Origin: Candidatus Latescibacterota bacterium
GTDB taxonomy: Bacteria; Latescibacterota; UBA2968; UBA8231
Assembly: GCA_965200315.1 (NCBI GenBank)
Contig: OZ241362.1
Coordinates: 1,664,001-1,728,000, forward strand
Direction: 5' to 3'
Length of the DNA: 64,000 nt
Shown here: positions 1-64,000 of the stretch, in pieces
Layout of the letters: the number at the start of each line of letters is the position of its first letter
Position numbering within the stretch: the stretch's first letter is position 1
Notes under the pieces: model-generated
Databases searched by the model: none
Told to the model about the DNA's origin: nothing
Seen by the model: only the letters and a program-made list of their open reading frames with translations
Position numbers and translations under genes: made by a program

Positions 1-1
1 C

Positions 2-2041
2 AGACCGGTCCCGATTCTGCTGGCACTGGCCTGCGGGCTTTCCGCCACTGGCGCCCAAGAGATGCGGTTTGGCCAAGGCGGCAACATCACCTGGCAAGGA
101 GCGGTCTCCGGGTTGGACGGCGTCGCCACCATCCAGCCCGAATTCCGCCCTTCCCTCACCCCGCACACCACCGCAATCGGCGTGGCTCCGGACGACCGGA
201 TCGATCTGGTGCATTCCGACTATCCCGACGCCATTCTGCCCATCCGGCTAGACGAAGGCGAGAACCTGTCCGCGAGCCTAGTCGCCGCAAGCGGCAGCAT
301 CGTCTCGGAAACGGCCGTGGAGATCAACAAAGACGAGCTGGCGGCGATCCTACAGGAGCTCCTTTCTCCCGAACCGACGGGCACGGCTTTCGAGCGCAAG
401 GGTACCAATATCCTCGGCACTCTGCTGACCGTGGACCTCGGGGCCATCGTCGGCGTCAACCGCATCCGCTTCTTTCCGCGCAACACCTTTCTCCCCGCGC
501 CGACCACGCCGTTCCAAAACGACTTTCTGCGAAACTTTGAATTGCGAATCCACGACGGCTTGCACCTGAACGAAGCCGGGTTGCCGGCCTTGGGGACTTG
601 GGAGTCCTTCCTGACCGTTCATGGCAGCACCGAGCCGGTGACGGTCGTGGAAATTGACCCGCCCCGCTACCTGCGCTTTGTCCGCCTGCGCGCCTCCTCG
701 TCCATACCCTTTGAGATTGAGAAGCTGCAAATTTTCGGCGAAGGCTTTTTCCCAGCCGCCCAGTATCTCTCGCCCATCGTCGATCTGGGCACCCCCAGCA
801 ACTGGGGCCAGATTCGCTGGACGCGGAACGTGCTAGGCGCGGAGCCCCTCACCGATCTCATCGTCCGCACCCGCACCGGCAGCGACGACACCCCCTTTGT
901 CTACAATCGCCGAGAGGTGGGCAACCCCAACGCCGAGGACATACCCTTCTCCATCGACAACCCAAGCGAACCTCTTTCCCGCGCCGAGTTCCTCGCCCTT
1001 CCCGTCAAGGGGACCGCCGCCGATCCCTACGAGCGCGGGTCTATACGGGACGATCTAGACCATTGGAGCCCGTGGTCGCCGCCCTACGCGGACGCGGACG
1101 GCTCCCGCAATATCTCCCCGGCACCCCGGACCTACATCCAGTTCCGGGTCGATTTCCTGAGCCGAGGGCTGCACTCGAGCCAGGTCCTCAACAGCGTCGC
1201 CTTGGAGTTCACTAGGCCGGCTCTGGCCGATGCCCTCATCGCCGAGGTCTTTCCGCGCACCGTGGAGGCCGCTCGAGCCATCGCCTTTGCGTATGCAGTG
1301 CGGGCCGAAATGGAGCGCACCGAACTTCAGGGCTTCAATGGTTTTGAACTATTCACGCAAGGACGGGTCGAGCGGATCACGCGCCTGGAGATCGTCTCCG
1401 CCGACGGCCAGCGCATCTTAGATCACACCTTTGAGACGCAGGACCGCGTCGCGGACGAGGGCCACGCAGCCATTACGTCCATCACCGATGCGGGGTTCGC
1501 GGTCCGCTTCCCCCGCATCGAAACCGACGGTACAATCCTCAAGATCCACTTCGTCAACCGCGTTTTGGCCTACAGTAGCGATTTCAGCGGGCGGGCACTG
1601 GTACAGGGAACCGATGCCTTTCAATGGGTGCAAGCCGGCAACGCGGCCGCGCTAGACGAGCGCGATGCCAGCTTCGATTCGGGCATCACCGTTTTGAGTC
1701 CGGCCGTGACCCGCAGCGGCCTGATCGGCAACTTCGCCCTTGACACCCCCGTTTTCACGCCCAACCGAGACGGCGTACGCGACGGCCTGCGGCTGCGCTT
1801 TGAGGTGCTCACGGTCGTGGGCGAAGCCGATATCGAGGTGGCCCTGTTCGATATTAGCGGCCGGCAACGAGCCACGATTTTCGCGCACCGAGGCGGCAAC
1901 GGCACCTACACCAGCCTCCACTGGGACGGCAGCAACGACCACGGCGAGCTGCTGCCTCCCGGGGTCTATCTCGTGCGGCTGGAGGTGGTCGGCGACGCCC
2001 GGTCCACCGCGGCCGTCCGCTCAGTGGGGATTGCGTATTAG
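2..2041 (+). CDS. Secreted protein, discoidin-like core + C-terminal TPNxDG/FlgD Ig-like domain (paralog 1; 5' end outside window)
   Basis: The frame is open from base 2 and encodes a signal-peptide-like RPVPILLALACGLSATGA-QE before the ORF-track Met at 62. Motifs: DLG..VNRIRFFPR, RTRTG, WSPWS, SPAPRTYIQF, FTPNRDG, WDGSNDHG..PPGVY, terminal GIAY. Confidence 0.75.
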   Translation, partial: RPVPILLALACGLSATGAQEMRFGQGGNITWQGAVSGLDGVATIQPEFRPSLTPHTTAIGVAPDDRIDLVHSDYPDAILPIRLDEGENLSASLVAASGSIVSETAVEINKDELAAILQELLSPEPTGTAFERKGTNILGTLLTVDLGAIVGVNRIRFFPRNTFLPAPTTPFQNDFLRNFELRIHDGLHLNEAGLPALGTWESFLTVHGSTEPVTVVEIDPPRYLRFVRLRASSSIPFEIEKLQIFGEGFFPAAQYLSPIVDLGTPSNWGQIRWTRNVLGAEPLTDLIVRTRTGSDDTPFVYNRREVGNPNAEDIPFSIDNPSEPLSRAEFLALPVKGTAADPYERGSIRDDLDHWSPWSPPYADADGSRNISPAPRTYIQFRVDFLSRGLHSSQVLNSVALEFTRPALADALIAEVFPRTVEAARAIAFAYAVRAEMERTELQGFNGFELFTQGRVERITRLEIVSADGQRILDHTFETQDRVADEGHAAITSITDAGFAVRFPRIETDGTILKIHFVNRVLAYSSDFSGRALVQGTDAFQWVQAGNAAALDERDASFDSGITVLSPAVTRSGLIGNFALDTPVFTPNRDGVRDGLRLRFEVLTVVGEADIEVALFDISGRQRATIFAHRGGNGTYTSLHWDGSNDHGELLPPGVYLVRLEVVGDARSTAAVRSVGIAY

Positions 2042-2050
2042 CAGGCTCTT

Positions 2051-4774
2051 ATGGAGCATTCCACAAAAAAACGAGGCCCGGGCAGAAGGTCGCGGGCGAT
2101 ATTGCGAGTCGCTTGTATCTTGCTCGCGGCAGGGACGGCGGATGGTCAGATCGACTACGGCGGTCGCCTCGGCGAGGTGCAGGCCGGCCGCCGGAGCTTT
2201 GTACCGCATGGGCCCACGACCCTGATGGAGGCCATTGATCCGGCCGTGCGAAAATGGTACGTGCCGCAGGAGCTGTACTCCCAGTCCGGGTTATGGCAGT
2301 GGGAGACCACCAACTACGCCCGCGAGCCGTACCTGGGCTATGTCAACAACACCCTCGAAGGCGACTTCTTCTACGATCTTTACGGCAATCTGCTCACGCA
2401 GGGATGGCTGCTGTACAACACCAACCAGACGAACCCGGTGGAGCGCGGACACGTCGTGTTTGAATCTCGCAACCTGAGCGACTGGTTCTCCAACATCGCC
2501 ATTGCATCCGAGGAGAAGGGCCAGTATCGCTACGCCCTGACCGTCGGCCGCGATCTGCGCACGACCCTGACCCCGATGGTCTTTTCAAAACCGAGGTTCA
2601 ACGGGGTGCAGCTCGATCTCGCCACCGACAAGTACCAGGGCACCATCATCTATTCACAGGGCGGCATCGGCGGCCCGTCGGACGTGCGGCCCCGCACCGA
2701 CGTCACCACGATCATGGGCGGCCGCTTTGTGACTCAGGTGGGCGATTTCGTGGAAGTGGGGTTCCACCTGGCCAACGCACATCAGTCCAACAGCCTGAAC
2801 GACCGGCTGATGGACAACCTGCTCTCCGGCTCGCTACCGGAATCCAAGAACGAGCTGGTTTCCACCGTCGAGATCGTCCTGCGCGACGACTCGCCCGAAG
2901 ACCTAGCGAGCGGCGCGTCATACTTTCCAGCCGGATCCGATATCGTCATCACCTATCTCGACGGCACCAAAGATGTCGGCCAGGATATTCGCTTCGCGCC
3001 CGTGGTGCAGGGTGGCATTCCCGGCAGGGGTTTTCTCACCGCCATCGGCAACGACGAGATCCGCCTGACATACGATTTCACCGATCCCTCGTTTGTCGCC
3101 CGGGCCCGGGCGGACCGCAGCGAAATTGTCAAGGTCGAATTTCGCCTGACCCTGGCCAACGACTACCAGATATGGATGACCTCGGATCAGCAGACCAGCC
3201 GCCGCGGCGAGCCCGTGTTGCTGATCGTGGAGCGGGCGGAAGGCAATGTCAGCGACGGCTCCAACCTGCGCGTCGTGCAGTTCGAGTACGGTCTGCCCAC
3301 CGCCACTCACCTGATCGGCAGCAGCCTGAAGGTGAACGACGTGTGGGGCTTTGACCTCTACGGCGAATACGACCTGGGGTGGAGCTACCGCAAATACCCC
3401 AATCCGCTGGCCGAGAGCCACGAGGTCTCGTCCGGCGTCCGCGGCCAGCGCGCCCGGCCGGCCTATATGTTAAACCTGAGCAAGCAGGCCCATCCGTTGT
3501 TCTTCTTCGGCGAGGTCTACGCCGTCGACCCCCTGTACAATACCCAGACCTTTGTCACAGATGCAGACGGCACCATGTTCTACGATGAGGACCGGTTGAA
3601 GCTGGAGCTGGTAGACGACAACGACGATCAGGACCGCCTCCCCGACTTATTCCGCCTCGACACCGTAGCCCAAGGCACGGCCGATCCCTTTGCCGCAGAA
3701 TTGGGTGCTGTCGATTTCCGCGTTTTTCCCGGCTGGGATCGCAACAACGATTTCATCCCCGACTTCAACCAAAACGACAATCGGGCCCAACCCAATACCA
3801 TTCCCGACTACGAGGAGCCGTTTTTGCGGTTCGGCACCGACCGCCCCGAATTTCTGCTCGGAGTCGACATGAACCACAACTACTGGGTCGATCGCTTTGA
3901 GAACGACGAGGAGCCAGACTACCCCTACCGCCGAGATCGCCGGGGCTTCAACCTGTTCGGGGGAGTCCATCTGGCCCGGGATCTAGCGGTCAAAGTCGGC
4001 GCACTCCGCGAGGCATCAATAGCGTCCGCCCAGCGCAATCACAGCGACTACGCCGTGCTGGAATGGGATCGGACCTCGCCGCGGTGGGGGCGGTTGCGCC
4101 TCTTTCAAATGTTGGAATGGGTCCGCGACGACCTCGCCGATCCGCTGCTGCAATGGGCACCCAACAATTCCCTGGCCGGCGGACGGGTCGTGCGCTTGGC
4201 CGATCCGCTGCTGGCCCGGGACGCTTCGATCAACCGTTCCTTTGTCGGCCACCACTGGCAGGCGGGGCCTTGGCTGGTGCAGAGCAAGTTGAGTTTTCTC
4301 CGCTTTGCCCAGCGGCTAGACGAACAGGAAAGGCTGCGCTACGGGCTCGACGAGTCCGACTTCTTCTGCGGCCTCATCAACAAGGCCGCCTACCGCTATC
4401 GCTTGGGGCCAGTGGAACTCGTGCCGCGGTGGAAGAGCGAATACATAAACCAGAGTCGCAGTCTGTTCAGCGACGAGGAACGCACCACATTGACCGAGTT
4501 GTTTTCCGGCTTGGCGATCGTGCCGCTCTTGTCCGCCACCACCTTGCAAGGAGGGGTCGAATACCTTCTTTCTTGGGACTTGGACGGCCGGGCAGCCGAT
4601 TTCACCACCATGTCTTACGGCTTGCAGCTTACCAGCACCTCGGCCTATCAGGGCTACGAGGTGTGGCTCGTCACGCGGTTTGTGGTGGAGCGCAAAGATC
4701 CGCGCGGGGAGGATGCCTTCACCAGGGTGCAATCGTTCATCAGCATATACGCTGGACTGGAAAAGGCGCAATGA
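2051..4774 (+). CDS. Large exported protein, predicted outer-membrane beta-barrel with Asp-rich (putative Ca-binding) loop
   Basis: 907 aa with an N-terminal basic + hydrophobic signal peptide. Many amphipathic beta-strands in the C-terminal third. Central DDNDDQDRLPD / DRNNDFIPD / DMNHNYWVD segments. Confidence 0.6.
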   Translation: MEHSTKKRGPGRRSRAILRVACILLAAGTADGQIDYGGRLGEVQAGRRSFVPHGPTTLMEAIDPAVRKWYVPQELYSQSGLWQWETTNYAREPYLGYVNNTLEGDFFYDLYGNLLTQGWLLYNTNQTNPVERGHVVFESRNLSDWFSNIAIASEEKGQYRYALTVGRDLRTTLTPMVFSKPRFNGVQLDLATDKYQGTIIYSQGGIGGPSDVRPRTDVTTIMGGRFVTQVGDFVEVGFHLANAHQSNSLNDRLMDNLLSGSLPESKNELVSTVEIVLRDDSPEDLASGASYFPAGSDIVITYLDGTKDVGQDIRFAPVVQGGIPGRGFLTAIGNDEIRLTYDFTDPSFVARARADRSEIVKVEFRLTLANDYQIWMTSDQQTSRRGEPVLLIVERAEGNVSDGSNLRVVQFEYGLPTATHLIGSSLKVNDVWGFDLYGEYDLGWSYRKYPNPLAESHEVSSGVRGQRARPAYMLNLSKQAHPLFFFGEVYAVDPLYNTQTFVTDADGTMFYDEDRLKLELVDDNDDQDRLPDLFRLDTVAQGTADPFAAELGAVDFRVFPGWDRNNDFIPDFNQNDNRAQPNTIPDYEEPFLRFGTDRPEFLLGVDMNHNYWVDRFENDEEPDYPYRRDRRGFNLFGGVHLARDLAVKVGALREASIASAQRNHSDYAVLEWDRTSPRWGRLRLFQMLEWVRDDLADPLLQWAPNNSLAGGRVVRLADPLLARDASINRSFVGHHWQAGPWLVQSKLSFLRFAQRLDEQERLRYGLDESDFFCGLINKAAYRYRLGPVELVPRWKSEYINQSRSLFSDEERTTLTELFSGLAIVPLLSATTLQGGVEYLLSWDLDGRAADFTTMSYGLQLTSTSAYQGYEVWLVTRFVVERKDPRGEDAFTRVQSFISIYAGLEKAQ

Positions 4775-7700
4775 CTCGCATTCTCAAGACCCTGTTGCTG
4801 ATCGGCAGCCCACTGTGGGCGCAGCAGGGCTACGACCTGCGCAACGATCAGATCGTCGTCGACCAAGCGCGGCACTGGAAGGCGTGGACCATGCCCGGCC
4901 ACCTCGTCCGCGTCGAGCGGGATGGCGCGGTGCAGGCGCGGGACTTTCGCACGGTCTATGAGCTGCTGGCCGACCGGTCCTTTGGTCGGCCGGTGATCCT
5001 CACCCGCGCCGCGCCGCGCATCGCCAACATGGACAGCACCCTCAAACTGGATTTCCAAGGCAATTCGGTTGCGGACCTAAGCGGCAATCTCGTCTACGAC
5101 TACCTAGTCCGCCCTGGGGTGAGCCGCGCCGGGTCCAATCCCCACCTGATGCAGCATATCGCCGACGGGGATCCGGCCACCTTCTGGGAACCCGACCTCG
5201 ACGCCCCACCCGAAGACTGGTGGGTCGAAGTGGACTTGGGCCGTCCAGTGCCCCTAGAGAGAGTTCGGCTGTCCTTTGCCGAGGAGGCACTGGGGGATCC
5301 CTTTTATCGGTTCATCCTCCTCCTCGGGCCGGCCCAAGGGAACTACGCGGATGAGACGCCCGGCAACATGGAGACCTTCATTCCCTTTGAAGGGGTGAAC
5401 ACAGACCAGCGCACCTTTGTCTTCGACGCGGAACGGGTCAGCGACGACCTGCCCGCAGACGACCGGGTTGCACCCAACAGACGCCTGCCTGTCACGGACA
5501 GCAACAAGCGCTCCAGCGCGTACTACGGAGTGGCCGAGCCGAGTCCAGAGTGGAGCGGCAAGCTGGTCGAAATCATCCGCATCGTGGTCACGGACACCCG
5601 CGGGGGCCGAGCCGAGCCGCTCAGCGAGGAGCAATGGCAGGCCCTGCCGGCGGCTGAGCGCGGCGACATCGTCTACTTCCTCAAGGACGGAGACTTTGAG
5701 GAGCCCGTGGATGAAGACACCTATTTCGCCCTCCCTACAGACCGGCAGGGAAGGCGGGTCCACTATCGCCGCGAGTTGCCGCGCCTCGCCGAGGTAGAGG
5801 CCTGGGGGCGGGGGGACGAAATCGGGATTGAGATGCTGGCCGGCAGCGGCACGGTGGAGCAGACTTCAACCGGCGGCGCTCCTGCTGCCATGTTCGATGG
5901 AAGCTATGGCAGTGCCAATCAGCTCAGTACTTACCTCATCTCCGCTCCCGGGCAGAATACCCTGACCATCGACATCGGCGGCACCGTTTGGCTGAAAGAG
6001 ATTCGCACCATCAGCCAGAACCCGCCGCGGGGCTACCTCTTGCGCGGCTCAAACGGCAATAGGGACGCGCAGGGAAACCTCCAGTGGGAGCAACTCTCCG
6101 CAGTCGAGCGCGAGACCAACCTCGACAACGGCTATTTCCGCCTCATCGCCGATGTACTGGCACCGGCCCGCCGCGTCCGCTTCCTCGATATGATCGCCTT
6201 TGCCCTGCAAGAGGACAGCACTGAACTCACCAGCCGCGTCTGGCCGCGGATTCGGCTGATGTGGATTTTCTCGGCCGGCCCGCCGGCCGAAGCGGTACTG
6301 GAATCAGACCTGATCGAGCTGCCTGGGGTGGTCACCCTCGGCGCGGTGCATTGGAAGGCCACAGCACCCCCCGGATCCGAGGTGCAGATCCGCACCCGCA
6401 CCGGCGACCAGCTCGTGGAGCGCATCCGCTACTTCGACAAGACCGGCAACGAAAAGACCAAGTCCCAGCACAAAAGGCTGTCCTTTACCCAGAAAGGCCC
6501 TATCGACACCTCCAACGTGGCCGGGCCGGGCTGGAGTGCTTGGAGCAGGAAGTACGAGCGTTCCGGCGATCCGGCCACCTCGCCGGGGCTGCGCCGCTTC
6601 CTAAAGATCCAGGTGCGCCTCGTCAATCACGACCGCCAGGCAGTGCCGGCCATTGAACAGATCCGCGTCGATTTGCAGACGCCGGTGGCCCAGCGACTGG
6701 GCGCCGAGGTCTGGCCCGAGCGGGCGACCGCCGGCCGTCTCGACACCTTTGAGGTCTTTGTGCAGCCCAGTTTCCTCGAGCAGCCCTCCAACAGCCACAG
6801 CCCGGGTTTTGACGAGGTCCTCGTCCGGGCCGATCCCCCGATTGATCTTCGCGTGCTAGACCTAGCGGTCGGCACCGAGCGCGAACTGTCTCGGAGCGAG
6901 CCTGCCCAGCTCTTTGAGCGACCCCACGCCCAAGGACTCGGGGATGCCGATGGCCAAGTCCTTCAGGTGCTCAGCGAGGGAGATTCGCTCTGGTTGCGCC
7001 TGCCCGGACCGATACAGAGCGTCCCCGAGGGCTTGCTCCCCCGCCTCTACTACCGCCAGCTCAACCCCGGCGACGAAGTACCCACCGGCCTCTACGGCCG
7101 GCTGCTGACCGCAAACAGCTACAACCGGCTACCCGAAAACGAGCGGGGCACCATTCGCCATTTCCGCCGCGATGGCACCGGGCTGGAGGAAGTAGCCCGC
7201 AACACCTACCAGAGCTTACCCGAAGAAGAGAAAGGCCCGGTGCGCTACTTCCGAGTCGTGACGAGCCTGGGGGAACAGACGGTGTTCACCGCGCTCGGGG
7301 ACTCCCTGAGCGATAGCCAGTACGCCCGGTTGAACGCCGACGAGCGCGGCCGGGTGGTTGGCCCTGGGCGGCTATTGCGCCTGCGCTTGTACTCGGCCGT
7401 ATATCTGCCGAGCACCCAGCTAGAGGTGGCCGTGCGCCACAGCAGTCTGGCGGCACTCTGGCAGGGCGCTGCGGGCCAAGATGTCACCACCCTGCGACCG
7501 GCCCGCTCCTTGGCCATCCAAGCTGGGGAAACAGGCGATGTCGTCACCGACCTCTCCATCGCCCCTAATCCCTTTACGCCCAACGGCGACCGGGTCAACG
7601 AAGAGGCCCAGATCCGTTTCTCCCTGTTCTCAGTGGCGGCCTCGCGCGCGGTCGCAGTGCAGATCTACGCCCTAAGCGGCGATCCCGTCCGCCGCCTAGC

Positions 7701-7860
7701 GCACCAGTTGGTGGGCGGTCCACACGTTGTCGCTTGGGACGGCCGCGACGATAGCGGGGCCTTAGTGGCCCCCGGTCTCTACCTCTGCCAAGTCGGCGTA
7801 GCGGCCGATGCCGAGGCTGGAAGGCGGAAACGCACACGCGTGATCGCCGTAGCGTATTGA
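4771..7860 (+). CDS. Secreted protein, tandem discoidin-like domains + C-terminal TPNGD/FlgD Ig-like domain (paralog 2)
   Basis: True start is ATG 4771 (ATGA overlap with the upstream stop), giving signal peptide MTRILKTLLLIGSPLWA. Motifs: DGDPATFW..WVEVDLG, RTRTG, WSAWS, FTPNGD, WDGRDDSG..PGLY, terminal AVAY. Confidence 0.78.
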   Translation: MTRILKTLLLIGSPLWAQQGYDLRNDQIVVDQARHWKAWTMPGHLVRVERDGAVQARDFRTVYELLADRSFGRPVILTRAAPRIANMDSTLKLDFQGNSVADLSGNLVYDYLVRPGVSRAGSNPHLMQHIADGDPATFWEPDLDAPPEDWWVEVDLGRPVPLERVRLSFAEEALGDPFYRFILLLGPAQGNYADETPGNMETFIPFEGVNTDQRTFVFDAERVSDDLPADDRVAPNRRLPVTDSNKRSSAYYGVAEPSPEWSGKLVEIIRIVVTDTRGGRAEPLSEEQWQALPAAERGDIVYFLKDGDFEEPVDEDTYFALPTDRQGRRVHYRRELPRLAEVEAWGRGDEIGIEMLAGSGTVEQTSTGGAPAAMFDGSYGSANQLSTYLISAPGQNTLTIDIGGTVWLKEIRTISQNPPRGYLLRGSNGNRDAQGNLQWEQLSAVERETNLDNGYFRLIADVLAPARRVRFLDMIAFALQEDSTELTSRVWPRIRLMWIFSAGPPAEAVLESDLIELPGVVTLGAVHWKATAPPGSEVQIRTRTGDQLVERIRYFDKTGNEKTKSQHKRLSFTQKGPIDTSNVAGPGWSAWSRKYERSGDPATSPGLRRFLKIQVRLVNHDRQAVPAIEQIRVDLQTPVAQRLGAEVWPERATAGRLDTFEVFVQPSFLEQPSNSHSPGFDEVLVRADPPIDLRVLDLAVGTERELSRSEPAQLFERPHAQGLGDADGQVLQVLSEGDSLWLRLPGPIQSVPEGLLPRLYYRQLNPGDEVPTGLYGRLLTANSYNRLPENERGTIRHFRRDGTGLEEVARNTYQSLPEEEKGPVRYFRVVTSLGEQTVFTALGDSLSDSQYARLNADERGRVVGPGRLLRLRLYSAVYLPSTQLEVAVRHSSLAALWQGAAGQDVTTLRPARSLAIQAGETGDVVTDLSIAPNPFTPNGDRVNEEAQIRFSLFSVAASRAVAVQIYALSGDPVRRLAHQLVGGPHVVAWDGRDDSGALVAPGLYLCQVGVAADAEAGRRKRTRVIAVAY

Positions 7861-7866
7861 GGACTG

Positions 7867-10044
7867 GTGAAAACTATGCTCGCCCATAGCGGATTTGCGG
7901 GTGCCCTGCTGCTGGCTCTGGCCAGCACCCTAAGTGCTCGCGCCGAATTTCATATGGGATCCGGACCGAATTCTTGGGAACGCTTTGTCGTCCCGGACGA
8001 GGGCGAGGCCGCCGGGACCTATGTGGTCGTAGATGCGGCCGGCAATGTGCTCCAGGAGCATCCGGTGCACTCCGTCGAGGAGCTGGGGGGCGGGACCTTC
8101 TTGGCCGAGTACAACTATCGCGGACCCGACCTGCCCGCTCTCGAAGCCGGTGCGCTCCAGGCAATCCGGGTCGACCCGCTAGTGAATCTGTCCCGCGACA
8201 GCCTCCTGTTCGCCCGCGGCGGCAGCATTTTTCACGGTCACAACACCTCTGCCCACCCGACCGAGGATCTGCTACGGCTCATCGACGGGGACCCCACCAC
8301 CACCCGCCTGATCCTGATTGAACAAAATCCGCTAGAAGTTGTGCCATTGATCCGCGGCGGCGTATTCTGGGGGGGCCATGCCTCGGCCGTCATCGTCAAC
8401 CTCGGAGCGGAAATGCCCATCAACCGCGTCCGCGTCTATCCGCGCCTAGGCCGCCTAGACGACGCGGCCGCTATCGCTGCGATGGACGCGCCAAAGCCAG
8501 ACCCAGCGCGGTTCGGGGAGACCAGCTTTGCCGACAACTATCTCGAGTGGTACGAAATTGCGGTGACCGATAATGCCGCTCCCATCGAAGAGCGACCCGG
8601 CGGGGGCGGCAGCGACCGGCCGGGGCAGGTGCAGTTCAAGCGTTTCTCCGAAACCACCGGCTACGTGGATTCGTCGGCCACGGACCCCAATTTCAAGGCC
8701 CTGATCCAGACCCGGGAGAACCTAGACCCGGTGATCGATTTGCGATTCCCCGTCCGCCACGAGCGATTCGTTTCGGTGCGGCCCTATATTCCCGAGCGAA
8801 CCTGGGAGATGGCCGAAATCGAGATTTACGGCGAGGGGTATGTGCGCCGCTCGGTCTACCGCTCGCAGATACTGGATTTTGGCCAGCCCATGGCCTGGAG
8901 CAAGATTCGTTGGACCGGAAACCGGCCCCTCGGCACCCAGATAGAGATACGCACTCGCACCGGGAATACCCCGCAGCCTGACCTCTTCCTGCGGCGCACG
9001 TTGAGCGGAAAGTTCCAGCCGATCGACTTCGTCGCGTACCAGCAGAATCTCACGTCGGACGAAGTCAAACGTACTACAGACCTAGATAACTGGAGCTTCT
9101 GGTCCGCCACCTACGATTTCGCGGCCGGCGAACGCGTCGCCGGCTCACCTGCTGCTACTTGGACGGACGGCACCCCGTTGCTCTCTCCCGGCCCGAGCCG
9201 GTACATTCAGTTCGAGATCGTCCTGCTGGCGACCCGTGAGCAGACGCCGCGCCTAGACGAATTGTCACTGCTGTTTTCCGAGACCCTCGCCGCAACCGAA
9301 CTCATCGGCGAAATCTGGCCCATCGAGGTAGATAGTTTTGAGCCTCATCTCTTCACTTATGTGGTCAAGCCCATCCTCCGCGAGGGCAATCGCGGCTTCG
9401 ACCGCCTAGAGATATTCACCGGCGGACCGGCCGCCGAGGTCCGAGCGGTGCGCGTGGGCGGAGAAGAAATCGCCGAGCGGTTCCCGCCCGAAATTCAGCC
9501 GGATCGCATCGTCGTCTCCTTCAGCCGGCTGGCAGATCCCCAGCAGGACAGCGAGAAGCGGATCGAAGTGGAGTTCAGTGCCCGGGTGCTGCGTTTCGGC
9601 ACCGAATTCAGCGGTTGGGTCTACGACAGCCGGGAGCCGGACCTGAAGCAGAGCATCAGCCCCGGAAACGCCACAATCCGTTTTGTCGGGGACGACCTCT
9701 CCGTCCGCACCCCCACCGGCGGCGACCTAGTGCAACGGCTCGAGCTCCGCCCCGGCGTCTTCACGCCCAACGGGGACGGGCTCAACGACGAGGTTTTCGT
9801 CTCCTTCGACCTGCGCGATTTGACTGCGGCGCGCCCGGTTGAGGTGCAGATATGGACGCTGGGCGGGCACCGGGTGCGGCAACTGCCCCCGGCCGCAATG
9901 GCCAGCGGCAACTTTACCCACCGCTGGAACGGCCGCGACGACGCCGGCCGCTTGGCACAGCCCGGGATCTATGTAGTGCAGGTCGAGTTGGACAGCGACG
10001 ACGGGCGAAAAACGGCCATCGGCGTCGTCTCCGTCGCCTATTAA
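7867..10044 (+). CDS. Secreted protein, discoidin-like core + C-terminal TPNGDG/FlgD Ig-like domain (paralog 3)
   Basis: GTG start after GAGG; signal peptide. Motifs: IDGDPTT, NLG..INRVRVYPR, RTRTG, WSFWS, SPGPSRYIQF, FTPNGDGLND, WNGRDDAG..PGIY, terminal SVAY. Confidence 0.78.
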   Translation: MKTMLAHSGFAGALLLALASTLSARAEFHMGSGPNSWERFVVPDEGEAAGTYVVVDAAGNVLQEHPVHSVEELGGGTFLAEYNYRGPDLPALEAGALQAIRVDPLVNLSRDSLLFARGGSIFHGHNTSAHPTEDLLRLIDGDPTTTRLILIEQNPLEVVPLIRGGVFWGGHASAVIVNLGAEMPINRVRVYPRLGRLDDAAAIAAMDAPKPDPARFGETSFADNYLEWYEIAVTDNAAPIEERPGGGGSDRPGQVQFKRFSETTGYVDSSATDPNFKALIQTRENLDPVIDLRFPVRHERFVSVRPYIPERTWEMAEIEIYGEGYVRRSVYRSQILDFGQPMAWSKIRWTGNRPLGTQIEIRTRTGNTPQPDLFLRRTLSGKFQPIDFVAYQQNLTSDEVKRTTDLDNWSFWSATYDFAAGERVAGSPAATWTDGTPLLSPGPSRYIQFEIVLLATREQTPRLDELSLLFSETLAATELIGEIWPIEVDSFEPHLFTYVVKPILREGNRGFDRLEIFTGGPAAEVRAVRVGGEEIAERFPPEIQPDRIVVSFSRLADPQQDSEKRIEVEFSARVLRFGTEFSGWVYDSREPDLKQSISPGNATIRFVGDDLSVRTPTGGDLVQRLELRPGVFTPNGDGLNDEVFVSFDLRDLTAARPVEVQIWTLGGHRVRQLPPAAMASGNFTHRWNGRDDAGRLAQPGIYVVQVELDSDDGRKTAIGVVSVAY

Positions 10045-10061
10045 GCGCAGCAAAATTTTAG

Positions 10062-10090
10062 TTGTATTGCACAAATTTAGTTCGTATCTT
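10062..10090 (+). promoter_or_regulatory. Putative sigma70 promoter for the 10167 gene
   Basis: TTGTAT-17 bp-TATCTT in an AT-rich intergenic region; strong RBS TAAGGAGAGG precedes ATG 10167. Confidence 0.4.
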
Positions 10091-10166
10091 GTCAGCCTAG
10101 CTCAGGCACTAGGCAGATACTCATCTGCACTTTTCCACTAACCCGCACACGTAAGGAGAGGTAATC

Positions 10167-11084
10167 ATGCGCAAGATACAGATGATTGCCATTGGCGTAA
10201 TGGCAGTTTCGACGGCCGTTTGGGCCCACGACCCGCCGGGTGAGGTCCGCAACGCGGTCCAGTTCCCGCCCGGCCTCGAGCCCACGATCGATGGCGACTG
10301 TTCCGACTGGGCCGCTGTCCCGGGCGACCAGTACTGGATGTTCACCGAAGACCTCTATCCGCTGGGCGAATTCCATCCCACCGATGGACTCGGCCGCGGC
10401 GAGAACGATGCTAGTTCTTTCCAAACCACGTACCGGGTCGGCTGGAGTGCCAACACGGGCCAGCTTTACTACTGCAACTCCGTGTTTGACGACGTCCACA
10501 ACATCGACCGCCCCGATTCCTACGACTGGTACCTCGACGACTCGAACGAGTACTTCTTCACGACCCGGCACCTGTCCGAGCAGGAAGTAAGAGATCTGCT
10601 CGAAACGAATGTCGCCGCCTATTGGGGCTTCAACTATGCCCTGCCTAAGTTGCCCGACGGTGGCTTCTGGATGGTGATCGGCATGTGCATCGGCTGCGAA
10701 TGGCTGGACAACGGCGACAATGAGTGGTACACCCTAGTACACGGGTTCGAGGGCGAGGAGTTTGGTGAGAGCACCTATCACTACGAGCACCGGATCCAAC
10801 CGATCGACTCTTGGACTACCGGCTTGGGCGAAGACTTCGGGCCTAGTGACATTACCCCTGCAACGCTCAGCGAGGGGCAGACCATCCATATCACCTTTGG
10901 GACCAACGACGACGACGGCGTCGGGCGCGGTGGCCATTGGAGCAGCGGTAGCGGCCTTGTCGGAGGCACTTGGCTGGGCCAAGGCGACTACTTCCTAGAG
11001 CCGATCAACCCTTCCATTAACTGGCCCGATGTGGACACCTCGGTCGAGGCGGAGAGTTGGGGCCGGATCAAGGCTCAGTTCTAA
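10167..11084 (+). CDS. Secreted acidic CBM9/sugar-binding-like protein with C-terminal TSVEAESWGRIKAQF tail
   Basis: Signal peptide ending AVWA. PTIDGDCSDW and YRVGWS..QLYY..FDDVH..DDSNEYF match the CBM9-like pattern. Strong RBS and its own terminator. Confidence 0.65.
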   Translation: MRKIQMIAIGVMAVSTAVWAHDPPGEVRNAVQFPPGLEPTIDGDCSDWAAVPGDQYWMFTEDLYPLGEFHPTDGLGRGENDASSFQTTYRVGWSANTGQLYYCNSVFDDVHNIDRPDSYDWYLDDSNEYFFTTRHLSEQEVRDLLETNVAAYWGFNYALPKLPDGGFWMVIGMCIGCEWLDNGDNEWYTLVHGFEGEEFGESTYHYEHRIQPIDSWTTGLGEDFGPSDITPATLSEGQTIHITFGTNDDDGVGRGGHWSSGSGLVGGTWLGQGDYFLEPINPSINWPDVDTSVEAESWGRIKAQF

Positions 11085-11116
11085 GCCCCAGCTTAGCAGA
11101 GTCTCTTGCAAAACGC

Positions 11117-11158
11117 ACGCTGGACAGGTTCGTTAGCCTGTCCAGCGTTTTTTATTTT
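11117..11158 (+). terminator. Rho-independent terminator
   Basis: Perfect 12-bp stem ACGCTGGACAGG / CCTGTCCAGCGT followed by TTTTTATTTT. Confidence 0.85.
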
Positions 11159-11338
11159 ACTGCTGTTACGCAGCTATCGTCATGCCTGCGAAGGCAGGCA
11201 TCCAGAATGCCCGTTCGAGGCTCGTGCGCTGGACTGGATTCCCGCCCCGTGTCGGGGCACGGGGTGACGTTCTTGCGCGGGAAGGACGACGAGTGGGCTG
11301 CAAGCGGTAGATGCGGCATAAGGCTGCGTAACAGCAGT
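11159..11338. mobile_element. MITE-like element 1 (180 bp)
   Basis: Perfect 16-bp terminal inverted repeats ACTGCTGTTACGCAGC (11159-11174 / 11323-11338), flanked on both sides by TATTTT (11153-11158, 11339-11344). Confidence 0.75.
11179..11287. repeat. REP/RPE-like palindromic unit pair inside MITE 1
   Basis: GTCATGCCTGCGAAGGCAGGCATCCA (11179-11204) and the inverted partner TGGATTCCCGC...GCGGGAAGGAC (11235-11287), which has an extra internal hairpin CCCCGTG/CACGGGG. Confidence 0.65.
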
Positions 11339-11344
11339 TATTTT

Positions 11345-11549
11345 ACTGACGTTCCGCCTGAGCTTCTAGGTGTGGGATGCTTCGCTTCGCTCAGCATGAC
11401 AAACGTCGGCTCTTTCCCGTGCCCTGTCGAAGCCTCCCACACCCCATCTGCGTCCATCTGCGTCCATCTGCGGATCACCTTGTAAATGACTGAGCACCAC
11501 AACGCCGAGCCGAAGCCTCCCACACCCCATACCTGTGCGTAACGTCAGT
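11345..11549. mobile_element. MITE-like element 2 (205 bp)
   Basis: Inverted ends ACTGACGTTCCGC (11345-11357) / GCGTAACGTCAGT (11537-11549) match at 12 of 13 positions and are related to the MITE 1 TIR. Flanked by TATTTT and TATTCT. Confidence 0.6.
11376..11530. repeat. Internal repeats of MITE 2
   Basis: REP-like GATGCTTCGCTTCGCTCAGCATGAC (11376-11400). A 20-bp direct repeat CGAAGCCTCCCACACCCCAT at 11428-11447 and 11511-11530. Three tandem CCATCTGCG(T/G) units at ~11444-11473. Confidence 0.7.
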
Positions 11550-11555
11550 TATTCT

Positions 11556-13445
11556 ATGGAACGCCGGCACCAAATCGGCTTGGCCCTGCTGACCCTGGCG
11601 GCCCTCACCCTGCGGTTGCTCTACGTACTTCAGGCCGACGACAACCCGCTCTTTGCCCATCCCATCGTCGACGCCCGAACCTACGTACGCACGGCCCTGC
11701 ACCTGTCCGCAGGCCAATGGCTGGGGCCCCCGCAGCCGTTTTGGCAGCCGCCGCTGTATCCTTACTTTCTCGGCGGTTTTTTCGCCCTGTTCGGCGAAAA
11801 TTACCACCTGCCCCGGCTCGTGCAGGCGGTCTCCGGGGCTGCGGTCTGCCTACTCGTTTTCGCCTTGGGCCGCCGGGCGTTCTCCGCTCCCGTAGTGGGC
11901 TGGCTCGCCGCGGGCGCGGCCGCGCTGTACGGCCCTTTCCTCTACTTCGAGGGAGAGCTGTTACCCGCCAGCTTGGCGGTGTTCCTCAACGCCCTAGCGC
12001 TGCTTGCCTTGCTGTGGGCCGCGGCCGGCGGTATCGGTCGCTGGCTGATCGCGGGCGTACTCCTCGGCGTGGCTGCGCTGACCGTCGCCAGCGTGCTCCT
12101 CTTCGTTCCCGTTGCCCTCCTGTGGGCGCGATACCAAGCGCGGGCCCCGGCCTCTGCGCTGGGCGCACTGATTCTCGGCCTTACCCTGGTCATCGCGCCG
12201 GTCACTTTGCGCAACCGCGTCGTCGGGGGCGAGTGGGTGCTGATCTCCTACAACGCCGGCATCAATTTCCACCTAGGCAACAATCCCGATTACGACCACA
12301 CCACGACCATCCGCCCCGGGCGTAGCTGGCGGGACCTGACCGACCTGCCTGAGCGGGAGGCCGGCATCACCGCCAAAGGGGCCTCCTCGGGATACTTTTT
12401 CGGCCGCTCTTATGAGTATGCCGCTGCTGATCCGGCAGGCTATGTCCTCCTGCAACTGCGCAAGTTCTATCTCTTCTGGCGCGGCGACGAGATCCCGCGC
12501 AACCTGAACCTCTATTACGCCCGCCACCAGTCCCCGCTGCTACAGGTGCTGTTGTGGATCCGCGGCCTTGCTTTTCCCTTCGGCCTCGTGGGGCCGCTGG
12601 CCCTGACCGGGCTGGTTCTCTACCTGCGGAATTCCCAAGCCCGCTCGCCAGCCGCAGACCTGCTGCTGCTGTTTGCGGCCGCCTACGCGCTAGCGGTAGT
12701 CCTGTTTTTCGTCACCGGACGCTATCGTCTCCCGGCCATTCCCCCCCTGCTCCTATTCGCCGGTTACGCACTGACGCGGTTGCGCTTGTTGCGGGGGCGG
12801 CAACTGGCCGGGAGTCTGGCCTTGCTCGCCGCGCTGGGGGTGGGCCTCAACGCCGGCACCCCGGCCATGGATATGGAGGGCGACAGCCAAGAGCACGTCT
12901 ATTTAGCATCGGCCTATGCCGCCGAGGGCTTGTTGGCCAATGCGCTCCGGCACTACGAGCAGGCACTGGAGCTGGAGCCAGCGCACGAGATCGCCCTCGA
13001 CGACGCCGGGGCCGTGCTGGCGCGACGCGGGAATTTCCGCCGGGCGGCGGCACACTGGGAGCGCCTGCTGCACCACTATCCCGACCGCACCGACGTCCGC
13101 TTTCGGCTGGCCGCGATGAGCCTCGACACCGGCGACTATGCGCGGGCAGAACGGCACTTTGAGCAGCTAACGACCGAAAAACCCGAGCGCACCGTGTTCC
13201 ACGCCCGCCTGGCCCAATCCCGCCGCTATCTGGGCGATCTCGACGGAGCGGCCACGGCCTACCGCCGCGCCCTCAAACTGGATCCACTGGCACTTCCACT
13301 GCATCGGCAACTGGCCCGGTTGGAGCTTGAGCGGGGCAACCAAGCCGCCGCCCTGCCACACGTGCGGGCACTGGAGCAACAGGCTGGTGAGGCCATCCAC
13401 CGCGAGGTGGAAGCATTGTACCGGCGCATGGGCAGGCACCCGTGA
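11556..13445 (+). CDS. GT-C glycosyltransferase (family 39/ArnT-PMT-like) with C-terminal TPR repeats
   Basis: Multi-TM N-terminal region with VDARTY and FWQPPLYPYFL motifs, plus RYRLP and NAGINFHLGNNP; helical TPR-like C-terminus. Start is ATG 11556, since the ORF-track start at 11535 lies within the MITE end. Confidence 0.8.
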   Translation: MERRHQIGLALLTLAALTLRLLYVLQADDNPLFAHPIVDARTYVRTALHLSAGQWLGPPQPFWQPPLYPYFLGGFFALFGENYHLPRLVQAVSGAAVCLLVFALGRRAFSAPVVGWLAAGAAALYGPFLYFEGELLPASLAVFLNALALLALLWAAAGGIGRWLIAGVLLGVAALTVASVLLFVPVALLWARYQARAPASALGALILGLTLVIAPVTLRNRVVGGEWVLISYNAGINFHLGNNPDYDHTTTIRPGRSWRDLTDLPEREAGITAKGASSGYFFGRSYEYAAADPAGYVLLQLRKFYLFWRGDEIPRNLNLYYARHQSPLLQVLLWIRGLAFPFGLVGPLALTGLVLYLRNSQARSPAADLLLLFAAAYALAVVLFFVTGRYRLPAIPPLLLFAGYALTRLRLLRGRQLAGSLALLAALGVGLNAGTPAMDMEGDSQEHVYLASAYAAEGLLANALRHYEQALELEPAHEIALDDAGAVLARRGNFRRAAAHWERLLHHYPDRTDVRFRLAAMSLDTGDYARAERHFEQLTTEKPERTVFHARLAQSRRYLGDLDGAATAYRRALKLDPLALPLHRQLARLELERGNQAAALPHVRALEQQAGEAIHREVEALYRRMGRHP

Positions 13446-15346
13446 GCTCCTTGCACCCAACCTACCGCGCCCTGTTGCTGGGCACCCTCGGCTGCCTGCT
13501 GGTCGGGGCCGGTTCCCAGTACACCGACATGATGCTCAAGCGCTCCGGTTTCACCGGGTGGTACTACACGCCGGGTGCGCTGATCATCCTGTTCCTCGTA
13601 GTACTGGTCGCCAACCCGCTCGCGGGACTCATGCGTCGGCGATGGATGTTGACCCCGGCCGAACTGGCGCAGATGTACGTGATGTGGATCGTCGGCTCAG
13701 CAGTGGCCACCTGCGGCATTGTCTCCTATCTGCTGCCGATGCTGACCAGCGTCGTGTACTACGCTAGCCCAGAAAATAACTGGACCTACGAACTGCTGCC
13801 GTTGATCCCGGATTGGGCCATTCCCAGCAAGGAATTGGGCGAGGTCAAGGATTTCTACGAGGGCGGGGCCGACAGCGTGCCCTGGCGGATGTGGCTTCCC
13901 CCCCTGCTCCACTGGTTGCCTTTCGCCCTCTCCCTGCACATTGCGATGATCGCCATCATGGTCATCCTGCGAAGGCAATGGGTCCAGCACGAGCGCCTGA
14001 TCTTCCCCATGACCCAACTGCCGATCGCCATGATCCAAGACGGGCAATCCCCGGCCCTGATCAAACCGCTGTTCAAGAGTGGGCTGTTCTGGCTCGGATT
14101 CGCTATTCCCTTCTTCATCCAGAGTTACAACGGCGTCAACCGCCACTTTCCCTTCCTGCCCCAGATCGCTATCGGGGGGTATTACCTCTATTTCCTCGAA
14201 GACCAGCTGCGCCTGCGGATCGGCATCAATTTCATGATGATCGGCTTCACGTACCTAGTGCGGCGCGAAGTTTCGCTGGGATTTTGGGTCTTTGCGATCA
14301 TCAACTTCGCCCAAGAGGCAGTGATGATCGTCTTGGGGGTCGAGCGCCACGAACCCCTGTTCAGCCCCTTCTCCCGCGGGGGCACCCTTGCCTCGCACCA
14401 GGGGTTCGGGGCCTTTGTCGTGCTGGCCCTGTTCAGCCTGTGGAACGGCCGCGGCCACATCGCACAGGTGGTGAGACAGGCATTGGGGCGCGGCCAGCGC
14501 GTGGACGACAGCGACGAAATTCTCTCCTACCGGGCAGCCGTGCTGCTGCTGTTGGGTTGTGTGATCTTCATGGGCTTCTGGCTGTGGCAGACGGGCCTGC
14601 CAGCGTGGATCGCGGTGATCTTTCTCTTTCTGGCCTTCATCCTGTTTCTCGGCATCACCCGGATCATCTCCGAAGGGGGCCTGCCCTACCTGCTGGCGCC
14701 GATGGTAGCTTCCGACGTAGTCGTTGGCGGGATCGGCACCCGGGCCTTGGGAGCAACCGGCATCGCCGCCCTGTCTCTCACCTACATGTGGGCCAGCGAC
14801 ATCATCACCTTCGTCATGGTCTCCTGCGCCAACGGGCTCAAGGTGGTCGAAGAGCACGTCAAGCGGGGGCGGCGGTTCATCTTCCCGAGTCTGGTGGTGG
14901 CACTGATCGCGACCATGTGCAGTTCGGCTTGGGTGCTGCTGACCATTGCCTACGAGCACGGCGGGCACAACACCTCCCACTATTTCGCCGGGCAATCGCA
15001 GTATCCCTTTGAGGACGCCTTGGCCCGATTGCGCACCAGTGTGGGGCCTCAGTGGGAATACTGGGGATATATGGCCATCGGCGGTGGAATCATGGGCGGG
15101 CTGATAATGCTGCGCCAGCAATTCGTCTGGTGGCCTCTACACCCGATCGGCTTTCCCATCAGCCTAGTGATTCACAAGATGTTCTTCACGGTGCTGGTGG
15201 CTTGGCTTCTAAAGACCGCGATACTTCGCTACGGCGGTCCCAAGCAGTTCAGCCGGCTGCGGCCGTTTTTCCTCGGACTCATCCTCGGAGACTTCTTCCC
15301 GTTGGCCTTCCTGTTGCTGCTCGACCAGTTGGCGGCGCGGTTGTGA
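13442..15346 (+). CDS. DUF6785/DUF6784-like polytopic membrane protein (putative transporter)
   Basis: Very hydrophobic 634 aa. Motifs YYASPENNW, LRRQWVQHERLIFP, DDSDEILSYR, WWPLHPIGF, RPFFLGLILG. GTGA overlap with the upstream gene. Confidence 0.7.
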   Translation: MSSLHPTYRALLLGTLGCLLVGAGSQYTDMMLKRSGFTGWYYTPGALIILFLVVLVANPLAGLMRRRWMLTPAELAQMYVMWIVGSAVATCGIVSYLLPMLTSVVYYASPENNWTYELLPLIPDWAIPSKELGEVKDFYEGGADSVPWRMWLPPLLHWLPFALSLHIAMIAIMVILRRQWVQHERLIFPMTQLPIAMIQDGQSPALIKPLFKSGLFWLGFAIPFFIQSYNGVNRHFPFLPQIAIGGYYLYFLEDQLRLRIGINFMMIGFTYLVRREVSLGFWVFAIINFAQEAVMIVLGVERHEPLFSPFSRGGTLASHQGFGAFVVLALFSLWNGRGHIAQVVRQALGRGQRVDDSDEILSYRAAVLLLLGCVIFMGFWLWQTGLPAWIAVIFLFLAFILFLGITRIISEGGLPYLLAPMVASDVVVGGIGTRALGATGIAALSLTYMWASDIITFVMVSCANGLKVVEEHVKRGRRFIFPSLVVALIATMCSSAWVLLTIAYEHGGHNTSHYFAGQSQYPFEDALARLRTSVGPQWEYWGYMAIGGGIMGGLIMLRQQFVWWPLHPIGFPISLVIHKMFFTVLVAWLLKTAILRYGGPKQFSRLRPFFLGLILGDFFPLAFLLLLDQLAARL

Positions 15347-15356
15347 AGCAAGCGGG

Positions 15357-17351
15357 CTAGTAGTGGTGGGAGAAGACCGGGACTTTGTTGCCAGTGCCAC
15401 CGACCAGCAAGTCGACCACGAGCCAAAACGCGGAGCAGGTAATCTGCCCCAAGATAAAACCGAGAAAGAGGGGTCGCAGGGTGCGGTAGAGCCGGACCCC
15501 ACCGTACTTGAGGATGAAAGCCTTCAGGACCGATCCCAAGAAGATGCTGAACCAGCTCGCCGAGGTCATGTTGGTGGCGCTGACGGCAAAGCCGATATAG
15601 TGTACGGGCCACCACAGGAAATGGTGCCGGGCCCATATAAGAGCGGTCATGACCGCGCCGCCGATGCCGGTGAACAACAGCCGCGGGCCCATCACGTCGA
15701 AAGGCTCCAGCAGGCTGACGGGGTTCAGAATTTTGTAGGCGGTGAAGCTGGCGGGCCCCTTGGCCATGGCCTGATACGCCCACAGCTCCAGATTGATGCC
15801 ACCGTGCTCGTAGGCGAGGTAGATGACGAGCCAGACCGAGGAAAGCAGGCTGACGAGCATGGCCACGACCATCGCCCAGAACAGGGGAAGCCGGAGTGCT
15901 CCGACGCTCTCGGCCAACTTCATGCCGTTGATGGCCGAGGCCATGAGCAGGATGCGCAGATTGCCGGCCCAGCTAAAGGTCATGGCCAAGCTGAAGATGC
16001 CAGACGACGTGACGGAACCCGTGCCGAGAAAGTTGATGACGATGGGCTGGGACGTCATCTGGGGCCGGATGAAACCCAAGCCGCTCTCGGCGATGAGGCG
16101 GGCCATGAACAGAAAGACCCCAAACGCCACCAGCAGGAAGACGATGGTCACCCACAGCGGCACCCCCGACACGGTGAGCCAAACCGTCGCGTACAGGCTG
16201 CAGACGCCCAGCAGCAGGGCGGCCGCCCGGTAGGAAAGCATCTCGCCGCTGTCGTCAATGGCGTTGGGGCCGCCGGAACGCCAGACTTTGCGGGCGACCG
16301 CCTTGAGGTGATTGCGGGCCGTCCAGATGCCGTACGCAATGAGGGCCAGCATGGCACCCATGCCTTGGTGCGCCAGCATCAAGGTCCCCTCCATGAACTT
16401 CTCGATTTCCCCGGACAGCCGGTAGCCGATGGTGTACTGGAGTCCCATCTGCAGGTTGGCCAGCAAGTGGAACACCCAGAGGCTGGAGGCCAGCGCGAAG
16501 CTGAGGAAGTACGCCAAGCCGAGGACGGTAAAGCTGAGGAGGATTTCGAGGGCACCGAAGTCGCGCAAGGGTACGATGACAGTGTACAGGCTGACCTTGG
16601 GAATGACCGGAAAATAGAAATTCAGTCCGTGAGTACTCATCAAGCAGAACGGCACCAAGAAGCCAACCCACATGAGCGGACTCTTCAGGAAGGGGCCGAA
16701 GCGATCGCCGGGCCGGCCCTCTTCGGTCATCTGCAACGGCAGTTGCACGAGCGGGAAGAGCAGGCGCTCGTGGTCCACCCACTGCCGGCGCAGCAGCACC
16801 ATCAGCGCGATCATCATCAGGTATATGGCCACAATGAAGGTGAGCCAAGCCGCCAGCGGCACCACCCAAGCACTCCAAGGGATGGCCGCGCCTTCGGGCA
16901 GGCCCTCAAAGAAATAGGTGACGGCCTCGCGGTCATGAACCACCAGCCAGCGGTGAATGTGGGGGTGGACGAGCTCGGACCAGTCGTTCTCGGGCGTGGC
17001 GAAGTAGTAAACCGCCGGGAGCATCGGGATGAGGTTGGCCGAAAAGCCCCAAGTGGGAATGGTCGAGGCGATGATGAGCATCGCGTAGATCACGGCCAGT
17101 TCGCCGCGATTGAAGCCCCAAGGCCGATGTACCAGCTTGAGCAACGGATTGAGAAAAGCGATGAGGAGGAAGAAGACGGCCACGGCCCCAGCGGTGATGT
17201 AGTCCGAGGACATACCGGCCGTAGACAGGGCCAGCCGACAGTACGCAAAGCCGACGCTGATGAGCAGGGACAACAAGGCCCCGGCGACGATGCTGCGGGC
17301 AAAGCGCAACGGGGTCGCGCCAACGGCTTGTGGGATGCAGGAAGCGGCCAT
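15357..17351 (-). CDS. DUF6785/DUF6784-like polytopic membrane protein (paralog)
   Basis: Same motifs as 13442: YFATPENDW, LRRQWVDHERLLFP, DDSGEMLSYR, WWPVHYIGF, RPLFLGFILG. Confidence 0.7.
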   Translation of the reverse strand: MAASCIPQAVGATPLRFARSIVAGALLSLLISVGFAYCRLALSTAGMSSDYITAGAVAVFFLLIAFLNPLLKLVHRPWGFNRGELAVIYAMLIIASTIPTWGFSANLIPMLPAVYYFATPENDWSELVHPHIHRWLVVHDREAVTYFFEGLPEGAAIPWSAWVVPLAAWLTFIVAIYLMMIALMVLLRRQWVDHERLLFPLVQLPLQMTEEGRPGDRFGPFLKSPLMWVGFLVPFCLMSTHGLNFYFPVIPKVSLYTVIVPLRDFGALEILLSFTVLGLAYFLSFALASSLWVFHLLANLQMGLQYTIGYRLSGEIEKFMEGTLMLAHQGMGAMLALIAYGIWTARNHLKAVARKVWRSGGPNAIDDSGEMLSYRAAALLLGVCSLYATVWLTVSGVPLWVTIVFLLVAFGVFLFMARLIAESGLGFIRPQMTSQPIVINFLGTGSVTSSGIFSLAMTFSWAGNLRILLMASAINGMKLAESVGALRLPLFWAMVVAMLVSLLSSVWLVIYLAYEHGGINLELWAYQAMAKGPASFTAYKILNPVSLLEPFDVMGPRLLFTGIGGAVMTALIWARHHFLWWPVHYIGFAVSATNMTSASWFSIFLGSVLKAFILKYGGVRLYRTLRPLFLGFILGQITCSAFWLVVDLLVGGTGNKVPVFSHHY

Positions 17352-17465
17352 GCGGCACCGGAGTTTGTATGGGACGAGTTGACGGCCTGCGGAGAAATCG
17401 CCTGCTTGTTTGGAATAAATTAAAGAAGCGACAATTTATGCGTTGTGTCGACGAGGAAGGAGCTT

Positions 17466-18596
17466 ATGACCCAAGACAACCGGACCTATCGCGTCGCCTT
17501 GATCGGCTGCGGCCGCAAGGGGCACGGACACGCCCGAGGGTACGCAGGCAATCCGCGCACCGAGGTCGTCGCGGCCGCCGACCCGGACGCCGACAATCTG
17601 AAGCTGTTTCTGGACTACTTTCCCGTGCCGGGGTATGCCGACTACCGCGAGCTGCTCGCCCAAGAAGAAATCGACATCGCCGCCCCGATCTTGCCGGTGC
17701 AGCCCAATCCGCAGGTCGTCCTCGACTGCTCCAAGGCCGGCGTCAAGGCCATTTACTGCGAAAAGCCGATGGCGGCAAGTCTGGCGGAAGCCGACGCCAT
17801 GGTTCAGGCCTGCGCATCGCGGGGCATTGCCTTTGCCTCGGGGGACGCCTACCGCAACATGCCCCAGCATTGGAAGGTCAAGGGCCTCATAGACTCAGGC
17901 GACCTCGGGGAGTTGTGCAGCATCAATCTGTACCAGTCCACCAACGAGATCTCGGGGGGCGGCTGCCAAGGGCTCAGCGTCCTGCGCCTGTTCGCCGACG
18001 ACGCCGACGTGGAATGGGTGACCGGCTGGTGCCTCGGCGACCCGTTTTCGGACGACGACCAAGGCATGGGCGGGCACATCCGCTTCGCCAACGGCGCGGA
18101 CGCCTTCATCCACACCAAACGCTCGCCGCTCGAGGGTATTGAGGTCGTGTGTAGCAAGGGCGTGTACCATTCGACCTGGAAAAGCGGGCGGCTCTGGCGG
18201 GGCGCGCCTCACGAGAAGCTAGTGGAGGAGGAAGGTTTCTTCGCAGAATTCGGCGACCAAGAAGACTGGATCAACCCCAGCGGTACACGCCAGCGCAGCG
18301 GCATCCAGTCCATCGTCGAGGCCCTCGACCAAGGCATTGAACCCCGCTGTAGCGGGGCCAACATGCGCCAAGTGCTCGAGATTGCCATCGGCTTGCGCCA
18401 GTCGCATCGCGATCATCACGCCCCCGTCCGCTTCCCCATCCAAGACCGCAGCCAGAAAATCATCCCGGCGATAAGCCGCTTTCTTAACAAGAAGGAGACC
18501 CTAGGCGAAAAGCGGTATAGCGAGCAAATCGCAGCGGCGGCCGACAAACCGCTCGGTGGGGCCGCCATGGACCAACGATCAAGGAGGCTACCATGA
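17466..18596 (+). CDS. Gfo/Idh/MocA family oxidoreductase
   Basis: Rossmann motif VALIGCGRKG and CEKPMA motif; ATG 17466 follows GAGGAAGGAG. Confidence 0.88.
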   Translation: MTQDNRTYRVALIGCGRKGHGHARGYAGNPRTEVVAAADPDADNLKLFLDYFPVPGYADYRELLAQEEIDIAAPILPVQPNPQVVLDCSKAGVKAIYCEKPMAASLAEADAMVQACASRGIAFASGDAYRNMPQHWKVKGLIDSGDLGELCSINLYQSTNEISGGGCQGLSVLRLFADDADVEWVTGWCLGDPFSDDDQGMGGHIRFANGADAFIHTKRSPLEGIEVVCSKGVYHSTWKSGRLWRGAPHEKLVEEEGFFAEFGDQEDWINPSGTRQRSGIQSIVEALDQGIEPRCSGANMRQVLEIAIGLRQSHRDHHAPVRFPIQDRSQKIIPAISRFLNKKETLGEKRYSEQIAAAADKPLGGAAMDQRSRRLP

Positions 18597-20632
18597 CCAA
18601 CATGAGTGCATTGCCGCAGATCACCGCGACCCGGGTGGGTGCGCCGCCGGCCTGGGCCCTACTAGAGCGCAATCTCATCGCCCAGATGGAGGAAGGGGCT
18701 CGGTTCAGGTTTCGCCAGTGTACGGAGCGCGGTGGAGCCATTCTCTACGCCGAGGATTTCGACGATCTCTTCGAGCAATTCTACAACTGGGGCCTGTTCT
18801 ACGCCATGGGCGCAGACGACAGCTTGCTCGAGATGGCGGCGACCGCGTGGAACGCAACCGTCCGAATCAGCGATGAGAACATCGTCCATCGCACCCGGTT
18901 TAACGACCACAAGAAAGTCTTTCGGCCCTCGGCCCGGCGGGAGTTCTGGAATATCGAACAGGCCATGGAGTGGCATCATCTGGGGGAGGGCATGATGGCC
19001 TTGTACGACTTCGGCGTCGCCGACCCGACGATCTCGGAGATGGCCCGGCGCACCCAGCTATTCGCCGGATTCTACACGGGCGAAGACCCGGAGGCTCCCA
19101 ACTACGACCCGGTGCATAAGGTCCTCCGCTCCCCCTTCCAGTCGAGCCAAGGACCGTTGCAGGAAGTGGGGGCCGAGACCGCGCACGCCATGCTCTTGGC
19201 GGGGCGCTGGCTGGGCAGCGAAGTCAACTACTACGGCGTCCGCGCCAGTCTCTACCCAGTTGTGGAAGACCTCGAGCTCGACTGGTGGGAGGACCCGGCG
19301 CGACAGGCGGAGATCGTCGATCTGTTCAACAAGCTGATTCTACAGTCGGACACGCCCAACAACCTCGGCGCCACCGCGCTGGTGACCCACGCCTACTTGT
19401 ACACCGGCGACGAAAAGTACAAACGCTGGGTGCTGGACTACACCGAGGCGTGGATGGAGCGGGCCGCGCAAAACGGCGGCATCATGCCCGACAACGTGGG
19501 TCCCAACGGCATCATCGGCGAGCGTCGCAGCGGCAACTTCTGGGGTGGTCAGTACGGTTGGAACCACTATCAGGGCTTCAACATCATGTTTCACAGCCTC
19601 AACATCGCCGCCGAATGCGCTCTGCTGCTGACCGGCGACTTCGGCTATCTCGATCTGCTCCGCGATCAGGTCAAAATCCTCCTCAATGCCTCCATCGAGC
19701 GAGAGGACGGTCAGCTTATTATGCCGACGCGCTACGGCCCCTCTGGCTGGCAGTACGACCCACCCCTGCCGCGGCGGGAAGACACCATCGTGCCGATGCG
19801 CCACGTTTACACCGGCCCAATTCCCTGGCGCATGCAGGAGCTGGCCCACCTGTACCACGCCTCTATGGCGCAGGAGGATTACGAGCTGATCGAGCGGGTG
19901 CGCGAGGGGGAGGTCGAGCGCGACTGGAATTCTGTTGGCGCGGTTGCCGGCGAAAAGAACGGGGGACAGACCGAGTTCGCCCGGTTCCAGTACTACGACG
20001 GCAAGAACCCGGACTGGCCCGAGCAGATCTTGGCGGCCGAGTCCGAGTGGTCCATGCAGGCCATTGACCGGATGCACAAGGACCAGCGCACCGTAATCGA
20101 AAGACTGCAGAAAAACGCCATTCCCGACAACCCGGTCTTTACCAAGGGCCTCACCCAAGTGACGATGGGGGCACCCCAGTCCATCTACAACGGCGGGCTG
20201 CTGCGCGCCACAGTTCGCTACTACGACCGAGACGAGCAGCGTCCCGGGCTACCGCCGGACGTCGCCGCCCTCGTCGATCATCTCGCAGCCGACGCCGTAG
20301 GGGTCCAGCTCGTGAACTGCAGCCGGGAAGAGGAGCGACGGTTGATCGTGCAGGCGGGGGCCTTTGGGGAGCACACCTTCACGAAGGTGAGAGCGGAGCA
20401 TGGCGAGGGAGCGGCTCCGGCCATAACGCCCGTAAACGGCCGGTACGTCGCCGTCAATCTTCCGCCCGCGACCCAGGTGAGCCTCAACGCCGGTCTCTCT
20501 CGGTTCAGCAACAAGCCGAGTTACGCCTTCCCTTGGCACGGCGATGAGATCCCGATCCCGTTTCCCGTAAACGCGGGTACAACCGGCCAATCGGGTTCGG
20601 CGTACGTAGCACCGTCTCAGTCAGCGTCCTAG
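18593..20632 (+). CDS. Uncharacterised Trp/Tyr-rich cytoplasmic protein, possible (alpha/alpha)-barrel lyase/hydrolase
   Basis: 679 aa, coupled to the oxidoreductase by ATGA overlap. Motifs FYNWGLFY, EWHH.GEG, AYLYTGDEKY, PDNVGPNG..GE, WGGQYGW are shared with the paralog at 60140-61960. Confidence 0.6.
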   Translation: MTNMSALPQITATRVGAPPAWALLERNLIAQMEEGARFRFRQCTERGGAILYAEDFDDLFEQFYNWGLFYAMGADDSLLEMAATAWNATVRISDENIVHRTRFNDHKKVFRPSARREFWNIEQAMEWHHLGEGMMALYDFGVADPTISEMARRTQLFAGFYTGEDPEAPNYDPVHKVLRSPFQSSQGPLQEVGAETAHAMLLAGRWLGSEVNYYGVRASLYPVVEDLELDWWEDPARQAEIVDLFNKLILQSDTPNNLGATALVTHAYLYTGDEKYKRWVLDYTEAWMERAAQNGGIMPDNVGPNGIIGERRSGNFWGGQYGWNHYQGFNIMFHSLNIAAECALLLTGDFGYLDLLRDQVKILLNASIEREDGQLIMPTRYGPSGWQYDPPLPRREDTIVPMRHVYTGPIPWRMQELAHLYHASMAQEDYELIERVREGEVERDWNSVGAVAGEKNGGQTEFARFQYYDGKNPDWPEQILAAESEWSMQAIDRMHKDQRTVIERLQKNAIPDNPVFTKGLTQVTMGAPQSIYNGGLLRATVRYYDRDEQRPGLPPDVAALVDHLAADAVGVQLVNCSREEERRLIVQAGAFGEHTFTKVRAEHGEGAAPAITPVNGRYVAVNLPPATQVSLNAGLSRFSNKPSYAFPWHGDEIPIPFPVNAGTTGQSGSAYVAPSQSAS

Positions 20633-21789
20633 GCCGAGGCCAGCACCCGCACGACGTTTTCCCCCATAATCTTGGCCGCGTCCGTCTCGGAATAGCTATG
20701 GTCGATCAACGCTGCGGTGTACTCCTTCCACTGCGGCACACTTTGTGCATGCGAGGAAAGGCCGACATGGTCGATTCCCACTGCGTTGATTACATGGTCA
20801 ATGGTGACTAGGTCGAGCTTGGTGTCCCACACCTCCGCGTCGGCCAACTTGGCCCGGGCGCGCTCGAACGGGTCGGGGTAGTGCTGGTGCAGGGCGTCGT
20901 CGCGCTTGCGCCGGGCCTCGTGTCGTTCGCGAGGAGTTCGCGGCGTCGGTGCCAAGACGCAAACCACGCCTCCCCCATCTGCTACTCCCCGCATCAGGTC
21001 GTCTGGCATGTCGCGCAGACTCCGGCTGAGAGCCCGGGCTTTGGTGTGGGTGGCTATCATTGGTTTCGTCGCCACTGTTAGGGCATCTCTGCAGGTGTAG
21101 TCGGAGCAGTGCGCCAAGTCGACGAGCATGCCAAGTTCGTTGCAGGTGCGGATCACATCGCGCCCCAAGTAGGTCAAGCCGGGGCGATCGTTCAACTCGG
21201 TGCTGGAGTCGGCCCAAGAGGTCGCGCTCAAGTGGCTGGGGCACATGACCCGTATGCCCTCGCGGTAAAACTCGCGGAGCACATCGAGACGGTCCGCGAT
21301 AAAGCCACTCATCAGCATCAGCACCATCGCGATCCTGCCGTCGGCGACGATCCTAGAAATGTCATCGCCGGAGCGAGCGATCTCGACGTAGTCCCCGTAG
21401 GCCGCGGCGAACTGCTTGTGCTCTTTGAGGTTCATCACTACGCGCTCAATGAGTTCCTCGCCTTCAAAGAATGGCTTCCACTGCCTAGACCCGCGAGTCG
21501 GTTCGGTTAGGGGATCGGACTCCGGCGTCTCGGCCACGTACTGTTCCTCCACCCCAAACGCTTGGATGACCACGTCGATACGTCCGCGGATATTCTCCTC
21601 TAGATCTACCACAGCCGAGTACGCGTCAACCACGGTGAGCTGCCGATGGAGCTGGTCGTACGGGCCGCGATCGAAGCGGTCATCGAGAACGCAGTGGGTC
21701 GACGCGTCCAGCCTGCCAATTTTTTGGCCAATCGGCAGGCACAGCCTCTCAGTCTCGCGGCTTTCGCCGTACTTAGGTCGCCTAGTCAT
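20629..21789 (-). CDS. Membrane dipeptidase (M19)-like amidohydrolase homolog with altered active site
   Basis: GLTYLGRDVIRTCNELGMLVDLAH, IATHT, RDMPDDLMR..ADGGGVV, IDHVINAVGIDHVGL, KIMGENVVRV. Start uncertain: ATG 21789 chosen because the ORF-track start overlaps uxuA. Confidence 0.75.
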   Translation of the reverse strand: MTRRPKYGESRETERLCLPIGQKIGRLDASTHCVLDDRFDRGPYDQLHRQLTVVDAYSAVVDLEENIRGRIDVVIQAFGVEEQYVAETPESDPLTEPTRGSRQWKPFFEGEELIERVVMNLKEHKQFAAAYGDYVEIARSGDDISRIVADGRIAMVLMLMSGFIADRLDVLREFYREGIRVMCPSHLSATSWADSSTELNDRPGLTYLGRDVIRTCNELGMLVDLAHCSDYTCRDALTVATKPMIATHTKARALSRSLRDMPDDLMRGVADGGGVVCVLAPTPRTPRERHEARRKRDDALHQHYPDPFERARAKLADAEVWDTKLDLVTIDHVINAVGIDHVGLSSHAQSVPQWKEYTAALIDHSYSETDAAKIMGENVVRVLASA

Positions 21790-21844
21790 CCCGATCCCTG
21801 ACGGGCAGATGGCCGATAAAGTATGCCGCGGCAGGTACGCACGG

Positions 21845-22900
21845 CTAGGCCGGACCACCGCTTTCGTTGTTGACTGCCTGCACCAGTGCCCGCATGTAGG
21901 CGATGGAGTACGCGACGCCCACGCGACCTCCTCCCAGCATCTCGGGAATGTGGTCGGGGATGATGGCTCCGTCAAACTCGACAGCGCGCAGGGCCTGCAT
22001 CACGCGGTGCATGTCCTGATAGCCGTCGTCCATCAGGGTTTCGACCCACGGGTCGGGCATGGGGTTGGAGACGTTGCGGAAGTGAATTTTGAAGAGCTTG
22101 TTGCGCACGCCAAAGTAGTGTATCGCCTCTTCAACCGACGCCCCCATGCCCTGCTTGCCGCCCTCCAACCAGCAGCCGACGCACAGACAAACGCCGATAT
22201 TGGAGCTGTCGGCGATGTCCATCGCTCGCTTATACCCGGCAAAATTGCCGAAGATACAGCGGGGTATTCCGCCTAGGGCATAGACCGGCGGGTCGTCGGG
22301 ATGGAGGCCGATATAGACTCCAGCTTCCTCGGCGACCGGCGCGACCTTGCGGATCATGTACTCGTAGTTTTCCCACAGCTCGTCTTCCGTGTAGGCGCGG
22401 CCGTGGGTCAAGTCGCCGCCAAAGGTCTCGCTGCCCCAGCGACCTTTGGCGTTTTTGATGTCGAGGGTCCGTGCGCTCATGCCGCCGCGACAGGTGGTGC
22501 GGCCGCTGCTCCAGATGCCGTTGCCCATGTGGGCGTACGTGTGGTAGCGAATGCCAGCGGCACCGAGGTCGCGGATAAACTGGATTAGCTCTTCGACTTT
22601 CTCGTCGCGGCCGGGCAGGTTAAGCGTGATCTCCGGGACGTTGTGGACCGCGTGATTGGCGATGCGATATATCTGTAGCCCGTAGGCGGCAAAGCGCTCG
22701 GCGAACCATTTGTAGTGTTCGACGCTGTGCAAGGCCGGGTCGTCGATCCCGAGCATGACCCATTCGACGCCGAGTTGTTGGAAGAATTGCAAATCCTCGT
22801 CGCTGGCCTTGTGTGAGGTCTGGACGGCGACTTGGATTCCCGGCTTGCTGGCGTACAAGCCGGGGACAGCACGCAGTGCGTAGGATCTATGAGTGGTCAT
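21845..22900 (-). CDS. uxuA: Mannonate dehydratase (UxuA) family protein
   Basis: LWENYEY..KVAPVAEEAGV.IGLHPDDPP, IHFRNV, IIPDHIP. Start ATG 22900 overlaps the upstream stop (ATGA). Confidence 0.85.
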   Translation of the reverse strand: MTTHRSYALRAVPGLYASKPGIQVAVQTSHKASDEDLQFFQQLGVEWVMLGIDDPALHSVEHYKWFAERFAAYGLQIYRIANHAVHNVPEITLNLPGRDEKVEELIQFIRDLGAAGIRYHTYAHMGNGIWSSGRTTCRGGMSARTLDIKNAKGRWGSETFGGDLTHGRAYTEDELWENYEYMIRKVAPVAEEAGVYIGLHPDDPPVYALGGIPRCIFGNFAGYKRAMDIADSSNIGVCLCVGCWLEGGKQGMGASVEEAIHYFGVRNKLFKIHFRNVSNPMPDPWVETLMDDGYQDMHRVMQALRAVEFDGAIIPDHIPEMLGGGRVGVAYSIAYMRALVQAVNNESGGPA

Positions 22901-23685
22901 GGCGTGCCTTCCTTTATCAGTTCTGAAACTGGCTGCGACCTTTCCCAGCGCAGCGCGACCTCTTGGTCCATGCCGCAGAGCCAGTTCCAAGTGCGGATGC
23001 GCCGCACCCGGTCTCGGTAGGATTCGACTTCGGTTACGTAGGGCAGACGCGGGCGGTCGCGATAGGCGGGAATTTCCGCCGCATCGCAGAGCCAGTCCCG
23101 CTGCGATGCGGCCGTGCGGTGGTAGGAAAACTTGATCATGCTGCGGGCGCGGTCGTTGGTTTTGGGGCCGGCCTTGTGCCAGATGCCATAGCGAGTCAGC
23201 ACCACGGTGCCGGCCGGCACGGTCAGCGAAACTTGGCCGCAGATATCGCCGTAGTGGGCGATGGCTTCGCGATCGACGGCGCGGCAATGCGAACCGGGTA
23301 GAACCATGGTCGGCCCGTCGGCGAGCCCGACGCGGTGCGGGTAGTAGTAGCACTGGAGCTCGACGACATCGTAGCCGCTGCCCGAAAGCCCGTCCGAATG
23401 CCAAGTCTGGCCGAGGTGCGGCTCCTTAAAAAAGTGGTGGTGGCCGCCTCGGGGCACCAAGAAGTCCTCGCCCAAAAGCGAACGCGCGACCCCGGCGACT
23501 TGGGGATGCAGGAGCACCTGCTGGGTGAAGTCGTCCGAGGCGATAAAGGCGTCGCAATTGCCGGGGGCGAGATCGTCGCAGCAGCGATTGAAGCACTCGT
23601 CGATGACGCTTTCGCAGACGACCAAGCCGGAGGCGACAAAGTCCATGACGCCGTCGTCGTCTAGCGTCGGTCTAATTGGGGACAT
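22897..23685 (-). CDS. Phytanoyl-CoA dioxygenase (PhyH) family Fe/2OG enzyme
   Basis: WHSDG (HxD), GPTMVLPGSH, VPAGTVV..IWH motifs. Confidence 0.85.
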   Translation of the reverse strand: MSPIRPTLDDDGVMDFVASGLVVCESVIDECFNRCCDDLAPGNCDAFIASDDFTQQVLLHPQVAGVARSLLGEDFLVPRGGHHHFFKEPHLGQTWHSDGLSGSGYDVVELQCYYYPHRVGLADGPTMVLPGSHCRAVDREAIAHYGDICGQVSLTVPAGTVVLTRYGIWHKAGPKTNDRARSMIKFSYHRTAASQRDWLCDAAEIPAYRDRPRLPYVTEVESYRDRVRRIRTWNWLCGMDQEVALRWERSQPVSELIKEGTP

Positions 23686-23694
23686 CCGTTCCTC

Positions 23695-24054
23695 CTAAAC
23701 GAATTTTTCGAGCACGAACTCATAGCCGAGGTAGTCGTTGTCCTCGCCTTCGTACGCGTAGAGCTTGGCGATGGGAAATTGCACCACGCGCCAGCCATCG
23801 GCCACAGCCGCGAGCACCGACTCATAGGGCGGTTCGGTGCTGGGCAGGGTCGGCATTTGCGGCTGGGTGGCGTCGTACAAGGCCCAGCTAGCCAGCGGCG
23901 AGCGCATATTGGTCGATTTGGCGTAGAGATAGAGAATCTGCTGGCGGGGTTCGACGAGCAATTCACCGAGGCGGTCGAGATCCGCAGCGGTAATCGCCGC
24001 GGTGCGGAGCTTGTCTCGGCACTGTGTCAACCAGTCTTTTACAGCTTCGTGCAT
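23695..24054 (-). CDS. Small conserved hypothetical protein (119 aa)
   Basis: ATG 24054 preceded by AGGAG. C-terminal YESVLAAVADGWRVVQFP..GYEFVLEK. First gene of the operon with PhyH and UxuA. Confidence 0.6.
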   Translation of the reverse strand: MHEAVKDWLTQCRDKLRTAAITAADLDRLGELLVEPRQQILYLYAKSTNMRSPLASWALYDATQPQMPTLPSTEPPYESVLAAVADGWRVVQFPIAKLYAYEGEDNDYLGYEFVLEKFV

Positions 24055-24115
24055 GTAGGCTCCTGATGGCGTCGGCGACATAAAAAAGCACCCCCTTTTA
24101 GCGGGGTCAACAATG

Positions 24116-25138
24116 CTAGTAATCAACCACCACCTTGATGGTTTGGGGCTGGAGCGCGGCGTCGAAACCGGCGACCAAAGCGGGAAAGGCAACGCACTGC
24201 GAGATGAGGGGGGCCACGTCGAGTTGCCGCCGCGCCAACAGGTCGAGGGCCTGGGGAAATACATGGGCAAAGCGGAAGGAGCCGCGGACGGTCAATTCCT
24301 TTTGCATGACCAAGTTGACCGGCAGTTCAATCGGGCCGCCCTGGACGCCCAACTGCACGATGGTGCCACCGGCCTTGCAGTGCGCGTACGCGGTTTGTAG
24401 GGCGGCTGGCACCCCAGAGGCTTCCACGACGACGTCGAATCCCGCGCCCGCTGCTCTGGCAATTGCGGTCGGATCGTCGGCGCACACGGGCTGATCGGCC
24501 CACAGCGACGCTGCCAAGTCGAGCGCACTTTGGCGAATATCGCTGACGGCGAGATGGGCCGCTCCGTAGTGCCGAGCGACCAAGCCGATGAGCTGGCCGA
24601 TGGGACCGGCACCCGTCACCAGTACGCGCTTGCCAGCGATGCCTCCTGCTTGGTCGACGCCGTGGACGGCGATGGACAGCGGTTCAAGCAGGGCCGCTTG
24701 GCGATAATCCATCGCCGCGGGAAGCGGATGGCAGTTGTGAACATGGACTGGCACGTATTCGCGGAACGAGCCGTCTTGGGGCGGGCTACAGGCCGCAGAG
24801 CCAAAGTAGCGCATCTGCGGGCAGAGGTTGTAGCGACCTTGGCGGCAGTGGGCGCACGTGCGGCAGGGGTGGGACGGGTCAATGGCCACTCGGCTGCCCA
24901 TCGGCAGCACATCCGCGAACGCGCCCGCATCGACGACTTCCCCGGCCGCCTCGTGCCCGAGGACAAACGGGCGCTCCGGGACGAAATCGCCGTTCCTGCC
25001 GTGTACATAGTAGTGCAGGTCTGAACCGCAGATGCCGGTGGCGCGGATTTGCACCAAGACCTCGTCCGCGGCGCGCTGCGGTCGGGCGACTTCCGCGGCC
25101 CGCAGGTCGCGGGCACCGTATAGATAAAAGGCTCGCAT
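24116..25138 (-). CDS. Zn-dependent dehydrogenase, L-idonate 5-/sorbitol dehydrogenase-like
   Basis: GICGSDLH, LGHE, structural-Zn motif CRTCAHC..NLC, GAGPIG, VRGSFRF. Start ATG 25138. Confidence 0.88.
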   Translation of the reverse strand: MRAFYLYGARDLRAAEVARPQRAADEVLVQIRATGICGSDLHYYVHGRNGDFVPERPFVLGHEAAGEVVDAGAFADVLPMGSRVAIDPSHPCRTCAHCRQGRYNLCPQMRYFGSAACSPPQDGSFREYVPVHVHNCHPLPAAMDYRQAALLEPLSIAVHGVDQAGGIAGKRVLVTGAGPIGQLIGLVARHYGAAHLAVSDIRQSALDLAASLWADQPVCADDPTAIARAAGAGFDVVVEASGVPAALQTAYAHCKAGGTIVQLGVQGGPIELPVNLVMQKELTVRGSFRFAHVFPQALDLLARRQLDVAPLISQCVAFPALVAGFDAALQPQTIKVVVDY

Positions 25139-25261
25139 GCAGCCGATAGTAGCGGCCAAAGTACGGCGCGTCAAGGGAAGGGCTGGCCACGGCGAGATTT
25201 GCCTGCCGCAGGCGTTGTACGTACTGTGCAGACACCATTGTCGTTAGAAAGGGAACCTACC

Positions 25262-26233
25262 ATGAAGCTCGGCCTCAAGTTCGGCCTCGACACACTCAGC
25301 AAAGAAAACCTGCAATTCGCCCAGCAGATGGGCGTCACACACATCGTCGTCCACAGCCCCCGCCTCGGCGACGAAGGTGTGCTCGATTACTTCGAGCTGC
25401 TGCGGATGAAAAAATTCATCGACTCGTTCGGCTTGGAGCTGTGCGCCATCGAGAACTTGCCCGGCGATCACATGCACCCCATCACCCATGCGACTTTAGG
25501 GCGCGACGCCCAGTTGGCGAAAGTCTGCACGTCCATTGAAAACATGGGAAAAATCGGCATTCCGATCCTCGGCTACTACTTCAGTTTGGCCGGCGTCTCC
25601 GGCCACTGGCGCGCGTACAACAGCGGCGGCGGACGCGGTGGGGCCGGCCTGAAAAGCTTTGATTACAGCTTAGTCAAGGACGCGCCGCCGATCGTCGATC
25701 AGCCGGTCTCAGTCGCCGAGATGTGGGAGCGGCTGGCCTATTTTCTCGAACGGGTGGTGCCCGTCGCCGAAAACGCTGGCGTCAAACTCGCCGCCCACCA
25801 AGACGACCCCCCAGCCGAAACCCTCTTCGGCACGGGCCGGCTCCTGACCAATCACGACGCCATGCAGCGGTTAATAGACCTCGTGCCCAGTCCGAGCAAT
25901 GGATTGGAGTTTTGCCAAGGAACGGTGGCCGAGATGGGGCCGGACGAGACGATCTCAGCCGTGCGCCGCTTCGTCGCCCAAGGCAAGATATTCTACGTGC
26001 ATTTCCGCAATGTGCGCGGCGGCTTCCCCAAGTTCGACGAGGTCTTTATCGACGAGGGCGACGTCAACATGATCGCCGCGCTCAAAGCCTATCGCGACGC
26101 TGGCTACGACGGGGTTATCACGCCCGACCACACGCCTCGCGTAATCGGCGACGAACCGTACGGACACCGGGGCCGAGCTTTCGCCTTAGGGTACATTCGC
26201 GCTGGAATGCAGGCACTGGAATTGCTGGATTAG
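25262..26233 (+). CDS. uxuA: Mannonate dehydratase (UxuA) family protein, second copy
   Basis: MWERLAYFLERVVPVAE..HQDDPP, NGLEFCQG, YVHFRNV, FIDEGD, PDHTP, AFALGY. Confidence 0.87.
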   Translation: MKLGLKFGLDTLSKENLQFAQQMGVTHIVVHSPRLGDEGVLDYFELLRMKKFIDSFGLELCAIENLPGDHMHPITHATLGRDAQLAKVCTSIENMGKIGIPILGYYFSLAGVSGHWRAYNSGGGRGGAGLKSFDYSLVKDAPPIVDQPVSVAEMWERLAYFLERVVPVAENAGVKLAAHQDDPPAETLFGTGRLLTNHDAMQRLIDLVPSPSNGLEFCQGTVAEMGPDETISAVRRFVAQGKIFYVHFRNVRGGFPKFDEVFIDEGDVNMIAALKAYRDAGYDGVITPDHTPRVIGDEPYGHRGRAFALGYIRAGMQALELLD

Positions 26234-26253
26234 TAGGAAGGATTAAAGGGATG

Positions 26254-26341
26254 TGGTGCCGAGGGCCGGACTCGAACCGGCACGTCCTAAGCGGACAGTG
26301 GATTTTAAGTCCACCGCGTCTACCAATTCCGCCACCCCGGC
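26254..26341 (-). tRNA. tRNA-Leu (TAA)
   Basis: Reverse complement GCCGGGGTGGCGGAATTGGTAGACGCGGTGGAC-TTAAAA-TCCAC...GGTTCGAGTCC...GGCACCA; long variable arm; encoded CCA. Confidence 0.96.
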
Positions 26342-26356
26342 GCACGAGCAAAAAAA

Positions 26357-26430
26357 TGGAGGCGACGCCCGGAATCGAACCGGGGATAAGGGCTTTGCAG
26401 GCCCCTGCCTTACCACTTGGCCACGTCGCC
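26357..26430 (-). tRNA. tRNA-Cys (GCA)
   Basis: Reverse complement GGCGACGTGGCCAAGTGGTAAGGCAGGGGCCTGCAAAGCCCTTATCCCCGGTTCGATTCCGGGCGTCGCCTCCA. Confidence 0.96.
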
Positions 26431-26445
26431 TCAAACAGGGATTTG

Positions 26446-26474
26446 AAGATACGCGGCGGGCATGTTTCTGTCAA
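26446..26474 (-). promoter_or_regulatory. Sigma70 promoter for tRNA-Cys/tRNA-Leu
   Basis: Minus strand TTGACA-17 bp-TATCTT, ending 15 nt before the tRNA-Cys 5' end. Confidence 0.7.
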
Positions 26475-26555
26475 CCTACCTGCCGCCTGATTGCGCCGCC
26501 AAGAACGAGTTAGAATTGTGCTAACTCCTCGCCTACTGCAACCGCCCAAATGCCT

Positions 26556-26583
26556 TTGACACGAAGCAAAAAACGTATAGAAT
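26556..26583 (+). promoter_or_regulatory. Sigma70 promoter for thyA
   Basis: TTGACA-16 bp-TAGAAT. Confidence 0.55.
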
Positions 26584-26640
26584 AATAGAGCATCGCTACA
26601 AGTACATTGTTGCAGTCGGCTACGCTTACGACCTTTTACC

Positions 26641-27432
26641 ATGCGATTATACCTCGACCTAGTAAGCCATTGTCTCGACCACGGCGAGGCCAAAGCCGAC
26701 CGCACGGGCGTCGGCACCCTCGCCATCTTCGGCTATCAGATGCGCTTTGATCTGGCGGCCGGGTTCCCCTGCCTGACCACCAAGAAGCTGCATTTGCGCT
26801 CTATTATCCACGAACTCTTGTGGTTCCTCAAAGGCGACACCAACACGGCCTATTTGCAAAAAGAAAACGTCCGCATCTGGGACGAATGGGCCGATGAAAA
26901 CGGCGACCTCGGCCCCATCTACGGCAAGCAGTGGCGCGAGTGTTCCACCCCAGACGGCCCCATCGACCAAATTCAACGCGCCGTTGAGCTGATTAAGACC
27001 GATCCCGATTCGCGCCGCATCCTCGTCAGCGCGTGGAACGTCGGCGAGTTGGAGCAAATGGCCCTCATGCCCTGCCACTGCCTGTTCCAGTTTTTCGTCG
27101 CACGCGGTCGGCTTTCCTGCCAGCTCTATCAACGCTCTTGTGACGTGGGGCTTGGCGTGCCGTTCAACATCGCCAGCTACAGCCTGCTGACCATGATGAT
27201 GGCCCAAGTCTGCGGCTTGCAGCCCGGGGAATTCGTCTGGACTGGCGGCGATGTCCACATCTATCAGAACCACATCGCCGCGCTGCGCCAACAACTCTGC
27301 CGCACTCCCCGGCCGCAGCCGGTGATGACCATTAAAAATCGCGGCCAGTCAATTTCCGACTTCCGCTACGACGACTTCAAACTGCTCAACTACCACCCTC
27401 ATCCTTCCATCCCCATGGAGATCGCCGTCTGA
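26641..27432 (+). CDS. thyA: Thymidylate synthase
   Basis: [49 protein letters not shown]. Confidence 0.97.
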
Positions 27433-27445
27433 CGGCTCTATTTGT

Positions 27446-27802
27446 TCAGTCTTGGTTTAGGATCTTCACCTGCGGATGTGCAGCATCTATAGTCCAAGCC
27501 CCAAGCTGACCGTCCCCGTCCAAGTCGGCCCGCACCACCAACCAGAATCCCGTGTTCATAGGCCAGAACTCCCAAGTATAGCCCTCTATCTGCCACCAAG
27601 CGCGCCGGATTCTCTCGTCATTCGGATCGAAGTAGCGGCCGTGCTTAGCAAAATGGGCCTTTTCGAGCAAGTAGAGCTGCTCCAACCGCGCCTCCAATTG
27701 GATCAAGGCCCGCTCATGCGGAGTCAGGCGAGAAAAATGCACAATGCCCAGTCCTATGAGCAGCAACGCCAAGAGCGTCAACTCGACCAGTCTCAGCGGC
27801 AT
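27446..27802 (-). CDS. Small pilin-like membrane-anchored protein
   Basis: N-terminal LVEL + hydrophobic helix, EKAHFAKHGRY, C-terminal ADLDGDG..WTID. Confidence 0.55.
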   Translation of the reverse strand: MPLRLVELTLLALLLIGLGIVHFSRLTPHERALIQLEARLEQLYLLEKAHFAKHGRYFDPNDERIRRAWWQIEGYTWEFWPMNTGFWLVVRADLDGDGQLGAWTIDAAHPQVKILNQD

Positions 27803-29355
27803 GGGATCTCCACTCCCTCGACGACTTGGTCCGCGTCTAAGTCAACCGGCTCGCCATAGCGTCCATAAGGCTCGGCATAGCGAAAGGGGCTGAGCGAGCC
27901 GTCGCTATACTCACCGTCGCCATCGCGATCTACAAACGCCCACAACGCGTAGGTCCCGGCCAGCAGGCCGTTCAGCGCAAACAGCCCATCCTCGTCGGTC
28001 CATTCGGCGTACGTCCGCCCGTCCTCGTTGATGGCCGCGATTCGGACGCGACCTTCTTCCCCGGTCTGTACCTGCCCTCGAATCGCCGCGGTCTCCGCGC
28101 CGACGGTAAACGAAAGCGCGAGCAAGCTGTCGGCGAGTCCATTACCCGCTCGGTCCAAGAACCGAGCAGCCGGCCCCGCGAGCCGATACGCACCCGGTGC
28201 CAGCGGTTCGATGGGCGCAAAGCGGGCGCGGTTGGGGGCTGGCCACAGCCAGTTTCCCGCTAATGCTTGCGTCGAATCGCTCTCCGTCCAAAATCCTCCC
28301 AACGCAACCGGCTGCATGGCCTCGGAAAAAAGCAAGTCCAAAGCATCGCTTGGGGCCAATCGGTCCCGCGCCAACCCGACGAAAGAAGGCGGCTTGCGGT
28401 CGGGTCGCCCACTGCCGCGAACGGGCGCATCCCACTGCACGGGCGCTCCGGCGAACGCAAGCTGTACAGCATAGCGTCGGTCTGGCTCTTGCGCTGCCGT
28501 CTCGACGTAGATTTTCTCCTCTGCATCCGGGGCCGCATACAGCGACTCCACCGCCAGCCCGGCGACTTCTATCTCTAAACTTTGCAGATCCACGGCCTCG
28601 GTAAACAGCAACATCAGCCGCTCGGCGTGTATGGCTTGGACCCGCTTGAGCTCGGGCGCGGGCTTTTGCCGACGCACGAGGGCCAAATCGCCAGCTAGCA
28701 CTGCCTCCTCCCCCACTTCCACAGAGGACGACGACAGGGCCAACCACTCGTCGGCGTCGGGCAGGGCGTTGCGATTTGCGTCCCTAAAAGCCAGTACCCG
28801 ATAGTGGCCTAGAGCGAGGCGGGAAAACTCGTAGTCTCCGTCGGCACCGCTCTGCGTCTGATAGGACGGTTCGTCCAATCTTACCTCCCCGCTAAAGGTT
28901 CCCAAATCATAGGCCCAAACATGGGCACCGGCCACGGGTTGATGGTCTTGGTACACCCGGCCTCGCACCAAACTTTGGTCGAGCTGCGAGCCGGTGGCAA
29001 AAGCTAAAGTAAAGGATTTGGTCAAGGCATTGCCCCGCAGATCCCGCGCCCCGGTCCCCACCGTCAACACATAAGTTCGCTCCTCGGCCAAGGGCATAGC
29101 AATGCGCAGTCGCGGACCGTGCCACGACAGTTGCAGCGGCCCGACCGGCGAGGTAAAAAGAGCGGCTTCGGTCTGCTCGCGATTCATGGATTCGCTGAAG
29201 ACGATTTCTACTTCGGTATCCCGCGCCACTTCCAAAGCGTCGCTCTCCGGGTAGTGAGACAGAATGCGAGGCGGCTCTTTGTCCATCGGCCCTCCGGTGG
29301 GCGGCCCGACTTTGGCACAGCCCAACAACAGGGCGACCAAGACGCTAATCGGCAC
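27793..29355 (-). CDS. Lipoprotein with bacterial Ig-like (Big_5) domains
   Basis: Lipobox LLGC followed by AKVGPPTGGPMDKEPP; FSESM, DLRGN, AFRDANRN motifs. Confidence 0.8.
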   Translation of the reverse strand: MPISVLVALLLGCAKVGPPTGGPMDKEPPRILSHYPESDALEVARDTEVEIVFSESMNREQTEAALFTSPVGPLQLSWHGPRLRIAMPLAEERTYVLTVGTGARDLRGNALTKSFTLAFATGSQLDQSLVRGRVYQDHQPVAGAHVWAYDLGTFSGEVRLDEPSYQTQSGADGDYEFSRLALGHYRVLAFRDANRNALPDADEWLALSSSSVEVGEEAVLAGDLALVRRQKPAPELKRVQAIHAERLMLLFTEAVDLQSLEIEVAGLAVESLYAAPDAEEKIYVETAAQEPDRRYAVQLAFAGAPVQWDAPVRGSGRPDRKPPSFVGLARDRLAPSDALDLLFSEAMQPVALGGFWTESDSTQALAGNWLWPAPNRARFAPIEPLAPGAYRLAGPAARFLDRAGNGLADSLLALSFTVGAETAAIRGQVQTGEEGRVRIAAINEDGRTYAEWTDEDGLFALNGLLAGTYALWAFVDRDGDGEYSDGSLSPFRYAEPYGRYGEPVDLDADQVVEGVEIPCR

Positions 29356-30301
29356 CGTGCGGATGGGCCTCGGCGTAGATGGCTTGCAGGTGCTCCAAGC
29401 TCACTTCAGTATAGCTTTGTGTCGCGGCCAAAGTCGCGTGGCCAAGGAGTTCTTTGACGGCCACTAAATCGGCACCCGCGTCGAGGAGATGAGCGGCAAA
29501 GGAGTGGCGCAGACGATGCGGGCTGAGCGAATCGTCTGCCGACACGGTGCGCAAATGGCGCTCGACGATGCGCTGCACGGTGCGGCGACTCAAGCGCTTG
29601 CCGCGCCCGTTGAGGAAGAGGACACCGGCTTCTACTTGGGACATATCGCATTCGAGCAGGACCTCGGCGCGGCGGTGCAAGTACGCTTTGAGTGCCTCTT
29701 GCGCCTTTGCACCAATGGGGGCGATGCGCTCTTTGCGGCCCTTGCCCATCACCCTGATGGTGCCTTCGGCCAGATCCAGCGACGAGAGATTGAGCGCCAC
29801 CAACTCCCCGAGGCGAATGCCCCCTCCGTAGAACACCTCTAGAATGGCCCGATCCCGTACGCCGCTAAACCGCTCGGTCGCAGGGGCTTCCATGGCCTCA
29901 GCGACCTGCTCTACGGGCAGGTGCCGCGGCAATGCGCGCTCGACTAAGGGCGATGCCACCGCACCAGCCGGATTGGCGACGAGCGCGCCCGCACGACAGA
30001 GATAGCGGAAAAGCGAGCGCAGAGCCGCCAATTTGCGGGCGACTGTACTGGCCTTAAGGCCCTTTTCCTCTAGGTCGGCAACAAAGGCCTGCACCTGCTC
30101 GCGCTGCACTACCCGCAGCGGCAGTTGCAGATTATCGACTCGCGGGTAGAGAAAGCGAGCAAATTGCTGCAAGTCGCAGCGATATGAACTGAGGGTGTAC
30201 TCGGCGTAGTTGCGCTCTTTATCCAAGTATTCCAAGAAGCGGGAAATGCCCTCTTCAAGGCTGGATCCGGCGTGCAGAGCGCTTTGCGGTGCATCGGCCA
30301 T
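29345..30301 (-). CDS. xerC: Tyrosine recombinase XerC
   Basis: RDRAILE..GIRLGEL, GKGRKER, PHRLRHSFA.HLL..GADL..VKELLGH..TQSY; lies next to topA. Confidence 0.88.
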   Translation of the reverse strand: MADAPQSALHAGSSLEEGISRFLEYLDKERNYAEYTLSSYRCDLQQFARFLYPRVDNLQLPLRVVQREQVQAFVADLEEKGLKASTVARKLAALRSLFRYLCRAGALVANPAGAVASPLVERALPRHLPVEQVAEAMEAPATERFSGVRDRAILEVFYGGGIRLGELVALNLSSLDLAEGTIRVMGKGRKERIAPIGAKAQEALKAYLHRRAEVLLECDMSQVEAGVLFLNGRGKRLSRRTVQRIVERHLRTVSADDSLSPHRLRHSFAAHLLDAGADLVAVKELLGHATLAATQSYTEVSLEHLQAIYAEAHPHGAD

Positions 30302-30330
30302 GGCGTAGCGAGCCAAGGAGGAAAGGATAT

Positions 30331-32604
30331 TCAGGCAGCTTGGGCGCTTTTGTCTTTTTCGCCCTCTTCGCTTTCGTACTCAGTGCCGCAAACCCGGCAG
30401 TACTGGGTAGGGGTACCCGAGCGGCTCCCCTTTTCGTAGAGCAAGGCGGCGTCGCAATGGGTGCATTTGCGGTCTATGGGGCGGTCCCAACTGGCGAACT
30501 TGCACTCGGGATAGGTGCTGCAACCAAAGAAAACTTTGCCTTTGCGCGACCGCTTCTCCACGATCTGGCCCCCGCAGCCGTCCTCTGGACACTGGATCCC
30601 GAGGACATAGGGTTTGACGTTTTTGCAATCTGGATAGCTGCTACAAGCCAAAAAGCGACCATAGCGACCCATCTTGACGACCATCGGTGCGCTGCACTGA
30701 TCGCAGACTTCGTCGGTCTCCACCTCGCCCTGCTCTTCGAGGGGCTTGGTATTTTTGCACTTGGGATAACCAGAGCAAGCGAGGAACCGGCCATTGCGGC
30801 CCCACTTGACGACCATGTCGGCCCCGCACTCCTCGCAGTCCTCGTCCGACACCTCTTGCAACGCGCGCTTTAGCTCTTTGCGGCGGTTGTTGGCCGCGTC
30901 TAAGTCGCCTTTCCACGAGTCGTAGAACTGCTGCACGATCTTCACCCAGTTGGTGCCCCCGTCTTCGACCTGATCGAGCTTGTCCTCCATGTTGGCCGTG
31001 AAAGCCACGTTGAAGAGGTGCGGAAAGGTATCGACGAGTAGTTTGTTGACGGTCTGGCCGCGCTCAGTGGCCACAAAGTAGCGATTATCGACCTTTTCGG
31101 CGTACTCGCGATCGAGGATGGTAGTGATAATTTGCGCGTAGGTTGAGGGACGACCAATACCCTCGGATTCTAGCTCTTTGACGAGAGACGCCTCGGTAAA
31201 GCGCGGCGGCGGCTTGGTAAAGTGCTGCTCAGGAGCGATCTGCTCTAACTTTAGCACCTCACCCTCGGCAATATCGGAGGGCATGGCCCGCAACTTGCCC
31301 TCTTCGTTAGGCGCGGCCAATTCTTGGCTCTCTTCTTCCTTACTCTCGCTATAGAGCAAGGTAAAGCCCGAAAACTTGACGATGCTACCCGTGGCGCGAA
31401 GCAAATAAGGACCGGCCTCGACATTGGCCGTCGTGATGTTGAGAATCTGTGGCTTCATCTGCGAGGTCACGAATCGCTTCCAGATCAGGGAGTACACTCG
31501 TGCCTGATCTGGCGTGAGCAAGTGCTTAACTTTGTCTGGATGTAAGGCTACGGAGGTGGGGCGTATAGCCTCGTGGGCGTCCTGGGCGCTGTTTTTGGTC
31601 CGGTAGTGATTGGGCACTTCGGGTACGTACTCGCGGCCGTAGCGGGTGCCGATCTGCTCGCGCACCTCGGCAATGGCGTCGGCTGCAACGCGCACCGAAT
31701 CCGTGCGCATATAGGTGATCAGACCACGGGTTTCGCCCTCGACCTCAATGCCTTCGTATAGCTGCTGAGCTACGGCCATGGTGCGCTTGACCGAAAAGCG
31801 CATCCGCCGAGCGCATTCTTGCTGCAAGGTGCTAGTCGTGAAGGGCGGGGCCGGGCGACGCATTTGGTCGCGCTTTTTGACCTCTTTGACTGCTATATCC
31901 TGAGTGGCCAACTCGGCGGCGATGCGATCGGCCTCTTCCTGATTGCCGATGTCGAGCTTCTCGCCGTCTTTGGCCAACAGGCGCGCCCAGAACGAACCTC
32001 GGTTCTCGCGGCCCAACAGGGCCTCAATCGACCAGTATTCCTGCGGATTAAACGCCTTGATCTCGCTGTCGCGCTCACAGATTAACCGCACGGCTACGGA
32101 CTGCACTCTGCCGGCTGAGAGCCCGGAGTGTATGACCTTCCACAAGAGCGGGCTGATCTCGTAGCCGACTAAGCGGTCGAGTACGCGCCGCGCCTGTTGG
32201 GCATCGACCTTGTGTAGATCGAGTGCGCCCGAATGCTCTAGCGACTCGTGTACCGCTTTGGGCGTAATCTCGTTGAAGAGAATTCGCTTGACGCTGTCGT
32301 TTTTGTGGGAGATGGCTTGAGCCACGTGCCAGGCAATGGCTTCTCCCTCGCGGTCGGGATCGGTAGCTAAGTAGGTGGTATCGGCGGCTTGGGCTGCTTT
32401 GCGGAGGCCGCTGAGGATCTTGCCCTTTCCCCGAATGGTCACATAGCGCGGCTTGAAGCCGGCTTCAACGTCGATACCTAGCTCTTTCGGCGGCAGGTCC
32501 CGAACGTGCCCCATACAGGGTTTGACCACAAAGTTTTTGCCTAAAATTTTGTTGATTGTCTTGGCCTTGGCTGGCGACTCGACAACCACCAATGACTTGC
32601 CCAT
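30331..32604 (-). CDS. topA: DNA topoisomerase I
   Basis: MGKSLVVVESPAKAKTI, ATDPDREGE, SAGRVQS, ITYMRTDS, C-terminal Zn ribbons. Confidence 0.97.
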   Translation of the reverse strand: MGKSLVVVESPAKAKTINKILGKNFVVKPCMGHVRDLPPKELGIDVEAGFKPRYVTIRGKGKILSGLRKAAQAADTTYLATDPDREGEAIAWHVAQAISHKNDSVKRILFNEITPKAVHESLEHSGALDLHKVDAQQARRVLDRLVGYEISPLLWKVIHSGLSAGRVQSVAVRLICERDSEIKAFNPQEYWSIEALLGRENRGSFWARLLAKDGEKLDIGNQEEADRIAAELATQDIAVKEVKKRDQMRRPAPPFTTSTLQQECARRMRFSVKRTMAVAQQLYEGIEVEGETRGLITYMRTDSVRVAADAIAEVREQIGTRYGREYVPEVPNHYRTKNSAQDAHEAIRPTSVALHPDKVKHLLTPDQARVYSLIWKRFVTSQMKPQILNITTANVEAGPYLLRATGSIVKFSGFTLLYSESKEEESQELAAPNEEGKLRAMPSDIAEGEVLKLEQIAPEQHFTKPPPRFTEASLVKELESEGIGRPSTYAQIITTILDREYAEKVDNRYFVATERGQTVNKLLVDTFPHLFNVAFTANMEDKLDQVEDGGTNWVKIVQQFYDSWKGDLDAANNRRKELKRALQEVSDEDCEECGADMVVKWGRNGRFLACSGYPKCKNTKPLEEQGEVETDEVCDQCSAPMVVKMGRYGRFLACSSYPDCKNVKPYVLGIQCPEDGCGGQIVEKRSRKGKVFFGCSTYPECKFASWDRPIDRKCTHCDAALLYEKGSRSGTPTQYCRVCGTEYESEEGEKDKSAQAA

Positions 32605-32764
32605 CTGCTCCCTCGGTTGATAGCCCTTAAGACGTAAGTTACGTAATTTCTTGAATATATAGACGCCCCAAAACAACCGCAAGACGCGCTCTTGACAAAC
32701 CAGAGCTACCGCCTTTTTGTAACGCGTTTAGTATTGTGCGCTGCATTCTCTAAGGATTTGCACT

Positions 32765-33520
32765 TTGATTCACCGCAAAAAATCAAGCGAAATAGACCAC
32801 ATTGCCGCGAGCTGCGAGATCGTCTTCGCCGTCCAGCAGAAGCTCGAAGCGCTCATCGCGCCCGGCGTCAGCACCCTCGAGCTGGATCAAGTCGCTGAGG
32901 CCGAAATCCGCGCCTTAGGAGCGGTGCCCGCCTTCAAGGGATACCACGGCTTCCCCTACTCGATTTGCGCTTCAGTAAACGCCGCAATCGTGCATGGATT
33001 CCCCACCGAAGCTCCACTACAAGAGGGCGACATCGTCAGCATTGACGTGGGTACCTGCCTCGACGGTTACTATGGCGACGGGGCCTTTACCGTCGCAGTC
33101 GGCGCGATCAGCGCACAGGCGCAGCACCTCATCAACGGCACCCTCAACTGCCTCGCACGGGGCATTGACCGAGCGCGATCTGGTGGGCGGCTTTCCGACA
33201 TCTCGCACGCCATCCAGTGCCACGCCGAAAGCCAAGGGCTAGCCGTAGTGCGCGAGTACGGGGGCCACGGCATTGGCCGCGAGCTGCACGAGTCGCCCTA
33301 TATCGAAAATTATGGCTCGCCCGGCAAAGGCCCGCTGCTCAAGCCCGGACATGTATTTTGCATCGAGCCGATTCTCTGCCTAGGCAACCCTCAAATCGAC
33401 CATCTCGACGATTGGACCACCCTCACCTCCGACCGCTCGCTCGCCGCTCATGCCGAGCACACCGTCGTCATTACTGAGGACGGGCCGCGGATTCTGACTC
33501 TGCCCGCCGTGCCGGCATGA
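32765..33520 (+). CDS. map: Methionine aminopeptidase type I
   Basis: FKGYHGFP..CASVN..VHG, SIDVG..GYYGD, GHGIG..HE, IEP, AHAEHT. Confidence 0.95.
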   Translation: MIHRKKSSEIDHIAASCEIVFAVQQKLEALIAPGVSTLELDQVAEAEIRALGAVPAFKGYHGFPYSICASVNAAIVHGFPTEAPLQEGDIVSIDVGTCLDGYYGDGAFTVAVGAISAQAQHLINGTLNCLARGIDRARSGGRLSDISHAIQCHAESQGLAVVREYGGHGIGRELHESPYIENYGSPGKGPLLKPGHVFCIEPILCLGNPQIDHLDDWTTLTSDRSLAAHAEHTVVITEDGPRILTLPAVPA

Positions 33521-34272
33521 AGGTCACCTTCCTCGGCACTGGCACCTCTATCGGGGTGCCGCGCATCGGCTGCTACTGCCCAGTTTGCGCCTCGGACGAC
33601 CCGAAAAACAAGCGTTTGCGCTGCGCTTTACACCTAGTACATCAAGGCCGGTCCATTCTCGTTGATGCCGGTCCGGATCTCAGAACTCAAGCCCTGCGCT
33701 ATCAGATCGACCGCGTCGATTGCGTACTGCTGACTCACGGCCACGCCGATCATCTGCACGGCCTCGACGACGTGCGCTCCTATTGCTTTGACCGCGATCA
33801 GCCGCTGCCCTGCTATGCGGACCCGCACACCATTGCACGCATCGAACGAGTCTTCGACTACGCCTTTGACAAAGACGCCCCCAGCGCGACGCCACAGCTA
33901 GCCCTGCGTCCGATTGCCGGGCCGTTCACAGCTTGTGGACTCGCCATCGAGCCGCTCACCATCTATCACGGCCGCTCCCCGGTCCTAGCCTTCCGCATCG
34001 ACAACTTCGCCTACGCCACGGACACTAATTACATCCCAGAGGCGGCAATGGCGCGACTGCGCGGTCTAGAGGTGCTGGTCCTCGACGCACTGCGCCACAA
34101 AGAACATCCCACTCATTTCAACGTCGAGCAGGCGTTGGCCATTGTCGCCGAACTCCAGCCTACTCGCACGTACTTCACGCATATAGCCCACGACCTCGAC
34201 CACCGTCAGACCAATGCCAAACTCCCCCCAAGCGTGCAACTAGCCTACGACGGCTTGGTGTTGGAGTTGTAA
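33517..34272 (+). CDS. MBL-fold metallo-hydrolase (PhnP-like)
   Basis: FLGTGTSIGVP.IGC.C.VC, THGHADHLHGLDD, THI.H, LAYDG. Confidence 0.92.
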   Translation: MKVTFLGTGTSIGVPRIGCYCPVCASDDPKNKRLRCALHLVHQGRSILVDAGPDLRTQALRYQIDRVDCVLLTHGHADHLHGLDDVRSYCFDRDQPLPCYADPHTIARIERVFDYAFDKDAPSATPQLALRPIAGPFTACGLAIEPLTIYHGRSPVLAFRIDNFAYATDTNYIPEAAMARLRGLEVLVLDALRHKEHPTHFNVEQALAIVAELQPTRTYFTHIAHDLDHRQTNAKLPPSVQLAYDGLVLEL

Positions 34273-34313
34273 CAAAAAACGAGGATGCCGCCGGTCTCCC
34301 GACGACATCCTCG
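34272..34313 (-). terminator. Probable terminator for nrdJ
   Basis: Stem CGAGGATG / CATCCTCG, followed on the minus strand by TTTTTTG. Confidence 0.55.
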
Positions 34314-34342
34314 CCTCAAAAAAAGCACAGTCCGGCTTTAGT

Positions 34343-36700
34343 TTAACACTTGGACCAGCCGCAGTGCTTGCACATCAGACAGCTACTCTCATAGGCTACC
34401 GTCGCCCCGCATTCTGGACAGGTCGTTAGCGTCTTTGGCTTGCTGCTTACAGCGAAACTAGGCGGTACGCCCTCGGGAGCAATAGCATCGGGCTGCTTGC
34501 CCGCCTTCCGCTGCAAATAGCGCTCCATCGCCTTGCCAATCGCGTCCGGCGTCGATAGGACGAGCTCGCCGTCTTCCCATACCGGAGTCGGCCCCGAAAT
34601 GCCCTTCAACTCGCTGATGACTTCCTGAGGATCAACCCCCGAGCGCAGCGCGAGCGAAATCAGCCGACTGACGGCTTCGGATTGGGCAGCCGCATTGCCG
34701 CCCGCTTTACCGATGGTGCTAAAGACTTCGCAGACCCCGTATTCGTCTTCGTTGATCGTTACGTAGATCTTGCCCTCGCCGGTGTTGATCCGCTCGGTAA
34801 TACCCGTGGTGACAGCCGGGCGGCGACGGCGGTGCCGAAAGCCATCCGGCCCTAGGGAATCGGGCATTTCCACAGCCGGAGCTTTGGCTTCCTTTTTGTC
34901 GGCTTGGCCCTCGGTCTGCAGGATGCCCTCGCGGCTGCCCTCGCGGTACACCGTCACGCCCTTGAGGCCCTCCTTGTACGCGGTGATGTAGATGTCGGCG
35001 ACCGTCTCTAGCGCGATGTCTTTGGGCAGGTTGATGGTCGAAGAAATGCTGCTGTCGGTGTACTTCTGGATTACTCCCTGCATCTTGACTCGGAAGTAGG
35101 GGTCGATTTCATGGGCTGTCACGACGTAGTCGGGCAGGTCTTCGTCGCCGCCGAAGACGCGTTGGACGAGCGGGTGATAGACCTTGTATTCGCGGAAACT
35201 CTCGCCGTCGTCCTGCTTTACCCGGCGGGTGTAGCTAGTGCAAAAAATTGGCTCAATCCCCGAACTCGTCTGCGCCACAATCGACCCCGTGCCCACCGGC
35301 GGCATGGTAATCAAGGTGCAATTGCGCAGACCGTGCGCGGCAATTTTCTCTTGCAGCACTTGCGGCAGGCTCTGGATGAACTTGCTCTGCTTGACGCCTT
35401 CCCAGTCGAAAAGCGGAAAGGGGGCCTTCTCCCGAGCCAATTCGACGGACATTTCATAGGAGTTGTGGCAGATGGTGGCCATAATGCGGTCAATGATCGA
35501 TAGGGCCTCGTCCGAATCGTACTTGCTCTGCATCAAGACCAGCGCATCGGCCATGCCAGTGATGCCCAAACCCACTCGGCGGTCAGAGGCTACGGCTTCG
35601 CGAATTTTAGGCAAGGCATGATTGTCCACGTTATAATCAATGACATTATCTAAAAAGCGGGTCGCCACGCGGGCGACCCGCCCCAACTCATCGTAGTCGA
35701 GTTCGCCATCGGCACGGACGAAGTTCACCAAATTGAGATTGCCTAGGTTGCAGGCTGTGTACGAGGCCAGTGGCTGTTCGCCGCAGGGATTAGTGCTAGT
35801 GAGTGGATTGGCGTATTCGACATTGTGATGCTCGCGCATCGTATCCCAAAAAATAATCCCCGGCTCGGCGCTGGCGTGGGCATTGGCAGTGATCTTGTCC
35901 CACAATTGGCGCGCCTTGACCGTGCGGAACACTTTGCCACCCCAGCGCAAGTCAAAGTCCAAGTCGGCCAACACAGCCCGCATGAACTCGTGGGTAATCA
36001 GCACGCTGATGTTGGCGTACTGCACTTTGGTGCGATTGGCGTCGTTTTTGATGGTGATGAAATCTTCAATGTCGGGATGATCAACCCGCAAGGTCAGCAT
36101 CAAGGCACCGCGGCGTCCGGCTTGGGAGACGGCATTGGTGCTCTCGGAGAGCAGATTCATAAAGGCGGTGCAACCCGGCGAGGCATCTACCGTAGCGTTG
36201 ACCGGAGCCCCCTGCGGCCTGAGAATCGACAAATCCGTGCCGACACCCCCGCCCGTGCGGTACACCATCGCCGACTCGCTCAGACAGCGATAGATGCCCT
36301 CTAGGCTGTCTTCTTCGATGGGGATGACATAGCAGTTGGACAACGTCGGCTTGCGCCTAGCCTCGTCGCGGCCAGCACCGTGCATGACGCGCCCGCCGGG
36401 GATGAACTTGAAGTCCATCAACAGCGAAAAGAAGCGGTCGTACCAGAGTTGGGGATCCTTCTCCACCGAGGCCATGGCCCGGGCGATGCGATCCCAGATG
36501 TGCAGCGGGCCGGTTTCGCCGGGTGCCAAGTACTTGTTGCGCAAAACGTCAATGGCCAAGTCGTTGTCCCCGTAATAGGTCTCAGCATCAGCGGCACGGG
36601 CCAAGAGAGCGTCATGGCCGTTGCGCTTGAGCCCGCGGTCTTCGAGTTGTGCCAGCATATCTTCAAATCGGTGTGCGAGTGAGAGTTCGGAATCCATCAT
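34343..36700 (-). CDS. nrdJ: Adenosylcobalamin-dependent (class II) ribonucleotide reductase
   Basis: LSNCYV, TNPCGEQPL..CNLG, PVGTGSI..SSGIEP, SISSTINL, GVTVYREGSR; C-terminal TSCPD-type domain (STPDAI) and Zn ribbon. RBS AGGGAGG before ATG 36700. Confidence 0.93.
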   Translation of the reverse strand: MMDSELSLAHRFEDMLAQLEDRGLKRNGHDALLARAADAETYYGDNDLAIDVLRNKYLAPGETGPLHIWDRIARAMASVEKDPQLWYDRFFSLLMDFKFIPGGRVMHGAGRDEARRKPTLSNCYVIPIEEDSLEGIYRCLSESAMVYRTGGGVGTDLSILRPQGAPVNATVDASPGCTAFMNLLSESTNAVSQAGRRGALMLTLRVDHPDIEDFITIKNDANRTKVQYANISVLITHEFMRAVLADLDFDLRWGGKVFRTVKARQLWDKITANAHASAEPGIIFWDTMREHHNVEYANPLTSTNPCGEQPLASYTACNLGNLNLVNFVRADGELDYDELGRVARVATRFLDNVIDYNVDNHALPKIREAVASDRRVGLGITGMADALVLMQSKYDSDEALSIIDRIMATICHNSYEMSVELAREKAPFPLFDWEGVKQSKFIQSLPQVLQEKIAAHGLRNCTLITMPPVGTGSIVAQTSSGIEPIFCTSYTRRVKQDDGESFREYKVYHPLVQRVFGGDEDLPDYVVTAHEIDPYFRVKMQGVIQKYTDSSISSTINLPKDIALETVADIYITAYKEGLKGVTVYREGSREGILQTEGQADKKEAKAPAVEMPDSLGPDGFRHRRRRPAVTTGITERINTGEGKIYVTINEDEYGVCEVFSTIGKAGGNAAAQSEAVSRLISLALRSGVDPQEVISELKGISGPTPVWEDGELVLSTPDAIGKAMERYLQRKAGKQPDAIAPEGVPPSFAVSSKPKTLTTCPECGATVAYESSCLMCKHCGWSKC

Positions 36701-36815
36701 ACCCTCCCTTGGAGCAAAAAAATCCATGGGGCGAAGTGGAAAACATCGCCAAAAATGAGAACTTAGGTCAACTACTGTTAGGGTTAGTGGAGAGAGTAAA
36801 AAGTGCAGCCCTGAG

Positions 36816-36862
36816 ACACATTATCTCAGGGTATTACACTCGTCTGACACAAGATGTTGTGT
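36816..36862. promoter_or_regulatory. Tandem NrdR boxes
   Basis: ACACAAGATGTTGTGT (36847-36862, close to the acaCwAtATaTwGtgt consensus) and a weaker ACACATTATCTCAGGG (36816-36831). The boxes are 31 bp apart, just downstream of the nrdJ promoter. Confidence 0.75.
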
Positions 36863-36870
36863 CGGGGCCT

Positions 36871-36899
36871 AAAGTAGAGAAGGGGCTCACATTTGTCAA
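36871..36899 (-). promoter_or_regulatory. Sigma70 promoter for nrdJ
   Basis: Minus strand TTGACA-17 bp-TACTTT. Confidence 0.65.
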
Positions 36900-36967
36900 G
36901 TACAACAAGTTCCAGAACAATTTCTTTTCAATCCGGTTAGGATGCGCTAAAAAAATAGTTCTGGCCT

Positions 36968-37420
36968 TTAATTATTGGCCAATTGCTCCAGTTCGCGCAT
37001 GAAATCGCTCTTGTCCTTGAACTGGCGATAGACCGAGGCAAAGCGCACATACGCCACCTCGTTAAGCTGACGCAGATGCTCTATGACTCGCTCGCCGATC
37101 TGCTTGGAGGGAATTTCCTTCACGTTGAGACTGCCCACTTCGGCCTCGACCAGATCGACGAGCTGCTCGATCTCCTCGGCCGAAACGGTCGTCTTGTAAC
37201 AGGCTATCTGTATCTTGTCGAGCAGTTTGCTGCGATCAAAAGGCTCGCGGCGACCGTCGGCCTTGATAACGGATAGAGGCACGTTTTCAATGTATTCATA
37301 GGTTGTAAAGCGCTTGGCACAGCTTATGCACTCGCGGCGCCGGCGAATCGCCATACCTTCGCGGCACGACCGAGAATCCACCACCCGATCTTCTTCACAA
37401 TTGCAATAGGGACACCGCAT
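36968..37420 (-). CDS. nrdR: Transcriptional repressor NrdR
   Basis: MRCPYC..VVDSR..IRRRREC..C..RFTTYE, ATP cone, VAYVRFASVY. Confidence 0.97.
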   Translation of the reverse strand: MRCPYCNCEEDRVVDSRSCREGMAIRRRRECISCAKRFTTYEYIENVPLSVIKADGRREPFDRSKLLDKIQIACYKTTVSAEEIEQLVDLVEAEVGSLNVKEIPSKQIGERVIEHLRQLNEVAYVRFASVYRQFKDKSDFMRELEQLANN

Positions 37421-37522
37421 AGACTTATCCTCCTGAGCGTACGGTGGACGGCGTTTGTGCAGGGAAGAAAGGGAAGGAAAGTACTACTAAATATAAGAAA
37501 AAATAGGAGGATATAGCAACCG

Positions 37523-38179
37523 TCAGTTGAGCCTGAAGACGAAGGGCAAGCTAACCCAGACCTTGACGGGCCTGTCGTTTTGCATCGCCGGTGTAAACTC
37601 CGACTGGAGAGCGGCAGTTTTGGCGACCTCGTGGAACACCTTGGGACCCGTGACCTCGCCGATCTGCTCGACCTTGCCGTCTTTGCCCACTAGCGCCGTG
37701 ACAAACACCTTGCCGGTGATGTTGGCCTTCTGAGCGGTAGCTGGATACTCCGGCTTTACTTTTTTGATGAGTTTGGGCTTCTTCTCGACCCGCCACAATT
37801 CGACGATCTCTTCTTCCTCCTCCAACTCGACTTCCTCAACCACTTCCTCCTCTAATGGCGGCGGCGGTGCCAGATCGTCGAGACCGAACTCAAGCTCGGT
37901 GTCCTCAATAGTCACGTCATCCGGGACATCCGGGCTGTCGGTAGGCACGGGCACGACTGGTCGGGCCGGCGGTGGAGGCCGGCGTTCCTGTTTGGTCTCG
38001 GGAATTTCTTCGAGTTGAATGACAATAGGCTCTTCGGATTTGGCATAGGCTTCCGGCTCGAAGCTGGGGAAGAGGACAAAGAGGGCCGCATGCACGAGGG
38101 TAGAAAGACCCGTGCAGGCCCACAACGTCTTCCGGTACGTCAGCCGCAGGTTGGCTTCAGGCTGTTTGCCGCGAATCAT
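37523..38179 (-). CDS. tonB: Energy transducer TonB
   Basis: TM helix with S..H, Pro/Glu-rich linker, PEYP..A..GKV C-terminal TonB domain. Confidence 0.88.
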   Translation of the reverse strand: MIRGKQPEANLRLTYRKTLWACTGLSTLVHAALFVLFPSFEPEAYAKSEEPIVIQLEEIPETKQERRPPPPARPVVPVPTDSPDVPDDVTIEDTELEFGLDDLAPPPPLEEEVVEEVELEEEEEIVELWRVEKKPKLIKKVKPEYPATAQKANITGKVFVTALVGKDGKVEQIGEVTGPKVFHEVAKTAALQSEFTPAMQNDRPVKVWVSLPFVFRLN

Positions 38180-38589
38180 TCGTCCAACTCCCGTTTGGTG
38201 GAGAAATTGACCCGCAGAGCCTCGACCTTGCGCAACTCCTCCATGACATCAGAAATCACCCCGAACTCGGAATCCTTATCGCCCCGCAATGAGATGATCA
38301 ACCGAGGATTGACCGTCAGGTGCCTATGCACCAGCTTGCCCACTTCGGCAAGCGGGATGTTCCGGTCCTCGATATTGACGACTCCCTCGCTACTGACCCA
38401 AACCTGCAACACGCTGCGGCGGCTTTCGAGCTTCTCGATTTTTTCGGCCTGTGGCAACTCCACCGGCACACCCCGATAGCGCACGAAAACCGTCGAGACC
38501 ATGAAAAACACGAGGAGCAAGAAGGATATATCAGCCATGGAGGCCGTGGGAATGGCACTAACTACTTTGGCTTTGCGTGCGAATTTCAT
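38176..38589 (-). CDS. exbD: Biopolymer transporter ExbD
   Basis: IPTASMADISFLLLVFFMV; LRGDK. Confidence 0.9.
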   Translation of the reverse strand: MKFARKAKVVSAIPTASMADISFLLLVFFMVSTVFVRYRGVPVELPQAEKIEKLESRRSVLQVWVSSEGVVNIEDRNIPLAEVGKLVHRHLTVNPRLIISLRGDKDSEFGVISDVMEELRKVEALRVNFSTKRELDE

Positions 38590-38592
38590 CGA

Positions 38593-39006
38593 CTATTCTT
38601 CCGGGTTGGCAATCGAGATTTTGGTGGCCCCGGCCAGTTTGAGCTCGTCTAGCACATCGACGAAGGTCCGATAGGTGGATCCGCGCTCGGTCTTGAGCGA
38701 GACGATCAAATTCTCGTTTTCTTGCAGACGCCCTTCGATGCGCACCTTGAGCTCGGCAAATGGCACGGGCGTTAGCTGTTCATTCTCAAAAAAAGCAACT
38801 TGGTCGCGGGCATTGATCCACACGTTGAGAATATTCTTTTCTCGTACCTCCTTGGTCTCGCCTACCGGCGGCAAGTGCAATGAAAGGCCCTTGTCTTGGT
38901 TCATGGTGGTCGTGACGAGGAAGAACACGATCAACAAAAAGGCGATATCCGCCATCGAAGCCGTGGGGATTTCCGGGGAAACCCGGCTCTGGCGCCTCCC
39001 AATCAC
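38593..39006 (-). CDS. exbD: Biopolymer transporter ExbD
   Basis: IPTASMADIAFLLIVFFLVTT. Confidence 0.9.
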   Translation of the reverse strand: MIGRRQSRVSPEIPTASMADIAFLLIVFFLVTTTMNQDKGLSLHLPPVGETKEVREKNILNVWINARDQVAFFENEQLTPVPFAELKVRIEGRLQENENLIVSLKTERGSTYRTFVDVLDELKLAGATKISIANPEE

Positions 39007-39008
39007 GT

Positions 39009-39626
39009 CTAGGCTCCTTGATGCTCTCGTGCGGCCAATAGGTCGATAAAGTTGGCCGTCTGCTCGGTCATATCGGCGATAATTTTATCGATGCGATTGG
39101 CGCAGAAATTGTAGCAAAACTGGATCAGGATGCCCACGATCAAACCCGAGGCTGTGGTGATTAGAGCCTCGGAAATACCACCCGCGACCATGGAAGGCTC
39201 GACATCGCCGGCTTCCTTAATCGCCTGAAAGGCATTGATCATACCGCTGACCGTGCCTAAAAAACCTATCATCGGTGCCAAGTTGGCCACTGTCGAGAGC
39301 CAGACCATGCCGCGCTCGAGAAAGGCCATCTCCACTGCGCCGGAATTGTCAATGGCTTTCTCGACGTGGTCGATGCCGCGATCTAGGCGCAGGAGCCCTG
39401 CGTGGATGACCGAGGCAACCGGACCACGCGTATTCGAGCAAAGTTCGGCCGCTGCGTCGGGGCCTCCGCTTTCGAGTACCTCTTCAAGGTTCGTGAAGAA
39501 ATTCGCCGCATCGATCGACGACCGCGACAGATTGAACAGGCGCTCAATAGCTACGGCAATGCCGATGATGAGCAGAATGAGCAGGGGCCACATGGCCCAT
39601 CCACCGTCGTAAAAAAGCTCTACCAT
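39009..39626 (-). CDS. exbB: MotA/TolQ/ExbB proton channel protein
   Basis: APMIGFLGTVSGMI.AF, GISEALITTASGL. Confidence 0.92.
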   Translation of the reverse strand: MVELFYDGGWAMWPLLILLIIGIAVAIERLFNLSRSSIDAANFFTNLEEVLESGGPDAAAELCSNTRGPVASVIHAGLLRLDRGIDHVEKAIDNSGAVEMAFLERGMVWLSTVANLAPMIGFLGTVSGMINAFQAIKEAGDVEPSMVAGGISEALITTASGLIVGILIQFCYNFCANRIDKIIADMTEQTANFIDLLAAREHQGA

Positions 39627-39680
39627 TTTTCCCCCTCGCGATTGTAATGTTAGTCCCGGTCCAACAGACCAGAGCGGTAT

Positions 39681-40835
39681 TTAGTTTTGCTCCTCTTGAG
39701 CCTCTTCGCCACCGAAGAACTGCCGCTTGAGCTTTTCTTCCTCGGTCTCGGGCGGCCGGAGCTGCCAGATGCGCTGTTGGGCCACCTTTTCCCAAGCCGG
39801 ATCGGCTTTGGCTTTCTCAAAAGCGGCGATGGCCCCTTCCTCGTCGCCCTCCCTCACCAGATTGTCGCCTTTGAGTAGCAGCAGGTGGGCATCCTTGGGA
39901 TTCACCTTCAGCCCCCGCCCTAGCCACGCTTTTACCGAGGCGAACTCGCTACGGCCTTGGTGCCATTCCACTAGCTCAGCTATGCTCTTCAAATCCTTGG
40001 GATCGGCCTTGACCATGCCCTTGAGGCCCTTGAAGCGCATGGCGTCGTCGTCCTCTTCAGAGGCAATTGATGCGATGCGGTTGTAATAGGAATAAGCGTT
40101 TTGTGAATCCACCTTCGCCAGTTGCAACAGCGTGTCGTAAGCCCCTTCGACATCGCCGACCTCTAGCTTCAGTTCGACGATGCTCTCCAATTGGTCAGCT
40201 CCGTCCGTCCCTTCCTCGACTTGGCGTTTGCGCCATTCAAGAGCCTGCTCCACCTGCCCCAACTCTTGATGCAATAACGCAAGTATTTCAAATAGATCGG
40301 CATCTTCACTACCGTCCGCGACCAACTGTTCGTAGTGGGCGACAGCCCGTTCATTGTGCCCCCCGCGGCGATAGAGGTCGGCCAACTCGCGGCGGTACTT
40401 AGCTTCGTCCGGCTTTTTGATCAGTACGCGCTCCAAACTCCAAGCAGCCGAATCGGGCAAGTCCATGGCTTTATGTATCGAATAGAGCAACAGGTTGGAA
40501 TTCAGATGCAGCGAGTCGATACTGATCGCTTGGCGCAGTGCGGTACGTGCTTGGGGTAGTGCTATGCGAACGCCAGTGGAATCCTTTTTTTCGTAGTAGA
40601 GCTGCCCCAAGAAGTAGGCGGCCTTCAAGTCTTGGGGACTATATTGCAAAAGAGTCGTATAATAGCCTATGGCCCTGTCGTACTCTTTGTTTTGGCGGGC
40701 CGTTTTGGCGTAATATTTGTACTTGCGGATTGAATCGGCTATTGCAATTTCCTCGGCTTCAGCCTCGGCACCCAAAATTAAGGCACAGATCACTAATCCT
40801 AGAGTACGCATCAAATTACATTGCACGATGAACAA
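39681..40835 (-). CDS. Exported TPR-repeat protein
   Basis: Signal-peptide-like N-terminus (true start probably 40826 or 40811); helical TPR-like repeats. Confidence 0.75.
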   Translation of the reverse strand: MFIVQCNLMRTLGLVICALILGAEAEAEEIAIADSIRKYKYYAKTARQNKEYDRAIGYYTTLLQYSPQDLKAAYFLGQLYYEKKDSTGVRIALPQARTALRQAISIDSLHLNSNLLLYSIHKAMDLPDSAAWSLERVLIKKPDEAKYRRELADLYRRGGHNERAVAHYEQLVADGSEDADLFEILALLHQELGQVEQALEWRKRQVEEGTDGADQLESIVELKLEVGDVEGAYDTLLQLAKVDSQNAYSYYNRIASIASEEDDDAMRFKGLKGMVKADPKDLKSIAELVEWHQGRSEFASVKAWLGRGLKVNPKDAHLLLLKGDNLVREGDEEGAIAAFEKAKADPAWEKVAQQRIWQLRPPETEEEKLKRQFFGGEEAQEEQN

Positions 40836-40893
40836 TCCTCGATATGGCTACGGTCTTCAAGCCGCGACAATTCGCAGATTTATATTGGTCATT

Positions 40894-40923
40894 AGCTTAA
40901 TGCAGCCTTCGTAGAGCTGTCAA
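40894..40923 (-). promoter_or_regulatory. Putative promoter for the TPR-exbB-exbD-exbD-tonB operon
   Basis: Minus strand TTGACA-18 bp-TAAGCT in an AT-rich intergenic region. Confidence 0.45.
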
Positions 40924-41181
40924 GATATAGATTTGCTGTTTGGGATGCAACTTCAAAGGCCACCTAATGCTAATATATAAATAACAAACCCGCCATTACA
41001 TTTTTACAGCGACTGCGTTACGTTTTTGCGGCCCGTCTCGCATCTGTAGATTGACAAGTATTTATTTTTAATACACTTTATTCACTGTTTATCAACACGA
41101 CGAATAGCGCGTTTATCCGAACTAGCGCCACGTTCACTTCTGCCGGACTCGAGCGGCAGGGCTAATCTGAGAGGAGCAGCC

Positions 41182-42036
41182 TTGAACTGGTTTGAAAAAA
41201 TGAAATCTGGGATCAAATCCCTAATAAAACGCAAAATTCCCCAAGGCCTCTGGATCAAGTGTAAAAAGTGCGGCCATTCCAACTACGAGATAGCCCTGCG
41301 ACGCTGTCACTGGATCTGCCCGGAGTGCGCTTGCCACTATCCCATCGGCCATCAGCAGTACATCGACCTCCTCATTGACGACGGTACAGTCACCGAGATT
41401 AACGCCAACGTAGCACCTGTCGATCCGCTCAAGTTCAAAGGCTATCGAGACAAAATCAAGACCAGTCGCCGCCAGAGCGGCCTAAAAGAATCGGTGTACA
41501 CTGGCATCGGCCAAATCGGCGGCCATCCGGTCGCCTTGGCGATCATGGACTCGCGTTATCTAACGGGCACGTTGGGCGGGGCGACCGGCGAGAAGCTCTG
41601 CCGCCTCATCGACCGCGCCATGGCCGAACGACGCACGCTAGTCATCGTCTGCCAGTCTGGTGGTGCTAGGATGCAGGAAAGCACCTATTCGCTGATGCAG
41701 ATGGCGCGGATTAGTGCCAAGCTCAATCAACTCTCGCAAAATGGCTTGCTCTACATCGCCATTATCACCGATCCGACCTACGGAGGAGTCACCGCCAGCT
41801 TCGCCATGCTCGGCGATATCGCCTTGGCCGAACCAGAGGCGCGCATCGGCTTTGCGGGACAAACCGTCATCCAGCAGTTCCTCGGCACGGACGCCCCCCT
41901 GCCCGAAGGCTTCCAACTAGCCGAGACCGTCCTCGAACACGGCTTTATCGACCGCATCGTCCCGCGCGACCGCATGGCGGCGGAACTGGCGCGTTTGATC
42001 GCACTTTTGGCTCCGAAGACTGCCAGCCGCGCCTAG
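41182..42036 (+). CDS. accD: Acetyl-CoA carboxylase carboxyltransferase beta subunit
   Basis: GLWIKCKKC..CPEC Zn finger, SGGARMQE, PTYGGVTASFAMLGD, IGFAG. Confidence 0.95.
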   Translation: MNWFEKMKSGIKSLIKRKIPQGLWIKCKKCGHSNYEIALRRCHWICPECACHYPIGHQQYIDLLIDDGTVTEINANVAPVDPLKFKGYRDKIKTSRRQSGLKESVYTGIGQIGGHPVALAIMDSRYLTGTLGGATGEKLCRLIDRAMAERRTLVIVCQSGGARMQESTYSLMQMARISAKLNQLSQNGLLYIAIITDPTYGGVTASFAMLGDIALAEPEARIGFAGQTVIQQFLGTDAPLPEGFQLAETVLEHGFIDRIVPRDRMAAELARLIALLAPKTASRA

Positions 42037-43346
42037 AAGTTGTGTCCTAGGATCAGCCAGACATCCATTTGCTCGTCGGCGACGCCCGTACCCATGCGGA
42101 TCACCAGATCCGCGTCCCAGACCATGCGTACCCCTGCGCCGCCGCTGATGTGCATGCCCGACCACCCGATCTTATCCAAGTCGGGCCAGACTCGGCCCGC
42201 ATCGAAAAAAATTACCCCCTGCCACTCTATGTACTGTCCGTAAAACCAGATGTCGTACAGTTGGCAGCGCAATTCGACATTGGACAAAAAGCGCACATCG
42301 TCTGTAAACCGCTGGGTATCAAAACCGCGCAGCGAATCGCTGCCGCCCAGCCCCTTGACCCGGCGACTGCCTCCTATTTCGCCATAAGCGTAGAGGGGTA
42401 CTTCGCCACTGAGGACCTCCAGTACGAGGCGGTGAGAGAAATTTATCCGAGGCGACAGCGGGATGTAGTAGGAGTTGGTCAGGGTTACGCGGCTAAAGTC
42501 AATTGGCTCAAAGAACAGCGCTAGCAGAGAATTGCGCGCCGACTCGTACGACCACTCCTGAAAGAAGCCGCGCCGCGGCATCACTTCGTCGTCGCGGGTA
42601 TCCCACTGGAGAGTCGCACTGATAAACCCCGAAAACCCATCGATCACTCCGTCTGGGGTCCCTCGATCTAAATAGAACGCCTGTGTCCCCCGCTGGTCCA
42701 CATCGACGCGCTCTACCCCAAAACCGACCGACATGGACATCGGACCGTATAGCTGGCGAAAAAGACTCACCAAGATCCGCGGGTTTCTTTCTAGAATGTA
42801 GTAGTAGTAGTTCTCATCCTTGAAATCAGCACTATTAGGGTTGATGAAGTCTCGATTGAATGAGCTATTGTTGCCCAACCCATAGTAGCGCGTACGTATA
42901 TTGCGCTCGCGGAACAACTCCAGTCTCAGGCCGAAACCCGTCCCCGAAATCCGCGGCACTCTCAGTCGTACGCGATTTTTTACTTTACCCTCAGAAGACT
43001 GCTGGACGTGCAACGTCAGCTTGTAGAGATAGGGCTGCCGCCGGTAGTCGGCCCAGTGGACGCGCACGCCCCAATTCCAACCCGTGTTGGGGCTGAGATA
43101 CGCGAACGGCAGGCCGGTGACGCCGTAGGGAATGCCTCGCAGGGTAAACTGGCGTCGCTTTGCCATCCAGCGCACGGCTTCCACGGTCTGTTCGGTCGCC
43201 GCCTGCGAGACTTTGGTCAGCAGCGGAGACGAGGGCCGGCTGTGGGTGGAATCGGCGCGGACCTCGCCCTCACCCCACACGCTCTCTGCGAACAATAGGA
43301 CGCCGATACAACTGCCGTTTGCGAGAAGTCGCTTAACCACAACCAC
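42033..43346 (-). CDS. Omp85 (BamA/TamA)-like outer membrane barrel without evident POTRA domains
   Basis: WDTRDD..P.RG, LGGSDSLRGF..RF, NVELR, FFDAGRVW, terminal GHNF. Confidence 0.8.
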   Translation of the reverse strand: MVVVKRLLANGSCIGVLLFAESVWGEGEVRADSTHSRPSSPLLTKVSQAATEQTVEAVRWMAKRRQFTLRGIPYGVTGLPFAYLSPNTGWNWGVRVHWADYRRQPYLYKLTLHVQQSSEGKVKNRVRLRVPRISGTGFGLRLELFRERNIRTRYYGLGNNSSFNRDFINPNSADFKDENYYYYILERNPRILVSLFRQLYGPMSMSVGFGVERVDVDQRGTQAFYLDRGTPDGVIDGFSGFISATLQWDTRDDEVMPRRGFFQEWSYESARNSLLALFFEPIDFSRVTLTNSYYIPLSPRINFSHRLVLEVLSGEVPLYAYGEIGGSRRVKGLGGSDSLRGFDTQRFTDDVRFLSNVELRCQLYDIWFYGQYIEWQGVIFFDAGRVWPDLDKIGWSGMHISGGAGVRMVWDADLVIRMGTGVADEQMDVWLILGHNF

Positions 43347-44187
43347 CTCGCTTCACTGCGCTTTCAGGGATAAAAATGCCGCACTCAAAGCGCTGGCGAT
43401 CAAGCGAGCTTATCGGCACATCAAGCGAATAGCGCAGCGGCGTAATAGCGATCGCACCGCGTACCAAGGCTTCCACATCGCTGTTAGCTCCATCGCCAAC
43501 CAACTGCAACTGACAGCTATGGTATGCAAAGTGCGACTCATCTTCACACCGGGCGAATAGCGGACCATAGCTCGTCTTCGCCAAACCCGTCAGGCACCTC
43601 GGGGATTCGCGCTTGGTATTAGCGGGCATGTTCACTGCGATCAGGTCGGCACCAGCCGGCAACCCCCCGCGCAAGATCTCGGCGGCGATGTCGGCAGTGA
43701 CGGCCGCCGCCGCCGCGACCAGCGCATCGAGCGCGGGATCGAGCTGCCGACATCGCCGCCAGAGCGCAAAAGCCGATTCGGGCAACTCCAGCGAAAAGGC
43801 TGCGGATGGCACCCCGGCGAGAAAGCCCTCTACAGCCGCCCCTATGGTGCCGGAACTCAGCGTGAAAGCGAGACCAGAATTGACGCCCATATTGATGCCA
43901 GAAACAACTAGCGCCGGCTTTTGGCAGCAAAGATTGTGGATGCCGATATGGGCGCAGTCGGCCGGCTTGCCGGTCAGTGTCTGAACGGGAAAGCCGCCGC
44001 ATTCAATCTCGGCCAGCACCAATGGCTCAAAGCGGCTCATACTCTTGCTGGTCCAACTACATTCCGCCGCCGGCACGACCACGCATAGCTCGGCCAACTC
44101 GGATAGCTCCCGCAGCAAAGGCACCAAAAGAGGCGAATCAGCACCGTCGTCGTTTGTCACCAATACTTGTAATTTTGCCGCGGTCAC
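43333..44187 (-). CDS. surE: 5'/3'-nucleotidase SurE
   Basis: LVTNDDG, GKPADC, VVSGINMG.N, SSGTIGAA.EG, ITPL. GTG 44187 is the probable start. Confidence 0.9.
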   Translation of the reverse strand: MTAAKLQVLVTNDDGADSPLLVPLLRELSELAELCVVVPAAECSWTSKSMSRFEPLVLAEIECGGFPVQTLTGKPADCAHIGIHNLCCQKPALVVSGINMGVNSGLAFTLSSGTIGAAVEGFLAGVPSAAFSLELPESAFALWRRCRQLDPALDALVAAAAAVTADIAAEILRGGLPAGADLIAVNMPANTKRESPRCLTGLAKTSYGPLFARCEDESHFAYHSCQLQLVGDGANSDVEALVRGAIAITPLRYSLDVPISSLDRQRFECGIFIPESAVKRGGCG

Positions 44188-44304
44188 GGTTGGTTTCCCT
44201 TCGCTATGGACGCGCTCTGAGCTGGGGATATATAATAACAATCCGCCATTCGACTCCCAATAATTTCCTTGCCTAGCTGCGGCCTGCGGTTCTATCATTT
44301 CTTT

Positions 44305-44568
44305 ATGGATGCCACCATTCTCCTACAGGAACTTGAAACCGTCGCCACAGGGCTAGACATCGAGGTGCGCTACGACGACTTTGAGGGCCAAGGTGGGCTT
44401 TGCCGCTATGGCGGTAGATCCTACTTGATCGTCAATCGCGAACTCGATACCGAAGCCCGGGTGCAGGTGTTATGCCGTGCTCTTGCGCGGCTGTCTCTAG
44501 ATACAGTCTTCATCCGTCCCCAAGTACGGGAACGGATCGAGAAATGTAGATCGCAGGCCGCCGCCTAA
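44305..44568 (+). CDS. Small conserved hypothetical protein
   Basis: 87 aa: LDIEVRYD..QGGLCRY..LIVNR..VFIRPQVRE. Confidence 0.6.
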   Translation: MDATILLQELETVATGLDIEVRYDDFEGQGGLCRYGGRSYLIVNRELDTEARVQVLCRALARLSLDTVFIRPQVRERIEKCRSQAAA

Positions 44569-44661
44569 TCGCCTACACTCGCACTGCCGCGCTCCAGCAT
44601 TTAGACGGTACCGCGAATTTTTCCGACAAAATTCACCGCCTGAAGGGCGGACGGCTCTTCC

Positions 44662-44690
44662 TTGACAGCCCCTATGTCATGGTCTATTTT
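44662..44690 (+). promoter_or_regulatory. Sigma70 promoter for rpmI-rplT
   Basis: TTGACA-17 bp-TATTTT, 38 nt upstream of the rpmI ATG. Confidence 0.6.
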
Positions 44691-44728
44691 TGCCTTTTCT
44701 GCCTAAATCAAAATACCGAAGGACCATC

Positions 44729-44926
44729 ATGCCCAAAATCAAGACGCATAAATCCTCTTCCAAGCGCATTAGGCAGCGCGGATCGGGCAGCCTGAAGCGG
44801 CGCAATGCCTATGCCACGCACCTTTTGGGTGGCCGCTCGACCAAGCGCAAACGGGCTTTCCGCAAAAACAGTTCGGTCTCGTCTGCAGACCTAGCCAATG
44901 TTCGCCGTGCCCTGAACCTCAAGTAA
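44729..44926 (+). CDS. rpmI: 50S ribosomal protein L35
   Basis: MPKIKTHKSSSKR..GSG..KR..HLL. Confidence 0.95.
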   Translation: MPKIKTHKSSSKRIRQRGSGSLKRRNAYATHLLGGRSTKRKRAFRKNSSVSSADLANVRRALNLK

Positions 44927-44949
44927 GCGAGTTTAACGGAGAATAATTT

Positions 44950-45303
44950 ATGCCACGGGTAAGTCATGCCGTAGCCACCAAAAAGCGCAAAAAGAAGGTC
45001 CTCAAACAATCCAAGGGTTATTGGGGGGGGCGCAGCCGCCTCTTCCGCACCGCTAGGGAAGCCGTTGACCGCGCTCAAGCCTACGCCTACCGAGACCGGC
45101 GTCAGCGCAAGCGGGACTTCCGCCGTCTCTGGATTGTCCGCATCAATGCCGCCGCCCGCCGCAACGGCATGTCTTATAGCCAGCTCGTCCACGGGCTGAA
45201 CCAAGCCGGCGTTGCAATCAACCGCAAGGTATTGGCCGATCTAGCCGTGCGCGATCCGGCCGCCTTTACCGCGGTAGTCGAACAAGCCCGCCCCCACGTC
45301 TAA
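44950..45303 (+). CDS. rplT: 50S ribosomal protein L20
   Basis: [43 protein letters not shown]. Confidence 0.97.
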
Positions 45304-45320
45304 ATTTACACCCATCTGAC

Positions 45321-45360
45321 AAAAAGGGGCCGGCGATACGCGCTGGGCCCTTTTTATTTT
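45321..45360 (+). terminator. Rho-independent terminator after rplT
   Basis: AAAAAGGGGCCGGCG-loop-CGCTGGGCCCTTTTT followed by ATTTT. Confidence 0.65.
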
Positions 45361-45371
45361 ATTAGGTCTAT

Positions 45372-46382
45372 ATGTTAGAAGAAGTGCGACAATTGGCGTC
45401 GGTGGCCGTAGCGGAAATCGAGGCCGTCCAAGACGATAAGGCACTGGAAGCACTGCGAGTTCGCCACCTCGGGCGCAAGAGTCGGCTGCGCCAAATCGCA
45501 CGACAGATTGGCCAGCAACCCGCGGCAGATCGGCCAGCGCTAGGGGAGGCCACCGGCCGCGCCCAACAGGCCATTCAGCAAGCTCTCGACGACAAGGCCC
45601 GAGCCCTCCGGCAGTTAGATGCAACGGCTTCTTCCCTCGATGTAACACTCCCGGGCCGACGGCCTCTGTTGGGCTGTGCCCACCCCCTGTCTCAGCTAAC
45701 CGACGAATTGATCGGCATCTTTCAAGGCATGGGTTTTGACGTGGCCGACGGGCCAGAAGCCGAGGACGAGTACCACAACTTCGACGCTCTCAACACGCCG
45801 GCCGATCACCCCGCGCGCGACCTGCACGATACCTTCTATCTAGAGGGCGGTGGACTCATGCGCACTCACACCTCCACGGTGCAGATCCGCGTTATGGAGC
45901 AAACGCCGCCGCCGGTGCGGATCATCTCCTTGGGTCGCTGCTACCGCAAGGAGACAGTCGATGCAACCCACCACTTCGCCTTCCATCAGATCGAGGGTCT
46001 ATACGTCGACCGCGGGGTCTCTTTCGCCGATTTAAAGGGCACTATTGAGGCCATGGGACGCCAGCTTATGGGTGCGGCAACTCAAGTGCGCTTTCGCCCT
46101 CACTTCTTTCCCTTTACTGAGCCAAGTGTGGAATACGATTTTACCTGTACCTGCAAGGGACAACGCGCCAACTGCTCTATTTGCAAGGGAACGGGTTGGA
46201 TCGAAATCGCCGGCGCTGGCATGGTCGATCCGGCCGTCTTTGCCGCGGTGGGCTACGACCCAGACGAATACACGGGCTTCGCCTTCGGCATGGGGTTGGA
46301 GCGGATCGCCATGATCCGGCACGGCATCGACGATGTGCGGCGCTTTCTCGACAACGACTTGCGGTTCATCCGCCAGTTCTGA
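45372..46382 (+). CDS. pheS: Phenylalanine--tRNA ligase alpha subunit
   Basis: HPARD..DTFY, RTHTS.VQ, FHQIEG, RFRPHFFPFTEPS, GFAFGMGLER. Confidence 0.97.
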   Translation: MLEEVRQLASVAVAEIEAVQDDKALEALRVRHLGRKSRLRQIARQIGQQPAADRPALGEATGRAQQAIQQALDDKARALRQLDATASSLDVTLPGRRPLLGCAHPLSQLTDELIGIFQGMGFDVADGPEAEDEYHNFDALNTPADHPARDLHDTFYLEGGGLMRTHTSTVQIRVMEQTPPPVRIISLGRCYRKETVDATHHFAFHQIEGLYVDRGVSFADLKGTIEAMGRQLMGAATQVRFRPHFFPFTEPSVEYDFTCTCKGQRANCSICKGTGWIEIAGAGMVDPAVFAAVGYDPDEYTGFAFGMGLERIAMIRHGIDDVRRFLDNDLRFIRQF

Positions 46383-46400
46383 GGTTTTCGATAACACCTT

Positions 46401-48779
46401 ATGAAAATCACCTACGATTGGCTTAAGGAATACGTGGACTTCGCTTGGGATTGGCCCGAGCTAGCCGAGCGCCTGACCATGGCGGGTTTGGCGTTCGAGG
46501 GCGTCGACGCCCTCGGTGCGCGCTACGAGGGCGTCGTCATCGGCCGCGTCAACACCTGTTGTCCACACGAAAACGCCGACCGCCTAACCGTCTGCCAAGT
46601 CGATGTGGGGACCGGAGTCAACACCATCGTCTGCGGGGCACCTAATGTCGCGGCCGGACAAACCGTAGCCGTCGCCCTACCCGGCACCACACTGCCCGGA
46701 GGCATGCAGATCAAAAAAGCCAAAATCCGCGGCGTTGCATCCGAGGGCATGCTCTGTGCCGAAGACGAACTCGGGCTGGGCGATAACCACGACAGCATTA
46801 TGGTGCTCGACAAAGCCCTCCCTGTCGGCACTCCCTTTGCTGCGGCCACTGGGCTCGGCGACGTGGTCATCAACCTCGAAGTTACGCCCAACCGCCCGGA
46901 CTGCCTGAGCCTCTTGGGCATTGCCCGCGAGGTCCACGCACTCACCGGCAATCCCCTCCGTTTTCCCAACACACAGGTGCCCGAAAGCGGACCGGCTACC
47001 GCGGAAGATATGCAGATCGACATTGAGGCTCCAGACGATTGCCCGCGCTACGTTGGCCGCATCGTGCGCGGCGTCGCGGTTGGCCCCTCGCCTCAGTGGC
47101 TCCAGCGCCGACTCCAAGCCGTGGGTCAGCGCCCGATCAACAACATCGTCGATATAACCAACTACGTGCTGCTGGAATTGGGGCATCCCCTGCACGCCTT
47201 CGACCTGCAGGCACTGGACCAGCGGCGCATCGTCGTCCGCCGGGCGCGCTCTGGAGAGACCCTAGAAACCCTCGACGGCACCGAGTGTCAACTCGACGAA
47301 GAGATGCTGGTTATTGCCGATGGGATGCGGCCCCAAGCACTAGCCGGGATCATGGGTGGGGGCCATTCCCAAGTATCGGCGAACACCACGGACATCCTGC
47401 TCGAAAGCGCGTATTTCGCACCATCGCGGGTGCGGCTAGCCCGGTCTCGACTAGGGCTTTTCACCGAGGCAGCCACGCGCTTTGAGCGCGGTGCCGATTG
47501 GGACGCCCCGGTGCGAGCCATTAACCGCACGGCCCACCTAATCGCCGAACTGACCGGCGGCGCGGTCGCCCCAACTCCTTTAGACGTGTACCCTCGCCCC
47601 GGCCAGTGCCGCCAAATCCCACTCTGCGTCGAGCGCACCAACCAGCTCTTGGCTACGGAGTTGGATTCCGCTGCCATCGTCCAGACTCTCGAACGCCTCG
47701 GCTGCCGGGTCAAATCGGGCCGATCCCTCGTGGTAACGGCCCCGAGTTTCCGCCCCGATCTGACGCGCCCGGCCGACCTCATTGAGGAAGTGGGCCGCAT
47801 CTACGGCTTCGACCGCATCGAGGGCCGCCAAAAGGCATCCGGCCCTTGGATCACACAGCGCGACCCCGAACTCACCTTTAGGCAGATCGCGCGGCAACGG
47901 CTCTTGGGCTTGGGTTTAGACGAAGTCGTCAGCAATGCGATCGTCGAATCCCGCTGGCTCGAATTAGCCGATGCCGCAGACCAAGCCGCCCGCTTGGCCA
48001 ATCCGCCGACCGAAACCCAAGACGCCTTGCGCACCACCTTGGTGCCGAGCCTATTAGACGTCGCACGTCGCAACTTCAACCAGCGGGCCGCAGGAGTGGC
48101 CCTTTTCGAGCTGGGCAAGTGCTTTGTCGCCGCGACCGAAAAGGGCGCAAGGCCCGAGGAAAACTGGCACCTCGCAGCCCTGTGGTCGGGCCGCGTTTCA
48201 GCTTCTCCCTATCAGGCCGATTCCCGCGAGGCCGATTTTTTCGATCTCAAGGGCTTGCTCGAAGCGCTAGTGGGCGAGGGGGATTTGCGCTTTACGCCCG
48301 CCGACCGCCCCGAATGCCGCTTGGGACACGCGGCCTGTATCTCCCTTGGTGGCCAGCCTCTCGGCTGGTTGGGCCAAGTTTCGGCCGACTTATGCGCGGC
48401 ATTTGATTTAGAGCGCCAAGTGCATATTTTTGAAATATCATTTACCGCGCTAGTACGCCATTGGCACGGTCGGAAACGCTCGTTTACCGCGCTTCCCAAG
48501 TTTCCGCCGATCGAGCGCGACTTGGCCATAGTCGTACGCGCAGACACTACAGCCGCCGAGCTTATCGCCACCATGCGAGATAGTGCGCCCCACCTCGTCG
48601 AATCCATCGAGGTTTTTGACCTCTATCAAGGGGATCAAATAGAAGCAGGCCACAAGAGCGTGGCGTTCGCCGTCCGTCTGCGCGACCGCGATCAGACGTT
48701 GCAGGACGCTCAGGCCGACGCGGCGATCTCCGCGATGCTCAAGCGTCTCGAAGCGCGGTTCGGCGCTTGCTTGCGCTAA
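46401..48779 (+). CDS. pheT: Phenylalanine--tRNA ligase beta subunit
   Basis: IVCGAPN, TPNRPDCLS, NNIVDITNY, RFERG, DLIEEVGRIYG, FPPIERDLA. Confidence 0.97.
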   Translation: MKITYDWLKEYVDFAWDWPELAERLTMAGLAFEGVDALGARYEGVVIGRVNTCCPHENADRLTVCQVDVGTGVNTIVCGAPNVAAGQTVAVALPGTTLPGGMQIKKAKIRGVASEGMLCAEDELGLGDNHDSIMVLDKALPVGTPFAAATGLGDVVINLEVTPNRPDCLSLLGIAREVHALTGNPLRFPNTQVPESGPATAEDMQIDIEAPDDCPRYVGRIVRGVAVGPSPQWLQRRLQAVGQRPINNIVDITNYVLLELGHPLHAFDLQALDQRRIVVRRARSGETLETLDGTECQLDEEMLVIADGMRPQALAGIMGGGHSQVSANTTDILLESAYFAPSRVRLARSRLGLFTEAATRFERGADWDAPVRAINRTAHLIAELTGGAVAPTPLDVYPRPGQCRQIPLCVERTNQLLATELDSAAIVQTLERLGCRVKSGRSLVVTAPSFRPDLTRPADLIEEVGRIYGFDRIEGRQKASGPWITQRDPELTFRQIARQRLLGLGLDEVVSNAIVESRWLELADAADQAARLANPPTETQDALRTTLVPSLLDVARRNFNQRAAGVALFELGKCFVAATEKGARPEENWHLAALWSGRVSASPYQADSREADFFDLKGLLEALVGEGDLRFTPADRPECRLGHAACISLGGQPLGWLGQVSADLCAAFDLERQVHIFEISFTALVRHWHGRKRSFTALPKFPPIERDLAIVVRADTTAAELIATMRDSAPHLVESIEVFDLYQGDQIEAGHKSVAFAVRLRDRDQTLQDAQADAAISAMLKRLEARFGACLR

Positions 48780-48812
48780 TCCCAACCCCAATGCAGGAGT
48801 ACAGTCACCCCA

Positions 48813-49130
48813 ATGGATGTAAACGAAAAATTTGAACGCCTTGAGCACCACATCAACCGACTGACGGGAGTACTCGAAAAGCTCCGCGAGGAAAACGACG
48901 AGTTGAGTGGGCAGGTCCAGAGCCTTAAAGAAAAAAAGGACACCCAGCAGACCGAAATCCAAAGCCTTGAAGAAAAAATCCGCATCGCTAGTAGTGAGAA
49001 CGAGCAGTTCAAAAAGGATAAAGAAGCGGTGAAGGGACGCATCGAACATCTCCTCAGCCGCTTGGACGCCTTCAGCAGTGAAAACGAACAGATCGAACAG
49101 GTCAAAGCAGCCCACACAGAGAATGAATAA
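48813..49130 (+). CDS. Coiled-coil cell division protein, ZapB-like
   Basis: All coiled-coil; located between pheT and zapA. Confidence 0.65.
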   Translation: MDVNEKFERLEHHINRLTGVLEKLREENDELSGQVQSLKEKKDTQQTEIQSLEEKIRIASSENEQFKKDKEAVKGRIEHLLSRLDAFSSENEQIEQVKAAHTENE

Positions 49131-49159
49131 GACAAAGACATCTGAGAAAGGGGTCTAGT

Positions 49160-49474
49160 ATGTCGTCCCAAGTAGTAGTCAAAATATTCGACAAGCACTA
49201 TACCCTAGGAGTCGACGAAGATCACTCTGCCGAACACGTACAAACGCTCGCCGAGATGGTGGACGAGCGCATGCATGAAATCAAGCGCGAGATCAAGGGC
49301 GTCTCCCCACTCCAAGCGGCCATCTTGGCCAGTCTAAGCTTAGTGGAGGAACTCCTCTCCCTGCGGGAGGACTACGCTTCCGCTGAAGCCGATATAGCCC
49401 AGCGAGCCTCTCAACTCGCCACCTCGCTTGGGCACTTTTTCGCCGAAGTAGAAGTTTCCCGTTCCGATAGCTGA
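49160..49474 (+). CDS. zapA: Cell division protein ZapA
   Basis: VVVKIFDKHY..LAEMVDERM.EI..AILASL pattern; gene context. Confidence 0.85.
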   Translation: MSSQVVVKIFDKHYTLGVDEDHSAEHVQTLAEMVDERMHEIKREIKGVSPLQAAILASLSLVEELLSLREDYASAEADIAQRASQLATSLGHFFAEVEVSRSDS

Positions 49475-49512
49475 AGTATCCCGAGCCGGATTCCACCCCG
49501 TGCTCTGGCCCG

Positions 49513-51132
49513 ATGCCCGAAGGCGTCGAGACCGATAAGGATGAGAAAGAGATTCCCTTGTTTAATGGGTTTGACTACATAGTCCTAATCTGTTCTGCCT
49601 TCGCCTTTTTCGCCGGCGGCTGTCTCCTCGGCTGGCTTGGCAGTGAGCGGCTGCGCAACAGCAAACTGCACAGCACCCAAGCCACCGCCGATCAAATCGT
49701 CGCCCGCGCCCGCCAAGAAGCCGAGGTCTTGAAAAAAAATGCCTTGCTCGAAGCAAGGGACGAATGGCACCGCGAGTGGGCACCGCTGGAAAAGGAGCAA
49801 GAGACGCAGAGGCGCTCGCTACGCGATCTGGCGGCCAAGCTGCTAGAGCGCGAACAGCAACTAGAGCGCAAAATAGACCTACTCACCAGCAAGGAGCGCG
49901 AACAGCTCAAGAACGAGCAGGACCTCGACCGCCGCGAGGCGGCCATAGCTACAGCCGAGGCCCAAGCCCAAGACCTCGTCCGAGAGCAGAGTCAGCGACT
50001 GGAAGAATTGGCTGGCATCAGCCAGCAAGAAGCCCTGCGCAAACTCGTCGATCAGCTAGAGGGAGGCGCCCGCCAAGTTGCCGCCCGCAAGGTCCGCGAG
50101 ATCAAGGACACCGCGGTTGCCACGGCTAACCTAGAGGCTAGGGAAATCATCACCCGTGCCATCCAGCGTTTCGCCGGAGAACTGACCATCGAGAGCACGC
50201 TTTCGGTAGTGCCCATCCCCTTCGACGACATGAAGGGGCGGATCATTGGTCGCGACGGACGCAATATCCGCTCCTTTGAGATGATCACCGGCGTCGAAGT
50301 CATCGTCGATGATACCCCTAACATGGTCATGCTCTCGGGCTTTGATCCACTGCGCCGCGAGGTGGCCAGACACACTCTCGAAACGCTCATCCGCGACGGA
50401 CGCATCCACCCTGGGCGCATCGAGGAAGTGTATGACAAGGCCCGGAGCACCGTCGAGGATATGATCCGCGAGTCCGGCTCCAAAGCCGCCTTTGACCTCG
50501 GCATTCACGACTTATCCGAGCCGCTATTGGAAACACTGGGCAAGCTCCGCTTCCGCACCAGCTACGGACAAAACTTGTTGGTTCACAGCAAGGAAGTCGG
50601 GTTTTTGGCCGGCATGATGGCCGAGATGCTCGACCTTGATATAGTGCTGGCGCGTCGCGCTGGTCTCTTGCACGACATCGGCAAGGCACAGGATTTTGAG
50701 TTGGGCAACGACCCAGCGCAAAGCGGTGCCGTACTGGCCCGCAAGGGCGGCGAAGGCCCTGAAGTTGTGCAGATTATCGAAACCCATAGCAAGCACATGC
50801 CCTCGCGCTCAGCCCTCGCGGTACTAGTCGAAGCCGCCAACGAAATCTCCACCCACCGCCCGGGTGCCCGCAAAGAAAAAGTCGAGGAGTACATCCGCCG
50901 CTTGCACCACATTGAGGAACTGGCAGCCGACTACGTGGGCGTGAAACAGGCTTTTGCCCTGCAAAACGGCAAGGAGGTTCGGGTCTTGGTCGACAGCGGG
51001 ATGGTGGACGACACCTATGCCGAACAACTCGCCGACGACATCACCACCAAGCTCGAGCAACAACTCGAATACCCTGGGCAGTTGCGCGTCTGCATCATCC
51101 GCGAGATGCGTGCCGAGTTTCACGCACGGTGA
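49513..51132 (+). CDS. rny: Ribonuclease Y (HD-domain substitutions noted)
   Basis: TM anchor, coiled coil, KH domain (MKGRIIGRDGRNIR), FRTSYGQN..H, LLHDIGK, RPGAR. Start may be TTG 49558. Confidence 0.92.
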   Translation: MPEGVETDKDEKEIPLFNGFDYIVLICSAFAFFAGGCLLGWLGSERLRNSKLHSTQATADQIVARARQEAEVLKKNALLEARDEWHREWAPLEKEQETQRRSLRDLAAKLLEREQQLERKIDLLTSKEREQLKNEQDLDRREAAIATAEAQAQDLVREQSQRLEELAGISQQEALRKLVDQLEGGARQVAARKVREIKDTAVATANLEAREIITRAIQRFAGELTIESTLSVVPIPFDDMKGRIIGRDGRNIRSFEMITGVEVIVDDTPNMVMLSGFDPLRREVARHTLETLIRDGRIHPGRIEEVYDKARSTVEDMIRESGSKAAFDLGIHDLSEPLLETLGKLRFRTSYGQNLLVHSKEVGFLAGMMAEMLDLDIVLARRAGLLHDIGKAQDFELGNDPAQSGAVLARKGGEGPEVVQIIETHSKHMPSRSALAVLVEAANEISTHRPGARKEKVEEYIRRLHHIEELAADYVGVKQAFALQNGKEVRVLVDSGMVDDTYAEQLADDITTKLEQQLEYPGQLRVCIIREMRAEFHAR

Positions 51133-51911
51133 ACATTCTCTTCGTTGCCGATATCTTTGCCCGACCGGGCCGCCGGGTCGCCGCAGCCGTAATTCCCGAG
51201 TTGGTGAAACAGCGCGAAGTCTCTCTGGTAATCGCCAACGGCGAAAATGCCGCCGGAGGGTTTGGCCTCACCAACCGCATTGTGTGCAATCTGCACAGCT
51301 ATGGCACCGACGTCATAACCAGCGGCAACCACGTCTGGGACCGCCGCGAGTTCATCCCGTACCTAGACCAATCCGACCGCGTCCTGCGCCCTTTCAACTA
51401 CCCAAAAGACGCTCCCGGCAGAGGTGCGACCGTCGTCTCCGCACGCGGCGGTCCCCCAGTGGCCGTGCTCTGCCTCCAAGGGCGCACCGGAATGCCCACC
51501 ATCGACTGCCCCTTCCGCATGGGCCGCGCCGAGGTCGAGCGCCTACGCGCAGAGACGCCCTTAGTCTTTGTGGATTTCCACGCCGAAGCCACGGCAGAGA
51601 AAATGGCTCTGGGCTTCCACCTCGACGGATTGGCCACCGCAGTCATCGGCACCCACACCCACGTGCAAACCGCGGATGAGCGCATCTTGCCCAAAGGCAC
51701 GGCGTACCTAACCGACGCTGGCATGACCGGCATCCGCGAATCCGTGATTGGCGTGCGTCCTGAAATAGCCATCCAACGCTTCCTCACCCAAGTGCCCACC
51801 CGTTTCAAGCCCGCCGATGGCAAGGCGATCCTCTGCGGCGTACTGGTTGAGGCCGACGAGGCAAGCGGCCGGGCCACTCGGATCGAGCGGTTGCAGCTAG
51901 CCGAGCCTTGA
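51129..51911 (+). CDS. ymdB: YmdB/TIGR00282-like metallophosphoesterase
   Basis: NGENAAGG.G, TSGNHVWD, DFHAEATAEK, GTHTHVQTAD, TDAGMTG. Confidence 0.93.
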   Translation: MNILFVADIFARPGRRVAAAVIPELVKQREVSLVIANGENAAGGFGLTNRIVCNLHSYGTDVITSGNHVWDRREFIPYLDQSDRVLRPFNYPKDAPGRGATVVSARGGPPVAVLCLQGRTGMPTIDCPFRMGRAEVERLRAETPLVFVDFHAEATAEKMALGFHLDGLATAVIGTHTHVQTADERILPKGTAYLTDAGMTGIRESVIGVRPEIAIQRFLTQVPTRFKPADGKAILCGVLVEADEASGRATRIERLQLAEP

Positions 51912-51919
51912 CCTCGTGT

Positions 51920-51994
51920 GAATTAGGAATTAGGAATTAAAAACTAGAAATTGGGCGCGACGAGCACACCAATTCTCAATTCTCAATTTTAATT
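51920..51994. repeat. Inverted arrays of 7-bp tandem repeats
   Basis: GAATTAG-GAATTAG-GAATTAA-AAACTAG-AAATTGG (51920-51954), then CAATTCT-CAATTCT-CAATTTT (51970-51990). Confidence 0.75.
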
Positions 51995-52011
51995 GATTAC
52001 CCGGAGCACCT

Positions 52012-53256
52012 ATGTCCTTTCAAGAGCCGCTCTTTTGGGCCGATACCGAAGACGCAGCCCACCGGCCTTACTCGGTCTCCGAAATCACCAGCCAAGTCAA
52101 GGGGCTGCTCGAGGAGAACCTACCTAAGTGCTGGGTCGAGGGCGAGATTTCTCAGTACACCCACCACAGCTCCGGCCACCGCTATTTCACGCTCAAAGAC
52201 AACGCCAGCCAGCTAAGCGCGGTGATGTTCAAGTGGCAGGCCGGCTCGCTCTCCTTCAGCCCCCAACAGGGCATGCAGGTTCAGGTGTACGGACATATCT
52301 CCGTCTTCGAGCGCACCGGGAAGTACCAGCTCTACGCCGAGCAGATCAAACCCGCTGGCGTCGGTGAGCTGGCCATCGCCTTTGAGCAGCTCAAAAACCG
52401 CCTAGAGGCCGAAGGGCTTTTCGCAGAACACCGCAAGCGATCCCTGCCTCCGTATCCCCGCAAAATCGGCGTGGTAACCTCCCCGACTGGCGCGGCCATC
52501 CGCGACATCATCCAAATCCTCGACCGCCGCGCCCCGGATGTCGAGATAGTCCTCTGCCCCGCTCGGGTCCAAGGCGAGGAGGCCGCCGCTGAGATCGCCG
52601 CAGCCATCGCCAGCTTAAACCAGCTAGACGACATCGACGTGTTGATCGTCGGTCGCGGCGGCGGTGCGCCCGAAGACCTCTGGCCCTTTAACGACGAATC
52701 CGTCGCCCGGGCCATCTACCAGTCGCCCCAGCCCGTCATCTCTGCAGTCGGCCACGAGATCGACTACACCATCGCCGACTACGTGGCCGACTGCCGCGCC
52801 CCAACTCCCTCGGCCGCAGCCGAAATGGTCGTCCGCGAACGCAGTGCGCTGCGCGAGCGGGTCGTCTCACAACAAGGCCGGTTGCTCGCGGGAATGGAGC
52901 GTTATCTCCGCTCCTTAGAAGAGCGGTTGCGCCACTGCGATCCGAGTCGCCTGCACAAACGTCTCGACGACCGCTTGCAACAGCAAAACCTCTACCTCGA
53001 CGAGCGGTGCCAAGCCCTTTCTACCGCTTTCGATTGGTTTTTGCGCACTCGGGTCGAAGCCCTAGCCAACGCCACCACCCGCCTCGACGACCTCAGCCCG
53101 CTCACGAGCCTAGCACGCGGTTTTGCCCTAGTGGAACGCGTCGCCGACAAACGCCTCGTCCGCGACAGCGACGAGCTTCAGCCGGGCGATAAACTGCAAC
53201 TGCGCTTTCGCCGCGGAGGCGCTATCTGCCGTGTGGAGGAGAAACTCAATGAGTGA
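52012..53256 (+). CDS. xseA: Exodeoxyribonuclease VII large subunit
   Basis: WVEGEIS..SGHRYFTLKD, TSPTGAAIRD, RGGG..EDL, SAVGHEID, APTPSAAAE. Confidence 0.96.
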   Translation: MSFQEPLFWADTEDAAHRPYSVSEITSQVKGLLEENLPKCWVEGEISQYTHHSSGHRYFTLKDNASQLSAVMFKWQAGSLSFSPQQGMQVQVYGHISVFERTGKYQLYAEQIKPAGVGELAIAFEQLKNRLEAEGLFAEHRKRSLPPYPRKIGVVTSPTGAAIRDIIQILDRRAPDVEIVLCPARVQGEEAAAEIAAAIASLNQLDDIDVLIVGRGGGAPEDLWPFNDESVARAIYQSPQPVISAVGHEIDYTIADYVADCRAPTPSAAAEMVVRERSALRERVVSQQGRLLAGMERYLRSLEERLRHCDPSRLHKRLDDRLQQQNLYLDERCQALSTAFDWFLRTRVEALANATTRLDDLSPLTSLARGFALVERVADKRLVRDSDELQPGDKLQLRFRRGGAICRVEEKLNE

Positions 53257-53479
53257 ATCTTTTGAAGAAGCCCTAGCCGTGCTCGAAGCGAGCGTCCAGC
53301 GCCTCGAAGCAGGTGACCTCAAGCTCGAAGAGGCCCTCGAACTCTTTGAAAAAGGCGTTGCCGCCTCGCGCGTCTGCGGCCAGTGGCTCGACCAGACCCG
53401 CGAGCGCGTCCAAGTCCTCACCGCCGACGCCGAGGGCCAGTTCCACCTCTCTTTTCTGGACGACGAAGACGACCAATAG
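53249..53479 (+). CDS. xseB: Exodeoxyribonuclease VII small subunit
   Basis: SFEEAL..LE..V..LE.G.L.LEEAL..FEKG. Confidence 0.93.
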   Translation: MSESFEEALAVLEASVQRLEAGDLKLEEALELFEKGVAASRVCGQWLDQTRERVQVLTADAEGQFHLSFLDDEDDQ

Positions 53480-53498
53480 CCCCCTCGGCCTCGGCCCG

Positions 53499-55190
53499 AT
53501 GTTGACTCGCCTCTACATCAAGGACTTTGCCCTTATCGAAGAAGCGGTGATCGAATTCGGCCCCGGCCTCAACGTCGTCACCGGCGAGACCGGAGCCGGC
53601 AAGTCCATCCTCATCGGGGCCCTCAATTCCATCCTCGGCGGACCCACCAACGCCGATTTGGTGCGCAAAGGGGCCAGCTCGTGCGCAGTGGAGGGTTTTT
53701 TTGAACTGGACGACCAAGGTCAAATCGCACGCTTGGCCGATCTGGGCGTTCTATTGGAGGACAGCCAACTCATCCTCCGCCGCGAGATCCGCGGCCAAGG
53801 CCGCTCGCGAGCCTTTGTCAACGGCCAAGGCCAGCCAATCAAGCAGCTAAAGCAAATCGGCGCGATCTTGGTCGACCTGCACGGCCAACACGAACACCAA
53901 TCGCTGCTCGACCCCAAGCTCCACGCCCGCTTTCTCGATGCGTTTGCCGGGCTCGACGACCCGCGCCGCCGCGTGGGACAGCACTGGCGCGCTTACCGCG
54001 ATAGCGCAGCCCGCCTCGACCAGCTACGCGCAGAGCGCGACGCACTCGCCGCCGAAGACGAACTATGCACTTTCCAGCTAGAAGAGATTCGCCTTCTCGC
54101 ACCCCGACCGGATGAAGAGCCCGAGATAGAGCGCGAGTTGCAAGTCCTCGACAACGCCGAGACCCTATCCCAAGGCGGCCTCCAGCTCTACGACTTGCTC
54201 TATCAGCGCGAAGGCGCGGTTTACGAGGCACTCGGCCAAGTTCGCCGTCAGCTCGACCGGCTGCGCGAAATCGACCCTGCGCTCGACCCCCAAGCCGCAG
54301 CCTTAGAGGAACTGATCTACGAGGTCGAAGACCTAGCCGGCCAACTCCGCGACTACGCCCGCGGAATCGAAGTGCGCCCTAAGCGGGCCAACGAACTGCG
54401 CGAGCGCCGTGATGGCCTGCGCGCCTTAAAAAAGAAATACGGCGGCACCCTCGACACCGTGTTAGAACGCGCCCGCGAGCTTGCGGAGCGCGAAGACCGC
54501 GCTGACCGCCTCCGCGACGAGCTGGCCCAAGCGGCTGACCGCCGCGATCAAGCGCTCGCCGAGTTTGCCTCCTGTTGCCTCGCCCTTTCTGCGGCGCGCC
54601 AGCAGGCCAGCGCAACCTTGTCGCAGACGCTAGTTGCCGCCCTTGGAGAGTTGGGCATGGCCAAGGCCCAGTTTTACATTGAGCTGGCAACCACCGAGGA
54701 CCCAGAGGGGATAGTTCAGCGCGACGGGCGTCGCTACGCGGCGGGCGAGCACGGCATGGAGCACATCGCCTTTCACATTTCCGCCAATGCCGGCCAACCC
54801 CCGCGACCCCTAGCGCGCATTGCCTCGGGCGGGGAAATCTCGCGCGTGATGCTGGCCCTCAAAGAAGCGGTCGCCGGGCGCGACTTCGTTTCGACCTTGG
54901 TTTTCGACGAAATCGACGCTGGGATCTCGGGGCGCATCGCCGCAGCCGTTGGCCGCAAGCTACAGGTCCTCGCCGCGGCGCACCAAACCATCGCGATCAC
55001 CCATCTGCCGCAAATCGCTAGCCTCGCCGACCAGCACTTTTCAGTGCGCAAGCAGCAGGAGCAACAGCGGACCACCACCGAGGTCGTGTTACTCGACGCA
55101 ACGGCCCGCGCCGAGGAAATTGCCTATCTGTTGGCCGGCGAGACCATTTCGGATACAGCGCGCCAACACGCCCGCGAAATGCTGCAATAG
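53499..55190 (+). CDS. recN: DNA repair protein RecN
   Basis: TGETGAGKS, HGQHEHQ, ASGGEISR, VFDEIDAG, ITHLPQIA. Start ATG 53499. Confidence 0.96.
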   Translation: MLTRLYIKDFALIEEAVIEFGPGLNVVTGETGAGKSILIGALNSILGGPTNADLVRKGASSCAVEGFFELDDQGQIARLADLGVLLEDSQLILRREIRGQGRSRAFVNGQGQPIKQLKQIGAILVDLHGQHEHQSLLDPKLHARFLDAFAGLDDPRRRVGQHWRAYRDSAARLDQLRAERDALAAEDELCTFQLEEIRLLAPRPDEEPEIERELQVLDNAETLSQGGLQLYDLLYQREGAVYEALGQVRRQLDRLREIDPALDPQAAALEELIYEVEDLAGQLRDYARGIEVRPKRANELRERRDGLRALKKKYGGTLDTVLERARELAEREDRADRLRDELAQAADRRDQALAEFASCCLALSAARQQASATLSQTLVAALGELGMAKAQFYIELATTEDPEGIVQRDGRRYAAGEHGMEHIAFHISANAGQPPRPLARIASGGEISRVMLALKEAVAGRDFVSTLVFDEIDAGISGRIAAAVGRKLQVLAAAHQTIAITHLPQIASLADQHFSVRKQQEQQRTTTEVVLLDATARAEEIAYLLAGETISDTARQHAREMLQ

Positions 55191-55197
55191 CCCGACA

Positions 55198-55722
55198 ATG
55201 TTGGCCAATTTCCTCAGCGTCCTGCGGGTTTTGCTCATCCCCTTCCTACTCTATTTCATCGCCCAAGGACCGGCGGCCCAGCACCAAGCCGTGCTCCTAC
55301 TACTCATTGCTGGTGCCACAGACATCGGCGATGGCTGGGTGGCGCGTCGCTACAACCAAGTCTCCCGCCTCGGCAAGATACTCGACCCGCTGGCCGATAA
55401 AATTTTCCTCACCTGCCTGCTCGGCGGGCTAGTTTTCTGGCGCGACTTGCCGCTGTGGCTTTTGGGGATGCTCTTTGCCCGCGATGTGGCAATCGTATTG
55501 GTGGGGGGATTGCTCTTGCGTTCACAGGGGCTGGTCATTGCCGCCAACCGCTGGGGCAAATACACAACCGTCTGCACGGCACTTACGGCCCTCAGCTACG
55601 TCCTCGAAACCCCGGCCAGCTTGCGCACCGGGCTAAGTCTAGCGGCGGCGGCCTTGATCGTCGTCTCCAGCTTGAGCTACGCGCAGTTCGCGCTCCGGCT
55701 CTTGCAAAAAGACCGAACTTGA
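55198..55722 (+). CDS. pgsA: CDP-alcohol phosphatidyltransferase (PgsA-like)
   Basis: ANFLSVLR, TDIGDGWVARRYNQVSRLGKILDPLADK signature. Confidence 0.88.
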   Translation: MLANFLSVLRVLLIPFLLYFIAQGPAAQHQAVLLLLIAGATDIGDGWVARRYNQVSRLGKILDPLADKIFLTCLLGGLVFWRDLPLWLLGMLFARDVAIVLVGGLLLRSQGLVIAANRWGKYTTVCTALTALSYVLETPASLRTGLSLAAAALIVVSSLSYAQFALRLLQKDRT

Positions 55723-55871
55723 AGATCAGTTGGGCTGGATCAAGCGATACCAGCGCAAATAGGCCTCGTCGAGGCGGCGGCGGTGGGCGTATATGCCGAT
55801 CATTTCTATCACTTTGAGCCGCAAGGCCAGCTTGTGCAGATCGACTTTGCCCATCTGACGCTCTTTGCGCT

Positions 55872-58800
55872 TCACAGCCCGAACCCAAAGTAGAAGCGCC
55901 ACTTGTCAATCTCACCTAGGTTGCCCTCGGAATCTCTCACAGTCAGGTAGCAGTCCCTCTCGGCCGGGTTGCATTCCGATTCCTCCCAGTCGCCATTGGG
56001 CGATCTCCCGAACCACTTCACCCGGGACGACGGGAGCGGACGCACCACTTGGAGATAGGCAAACATCGGGATGCGGTAGAAAGTAAAAAGCTGTAGCCGC
56101 AACTCGCCGCCGACATTGGTCAGGAATTCGTCGGTGTTGGGCCTAGATCGCCAAGGCTTTCCCTTCCAGAAGTCAATGTCCTCAAAGCTCGAGAAGTTGC
56201 CCACCGCCCCAGTTTCGGCAAATAGCTCGCCGTAGAGCTTGGAGAAGTTGAAGTTGATAAAGCGGCTGCTAATACGCTTGAGAATCGGAAATCCGTAGCC
56301 GACGCGAGCGTAGAGCAATTTGGTCCCCCAGTCGCTGAAATAAGGGTAGCCGCTGAGGAAGTTGCGCCCGCCAATATAGTAGCGCAGCGGCCAGTAGTAA
56401 CGGCCCTCCAAAAACCCACCGTTTTCGATAAAGCGGGGCTTGAGCCGGATGTTTTTGTATGCGCCAATTAGCTCGATGTTGAGCGAATTGGCGAACGGCA
56501 ACCGGATCCGCTCGTTGTACGCGGCTATGTATTCGTTGACCCGCATGCGGCGCTCGACGCCGACGAACTGGTCGCGGGGGACTCCATCGGGGGCGGTTTG
56601 CTCGGTCAGCGAATCGGCCACCGTCGGCATCAAATAGCGATAGATTAAAGCCATGGCGCGGCCCGATGGACTGAGCAAGCGGTCGGCCGTGGGGTTGATC
56701 TTTCGGTAGCGCCAAGTCGTGCTCAACAGATGCGTCCTAAAAAAGCTGAGGTTGTCGTAGAATTTTAGTGGATCCTCGTTGTCAACCAACAGGGTATCTT
56801 GCGCCAAAAGCGACGGATCTAAGGTGGCCGACACATCGACGCCGTCTTGCTCCAAATAGATCTGGTTCTGGCTGCGGAAGCGGCGCAAGGTCCAGCCCTC
56901 GGCATAGTCGCGCCATATATAGAGGGCGTTCAACTCGGTTCGCCGAGTCAGTGGTACATCGACGGCCACGGCCAATTGCCCCAAGGATGTCTTGAACAAA
57001 TCTTCGCGGCTACTGCCCTGATAGATGTATTGACGGACGTCCGGGATGAGCAGGCTGGAGACCGAATCGACTGGCACCGGATAGACATTGTCCACCTCGA
57101 GCGTATCGGCCGTGATCTGACGGTCCTTGATCAAGTTGTCGATCTCGCGCCGCCGCCCCGCTATGTAAAACGAGGGGTTGAAGGTCCGGTTGTTGCCCAC
57201 CTGTGGCCGGAGCCGGCGCTCGTAGAAGAAGCCGACATCTGTATTGAGATCTGTGGCATTGCGCATGTTCTTGCCGACAATGCCCCAAGCCGTCAGCTCC
57301 TGCCCACCAAGCATGTCGCCGGTGGTAAACTGCAAGCCGCCGCTGGCTTGATTGAGGCCAAAAGTGTTGCCGACATACGTGGGGCCGACCTGTAGAATCG
57401 GGATGTAGCGCAAGACGTTGCGCCCCCGGTACGACGCGACCTCGAACTGATCGGCCAGCTTGGGGCCGTCGAAGATGGAGCGATAGTCGCGCATCGCCAC
57501 TGGCTCGAAGTGCGCATCGCGCTCAAATTCGCCCATTTCAAAGCTATAGAGGCTATAGTCGTTGGAGTGATAGCCGCTGTACACCACGCGCTCGTCGGCC
57601 GCTACAGTCGGCACAAAAGCCCCGCCGATGACGTTGGTTAGCTGCTCGACTTCGCGGTTTTCCAAGCGGTAGCGGTAGATGTTGAAAACGCCGCTCTGGT
57701 CCGACGAAAACACAAAACCCGAGCCATCGGGCAGCCAGTGCGGATCGCGCTCGTCGGCCGGCGAGGCAACGACCGCACGGAACCCCGACGAGTCGGGATG
57801 GGCGAAGGCAACCGTATCGGGAAAGACTTCCATGGTTTCCTCCTCGCCTTCTTCGCTCTCTTCGTCTTCGCTCTTCTTTTTCTTCTTGGCCTTCTCAAAG
57901 GTCTTTGGCCGCGGCGGACTAGCGGCGCGGATCATCGCAATATCGCGGTCCTCGCCGCGAAACAAGCTGAAAAGCAGCCACTCGCCGTCGGGCGAGAAGC
58001 GCGGTGCCATGTACTGGGTGGCGTCGTTGTTGTTCGTCAGATAGACCAAATCCGTGCCGTCGCGATCGATGAGGCTGAGGTTGTTGGTCCCGTCCTTGTT
58101 GTGGACAAAGGCGATGCGCTGGCCATCGGGGGAAAACGAGGGGTCTTTGGCGCGCAGATTGGCGCTAATGCGGCGCTCCTCGTCCTCGGCCAAGTTGTAG
58201 ATGTAGAGGTCGTTGAAGCCACCCTTATTGCGGACGAAGACGATCTCCTTCCCGTCGGGAGACCAGCCAATCCGCGTATCTATCCGGCCTTTGAGTTTGG
58301 TCTTTTTTTGCGTCTCGAAATCGTAGATCTTGAGGCTCGTGATTCCATAGTCCTGCTTCTCACTGGTGAGGTACGCCAGTTTTTTGCCATCCGGCGACAG
58401 CGCCGGATGGTATTCGAGTACGCCCTCGTTGACCTCGTCGAGCGGCACCCCCTCGAAGAAGCCCTGCCCGTGAATTTCGGATTCGAGGCGACCGTAATTC
58501 TCGGCTAAGAAAGCGACCCAATCCGCGTAAAACTGGTCGGCGGAAATGCCCAACACCCGGCGAATGGCCGGGTCGAAGCTCAGCGAGCCGATCTGATGCG
58601 TCAGTGCATCGACCTTCTCGGCGCCGTACTGCTGATGGATGTACACCATCATCGCGTAGCCCTGATTGTACACGAACTCGCCGTAGAACTTGCCCGTGCG
58701 GTCCCAAACCGTCCCCATCTCCTCCCACGAAAGCAGATCGTCTTCCAGCACCGCCATCCGCAGCAACATGTCGCGGTGCGAATCCCAAGAGTCGTAGCCG

Positions 58801-59345
58801 AATTTTTGCGCCCCGTACTGGGCGATGCCCTCGGTCCAGCCGCGCGGGGCGTTGAGGTGGTACAGCGGGAACTGAAACGCGATGTCCGGATTGGAGTCGA
58901 AGCGCGAGACCGAGAGCAGCGCGAACTGGAAGGGCCATTTCTTGCGCGCCTTGTTGAGCGTCATGATGTGCGTCAATTCGTGCGTGACCACGTTTTTGAT
59001 CCAATCGTGGCTCCCGCGCAACTCAAAGTCGAGGCTAGTGGCCCAAATGGCCATGGTATTGCTGTAGTAGTTGGCCCAACCGTTGCCTAACACGTCGGAG
59101 TTGTCGAGGACGATGACGTGGATGGTGCGGAAGTCGTCATAGTAGTCGTAGGCCGCCGCGAGGGTAGGAAAGACCTCCTCGCAGGTTTCGGCTACTCGGC
59201 GTGCGGTACCCTCGGCCCCACGCGTGTAATGGACCCGGAAGTGATCGGTGACGATGGTTTGTATCTGGGCCTGGGCCGCTCCGGCGAGGAACAGCGCGGC
59301 AATGGCGGAAAAAATTGCTCGGCGCAACCTGTATCCCTTTCGCAA
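55872..59345 (-). CDS. Exported gluzincin-like peptidase + PD40/TolB-like propeller + Omp85-like barrel fusion
   Basis: Signal peptide; HELTH + TEGIAQ; repeated SPDG PD40 units; GGRNFLSGYP; terminal WRFYFGFGL. Confidence 0.72.
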   Translation of the reverse strand: MRKGYRLRRAIFSAIAALFLAGAAQAQIQTIVTDHFRVHYTRGAEGTARRVAETCEEVFPTLAAAYDYYDDFRTIHVIVLDNSDVLGNGWANYYSNTMAIWATSLDFELRGSHDWIKNVVTHELTHIMTLNKARKKWPFQFALLSVSRFDSNPDIAFQFPLYHLNAPRGWTEGIAQYGAQKFGYDSWDSHRDMLLRMAVLEDDLLSWEEMGTVWDRTGKFYGEFVYNQGYAMMVYIHQQYGAEKVDALTHQIGSLSFDPAIRRVLGISADQFYADWVAFLAENYGRLESEIHGQGFFEGVPLDEVNEGVLEYHPALSPDGKKLAYLTSEKQDYGITSLKIYDFETQKKTKLKGRIDTRIGWSPDGKEIVFVRNKGGFNDLYIYNLAEDEERRISANLRAKDPSFSPDGQRIAFVHNKDGTNNLSLIDRDGTDLVYLTNNNDATQYMAPRFSPDGEWLLFSLFRGEDRDIAMIRAASPPRPKTFEKAKKKKKSEDEESEEGEEETMEVFPDTVAFAHPDSSGFRAVVASPADERDPHWLPDGSGFVFSSDQSGVFNIYRYRLENREVEQLTNVIGGAFVPTVAADERVVYSGYHSNDYSLYSFEMGEFERDAHFEPVAMRDYRSIFDGPKLADQFEVASYRGRNVLRYIPILQVGPTYVGNTFGLNQASGGLQFTTGDMLGGQELTAWGIVGKNMRNATDLNTDVGFFYERRLRPQVGNNRTFNPSFYIAGRRREIDNLIKDRQITADTLEVDNVYPVPVDSVSSLLIPDVRQYIYQGSSREDLFKTSLGQLAVAVDVPLTRRTELNALYIWRDYAEGWTLRRFRSQNQIYLEQDGVDVSATLDPSLLAQDTLLVDNEDPLKFYDNLSFFRTHLLSTTWRYRKINPTADRLLSPSGRAMALIYRYLMPTVADSLTEQTAPDGVPRDQFVGVERRMRVNEYIAAYNERIRLPFANSLNIELIGAYKNIRLKPRFIENGGFLEGRYYWPLRYYIGGRNFLSGYPYFSDWGTKLLYARVGYGFPILKRISSRFINFNFSKLYGELFAETGAVGNFSSFEDIDFWKGKPWRSRPNTDEFLTNVGGELRLQLFTFYRIPMFAYLQVVRPLPSSRVKWFGRSPNGDWEESECNPAERDCYLTVRDSEGNLGEIDKWRFYFGFGL

Positions 59346-59471
59346 AAAGGCGACCCGCAGCCAATTGCCGGTCGCTCCACAACTTGTGTAGGAAAATACT
59401 GGAGGCCATGCCCCCCGTCAAACGACACGGAGCCGCTTTCACGCGGCCTCGCCATTGGCTATTATACCTCC

Positions 59472-60143
59472 ATGCACTACACCATTCACCGCATCGACGA
59501 CCTCGACCTGCCCGACGCCGATTGGGAGCGTCCCCAATGGCAGGAGGCCGAGACCTTAGCGATTACCCGCTTTTCTTGGGAAGATTCCGGCCACCGCCCT
59601 CGCACTCAGGCGCGCCTGCTCTACGACGAGCGGGCACTATCCATTATCTTCCGCGTCGAGGACCGCTACGTCCGCGCCGTGGCCGAGCACTTCCAAGATT
59701 CAGTCTGCACCGATTCCTGCGTCGAGTTTTTCGTCGCACCCCTACCCGACTCGCAGGCTTACTTCAATTTCGAGGTCAACTGCGGCGGCACCATGCTCCT
59801 GCACCGCTGCCCTTCAGCCGCAGAGCGCACCCAAGGCCGAGCAACTGAAAACGTCAGCGAGGCCGACGGTGCCACCATCCACATCGCCACCACGCTTCCC
59901 AAGATCGTCGAGCCAGAACGCACCACCCCCACAACTTGGACGATCGAGTACCAAGTCCCCTTTGCCCTCTTTGCCCAGTATTTCGGTGCCCAGACGCCCG
60001 TGCGCGGCACCGAGTGGAAGGGCAACTTCTACAAGTGCGGCGACCACACCTCCCACCCCCACTGGGGCACGTGGGCCCCGGTAGATACGCCCAATCCGAG
60101 CTTTCACCAGCCCGACTTTTACCAGCCGCTCGTATTTGCCTAG
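59472..60143 (+). CDS. Carbohydrate-binding family 9-like protein
   Basis: ARLLYDE, VCTDSCVEFF, YFNFEVNCGG, WKGNFYKCGD, SFHQPD. Start ATG 59472. Confidence 0.85.
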   Translation: MHYTIHRIDDLDLPDADWERPQWQEAETLAITRFSWEDSGHRPRTQARLLYDERALSIIFRVEDRYVRAVAEHFQDSVCTDSCVEFFVAPLPDSQAYFNFEVNCGGTMLLHRCPSAAERTQGRATENVSEADGATIHIATTLPKIVEPERTTPTTWTIEYQVPFALFAQYFGAQTPVRGTEWKGNFYKCGDHTSHPHWGTWAPVDTPNPSFHQPDFYQPLVFA

Positions 60144-61960
60144 CGAAAAGGGGAGCTGTAGGAAGGCAAGTGAGCAAAGCGTTTCAGCCCAAGGTGCAAA
60201 TGGGCTTGGGCTGCCGGCCCCAAATGTACTTGGAGATACCGATCCTCCACTTCAACGGACTGATCTTGGCCGTCTTCGTTTTCGAGTTGGGCGCTAGTGA
60301 ATTGGTGCTCGCCAAAGGAACCGGCCTGTAACAGGACGTCGCGGCCTGCCACTGGGTCCGTATTCACCAGCGTCAGACTAACTCCGTCGGCGCTGACCCG
60401 ATCGACTAAGGCCGCGACGTACTCGGGCAGACCGGGGCGACGGTGCTGCGGGTCGAAATAGTGCAGATGGGTCTGGAGCATCCCACCGTTGTAGATCGCC
60501 GCTGGCGTACCCAAGGCCATCTGGATCAGGGATTCGGGCAGCACAGGATTGAGCCTCTGGAAGTGGTAGCACTCGCGCGTCTCGGGATTGCTGTTGTCGC
60601 TTTCTAGGCGATTCAGACTGTGGCAGATGCTGGAATAGGTCGAGTCGATCACCTGATCGACGTAGCCTAAGTTTTTGCCTTCGATAAAGGCAAACCAAGC
60701 CGTTGGCGGGCAGATGCCGGCTTTGGCCGCACCCCAGTCGGGGGGCAGACCGGCAAAAGCGGCGCGATCGGGAAAAACTTCGTCGAGACGGGCCAAATCT
60801 CGCTCGCTTTGGCTCAAGTAATATAAATGAATGTACAAGTAGGGATCGGGCGGCCGAAAATCAAACCAGCCTTGGTCGCCGTGGCGAGCCGGCACCTTGA
60901 CGAGGCCGTTTTCCTCGCGCCGCAGTTCCCACAGCATATCGAGCTGCGAGCGGGCCAAGTCCAAATGAGAATCATCGCCGGTCATCAGCAGGGCGCAACT
61001 GCCAGCCACTAGGGCCGGCTCGACGATATTGCGCGCTCCGTGCGGCCAGCGCCAGCCGTAGTACCCACCCCACCACTTGCCGTCCATCAATTCGCCAATG
61101 GTTCCCTCGGGACCAATATTGTCGGGCATAATGCCGTTGTTGGCCGCGCAGCGTTCCTCCCACGCCTGCAAATAATCGAGCACCCAAGTTTTATATTGGT
61201 CGTCGCCAGTGTAGAGATAGGCGTTGGTGATCAAACTGGCGACACTCAGATTGAGAGGTACGTCGCAGCGGGTCATGCGCTGATTGATCAAGTCGAGGAC
61301 CTCGGCGAATACTTCATCGTCCGTCCAATCGACCTTGAATAGCGGGTCGGAGCTGTCGGCACCGGGAACATCCTCAAAGGGTGCCAGATAGTCAGCCAAG
61401 ATGGGCCGGTGGTAATCCCAATCGACTTGGGTGGTGACAAAGCGCGGTCCTTTGCTGCCGTTGAGCGGCGAGCGGATCATTTTGCGTTGGGCGTCCCAAT
61501 TGGGTGCCAGCGGGTCGTCGCCGGTGTACATAGCGGCGTAGCGCAGGGCGCGGGTGCGGTTGATGTGGTGGGCGGGACCGGCCAAGGCCAAATAGTAAAT
61601 GTAAGTATAGCTTTCAGAGTGGTGGAACCAGTCAAAGCCAGTGACAAACTCGCGCTCGACTGTGCCGTAGTTGGCGTACTGCCAAGTGATGGCGTCCCAC
61701 TCTTTGCAGGCAATCTGGTAGATGTGCTCGCCGCCGCCCAACAGGTAAAACAGGGGGAACGATAGGAAGGCCTCGTAGCCATTGTCCGTGCCGTCCATGC
61801 TGGTCCACTCCGTGCGCTGGATCAGGGTCCCGTCTGGACGGGTGCTGTGCTCGACAAAGGGGTGGGCGGCGCGGTCCATTAGAGCGATCAAGTCGCGTTG
61901 GCGCACGGCCCAATGGGGCGGGTTTTTGCGGGTCTTAGCTGCAATGGATACGCGGGTCAT
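60140..61960 (-). CDS. Uncharacterised protein, paralog of 18593-20632 (possible alpha/alpha-barrel enzyme)
   Basis: PPHWA, YEAFLSFPLFY, DWFHHSE, APNWD..IRSP..GSKGP, AYLYTGDDQY, PDNIGP..WWGGYYGW, RPGLP..VAALV, QAGSFGEH. Confidence 0.62.
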   Translation of the reverse strand: MTRVSIAAKTRKNPPHWAVRQRDLIALMDRAAHPFVEHSTRPDGTLIQRTEWTSMDGTDNGYEAFLSFPLFYLLGGGEHIYQIACKEWDAITWQYANYGTVEREFVTGFDWFHHSESYTYIYYLALAGPAHHINRTRALRYAAMYTGDDPLAPNWDAQRKMIRSPLNGSKGPRFVTTQVDWDYHRPILADYLAPFEDVPGADSSDPLFKVDWTDDEVFAEVLDLINQRMTRCDVPLNLSVASLITNAYLYTGDDQYKTWVLDYLQAWEERCAANNGIMPDNIGPEGTIGELMDGKWWGGYYGWRWPHGARNIVEPALVAGSCALLMTGDDSHLDLARSQLDMLWELRREENGLVKVPARHGDQGWFDFRPPDPYLYIHLYYLSQSERDLARLDEVFPDRAAFAGLPPDWGAAKAGICPPTAWFAFIEGKNLGYVDQVIDSTYSSICHSLNRLESDNSNPETRECYHFQRLNPVLPESLIQMALGTPAAIYNGGMLQTHLHYFDPQHRRPGLPEYVAALVDRVSADGVSLTLVNTDPVAGRDVLLQAGSFGEHQFTSAQLENEDGQDQSVEVEDRYLQVHLGPAAQAHLHLGLKRFAHLPSYSSPFR

Positions 61961-62003
61961 TTTGGGTTCCTCCCAGTGGTCAGCATCTTGTACAAACAGC
62001 GAA

Positions 62004-62750
62004 TTATTCAGGTCGCAAATCCGTGTACCGCTCTGCCCGTGGCCCTCCTTCCCCGCGCACTAGAAACACTGGAATCGGATGTTGGTCCATGTCCACCCAA
62101 GCCGTGTCGGTGCTACAGTAGCGGATCGTATAACCGGTGCGCCGGCGTCCACTCTCATTGGCTAGGCTGCCGTGCAGAATGTAGGAATCGTGGATGGATA
62201 GACTACCGGCCTTCATCTCCATCATCACGGCTTGGTCCTCCATTTCGGGGGGGACCAAGACCTTCTTCCGCAGCATCTCGGTCTCCGCCGCAGGCACGGT
62301 TTCCAACTCCCGGTAGCCCCGGTGTGAACCGGGTATGATGCGCATAGCGGCGTTTTCAGCGTCCGCGTCGTCGAGCGCCAGCCACACTGTGGCCACATCG
62401 GTGCCGTGGACGCTGGGCCAGTAGTTGTTGTCTTGGTGCCAACCCACGCTGGTTCCATCGCCCGGCAGCTTGATGAACATGCTCGAATAGACCAAGATCA
62501 GGTTGGGGCCCAGGATGGCCTCCACTGCATCAAGCAGGAGCGGATAGCGACAGACCTCCAGCCAGAACACTTCCTTGGTATGCGGCTCGCCGTAGTATTG
62601 ATCCCGGTCGAGAAAACCCGCACGCACGCCCACATCCAGCGAATGCTGCATGGCGGCGACTTCGTCTAGCCCGAACACATCGGGGAAAAAGCAATAGCCT
62701 TCTAAGTCAAAGCGCTCGACGTCGGTATTCAGCACAACAAGTCCCTTCAT
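62004..62750 (-). CDS. Phytanoyl-CoA dioxygenase (PhyH) family protein
   Basis: WHQDNNYW, TVWLALDD..ENAAMRIIPGSH, LHGS..N.S..RR. Confidence 0.9.
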   Translation of the reverse strand: MKGLVVLNTDVERFDLEGYCFFPDVFGLDEVAAMQHSLDVGVRAGFLDRDQYYGEPHTKEVFWLEVCRYPLLLDAVEAILGPNLILVYSSMFIKLPGDGTSVGWHQDNNYWPSVHGTDVATVWLALDDADAENAAMRIIPGSHRGYRELETVPAAETEMLRKKVLVPPEMEDQAVMMEMKAGSLSIHDSYILHGSLANESGRRRTGYTIRYCSTDTAWVDMDQHPIPVFLVRGEGGPRAERYTDLRPE

Positions 62751-62870
62751 TTTTGCGGACGAGCCCGCGAGTCTGCGAAGGCGTCGCTCAAATCCCGTAA
62801 ACCCGAGCGGCGTTCTCCCCCAGCACTTTGGCTCGATCGCCCTCGTCTAACTCCGCGGCAAAAGTACGAA

Positions 62871-63002
62871 TTATTTCCAAACTCTGCCGGTACGTGATGT
62901 GGCGGCCAACCGGCGGCCAGTCCGAGACTCACAGCACTCAAGCTCTTGAGCAGACGGAGGAAAGTTGGGCAGCACGTGAACATGAACGTCGATAACGGGC
63001 AT
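62871..63002 (-). pseudogene. Probable truncated amidohydrolase remnant
   Basis: Strong RBS AAGGAGGTG, then MPVIDVHVHV (amidohydrolase DxHxH start motif); stop after 43 codons. Confidence 0.4.
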
Positions 63003-63370
63003 TGACACCTCCTTACTCGTTTGAGCCACTACAGGAACTATGTACGCAATAACGAACCGATTCACTAATTTCGCAACGTCAGGGACCACAGCTCCACCAC
63101 GGTCTCAGTGCCGACAGGCCACCTGTCCCAACATTTTATCTTGTTGGCTCAATAGCGCGTCCGTATTCTTAGAGGCACTTTGCCGCAACAGACCTCCCAC
63201 TCACTAGAAGAAAGATAAAGACAATGGCGAATGTATCTCTCGTCAGAGAGGGCGTTCTAACTATGAGGCCCCCTCGTTGAGTATTCTATCCTCGCAGATC
63301 GCCCAAGACCACACTCCGGCGCGAGTGCTACGGTCCTAGAGCTAGGCAAATGGTGCGGCAGAGGGCAATA

Positions 63371-64000
63371 ATGACAATAACAAGGAAGTGCGCTCTATGC
63401 GGGGTCCAAATTGTTGCAGGATGGTTCCTTGTCTTGGTGGCCTGTGCTGAGCGAGATCAGGCGGCCAGCACCCAGCGCATGGCTGAACTCCTAGAAGACA
63501 TAGCCGCCAATGTCGATCCCGCCACACATCCGTATGTGAACTTGGACCGAGTTGCATATTTCCGTGCTCGGTTGGACCACCTACGCCAATCCAGTGCGGC
63601 CACCAATCCTCGGACGCGAGAACAAATCCTGCAAGCCCGTTTTTCTCTTGCCAACGAACTGCTGCAAGCGGGCCAATCCGATCGAGCAGTGCAGGAGTAC
63701 CGGCAACTGCAGACTGTGTTCCACCATCCTCGGCTTCGGCATTCTCTCCAACTGCTAGTGGGCTTGGCCTATCTCCGTTTGGGCGAACAAGAAAACTGCA
63801 TTGTGCAACACAATATCGACTCTTGTCTAATGCCGATCCGCGGCCCTGGAGTGCACCAAATCAAGCGCGGATCGAGTGCCGCTATCGAGGAGTTTTTGGG
63901 GGTTCTGAGCAGAAATCCAAGCAATTTGTCGGCTCGTTGGCTACTCAATATCGCCTATATGACGCTGGGGCAGTACCCAGAAGAGGTGCCGCAAAACTTG
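63371..64000 (+). CDS. CRTAC1/ASPIC-UnbV-like lipoprotein, N-terminal part (runs off window)
   Basis: Translated by hand: MTITRKCALCGVQIVAGWFLVLVAC (lipobox)...AYLRLGEQENC..H..DSCLMPI..GVH..ARWLLNIAYMTLGQYPEEVP. No stop before the window end, so it is absent from the ORF track. Confidence 0.75.
   Translation, partial: MTITRKCALCGVQIVAGWFLVLVACAERDQAASTQRMAELLEDIAANVDPATHPYVNLDRVAYFRARLDHLRQSSAATNPRTREQILQARFSLANELLQAGQSDRAVQEYRQLQTVFHHPRLRHSLQLLVGLAYLRLGEQENCIVQHNIDSCLMPIRGPGVHQIKRGSSAAIEEFLGVLSRNPSNLSARWLLNIAYMTLGQYPEEVPQNL

Follow-up and report, generated by a model that had tools for sequence, protein, structure and literature searches.

Do the four closely packed genes at the start of this DNA, together with the gene that follows them, form a fixed outer-membrane unit, and what would such a unit do for the cell? 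We followed up both questions in a 64,000-nt stretch of a Candidatus Latescibacterota genome (contig OZ241362.1, positions 1,664,001 to 1,728,000; hereafter, the window). The locus proved to be one of many copies of a lineage-specific outer-membrane cassette found in this phylum. Each cassette encodes, in a fixed order, scaffold proteins and one or two plug-less barrels of ~900 aa, a PpiC/SurA-like lipoprotein, a CBM9_1-like protein and a GT-C/TPR protein. The barrel belongs to an undescribed family of outer-membrane barrels, and the cassette is otherwise a variant of known systems.

Gene order and products of the locus

The features of the window that concern the cassette are the following.

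1..2041, + strand: scaffold paralog 1 (class S6, ~681 aa), with a signal peptide and a discoidin-like region
about 1751-2038, + strand: T9SS-type C-terminal domain of scaffold paralog 1
2051..4774, + strand: barrel B, a 907-aa outer-membrane β-barrel of an undescribed family, with a signal peptide
3617..3937, + strand: invariant Asp/Asn-rich segment within the barrel, residues about 523-629 (from the alignment)
4771..7860, + strand: scaffold paralog 2 (class S4, 1029 aa), with a signal peptide, F5/8 type C (discoidin) matches and an insert
about 7540-7857, + strand: T9SS-type C-terminal domain of scaffold paralog 2
7867..10044, + strand: scaffold paralog 3 (class S7, 725 aa), with a signal peptide and Ig-like β-sandwiches
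8173-8841, + strand: CBM32/discoidin domain of scaffold paralog 3, residues 103-325
9721-10041, + strand: T9SS C-terminal domain of scaffold paralog 3, residues 619-725
10120..10166, + strand: probable separate transcript start of the CBM9-like gene, weakly indicated by RNA-library contigs from one study
10167..11084, + strand: 305-aa secreted protein of a divergent CBM9_1-like family
11117..11148, + strand: intrinsic-terminator-like hairpin, a 14-bp stem followed by TTTTTATTTT, which closes the unit
11535..13445, + strand: PMT_2 (GT-C type glycosyltransferase-like) membrane protein with TPR repeats (PMT_2 at 34.8 bits plus TPR families)
13442..15346, + strand: DUF6785/DUF6784 polytopic membrane protein (392 and 89 bits; hydrophobic sequence), a candidate inner-membrane transporter
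15357..17351, - strand: second DUF6785/DUF6784 membrane protein, convergent with the first (408 and 94 bits)

Scaffold paralog 1 starts at a GTG 5 nt 5' of the window edge and ends at the TAG at 2039-2041, leaving a 9-nt gap before the ATG of the barrel gene at 2051. The barrel gene and scaffold paralog 2 share an ATGA overlap at 4771-4774, and 6 nt separate the TGA of paralog 2 (7858-7860) from the GTG of paralog 3 (7867). The ATG of the CBM9-like gene at 10167 is preceded by a 122-nt gap carrying a AAGGAGAGG ribosome-binding site. RNA-library contigs covered the locus, and in both RNA-library runs one contig spanned 10120 to 11262/11263, at depths of 261 and 215; the contigs of the upstream genes had depths of about 5-18, and the DNA runs were flat. 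The hairpin at 11117..11148 was the sole long-stem terminator-like site in our scan, and we used this strong site alone because the total number of terminator-like sites equalled the shuffle expectation. A sigma-70 promoter scan, uninformative for Latescibacterota, returned one site where 3.0 were expected.

Read by eye, all five products of the locus had signal-peptide-like N-termini, which in the three scaffolds were hydrophobic with Ala-X-Ala-like ends. A three-way alignment of the scaffolds gave the invariant columns RTRTG, WS.WS, SP, E(V/I)(W/F)P, FTPN.D, W.G..D.G, PG.Y and a terminal AY. By BLASTP, paralogs 1 and 3 matched over about 600 residues (E 1e-39), and paralogs 2 and 3 matched in the tail (E 4e-21) and the core (E 6e-10). 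Given these motif columns and E-values, the three tailed proteins are, at the level of their sequences, true paralogs, with chance excluded. The tight gene coupling, signal peptides and ordered motifs described in the original prediction were thus all found again. Its 3+1+1 count fell short: the listed genes do belong to the unit, but the operon begins ~6.3 kb upstream of the window, where three extra genes encode a PpiC/SurA-like lipoprotein, a second barrel paralog and a PMT_2/TPR membrane protein, the last being a paralog of the protein at 11535..13445.

Each of the three scaffold classes combines a signal peptide, a CBM32/discoidin domain, Ig-like sandwiches and a T9SS C-terminal sorting domain. 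The discoidin-like domain predicted earlier was confirmed by its fold, a β-sandwich of the F5/8 type C kind, as in CBM32/discoidin proteins. It departs from the CBM32 family in sequence scores below the Pfam cut-offs and in long insertions, with 220 residues spanned for about 126 aligned. In scaffold paralog 2, F5_F8_type_C (24.9 bits), FlgD_ig (26.3 bits) and CHU_C (16.9 bits) all scored below their cut-offs; paralog 1 matched CHU_C at 19.5 bits (cut-off 27) and also matched the C-terminal stretch of PorU. T9SS cargo ends in a β-sandwich sorting domain of about 80-100 aa, and the scaffold tails resemble such known C-terminal domains.

The 305-aa protein (P0005) ends in the conserved tag TSVEAESWGRIKAQF. 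It had no Pfam match to the CBM9 families even at E ≤ 1, no similarity to PDB sequences and none, by BLAST, to the CBM9_2 protein encoded elsewhere in the window. A distant paralog reached CBM9_1 at 23.8 bits (cut-off 23.4), and the nearest protein-atlas clusters carried CBM9_1 in 13%, 37% and 100% of their members. The earlier label of CBM9-like is a tentative one, drawn from these relatives and not from direct similarity.

An undescribed family of outer-membrane barrels

The 907-aa protein had been proposed to be a β-barrel, and its AF2 model agreed: the predicted structure (pLDDT 71.8, pTM 0.72) was a plug-less barrel of roughly 26-28 long antiparallel strands with a β-sandwich inserted at about residues 272-400. 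Overall confidence was moderate, with 184 residues below pLDDT 50; the conserved N-terminal segment was modelled at low confidence.

Profile searches matched the protein to no family in Pfam or NCBIfam. Neither this barrel nor its upstream paralog matched Plug or TonB_dep_Rec at E ≤ 0.01, and neither had any Pfam match, PorP_SprF (PF11751) included. Comparison with solved structures returned generic large barrels at TM-scores of 0.17-0.24 and no close fold. Matches to TonB-dependent transporters were generic (TM about 0.2), and ushers matched no more closely than LptD, MtrB, SlpA and Omp85 barrels did, at TM ≤ 0.24. Across the profiles, the model and the fold search, none of the known identities that would have explained the protein away (a TonB-dependent receptor, a T9SS part such as SprA or PorV, or a soluble protein) fitted it. 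DUF6029, the Pfam family of the nearest Pfam-bearing atlas cluster (0.89), was considered and rejected, as it matches a different, 523-aa protein of the genome. We collected 583 homologs, and none among the 120 matches listed had a Pfam domain; the family comprised 942 representatives at E ≤ 1e-3.

The best Foldseek matches were SlpA chains of Deinococcus radiodurans (E 1.4e-8 to 7.6e-8, TM 0.17-0.18), a protein whose C-terminal β-barrel has 30 strands according to PMC9388160. Weak local matches to SlpA_C (PF21620) occurred in part of the barrel family, namely in 10 of 31 divergent members (18-30 bits, at profile positions of about 226-330) and in one paralog from the same genome (22.7 bits, cut-off 35), all of them sub-threshold, and the 907-aa barrel (P0002) itself had none. 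Unlike SlpA, it showed no SLH domain or coiled coil in the Pfam search, and no Pfam family exceeded its cut-off. Searching PDB sequences with profiles of the close and broad barrel alignments returned nothing relevant, SlpA included.

One segment of the barrel is rich in Asp and Asn, with invariant residues D523, N524, D525, D526, D528, D532, D563, D567, D571, N573, N575, D606, N608, N610, D614, E617, N618 and D619. The segment was nearly invariant in the broad alignment as well and was modelled at low pLDDT; it may form a metal-binding loop or a constriction.

Recurrence across the genome and the phylum

The 5.4-Mb genome holds about 30 such cassettes, which occupy a large share of it with about 100 genes for scaffolds and about 40 for barrels, intact copies numbering 102 for scaffolds, 37 for barrels and 22 for SurA-like proteins. 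Three gene orders are conserved among the roughly 30 loci, and the barrel clades track cassette type. DUF6785/DUF6784 genes are present in 37-38 copies, many of them adjoining cassettes. The exact order of the present locus recurred in other genomes, with barrel identities of 92, 91 and 74%; two orthologous loci, L048 and L049, were left out of the order comparison because of spurious long frames in high-GC DNA. In another class of Latescibacterota, the genes lay in one string as CBM9L-SCAF-SCAF-SCAF-BARREL-PMT-SURA. The synteny check called for at the outset thus succeeded at every level covered, namely the same genome, related genomes and another class, and the proposed fixed multi-gene outer-membrane unit stands.

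The barrel family spans many genera and several classes of the phylum and was present in 106 of 168 Latescibacterota genomes, including all 75 from its own family and none of 56 from three sister families; related genomes in these co-distribution counts are not independent. Strong and numerous CHU_C tails were confined to barrel-positive families, which had 26-257 first-look candidates (54-257 in the same genus) with best E-values mostly of 1e-8 to 1e-14, compared with 2-11 matches and best E-values of 1e-4 to 1e-6 in barrel-negative families. First-look candidates for TonB-dependent receptors (Plug) numbered about 7-34 in barrel-positive and about 12-45 in barrel-negative families, with no clear inverse relation across families between barrel presence and receptor number, so there is no sign that the barrel replaces TonB-dependent receptors. 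Plug had 15 matches in the genome itself, all of them away from the barrels.

Proposed capture and display, and competing explanations

Judged by its profile matches, the genome encodes a T9SS core (SprA/Sov, PorU and PorV): SprA_N scored 80.5 bits in a 2134-aa frame, PorU scored 615 bits, over its cut-off, and a PorV-like gene beside PorU scored 149.8 bits, below the cut-off of 250. CHU_C, which we take to be the type B C-terminal domain, had 107 matches genome-wide at E ≤ 0.001, with a best score of 47.6 bits and many paralogs over the cut-off of 27; the three scaffolds of the window scored 16.9-21.9 bits, below it. In NCBIfam, the type B model TIGR04131 matched all seven scaffolds tested at 18.6-30.3 bits, all below its cut-off of 35, and the type A model TIGR04183 matched three of the seven, one of them over cut-off. 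The tail class, type A or type B, is accordingly ambiguous at the sequence level, and the scaffolds may be attached through PorU, the barrel playing no part.

The explanation we favour, at a probability of roughly 0.45, is that the cassette is a lineage-specific counterpart of a polysaccharide utilization locus (PUL): lectin-like scaffolds displayed by the T9SS would work together with the barrel to capture and take up nutrients. Sec would carry the scaffolds over the inner membrane and the T9SS translocon over the outer membrane, with the PpiC/SurA-like lipoprotein serving as a chaperone for barrel or cargo assembly. The scaffolds would then stay at the cell surface, anchored to the co-encoded barrel or, via PorU, to lipopolysaccharide, and their lectin-like domains could capture glycans or glycoconjugates there as substrates. 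Products may pass through the barrel into the periplasm, to be taken over by membrane transporters and by the sugar-acid, oxidoreductase and sulfatase-related enzymes encoded in the neighbourhood. Each cassette would thereby be a functional analogue of a Bacteroidota PUL, built from other parts and with no TonB plug.

PULs of Bacteroidota combine SusC/SusD with surface glycan-binding proteins. They share with the present cassettes an outer-membrane barrel encoded with surface proteins of carbohydrate-binding type, dozens of paralogous copies, and adjoining catabolic genes and transporters. Unlike in PULs, we saw no TonB-dependent plug, SusD-like protein or glycoside hydrolase nearby, and the binding proteins, which are lipoproteins in PULs, are T9SS cargo here. 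Energised uptake is not evident, as the barrel lacks a TonB plug. The flanks of 12 cassettes recurrently carried MR_MLE and UxuA-type dehydratases, GFO/IDH/MocA oxidoreductases, FGE-sulfatase, sulfatase, PhyH, M19 peptidase, FG-GAP/UnbV_ASPIC and transporter genes, and none of the 145 flanking ORFs matched a glycoside hydrolase family. The suggestion that neighbouring genes point to glycan foraging therefore keeps only moderate support, from the recurring sugar-acid, oxidoreductase, sulfatase-maturation and PhyH genes.

Among the alternatives, the one that fares best is that the barrel merely anchors or shuttles T9SS cargo at the surface, doing for type B tails what PorP/SprF does, and transports nothing. 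As described in PMC9143113 and PMC12618676, type B cargo of Bacteroidota is genetically linked to and dependent on a cognate PorP/SprF barrel. In those sources, the cargo genes of the pairs SprB-SprF (Flavobacterium johnsoniae) and PG1035-PorP (Porphyromonas gingivalis) adjoin an outer-membrane β-barrel, and such systems have C-terminal sorting domains, many paralogous cargo/barrel pairs and a T9SS core, all as here. In our data, CHU_C-matching tails adjoin barrels, and barrels and strong CHU_C tails co-occur. PorP_SprF was absent from the genome and from all 75 genomes of its family, whereas it exceeded its cut-off in 30 Latescibacterota genomes; in one barrel-negative sister family it was found in 26 of 31 genomes. 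This complementarity is imperfect, however: PorP_SprF was found in 1/22 and 0/3 genomes of two other barrel-negative families, some families hold both proteins, and its matches were marginal (20-28 bits). The barrel profile had no detectable homology to four PorP-like Latescibacterota proteins (hhalign probability 0.9%), and the barrel, at about 900 aa, is about three times as large as these proteins (PorP/SprF barrels have about 300-400 aa). Unlike PorP/SprF pairs, each unit has three cargo classes plus PpiC/SurA-like lipoprotein, CBM9-like and GT-C/TPR proteins. The tails stay below the NCBIfam type B cut-off, their class being ambiguous, and anchoring alone leaves the size of the barrel and the tandem barrels unexplained. 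On balance, we consider this explanation unlikely. We are equally doubtful of a bolder version of nutrient uptake, a Sus/PUL counterpart evolved by Latescibacterota themselves, in which the new giant-barrel family would both dock T9SS-delivered lectin subunits, in the role of PorP/SprF, and form a TonB-independent uptake channel, gated by the invariant, putatively metal-binding Asp/Asn-rich segment, in about 30 substrate-specific cassettes per genome.

Somewhat less probable again is that the cassettes form a variable adhesin coat in the sponge, whose scaffolds, by binding glycans of the host or matrix, would attach the cell or help it evade host recognition and whose paralogs would provide binding diversity. 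The runs containing the locus are sponge metagenomes and the bacterium is a sponge associate, so lectin-like surface proteins could just as naturally serve host adhesion. Adhesins commonly carry CBM32/discoidin and Ig-like domains, some homologs bear the JGI name 'gliding motility-associated-like protein', and the lack of glycoside hydrolases nearby fits as well. Against this, the family is spread over many genera and several classes, and the constant large barrel, PpiC lipoprotein, membrane transporters and catabolic genes would be superfluous for adhesion. Our literature searches found nothing on DUF6785 and nothing joining Latescibacteria with type IX secretion; among the titles listed by full-text searches, none described such a cassette system, and a sponge Latescibacterota genome paper (PMC12993501) made no mention of a secretion system, outer membrane, FlgD, gliding, discoidin or sulfatase.

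We regard it as improbable that the barrel is a translocon of the usher or two-partner type, exporting the neighbouring scaffolds independently of the T9SS with the PpiC/SurA-like lipoprotein as chaperone. The early β-sandwich of the barrel, which we liken to the plug domain of ushers, could by that analogy argue for export, and the chaperone-like gene adjoins in 22 loci. The scaffold tails, however, match T9SS C-terminal domains in a genome with a complete-looking T9SS, ushers matched no better than the other barrels compared, and Pfam revealed no usher or PapD family. Slightly less probable still is that the barrel serves as a general giant porin, or as an envelope protein with a distant relation to SlpA, and lies beside the scaffolds through co-regulation only, without partnering them specifically: SlpA heads the Foldseek list and some family members give sub-threshold SlpA_C matches, but the TM-scores are low, PDB sequence profiles find no SlpA, SLH and coiled-coil parts are absent, and about 40 barrel copies per genome in conserved cassettes favour specialised partners over a housekeeping role.

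If nutrient capture and uptake by these cassettes is correct, a whole candidate phylum common in sponges and sediments would possess a major nutrient-capture apparatus that has gone unannotated. T9SS biology would reach outside Bacteroidota, cargo bearing C-terminal domains would have a new partner barrel, and the very large outer-membrane barrels would gain a new family. For annotators, hundreds of proteins now labelled hypothetical acquire a name and can be recognised by a gene-order signature, and experimenters gain defined parts to test: the barrel, the tail, the CBM32 domain and the C-terminal SWGRIK tag.

Gene layout and secreted products of the locus

The window corresponds to bases 1664001-1728000 of a closed genome of 5.36 Mb. 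We found five genes, all in the same direction, within window positions 1-11084, and three further co-directional, closely spaced genes directly upstream of gene 1; the locus thus exceeds the extent given in the original prediction.

Features of the locus and its immediate flank (window coordinates)
Upstream of the window: lipoprotein, 543 aa, carrying a PpiC-type rotamase domain (Rotamase_2, 53 bits) and matching SurA_N weakly
Upstream of the window: barrel paralog, 888 aa, 52% identity to the 907-aa barrel
Upstream of the window: membrane protein, 655 aa, with PMT_2 and TPR matches
Ending at 2041 (+): scaffold gene 1, GTG start five bases before the window
2051-4774 (+): barrel gene, 907 aa
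4771-7860 (+): scaffold gene 3, 1029 aa
7867-10044 (+): scaffold gene 4, 725 aa
10167-11084 (+): 305-aa gene, preceded by a 122-nt gap
11117-11148: strong terminator-like hairpin downstream of the 305-aa gene
13442-15346 (+): DUF6785/DUF6784 polytopic membrane protein
15357-17351 (-): DUF6785/DUF6784 polytopic membrane protein

The tight junctions described earlier were exact (gaps of 9 and 6 nt on either side of an ATGA overlap), and signal-peptide-like N-termini, predicted for the four coupled genes, were read by eye in all five products (5/5). Past the hairpin lie a second PMT_2/TPR gene and then the two DUF6785/DUF6784 genes. The intergenic region after the terminator (11085-11534) carries short dispersed repeats, of which the genome has about 30 partial copies, and the DNA and RNA assemblies both break within it.

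Alignment of the three scaffold proteins recovered the predicted ordered motifs as invariant columns, namely RTRTG, WS.WS, SP, E(V/I)(W/F)P, FTPN.D, W.G..D.G, PG.Y and a terminal AY. In BLASTP comparisons, gene 1 matched gene 4 with an E value of 1e-39 across about 600 residues, and gene 3 matched gene 4 in the tail (4e-21) and the core (6e-10); by sequence, the three are paralogs. Pfam and NCBIfam searches returned weak matches only: FlgD_ig (26-30 bits), CHU_C (17-22 bits) and F5/8 type C (about 25 bits). For the 725-aa protein, an AlphaFold2 model (62 homologs, mean pLDDT 85.1) compared by VIA-align with 48,161 solved chains showed Ig-like β-sandwiches in its middle.

The scaffold match to the PorU model covers the last approximately 90 positions. 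Most scaffold homologs in a large protein collection carry PF13585 (CHU_C) and PF13860, and a few bear the JGI label ‘gliding motility-associated-like protein’. The genome itself encodes type IX secretion system (T9SS) components: SprA_N in a 2134-aa frame, PorU (615 bits, above cut-off) and, adjoining PorU, a PorV-like gene (149.8 bits, below cut-off). These tail matches and T9SS genes identify the FlgD-like tail as a T9SS sorting domain and the scaffold proteins as T9SS cargo. CHU_C, which we take to be the type B family of T9SS tails, gave 107 matches genome-wide. The NCBIfam type B model matched all seven scaffolds tested (7/7), all below its cut-off, and the type A model matched 3/7, one above its cut-off; on these scores the tail class is ambiguous.

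Direct searches with the 305-aa protein matched nothing. One distant paralog just reached CBM9_1, and the nearest atlas clusters carry CBM9_1; since these are its only supports, the earlier CBM9-like label is plausible but indirect. The window also encodes a genuine CBM9_2 protein (141.9 bits; 59118-60143, +) and a 1157-aa PD40/DPPIV_N β-propeller protein (55872-59345, -); the CBM9_2 protein and the 305-aa protein are not similar in sequence. Members of the CBM9-like family terminate in a conserved tag, T(A/S)VE..SWG(R/Q)IK, with a few residues after it (window 11040-11084). A regular-expression scan found it on 46 ORFs of at least 80 aa across the genome, about half beside cassettes (the recurring gene units described below) and the remainder, of other sizes, elsewhere. 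The tag may act in sorting or docking; we know of no described tag that resembles it. The CBM9-like gene assembled on its own contig (10120-11262) in two RNA-library runs, at depths of 261 and 215; the upstream-gene contigs had depths of about 5-18, and DNA runs were flat. The gene thus looks like the source of a very abundant separate transcript, which fits its predicted separate promoter, although this evidence is weak because all the contigs derive from a single study and their depth is an unreliable measure.

A family of plug-less barrels

The 907-aa barrel had no match in Pfam or NCBIfam. A word-indexed search yielded 583 homologs; the 120 of these that were listed carried no Pfam domains, and the named homologs among the matches listed were all ‘hypothetical protein’. 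Against 1.84 billion cluster representatives, the barrel profile recovered 942 proteins at E<=1e-3, with 313 passing the stricter threshold of E<=1e-30; by sequence, the family is small and restricted. Its AlphaFold2 model, built for the 907-aa protein, had moderate confidence (pLDDT 71.8, pTM 0.72) and consisted of long antiparallel strands, approximately 26-28 by our own count from the secondary-structure string, with a β-sandwich inserted at about residues 272-400. The N-terminal segment is conserved and modelled with low confidence; an invariant, Asp/Asn-rich segment (about residues 523-629) is unmodelled and might bind metal.

Known barrel families were considered in turn. The protein is not a TonB-dependent receptor because no Plug was matched, in keeping with the original prediction. 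PorP/SprF was ruled out, there being no profile similarity to PorP-like proteins, and DUF6029 was also rejected.

Recurrence of the cassette

The tblastn searches revealed massive paralogy of each cassette part in the window's own genome. After extension of matches to intact frames, we counted 102 scaffold, 37 barrel, 37 DUF6785, 22 SurA-like and 10 PMT genes. The cassette genes group in about 30 loci of this genome, and the gene order singled out earlier does recur in other genomes. Scaffold classes (S2-S7), defined by all-against-all BLAST clustering, occupy fixed orders.

Cassette types (SURA, PpiC/SurA-like lipoprotein; PMT, PMT_2/TPR membrane protein; CBM9L, CBM9-like protein)
Long, six loci including the window's: SURA, S4, BARREL, PMT, S6, S7, BARREL, CBM9L
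Second type: S5-S5-S2-BARREL, with or without SURA
Third type: S7-S3-S7 or S7-S3-S6, then one or two BARREL, then SURA

In the window's long cassette, S4 is placed after the second barrel. The nearest relatives of the window barrel are the barrels of other long cassettes, indicating that cassettes were duplicated as whole units.

Every genome of the genus carried the barrel (18/18), each giving about 30 matches, and across the phylum it was present in 106 out of 168 genomes: all 75 of its own family (75/75), none from three sister families within its class (0/56) and most genomes of other classes. The exact gene order recurs where barrel identity is 92, 91 and 74%; the alternative long order was also found in other genomes, and one genome of another class has CBM9L, three scaffolds, BARREL, PMT and SURA in a single string. 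More distant genomes have tandem barrels beside a CHU_C/discoidin protein, a FadL/PorV-like barrel, giant TPR proteins and ExbB. At one such locus from a distant family (L042; G041:C3:66001-86000), two tandem barrels are flanked on one side by the CHU_C/discoidin protein and FadL/PorV-like barrel and on the other by a 1100-aa TPR/YfiO-like protein, DUF5683 and ExbB, a layout hinting at some connection with an Exb-type motor. The window has a TPR-ExbB-ExbD-ExbD-TonB string at 37523-40835 (-) that resembles the set adjoining the L042 barrels.

Genomic context and possible function

Among 145 ORFs flanking 12 cassettes, sugar-acid dehydratases, oxidoreductases and sulfatase-related genes were recurrent, as were PhyH, M19 peptidases, FG-GAP/UnbV_ASPIC proteins and transporters; no glycoside hydrolase families were found among these ORFs. 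PhyH-family dioxygenases were strikingly frequent, and pairs of FG-GAP/UnbV_ASPIC and long TPR proteins recurred beside short cassettes (L017, L019, L022, L023, L025 and L038, from this genome and G040). In the window, the sugar-acid context noted previously comprises an M19 dipeptidase, two UxuA-like/xylose-isomerase-fold proteins and a zinc alcohol dehydrogenase (20629-26233), together with a GFO/IDH/MocA oxidoreductase (17445-18596). TonB-dependent receptor counts showed no clear difference between barrel-positive and barrel-negative families.

The DUF6785/DUF6784 proteins, with 37-38 copies in the genome, many adjoining cassettes and many alone, are a candidate expanded transporter family; a full-text literature search returned no paper on DUF6785. 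A 686-aa open frame without a family match (15363-17423, +), antisense to the second of these genes, most likely arises spuriously from high GC content.

Passages of two papers (PMC9143113, PMC12618676) describe Bacteroidota type B cargo as depending on and binding a linked PorP/SprF barrel. That our barrel is purely an anchor is unlikely, although PorP_SprF was matched in 0/75 own-family genomes versus 26/31 of one barrel-negative sister family, and strong, numerous CHU_C tails are limited to barrel-positive families, counts that overstate independence because the genomes are kin. The PorP_SprF matches were marginal, however, two further barrel-negative families also mostly lack them, some families have both, and the barrel itself does not resemble PorP-like profiles. 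A role of the cassettes in host adhesion is slightly less likely, and a barrel acting as a dedicated translocon is improbable. A generic SlpA-like porin is the least likely of these readings. SlpA_C profile matches, weak, local and all below cut-off, occurred in 10 out of 31 divergent barrel members and one own paralog, and barrel profile searches of PDB sequences did not find SlpA.

The literature searches made here found no published description of the cassette. Its anatomy is secure: T9SS-exported, CBM32-bearing surface proteins are coupled to giant barrels that lack a plug and belong to an undescribed family, in a lineage-specific, multi-copy cassette that also encodes a PpiC/SurA-like lipoprotein, a CBM9-like tagged protein and a GT-C/TPR protein. 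The reading we favour, at a probability of roughly 0.45, is that the cassette would serve as a PUL-like capture and uptake unit.
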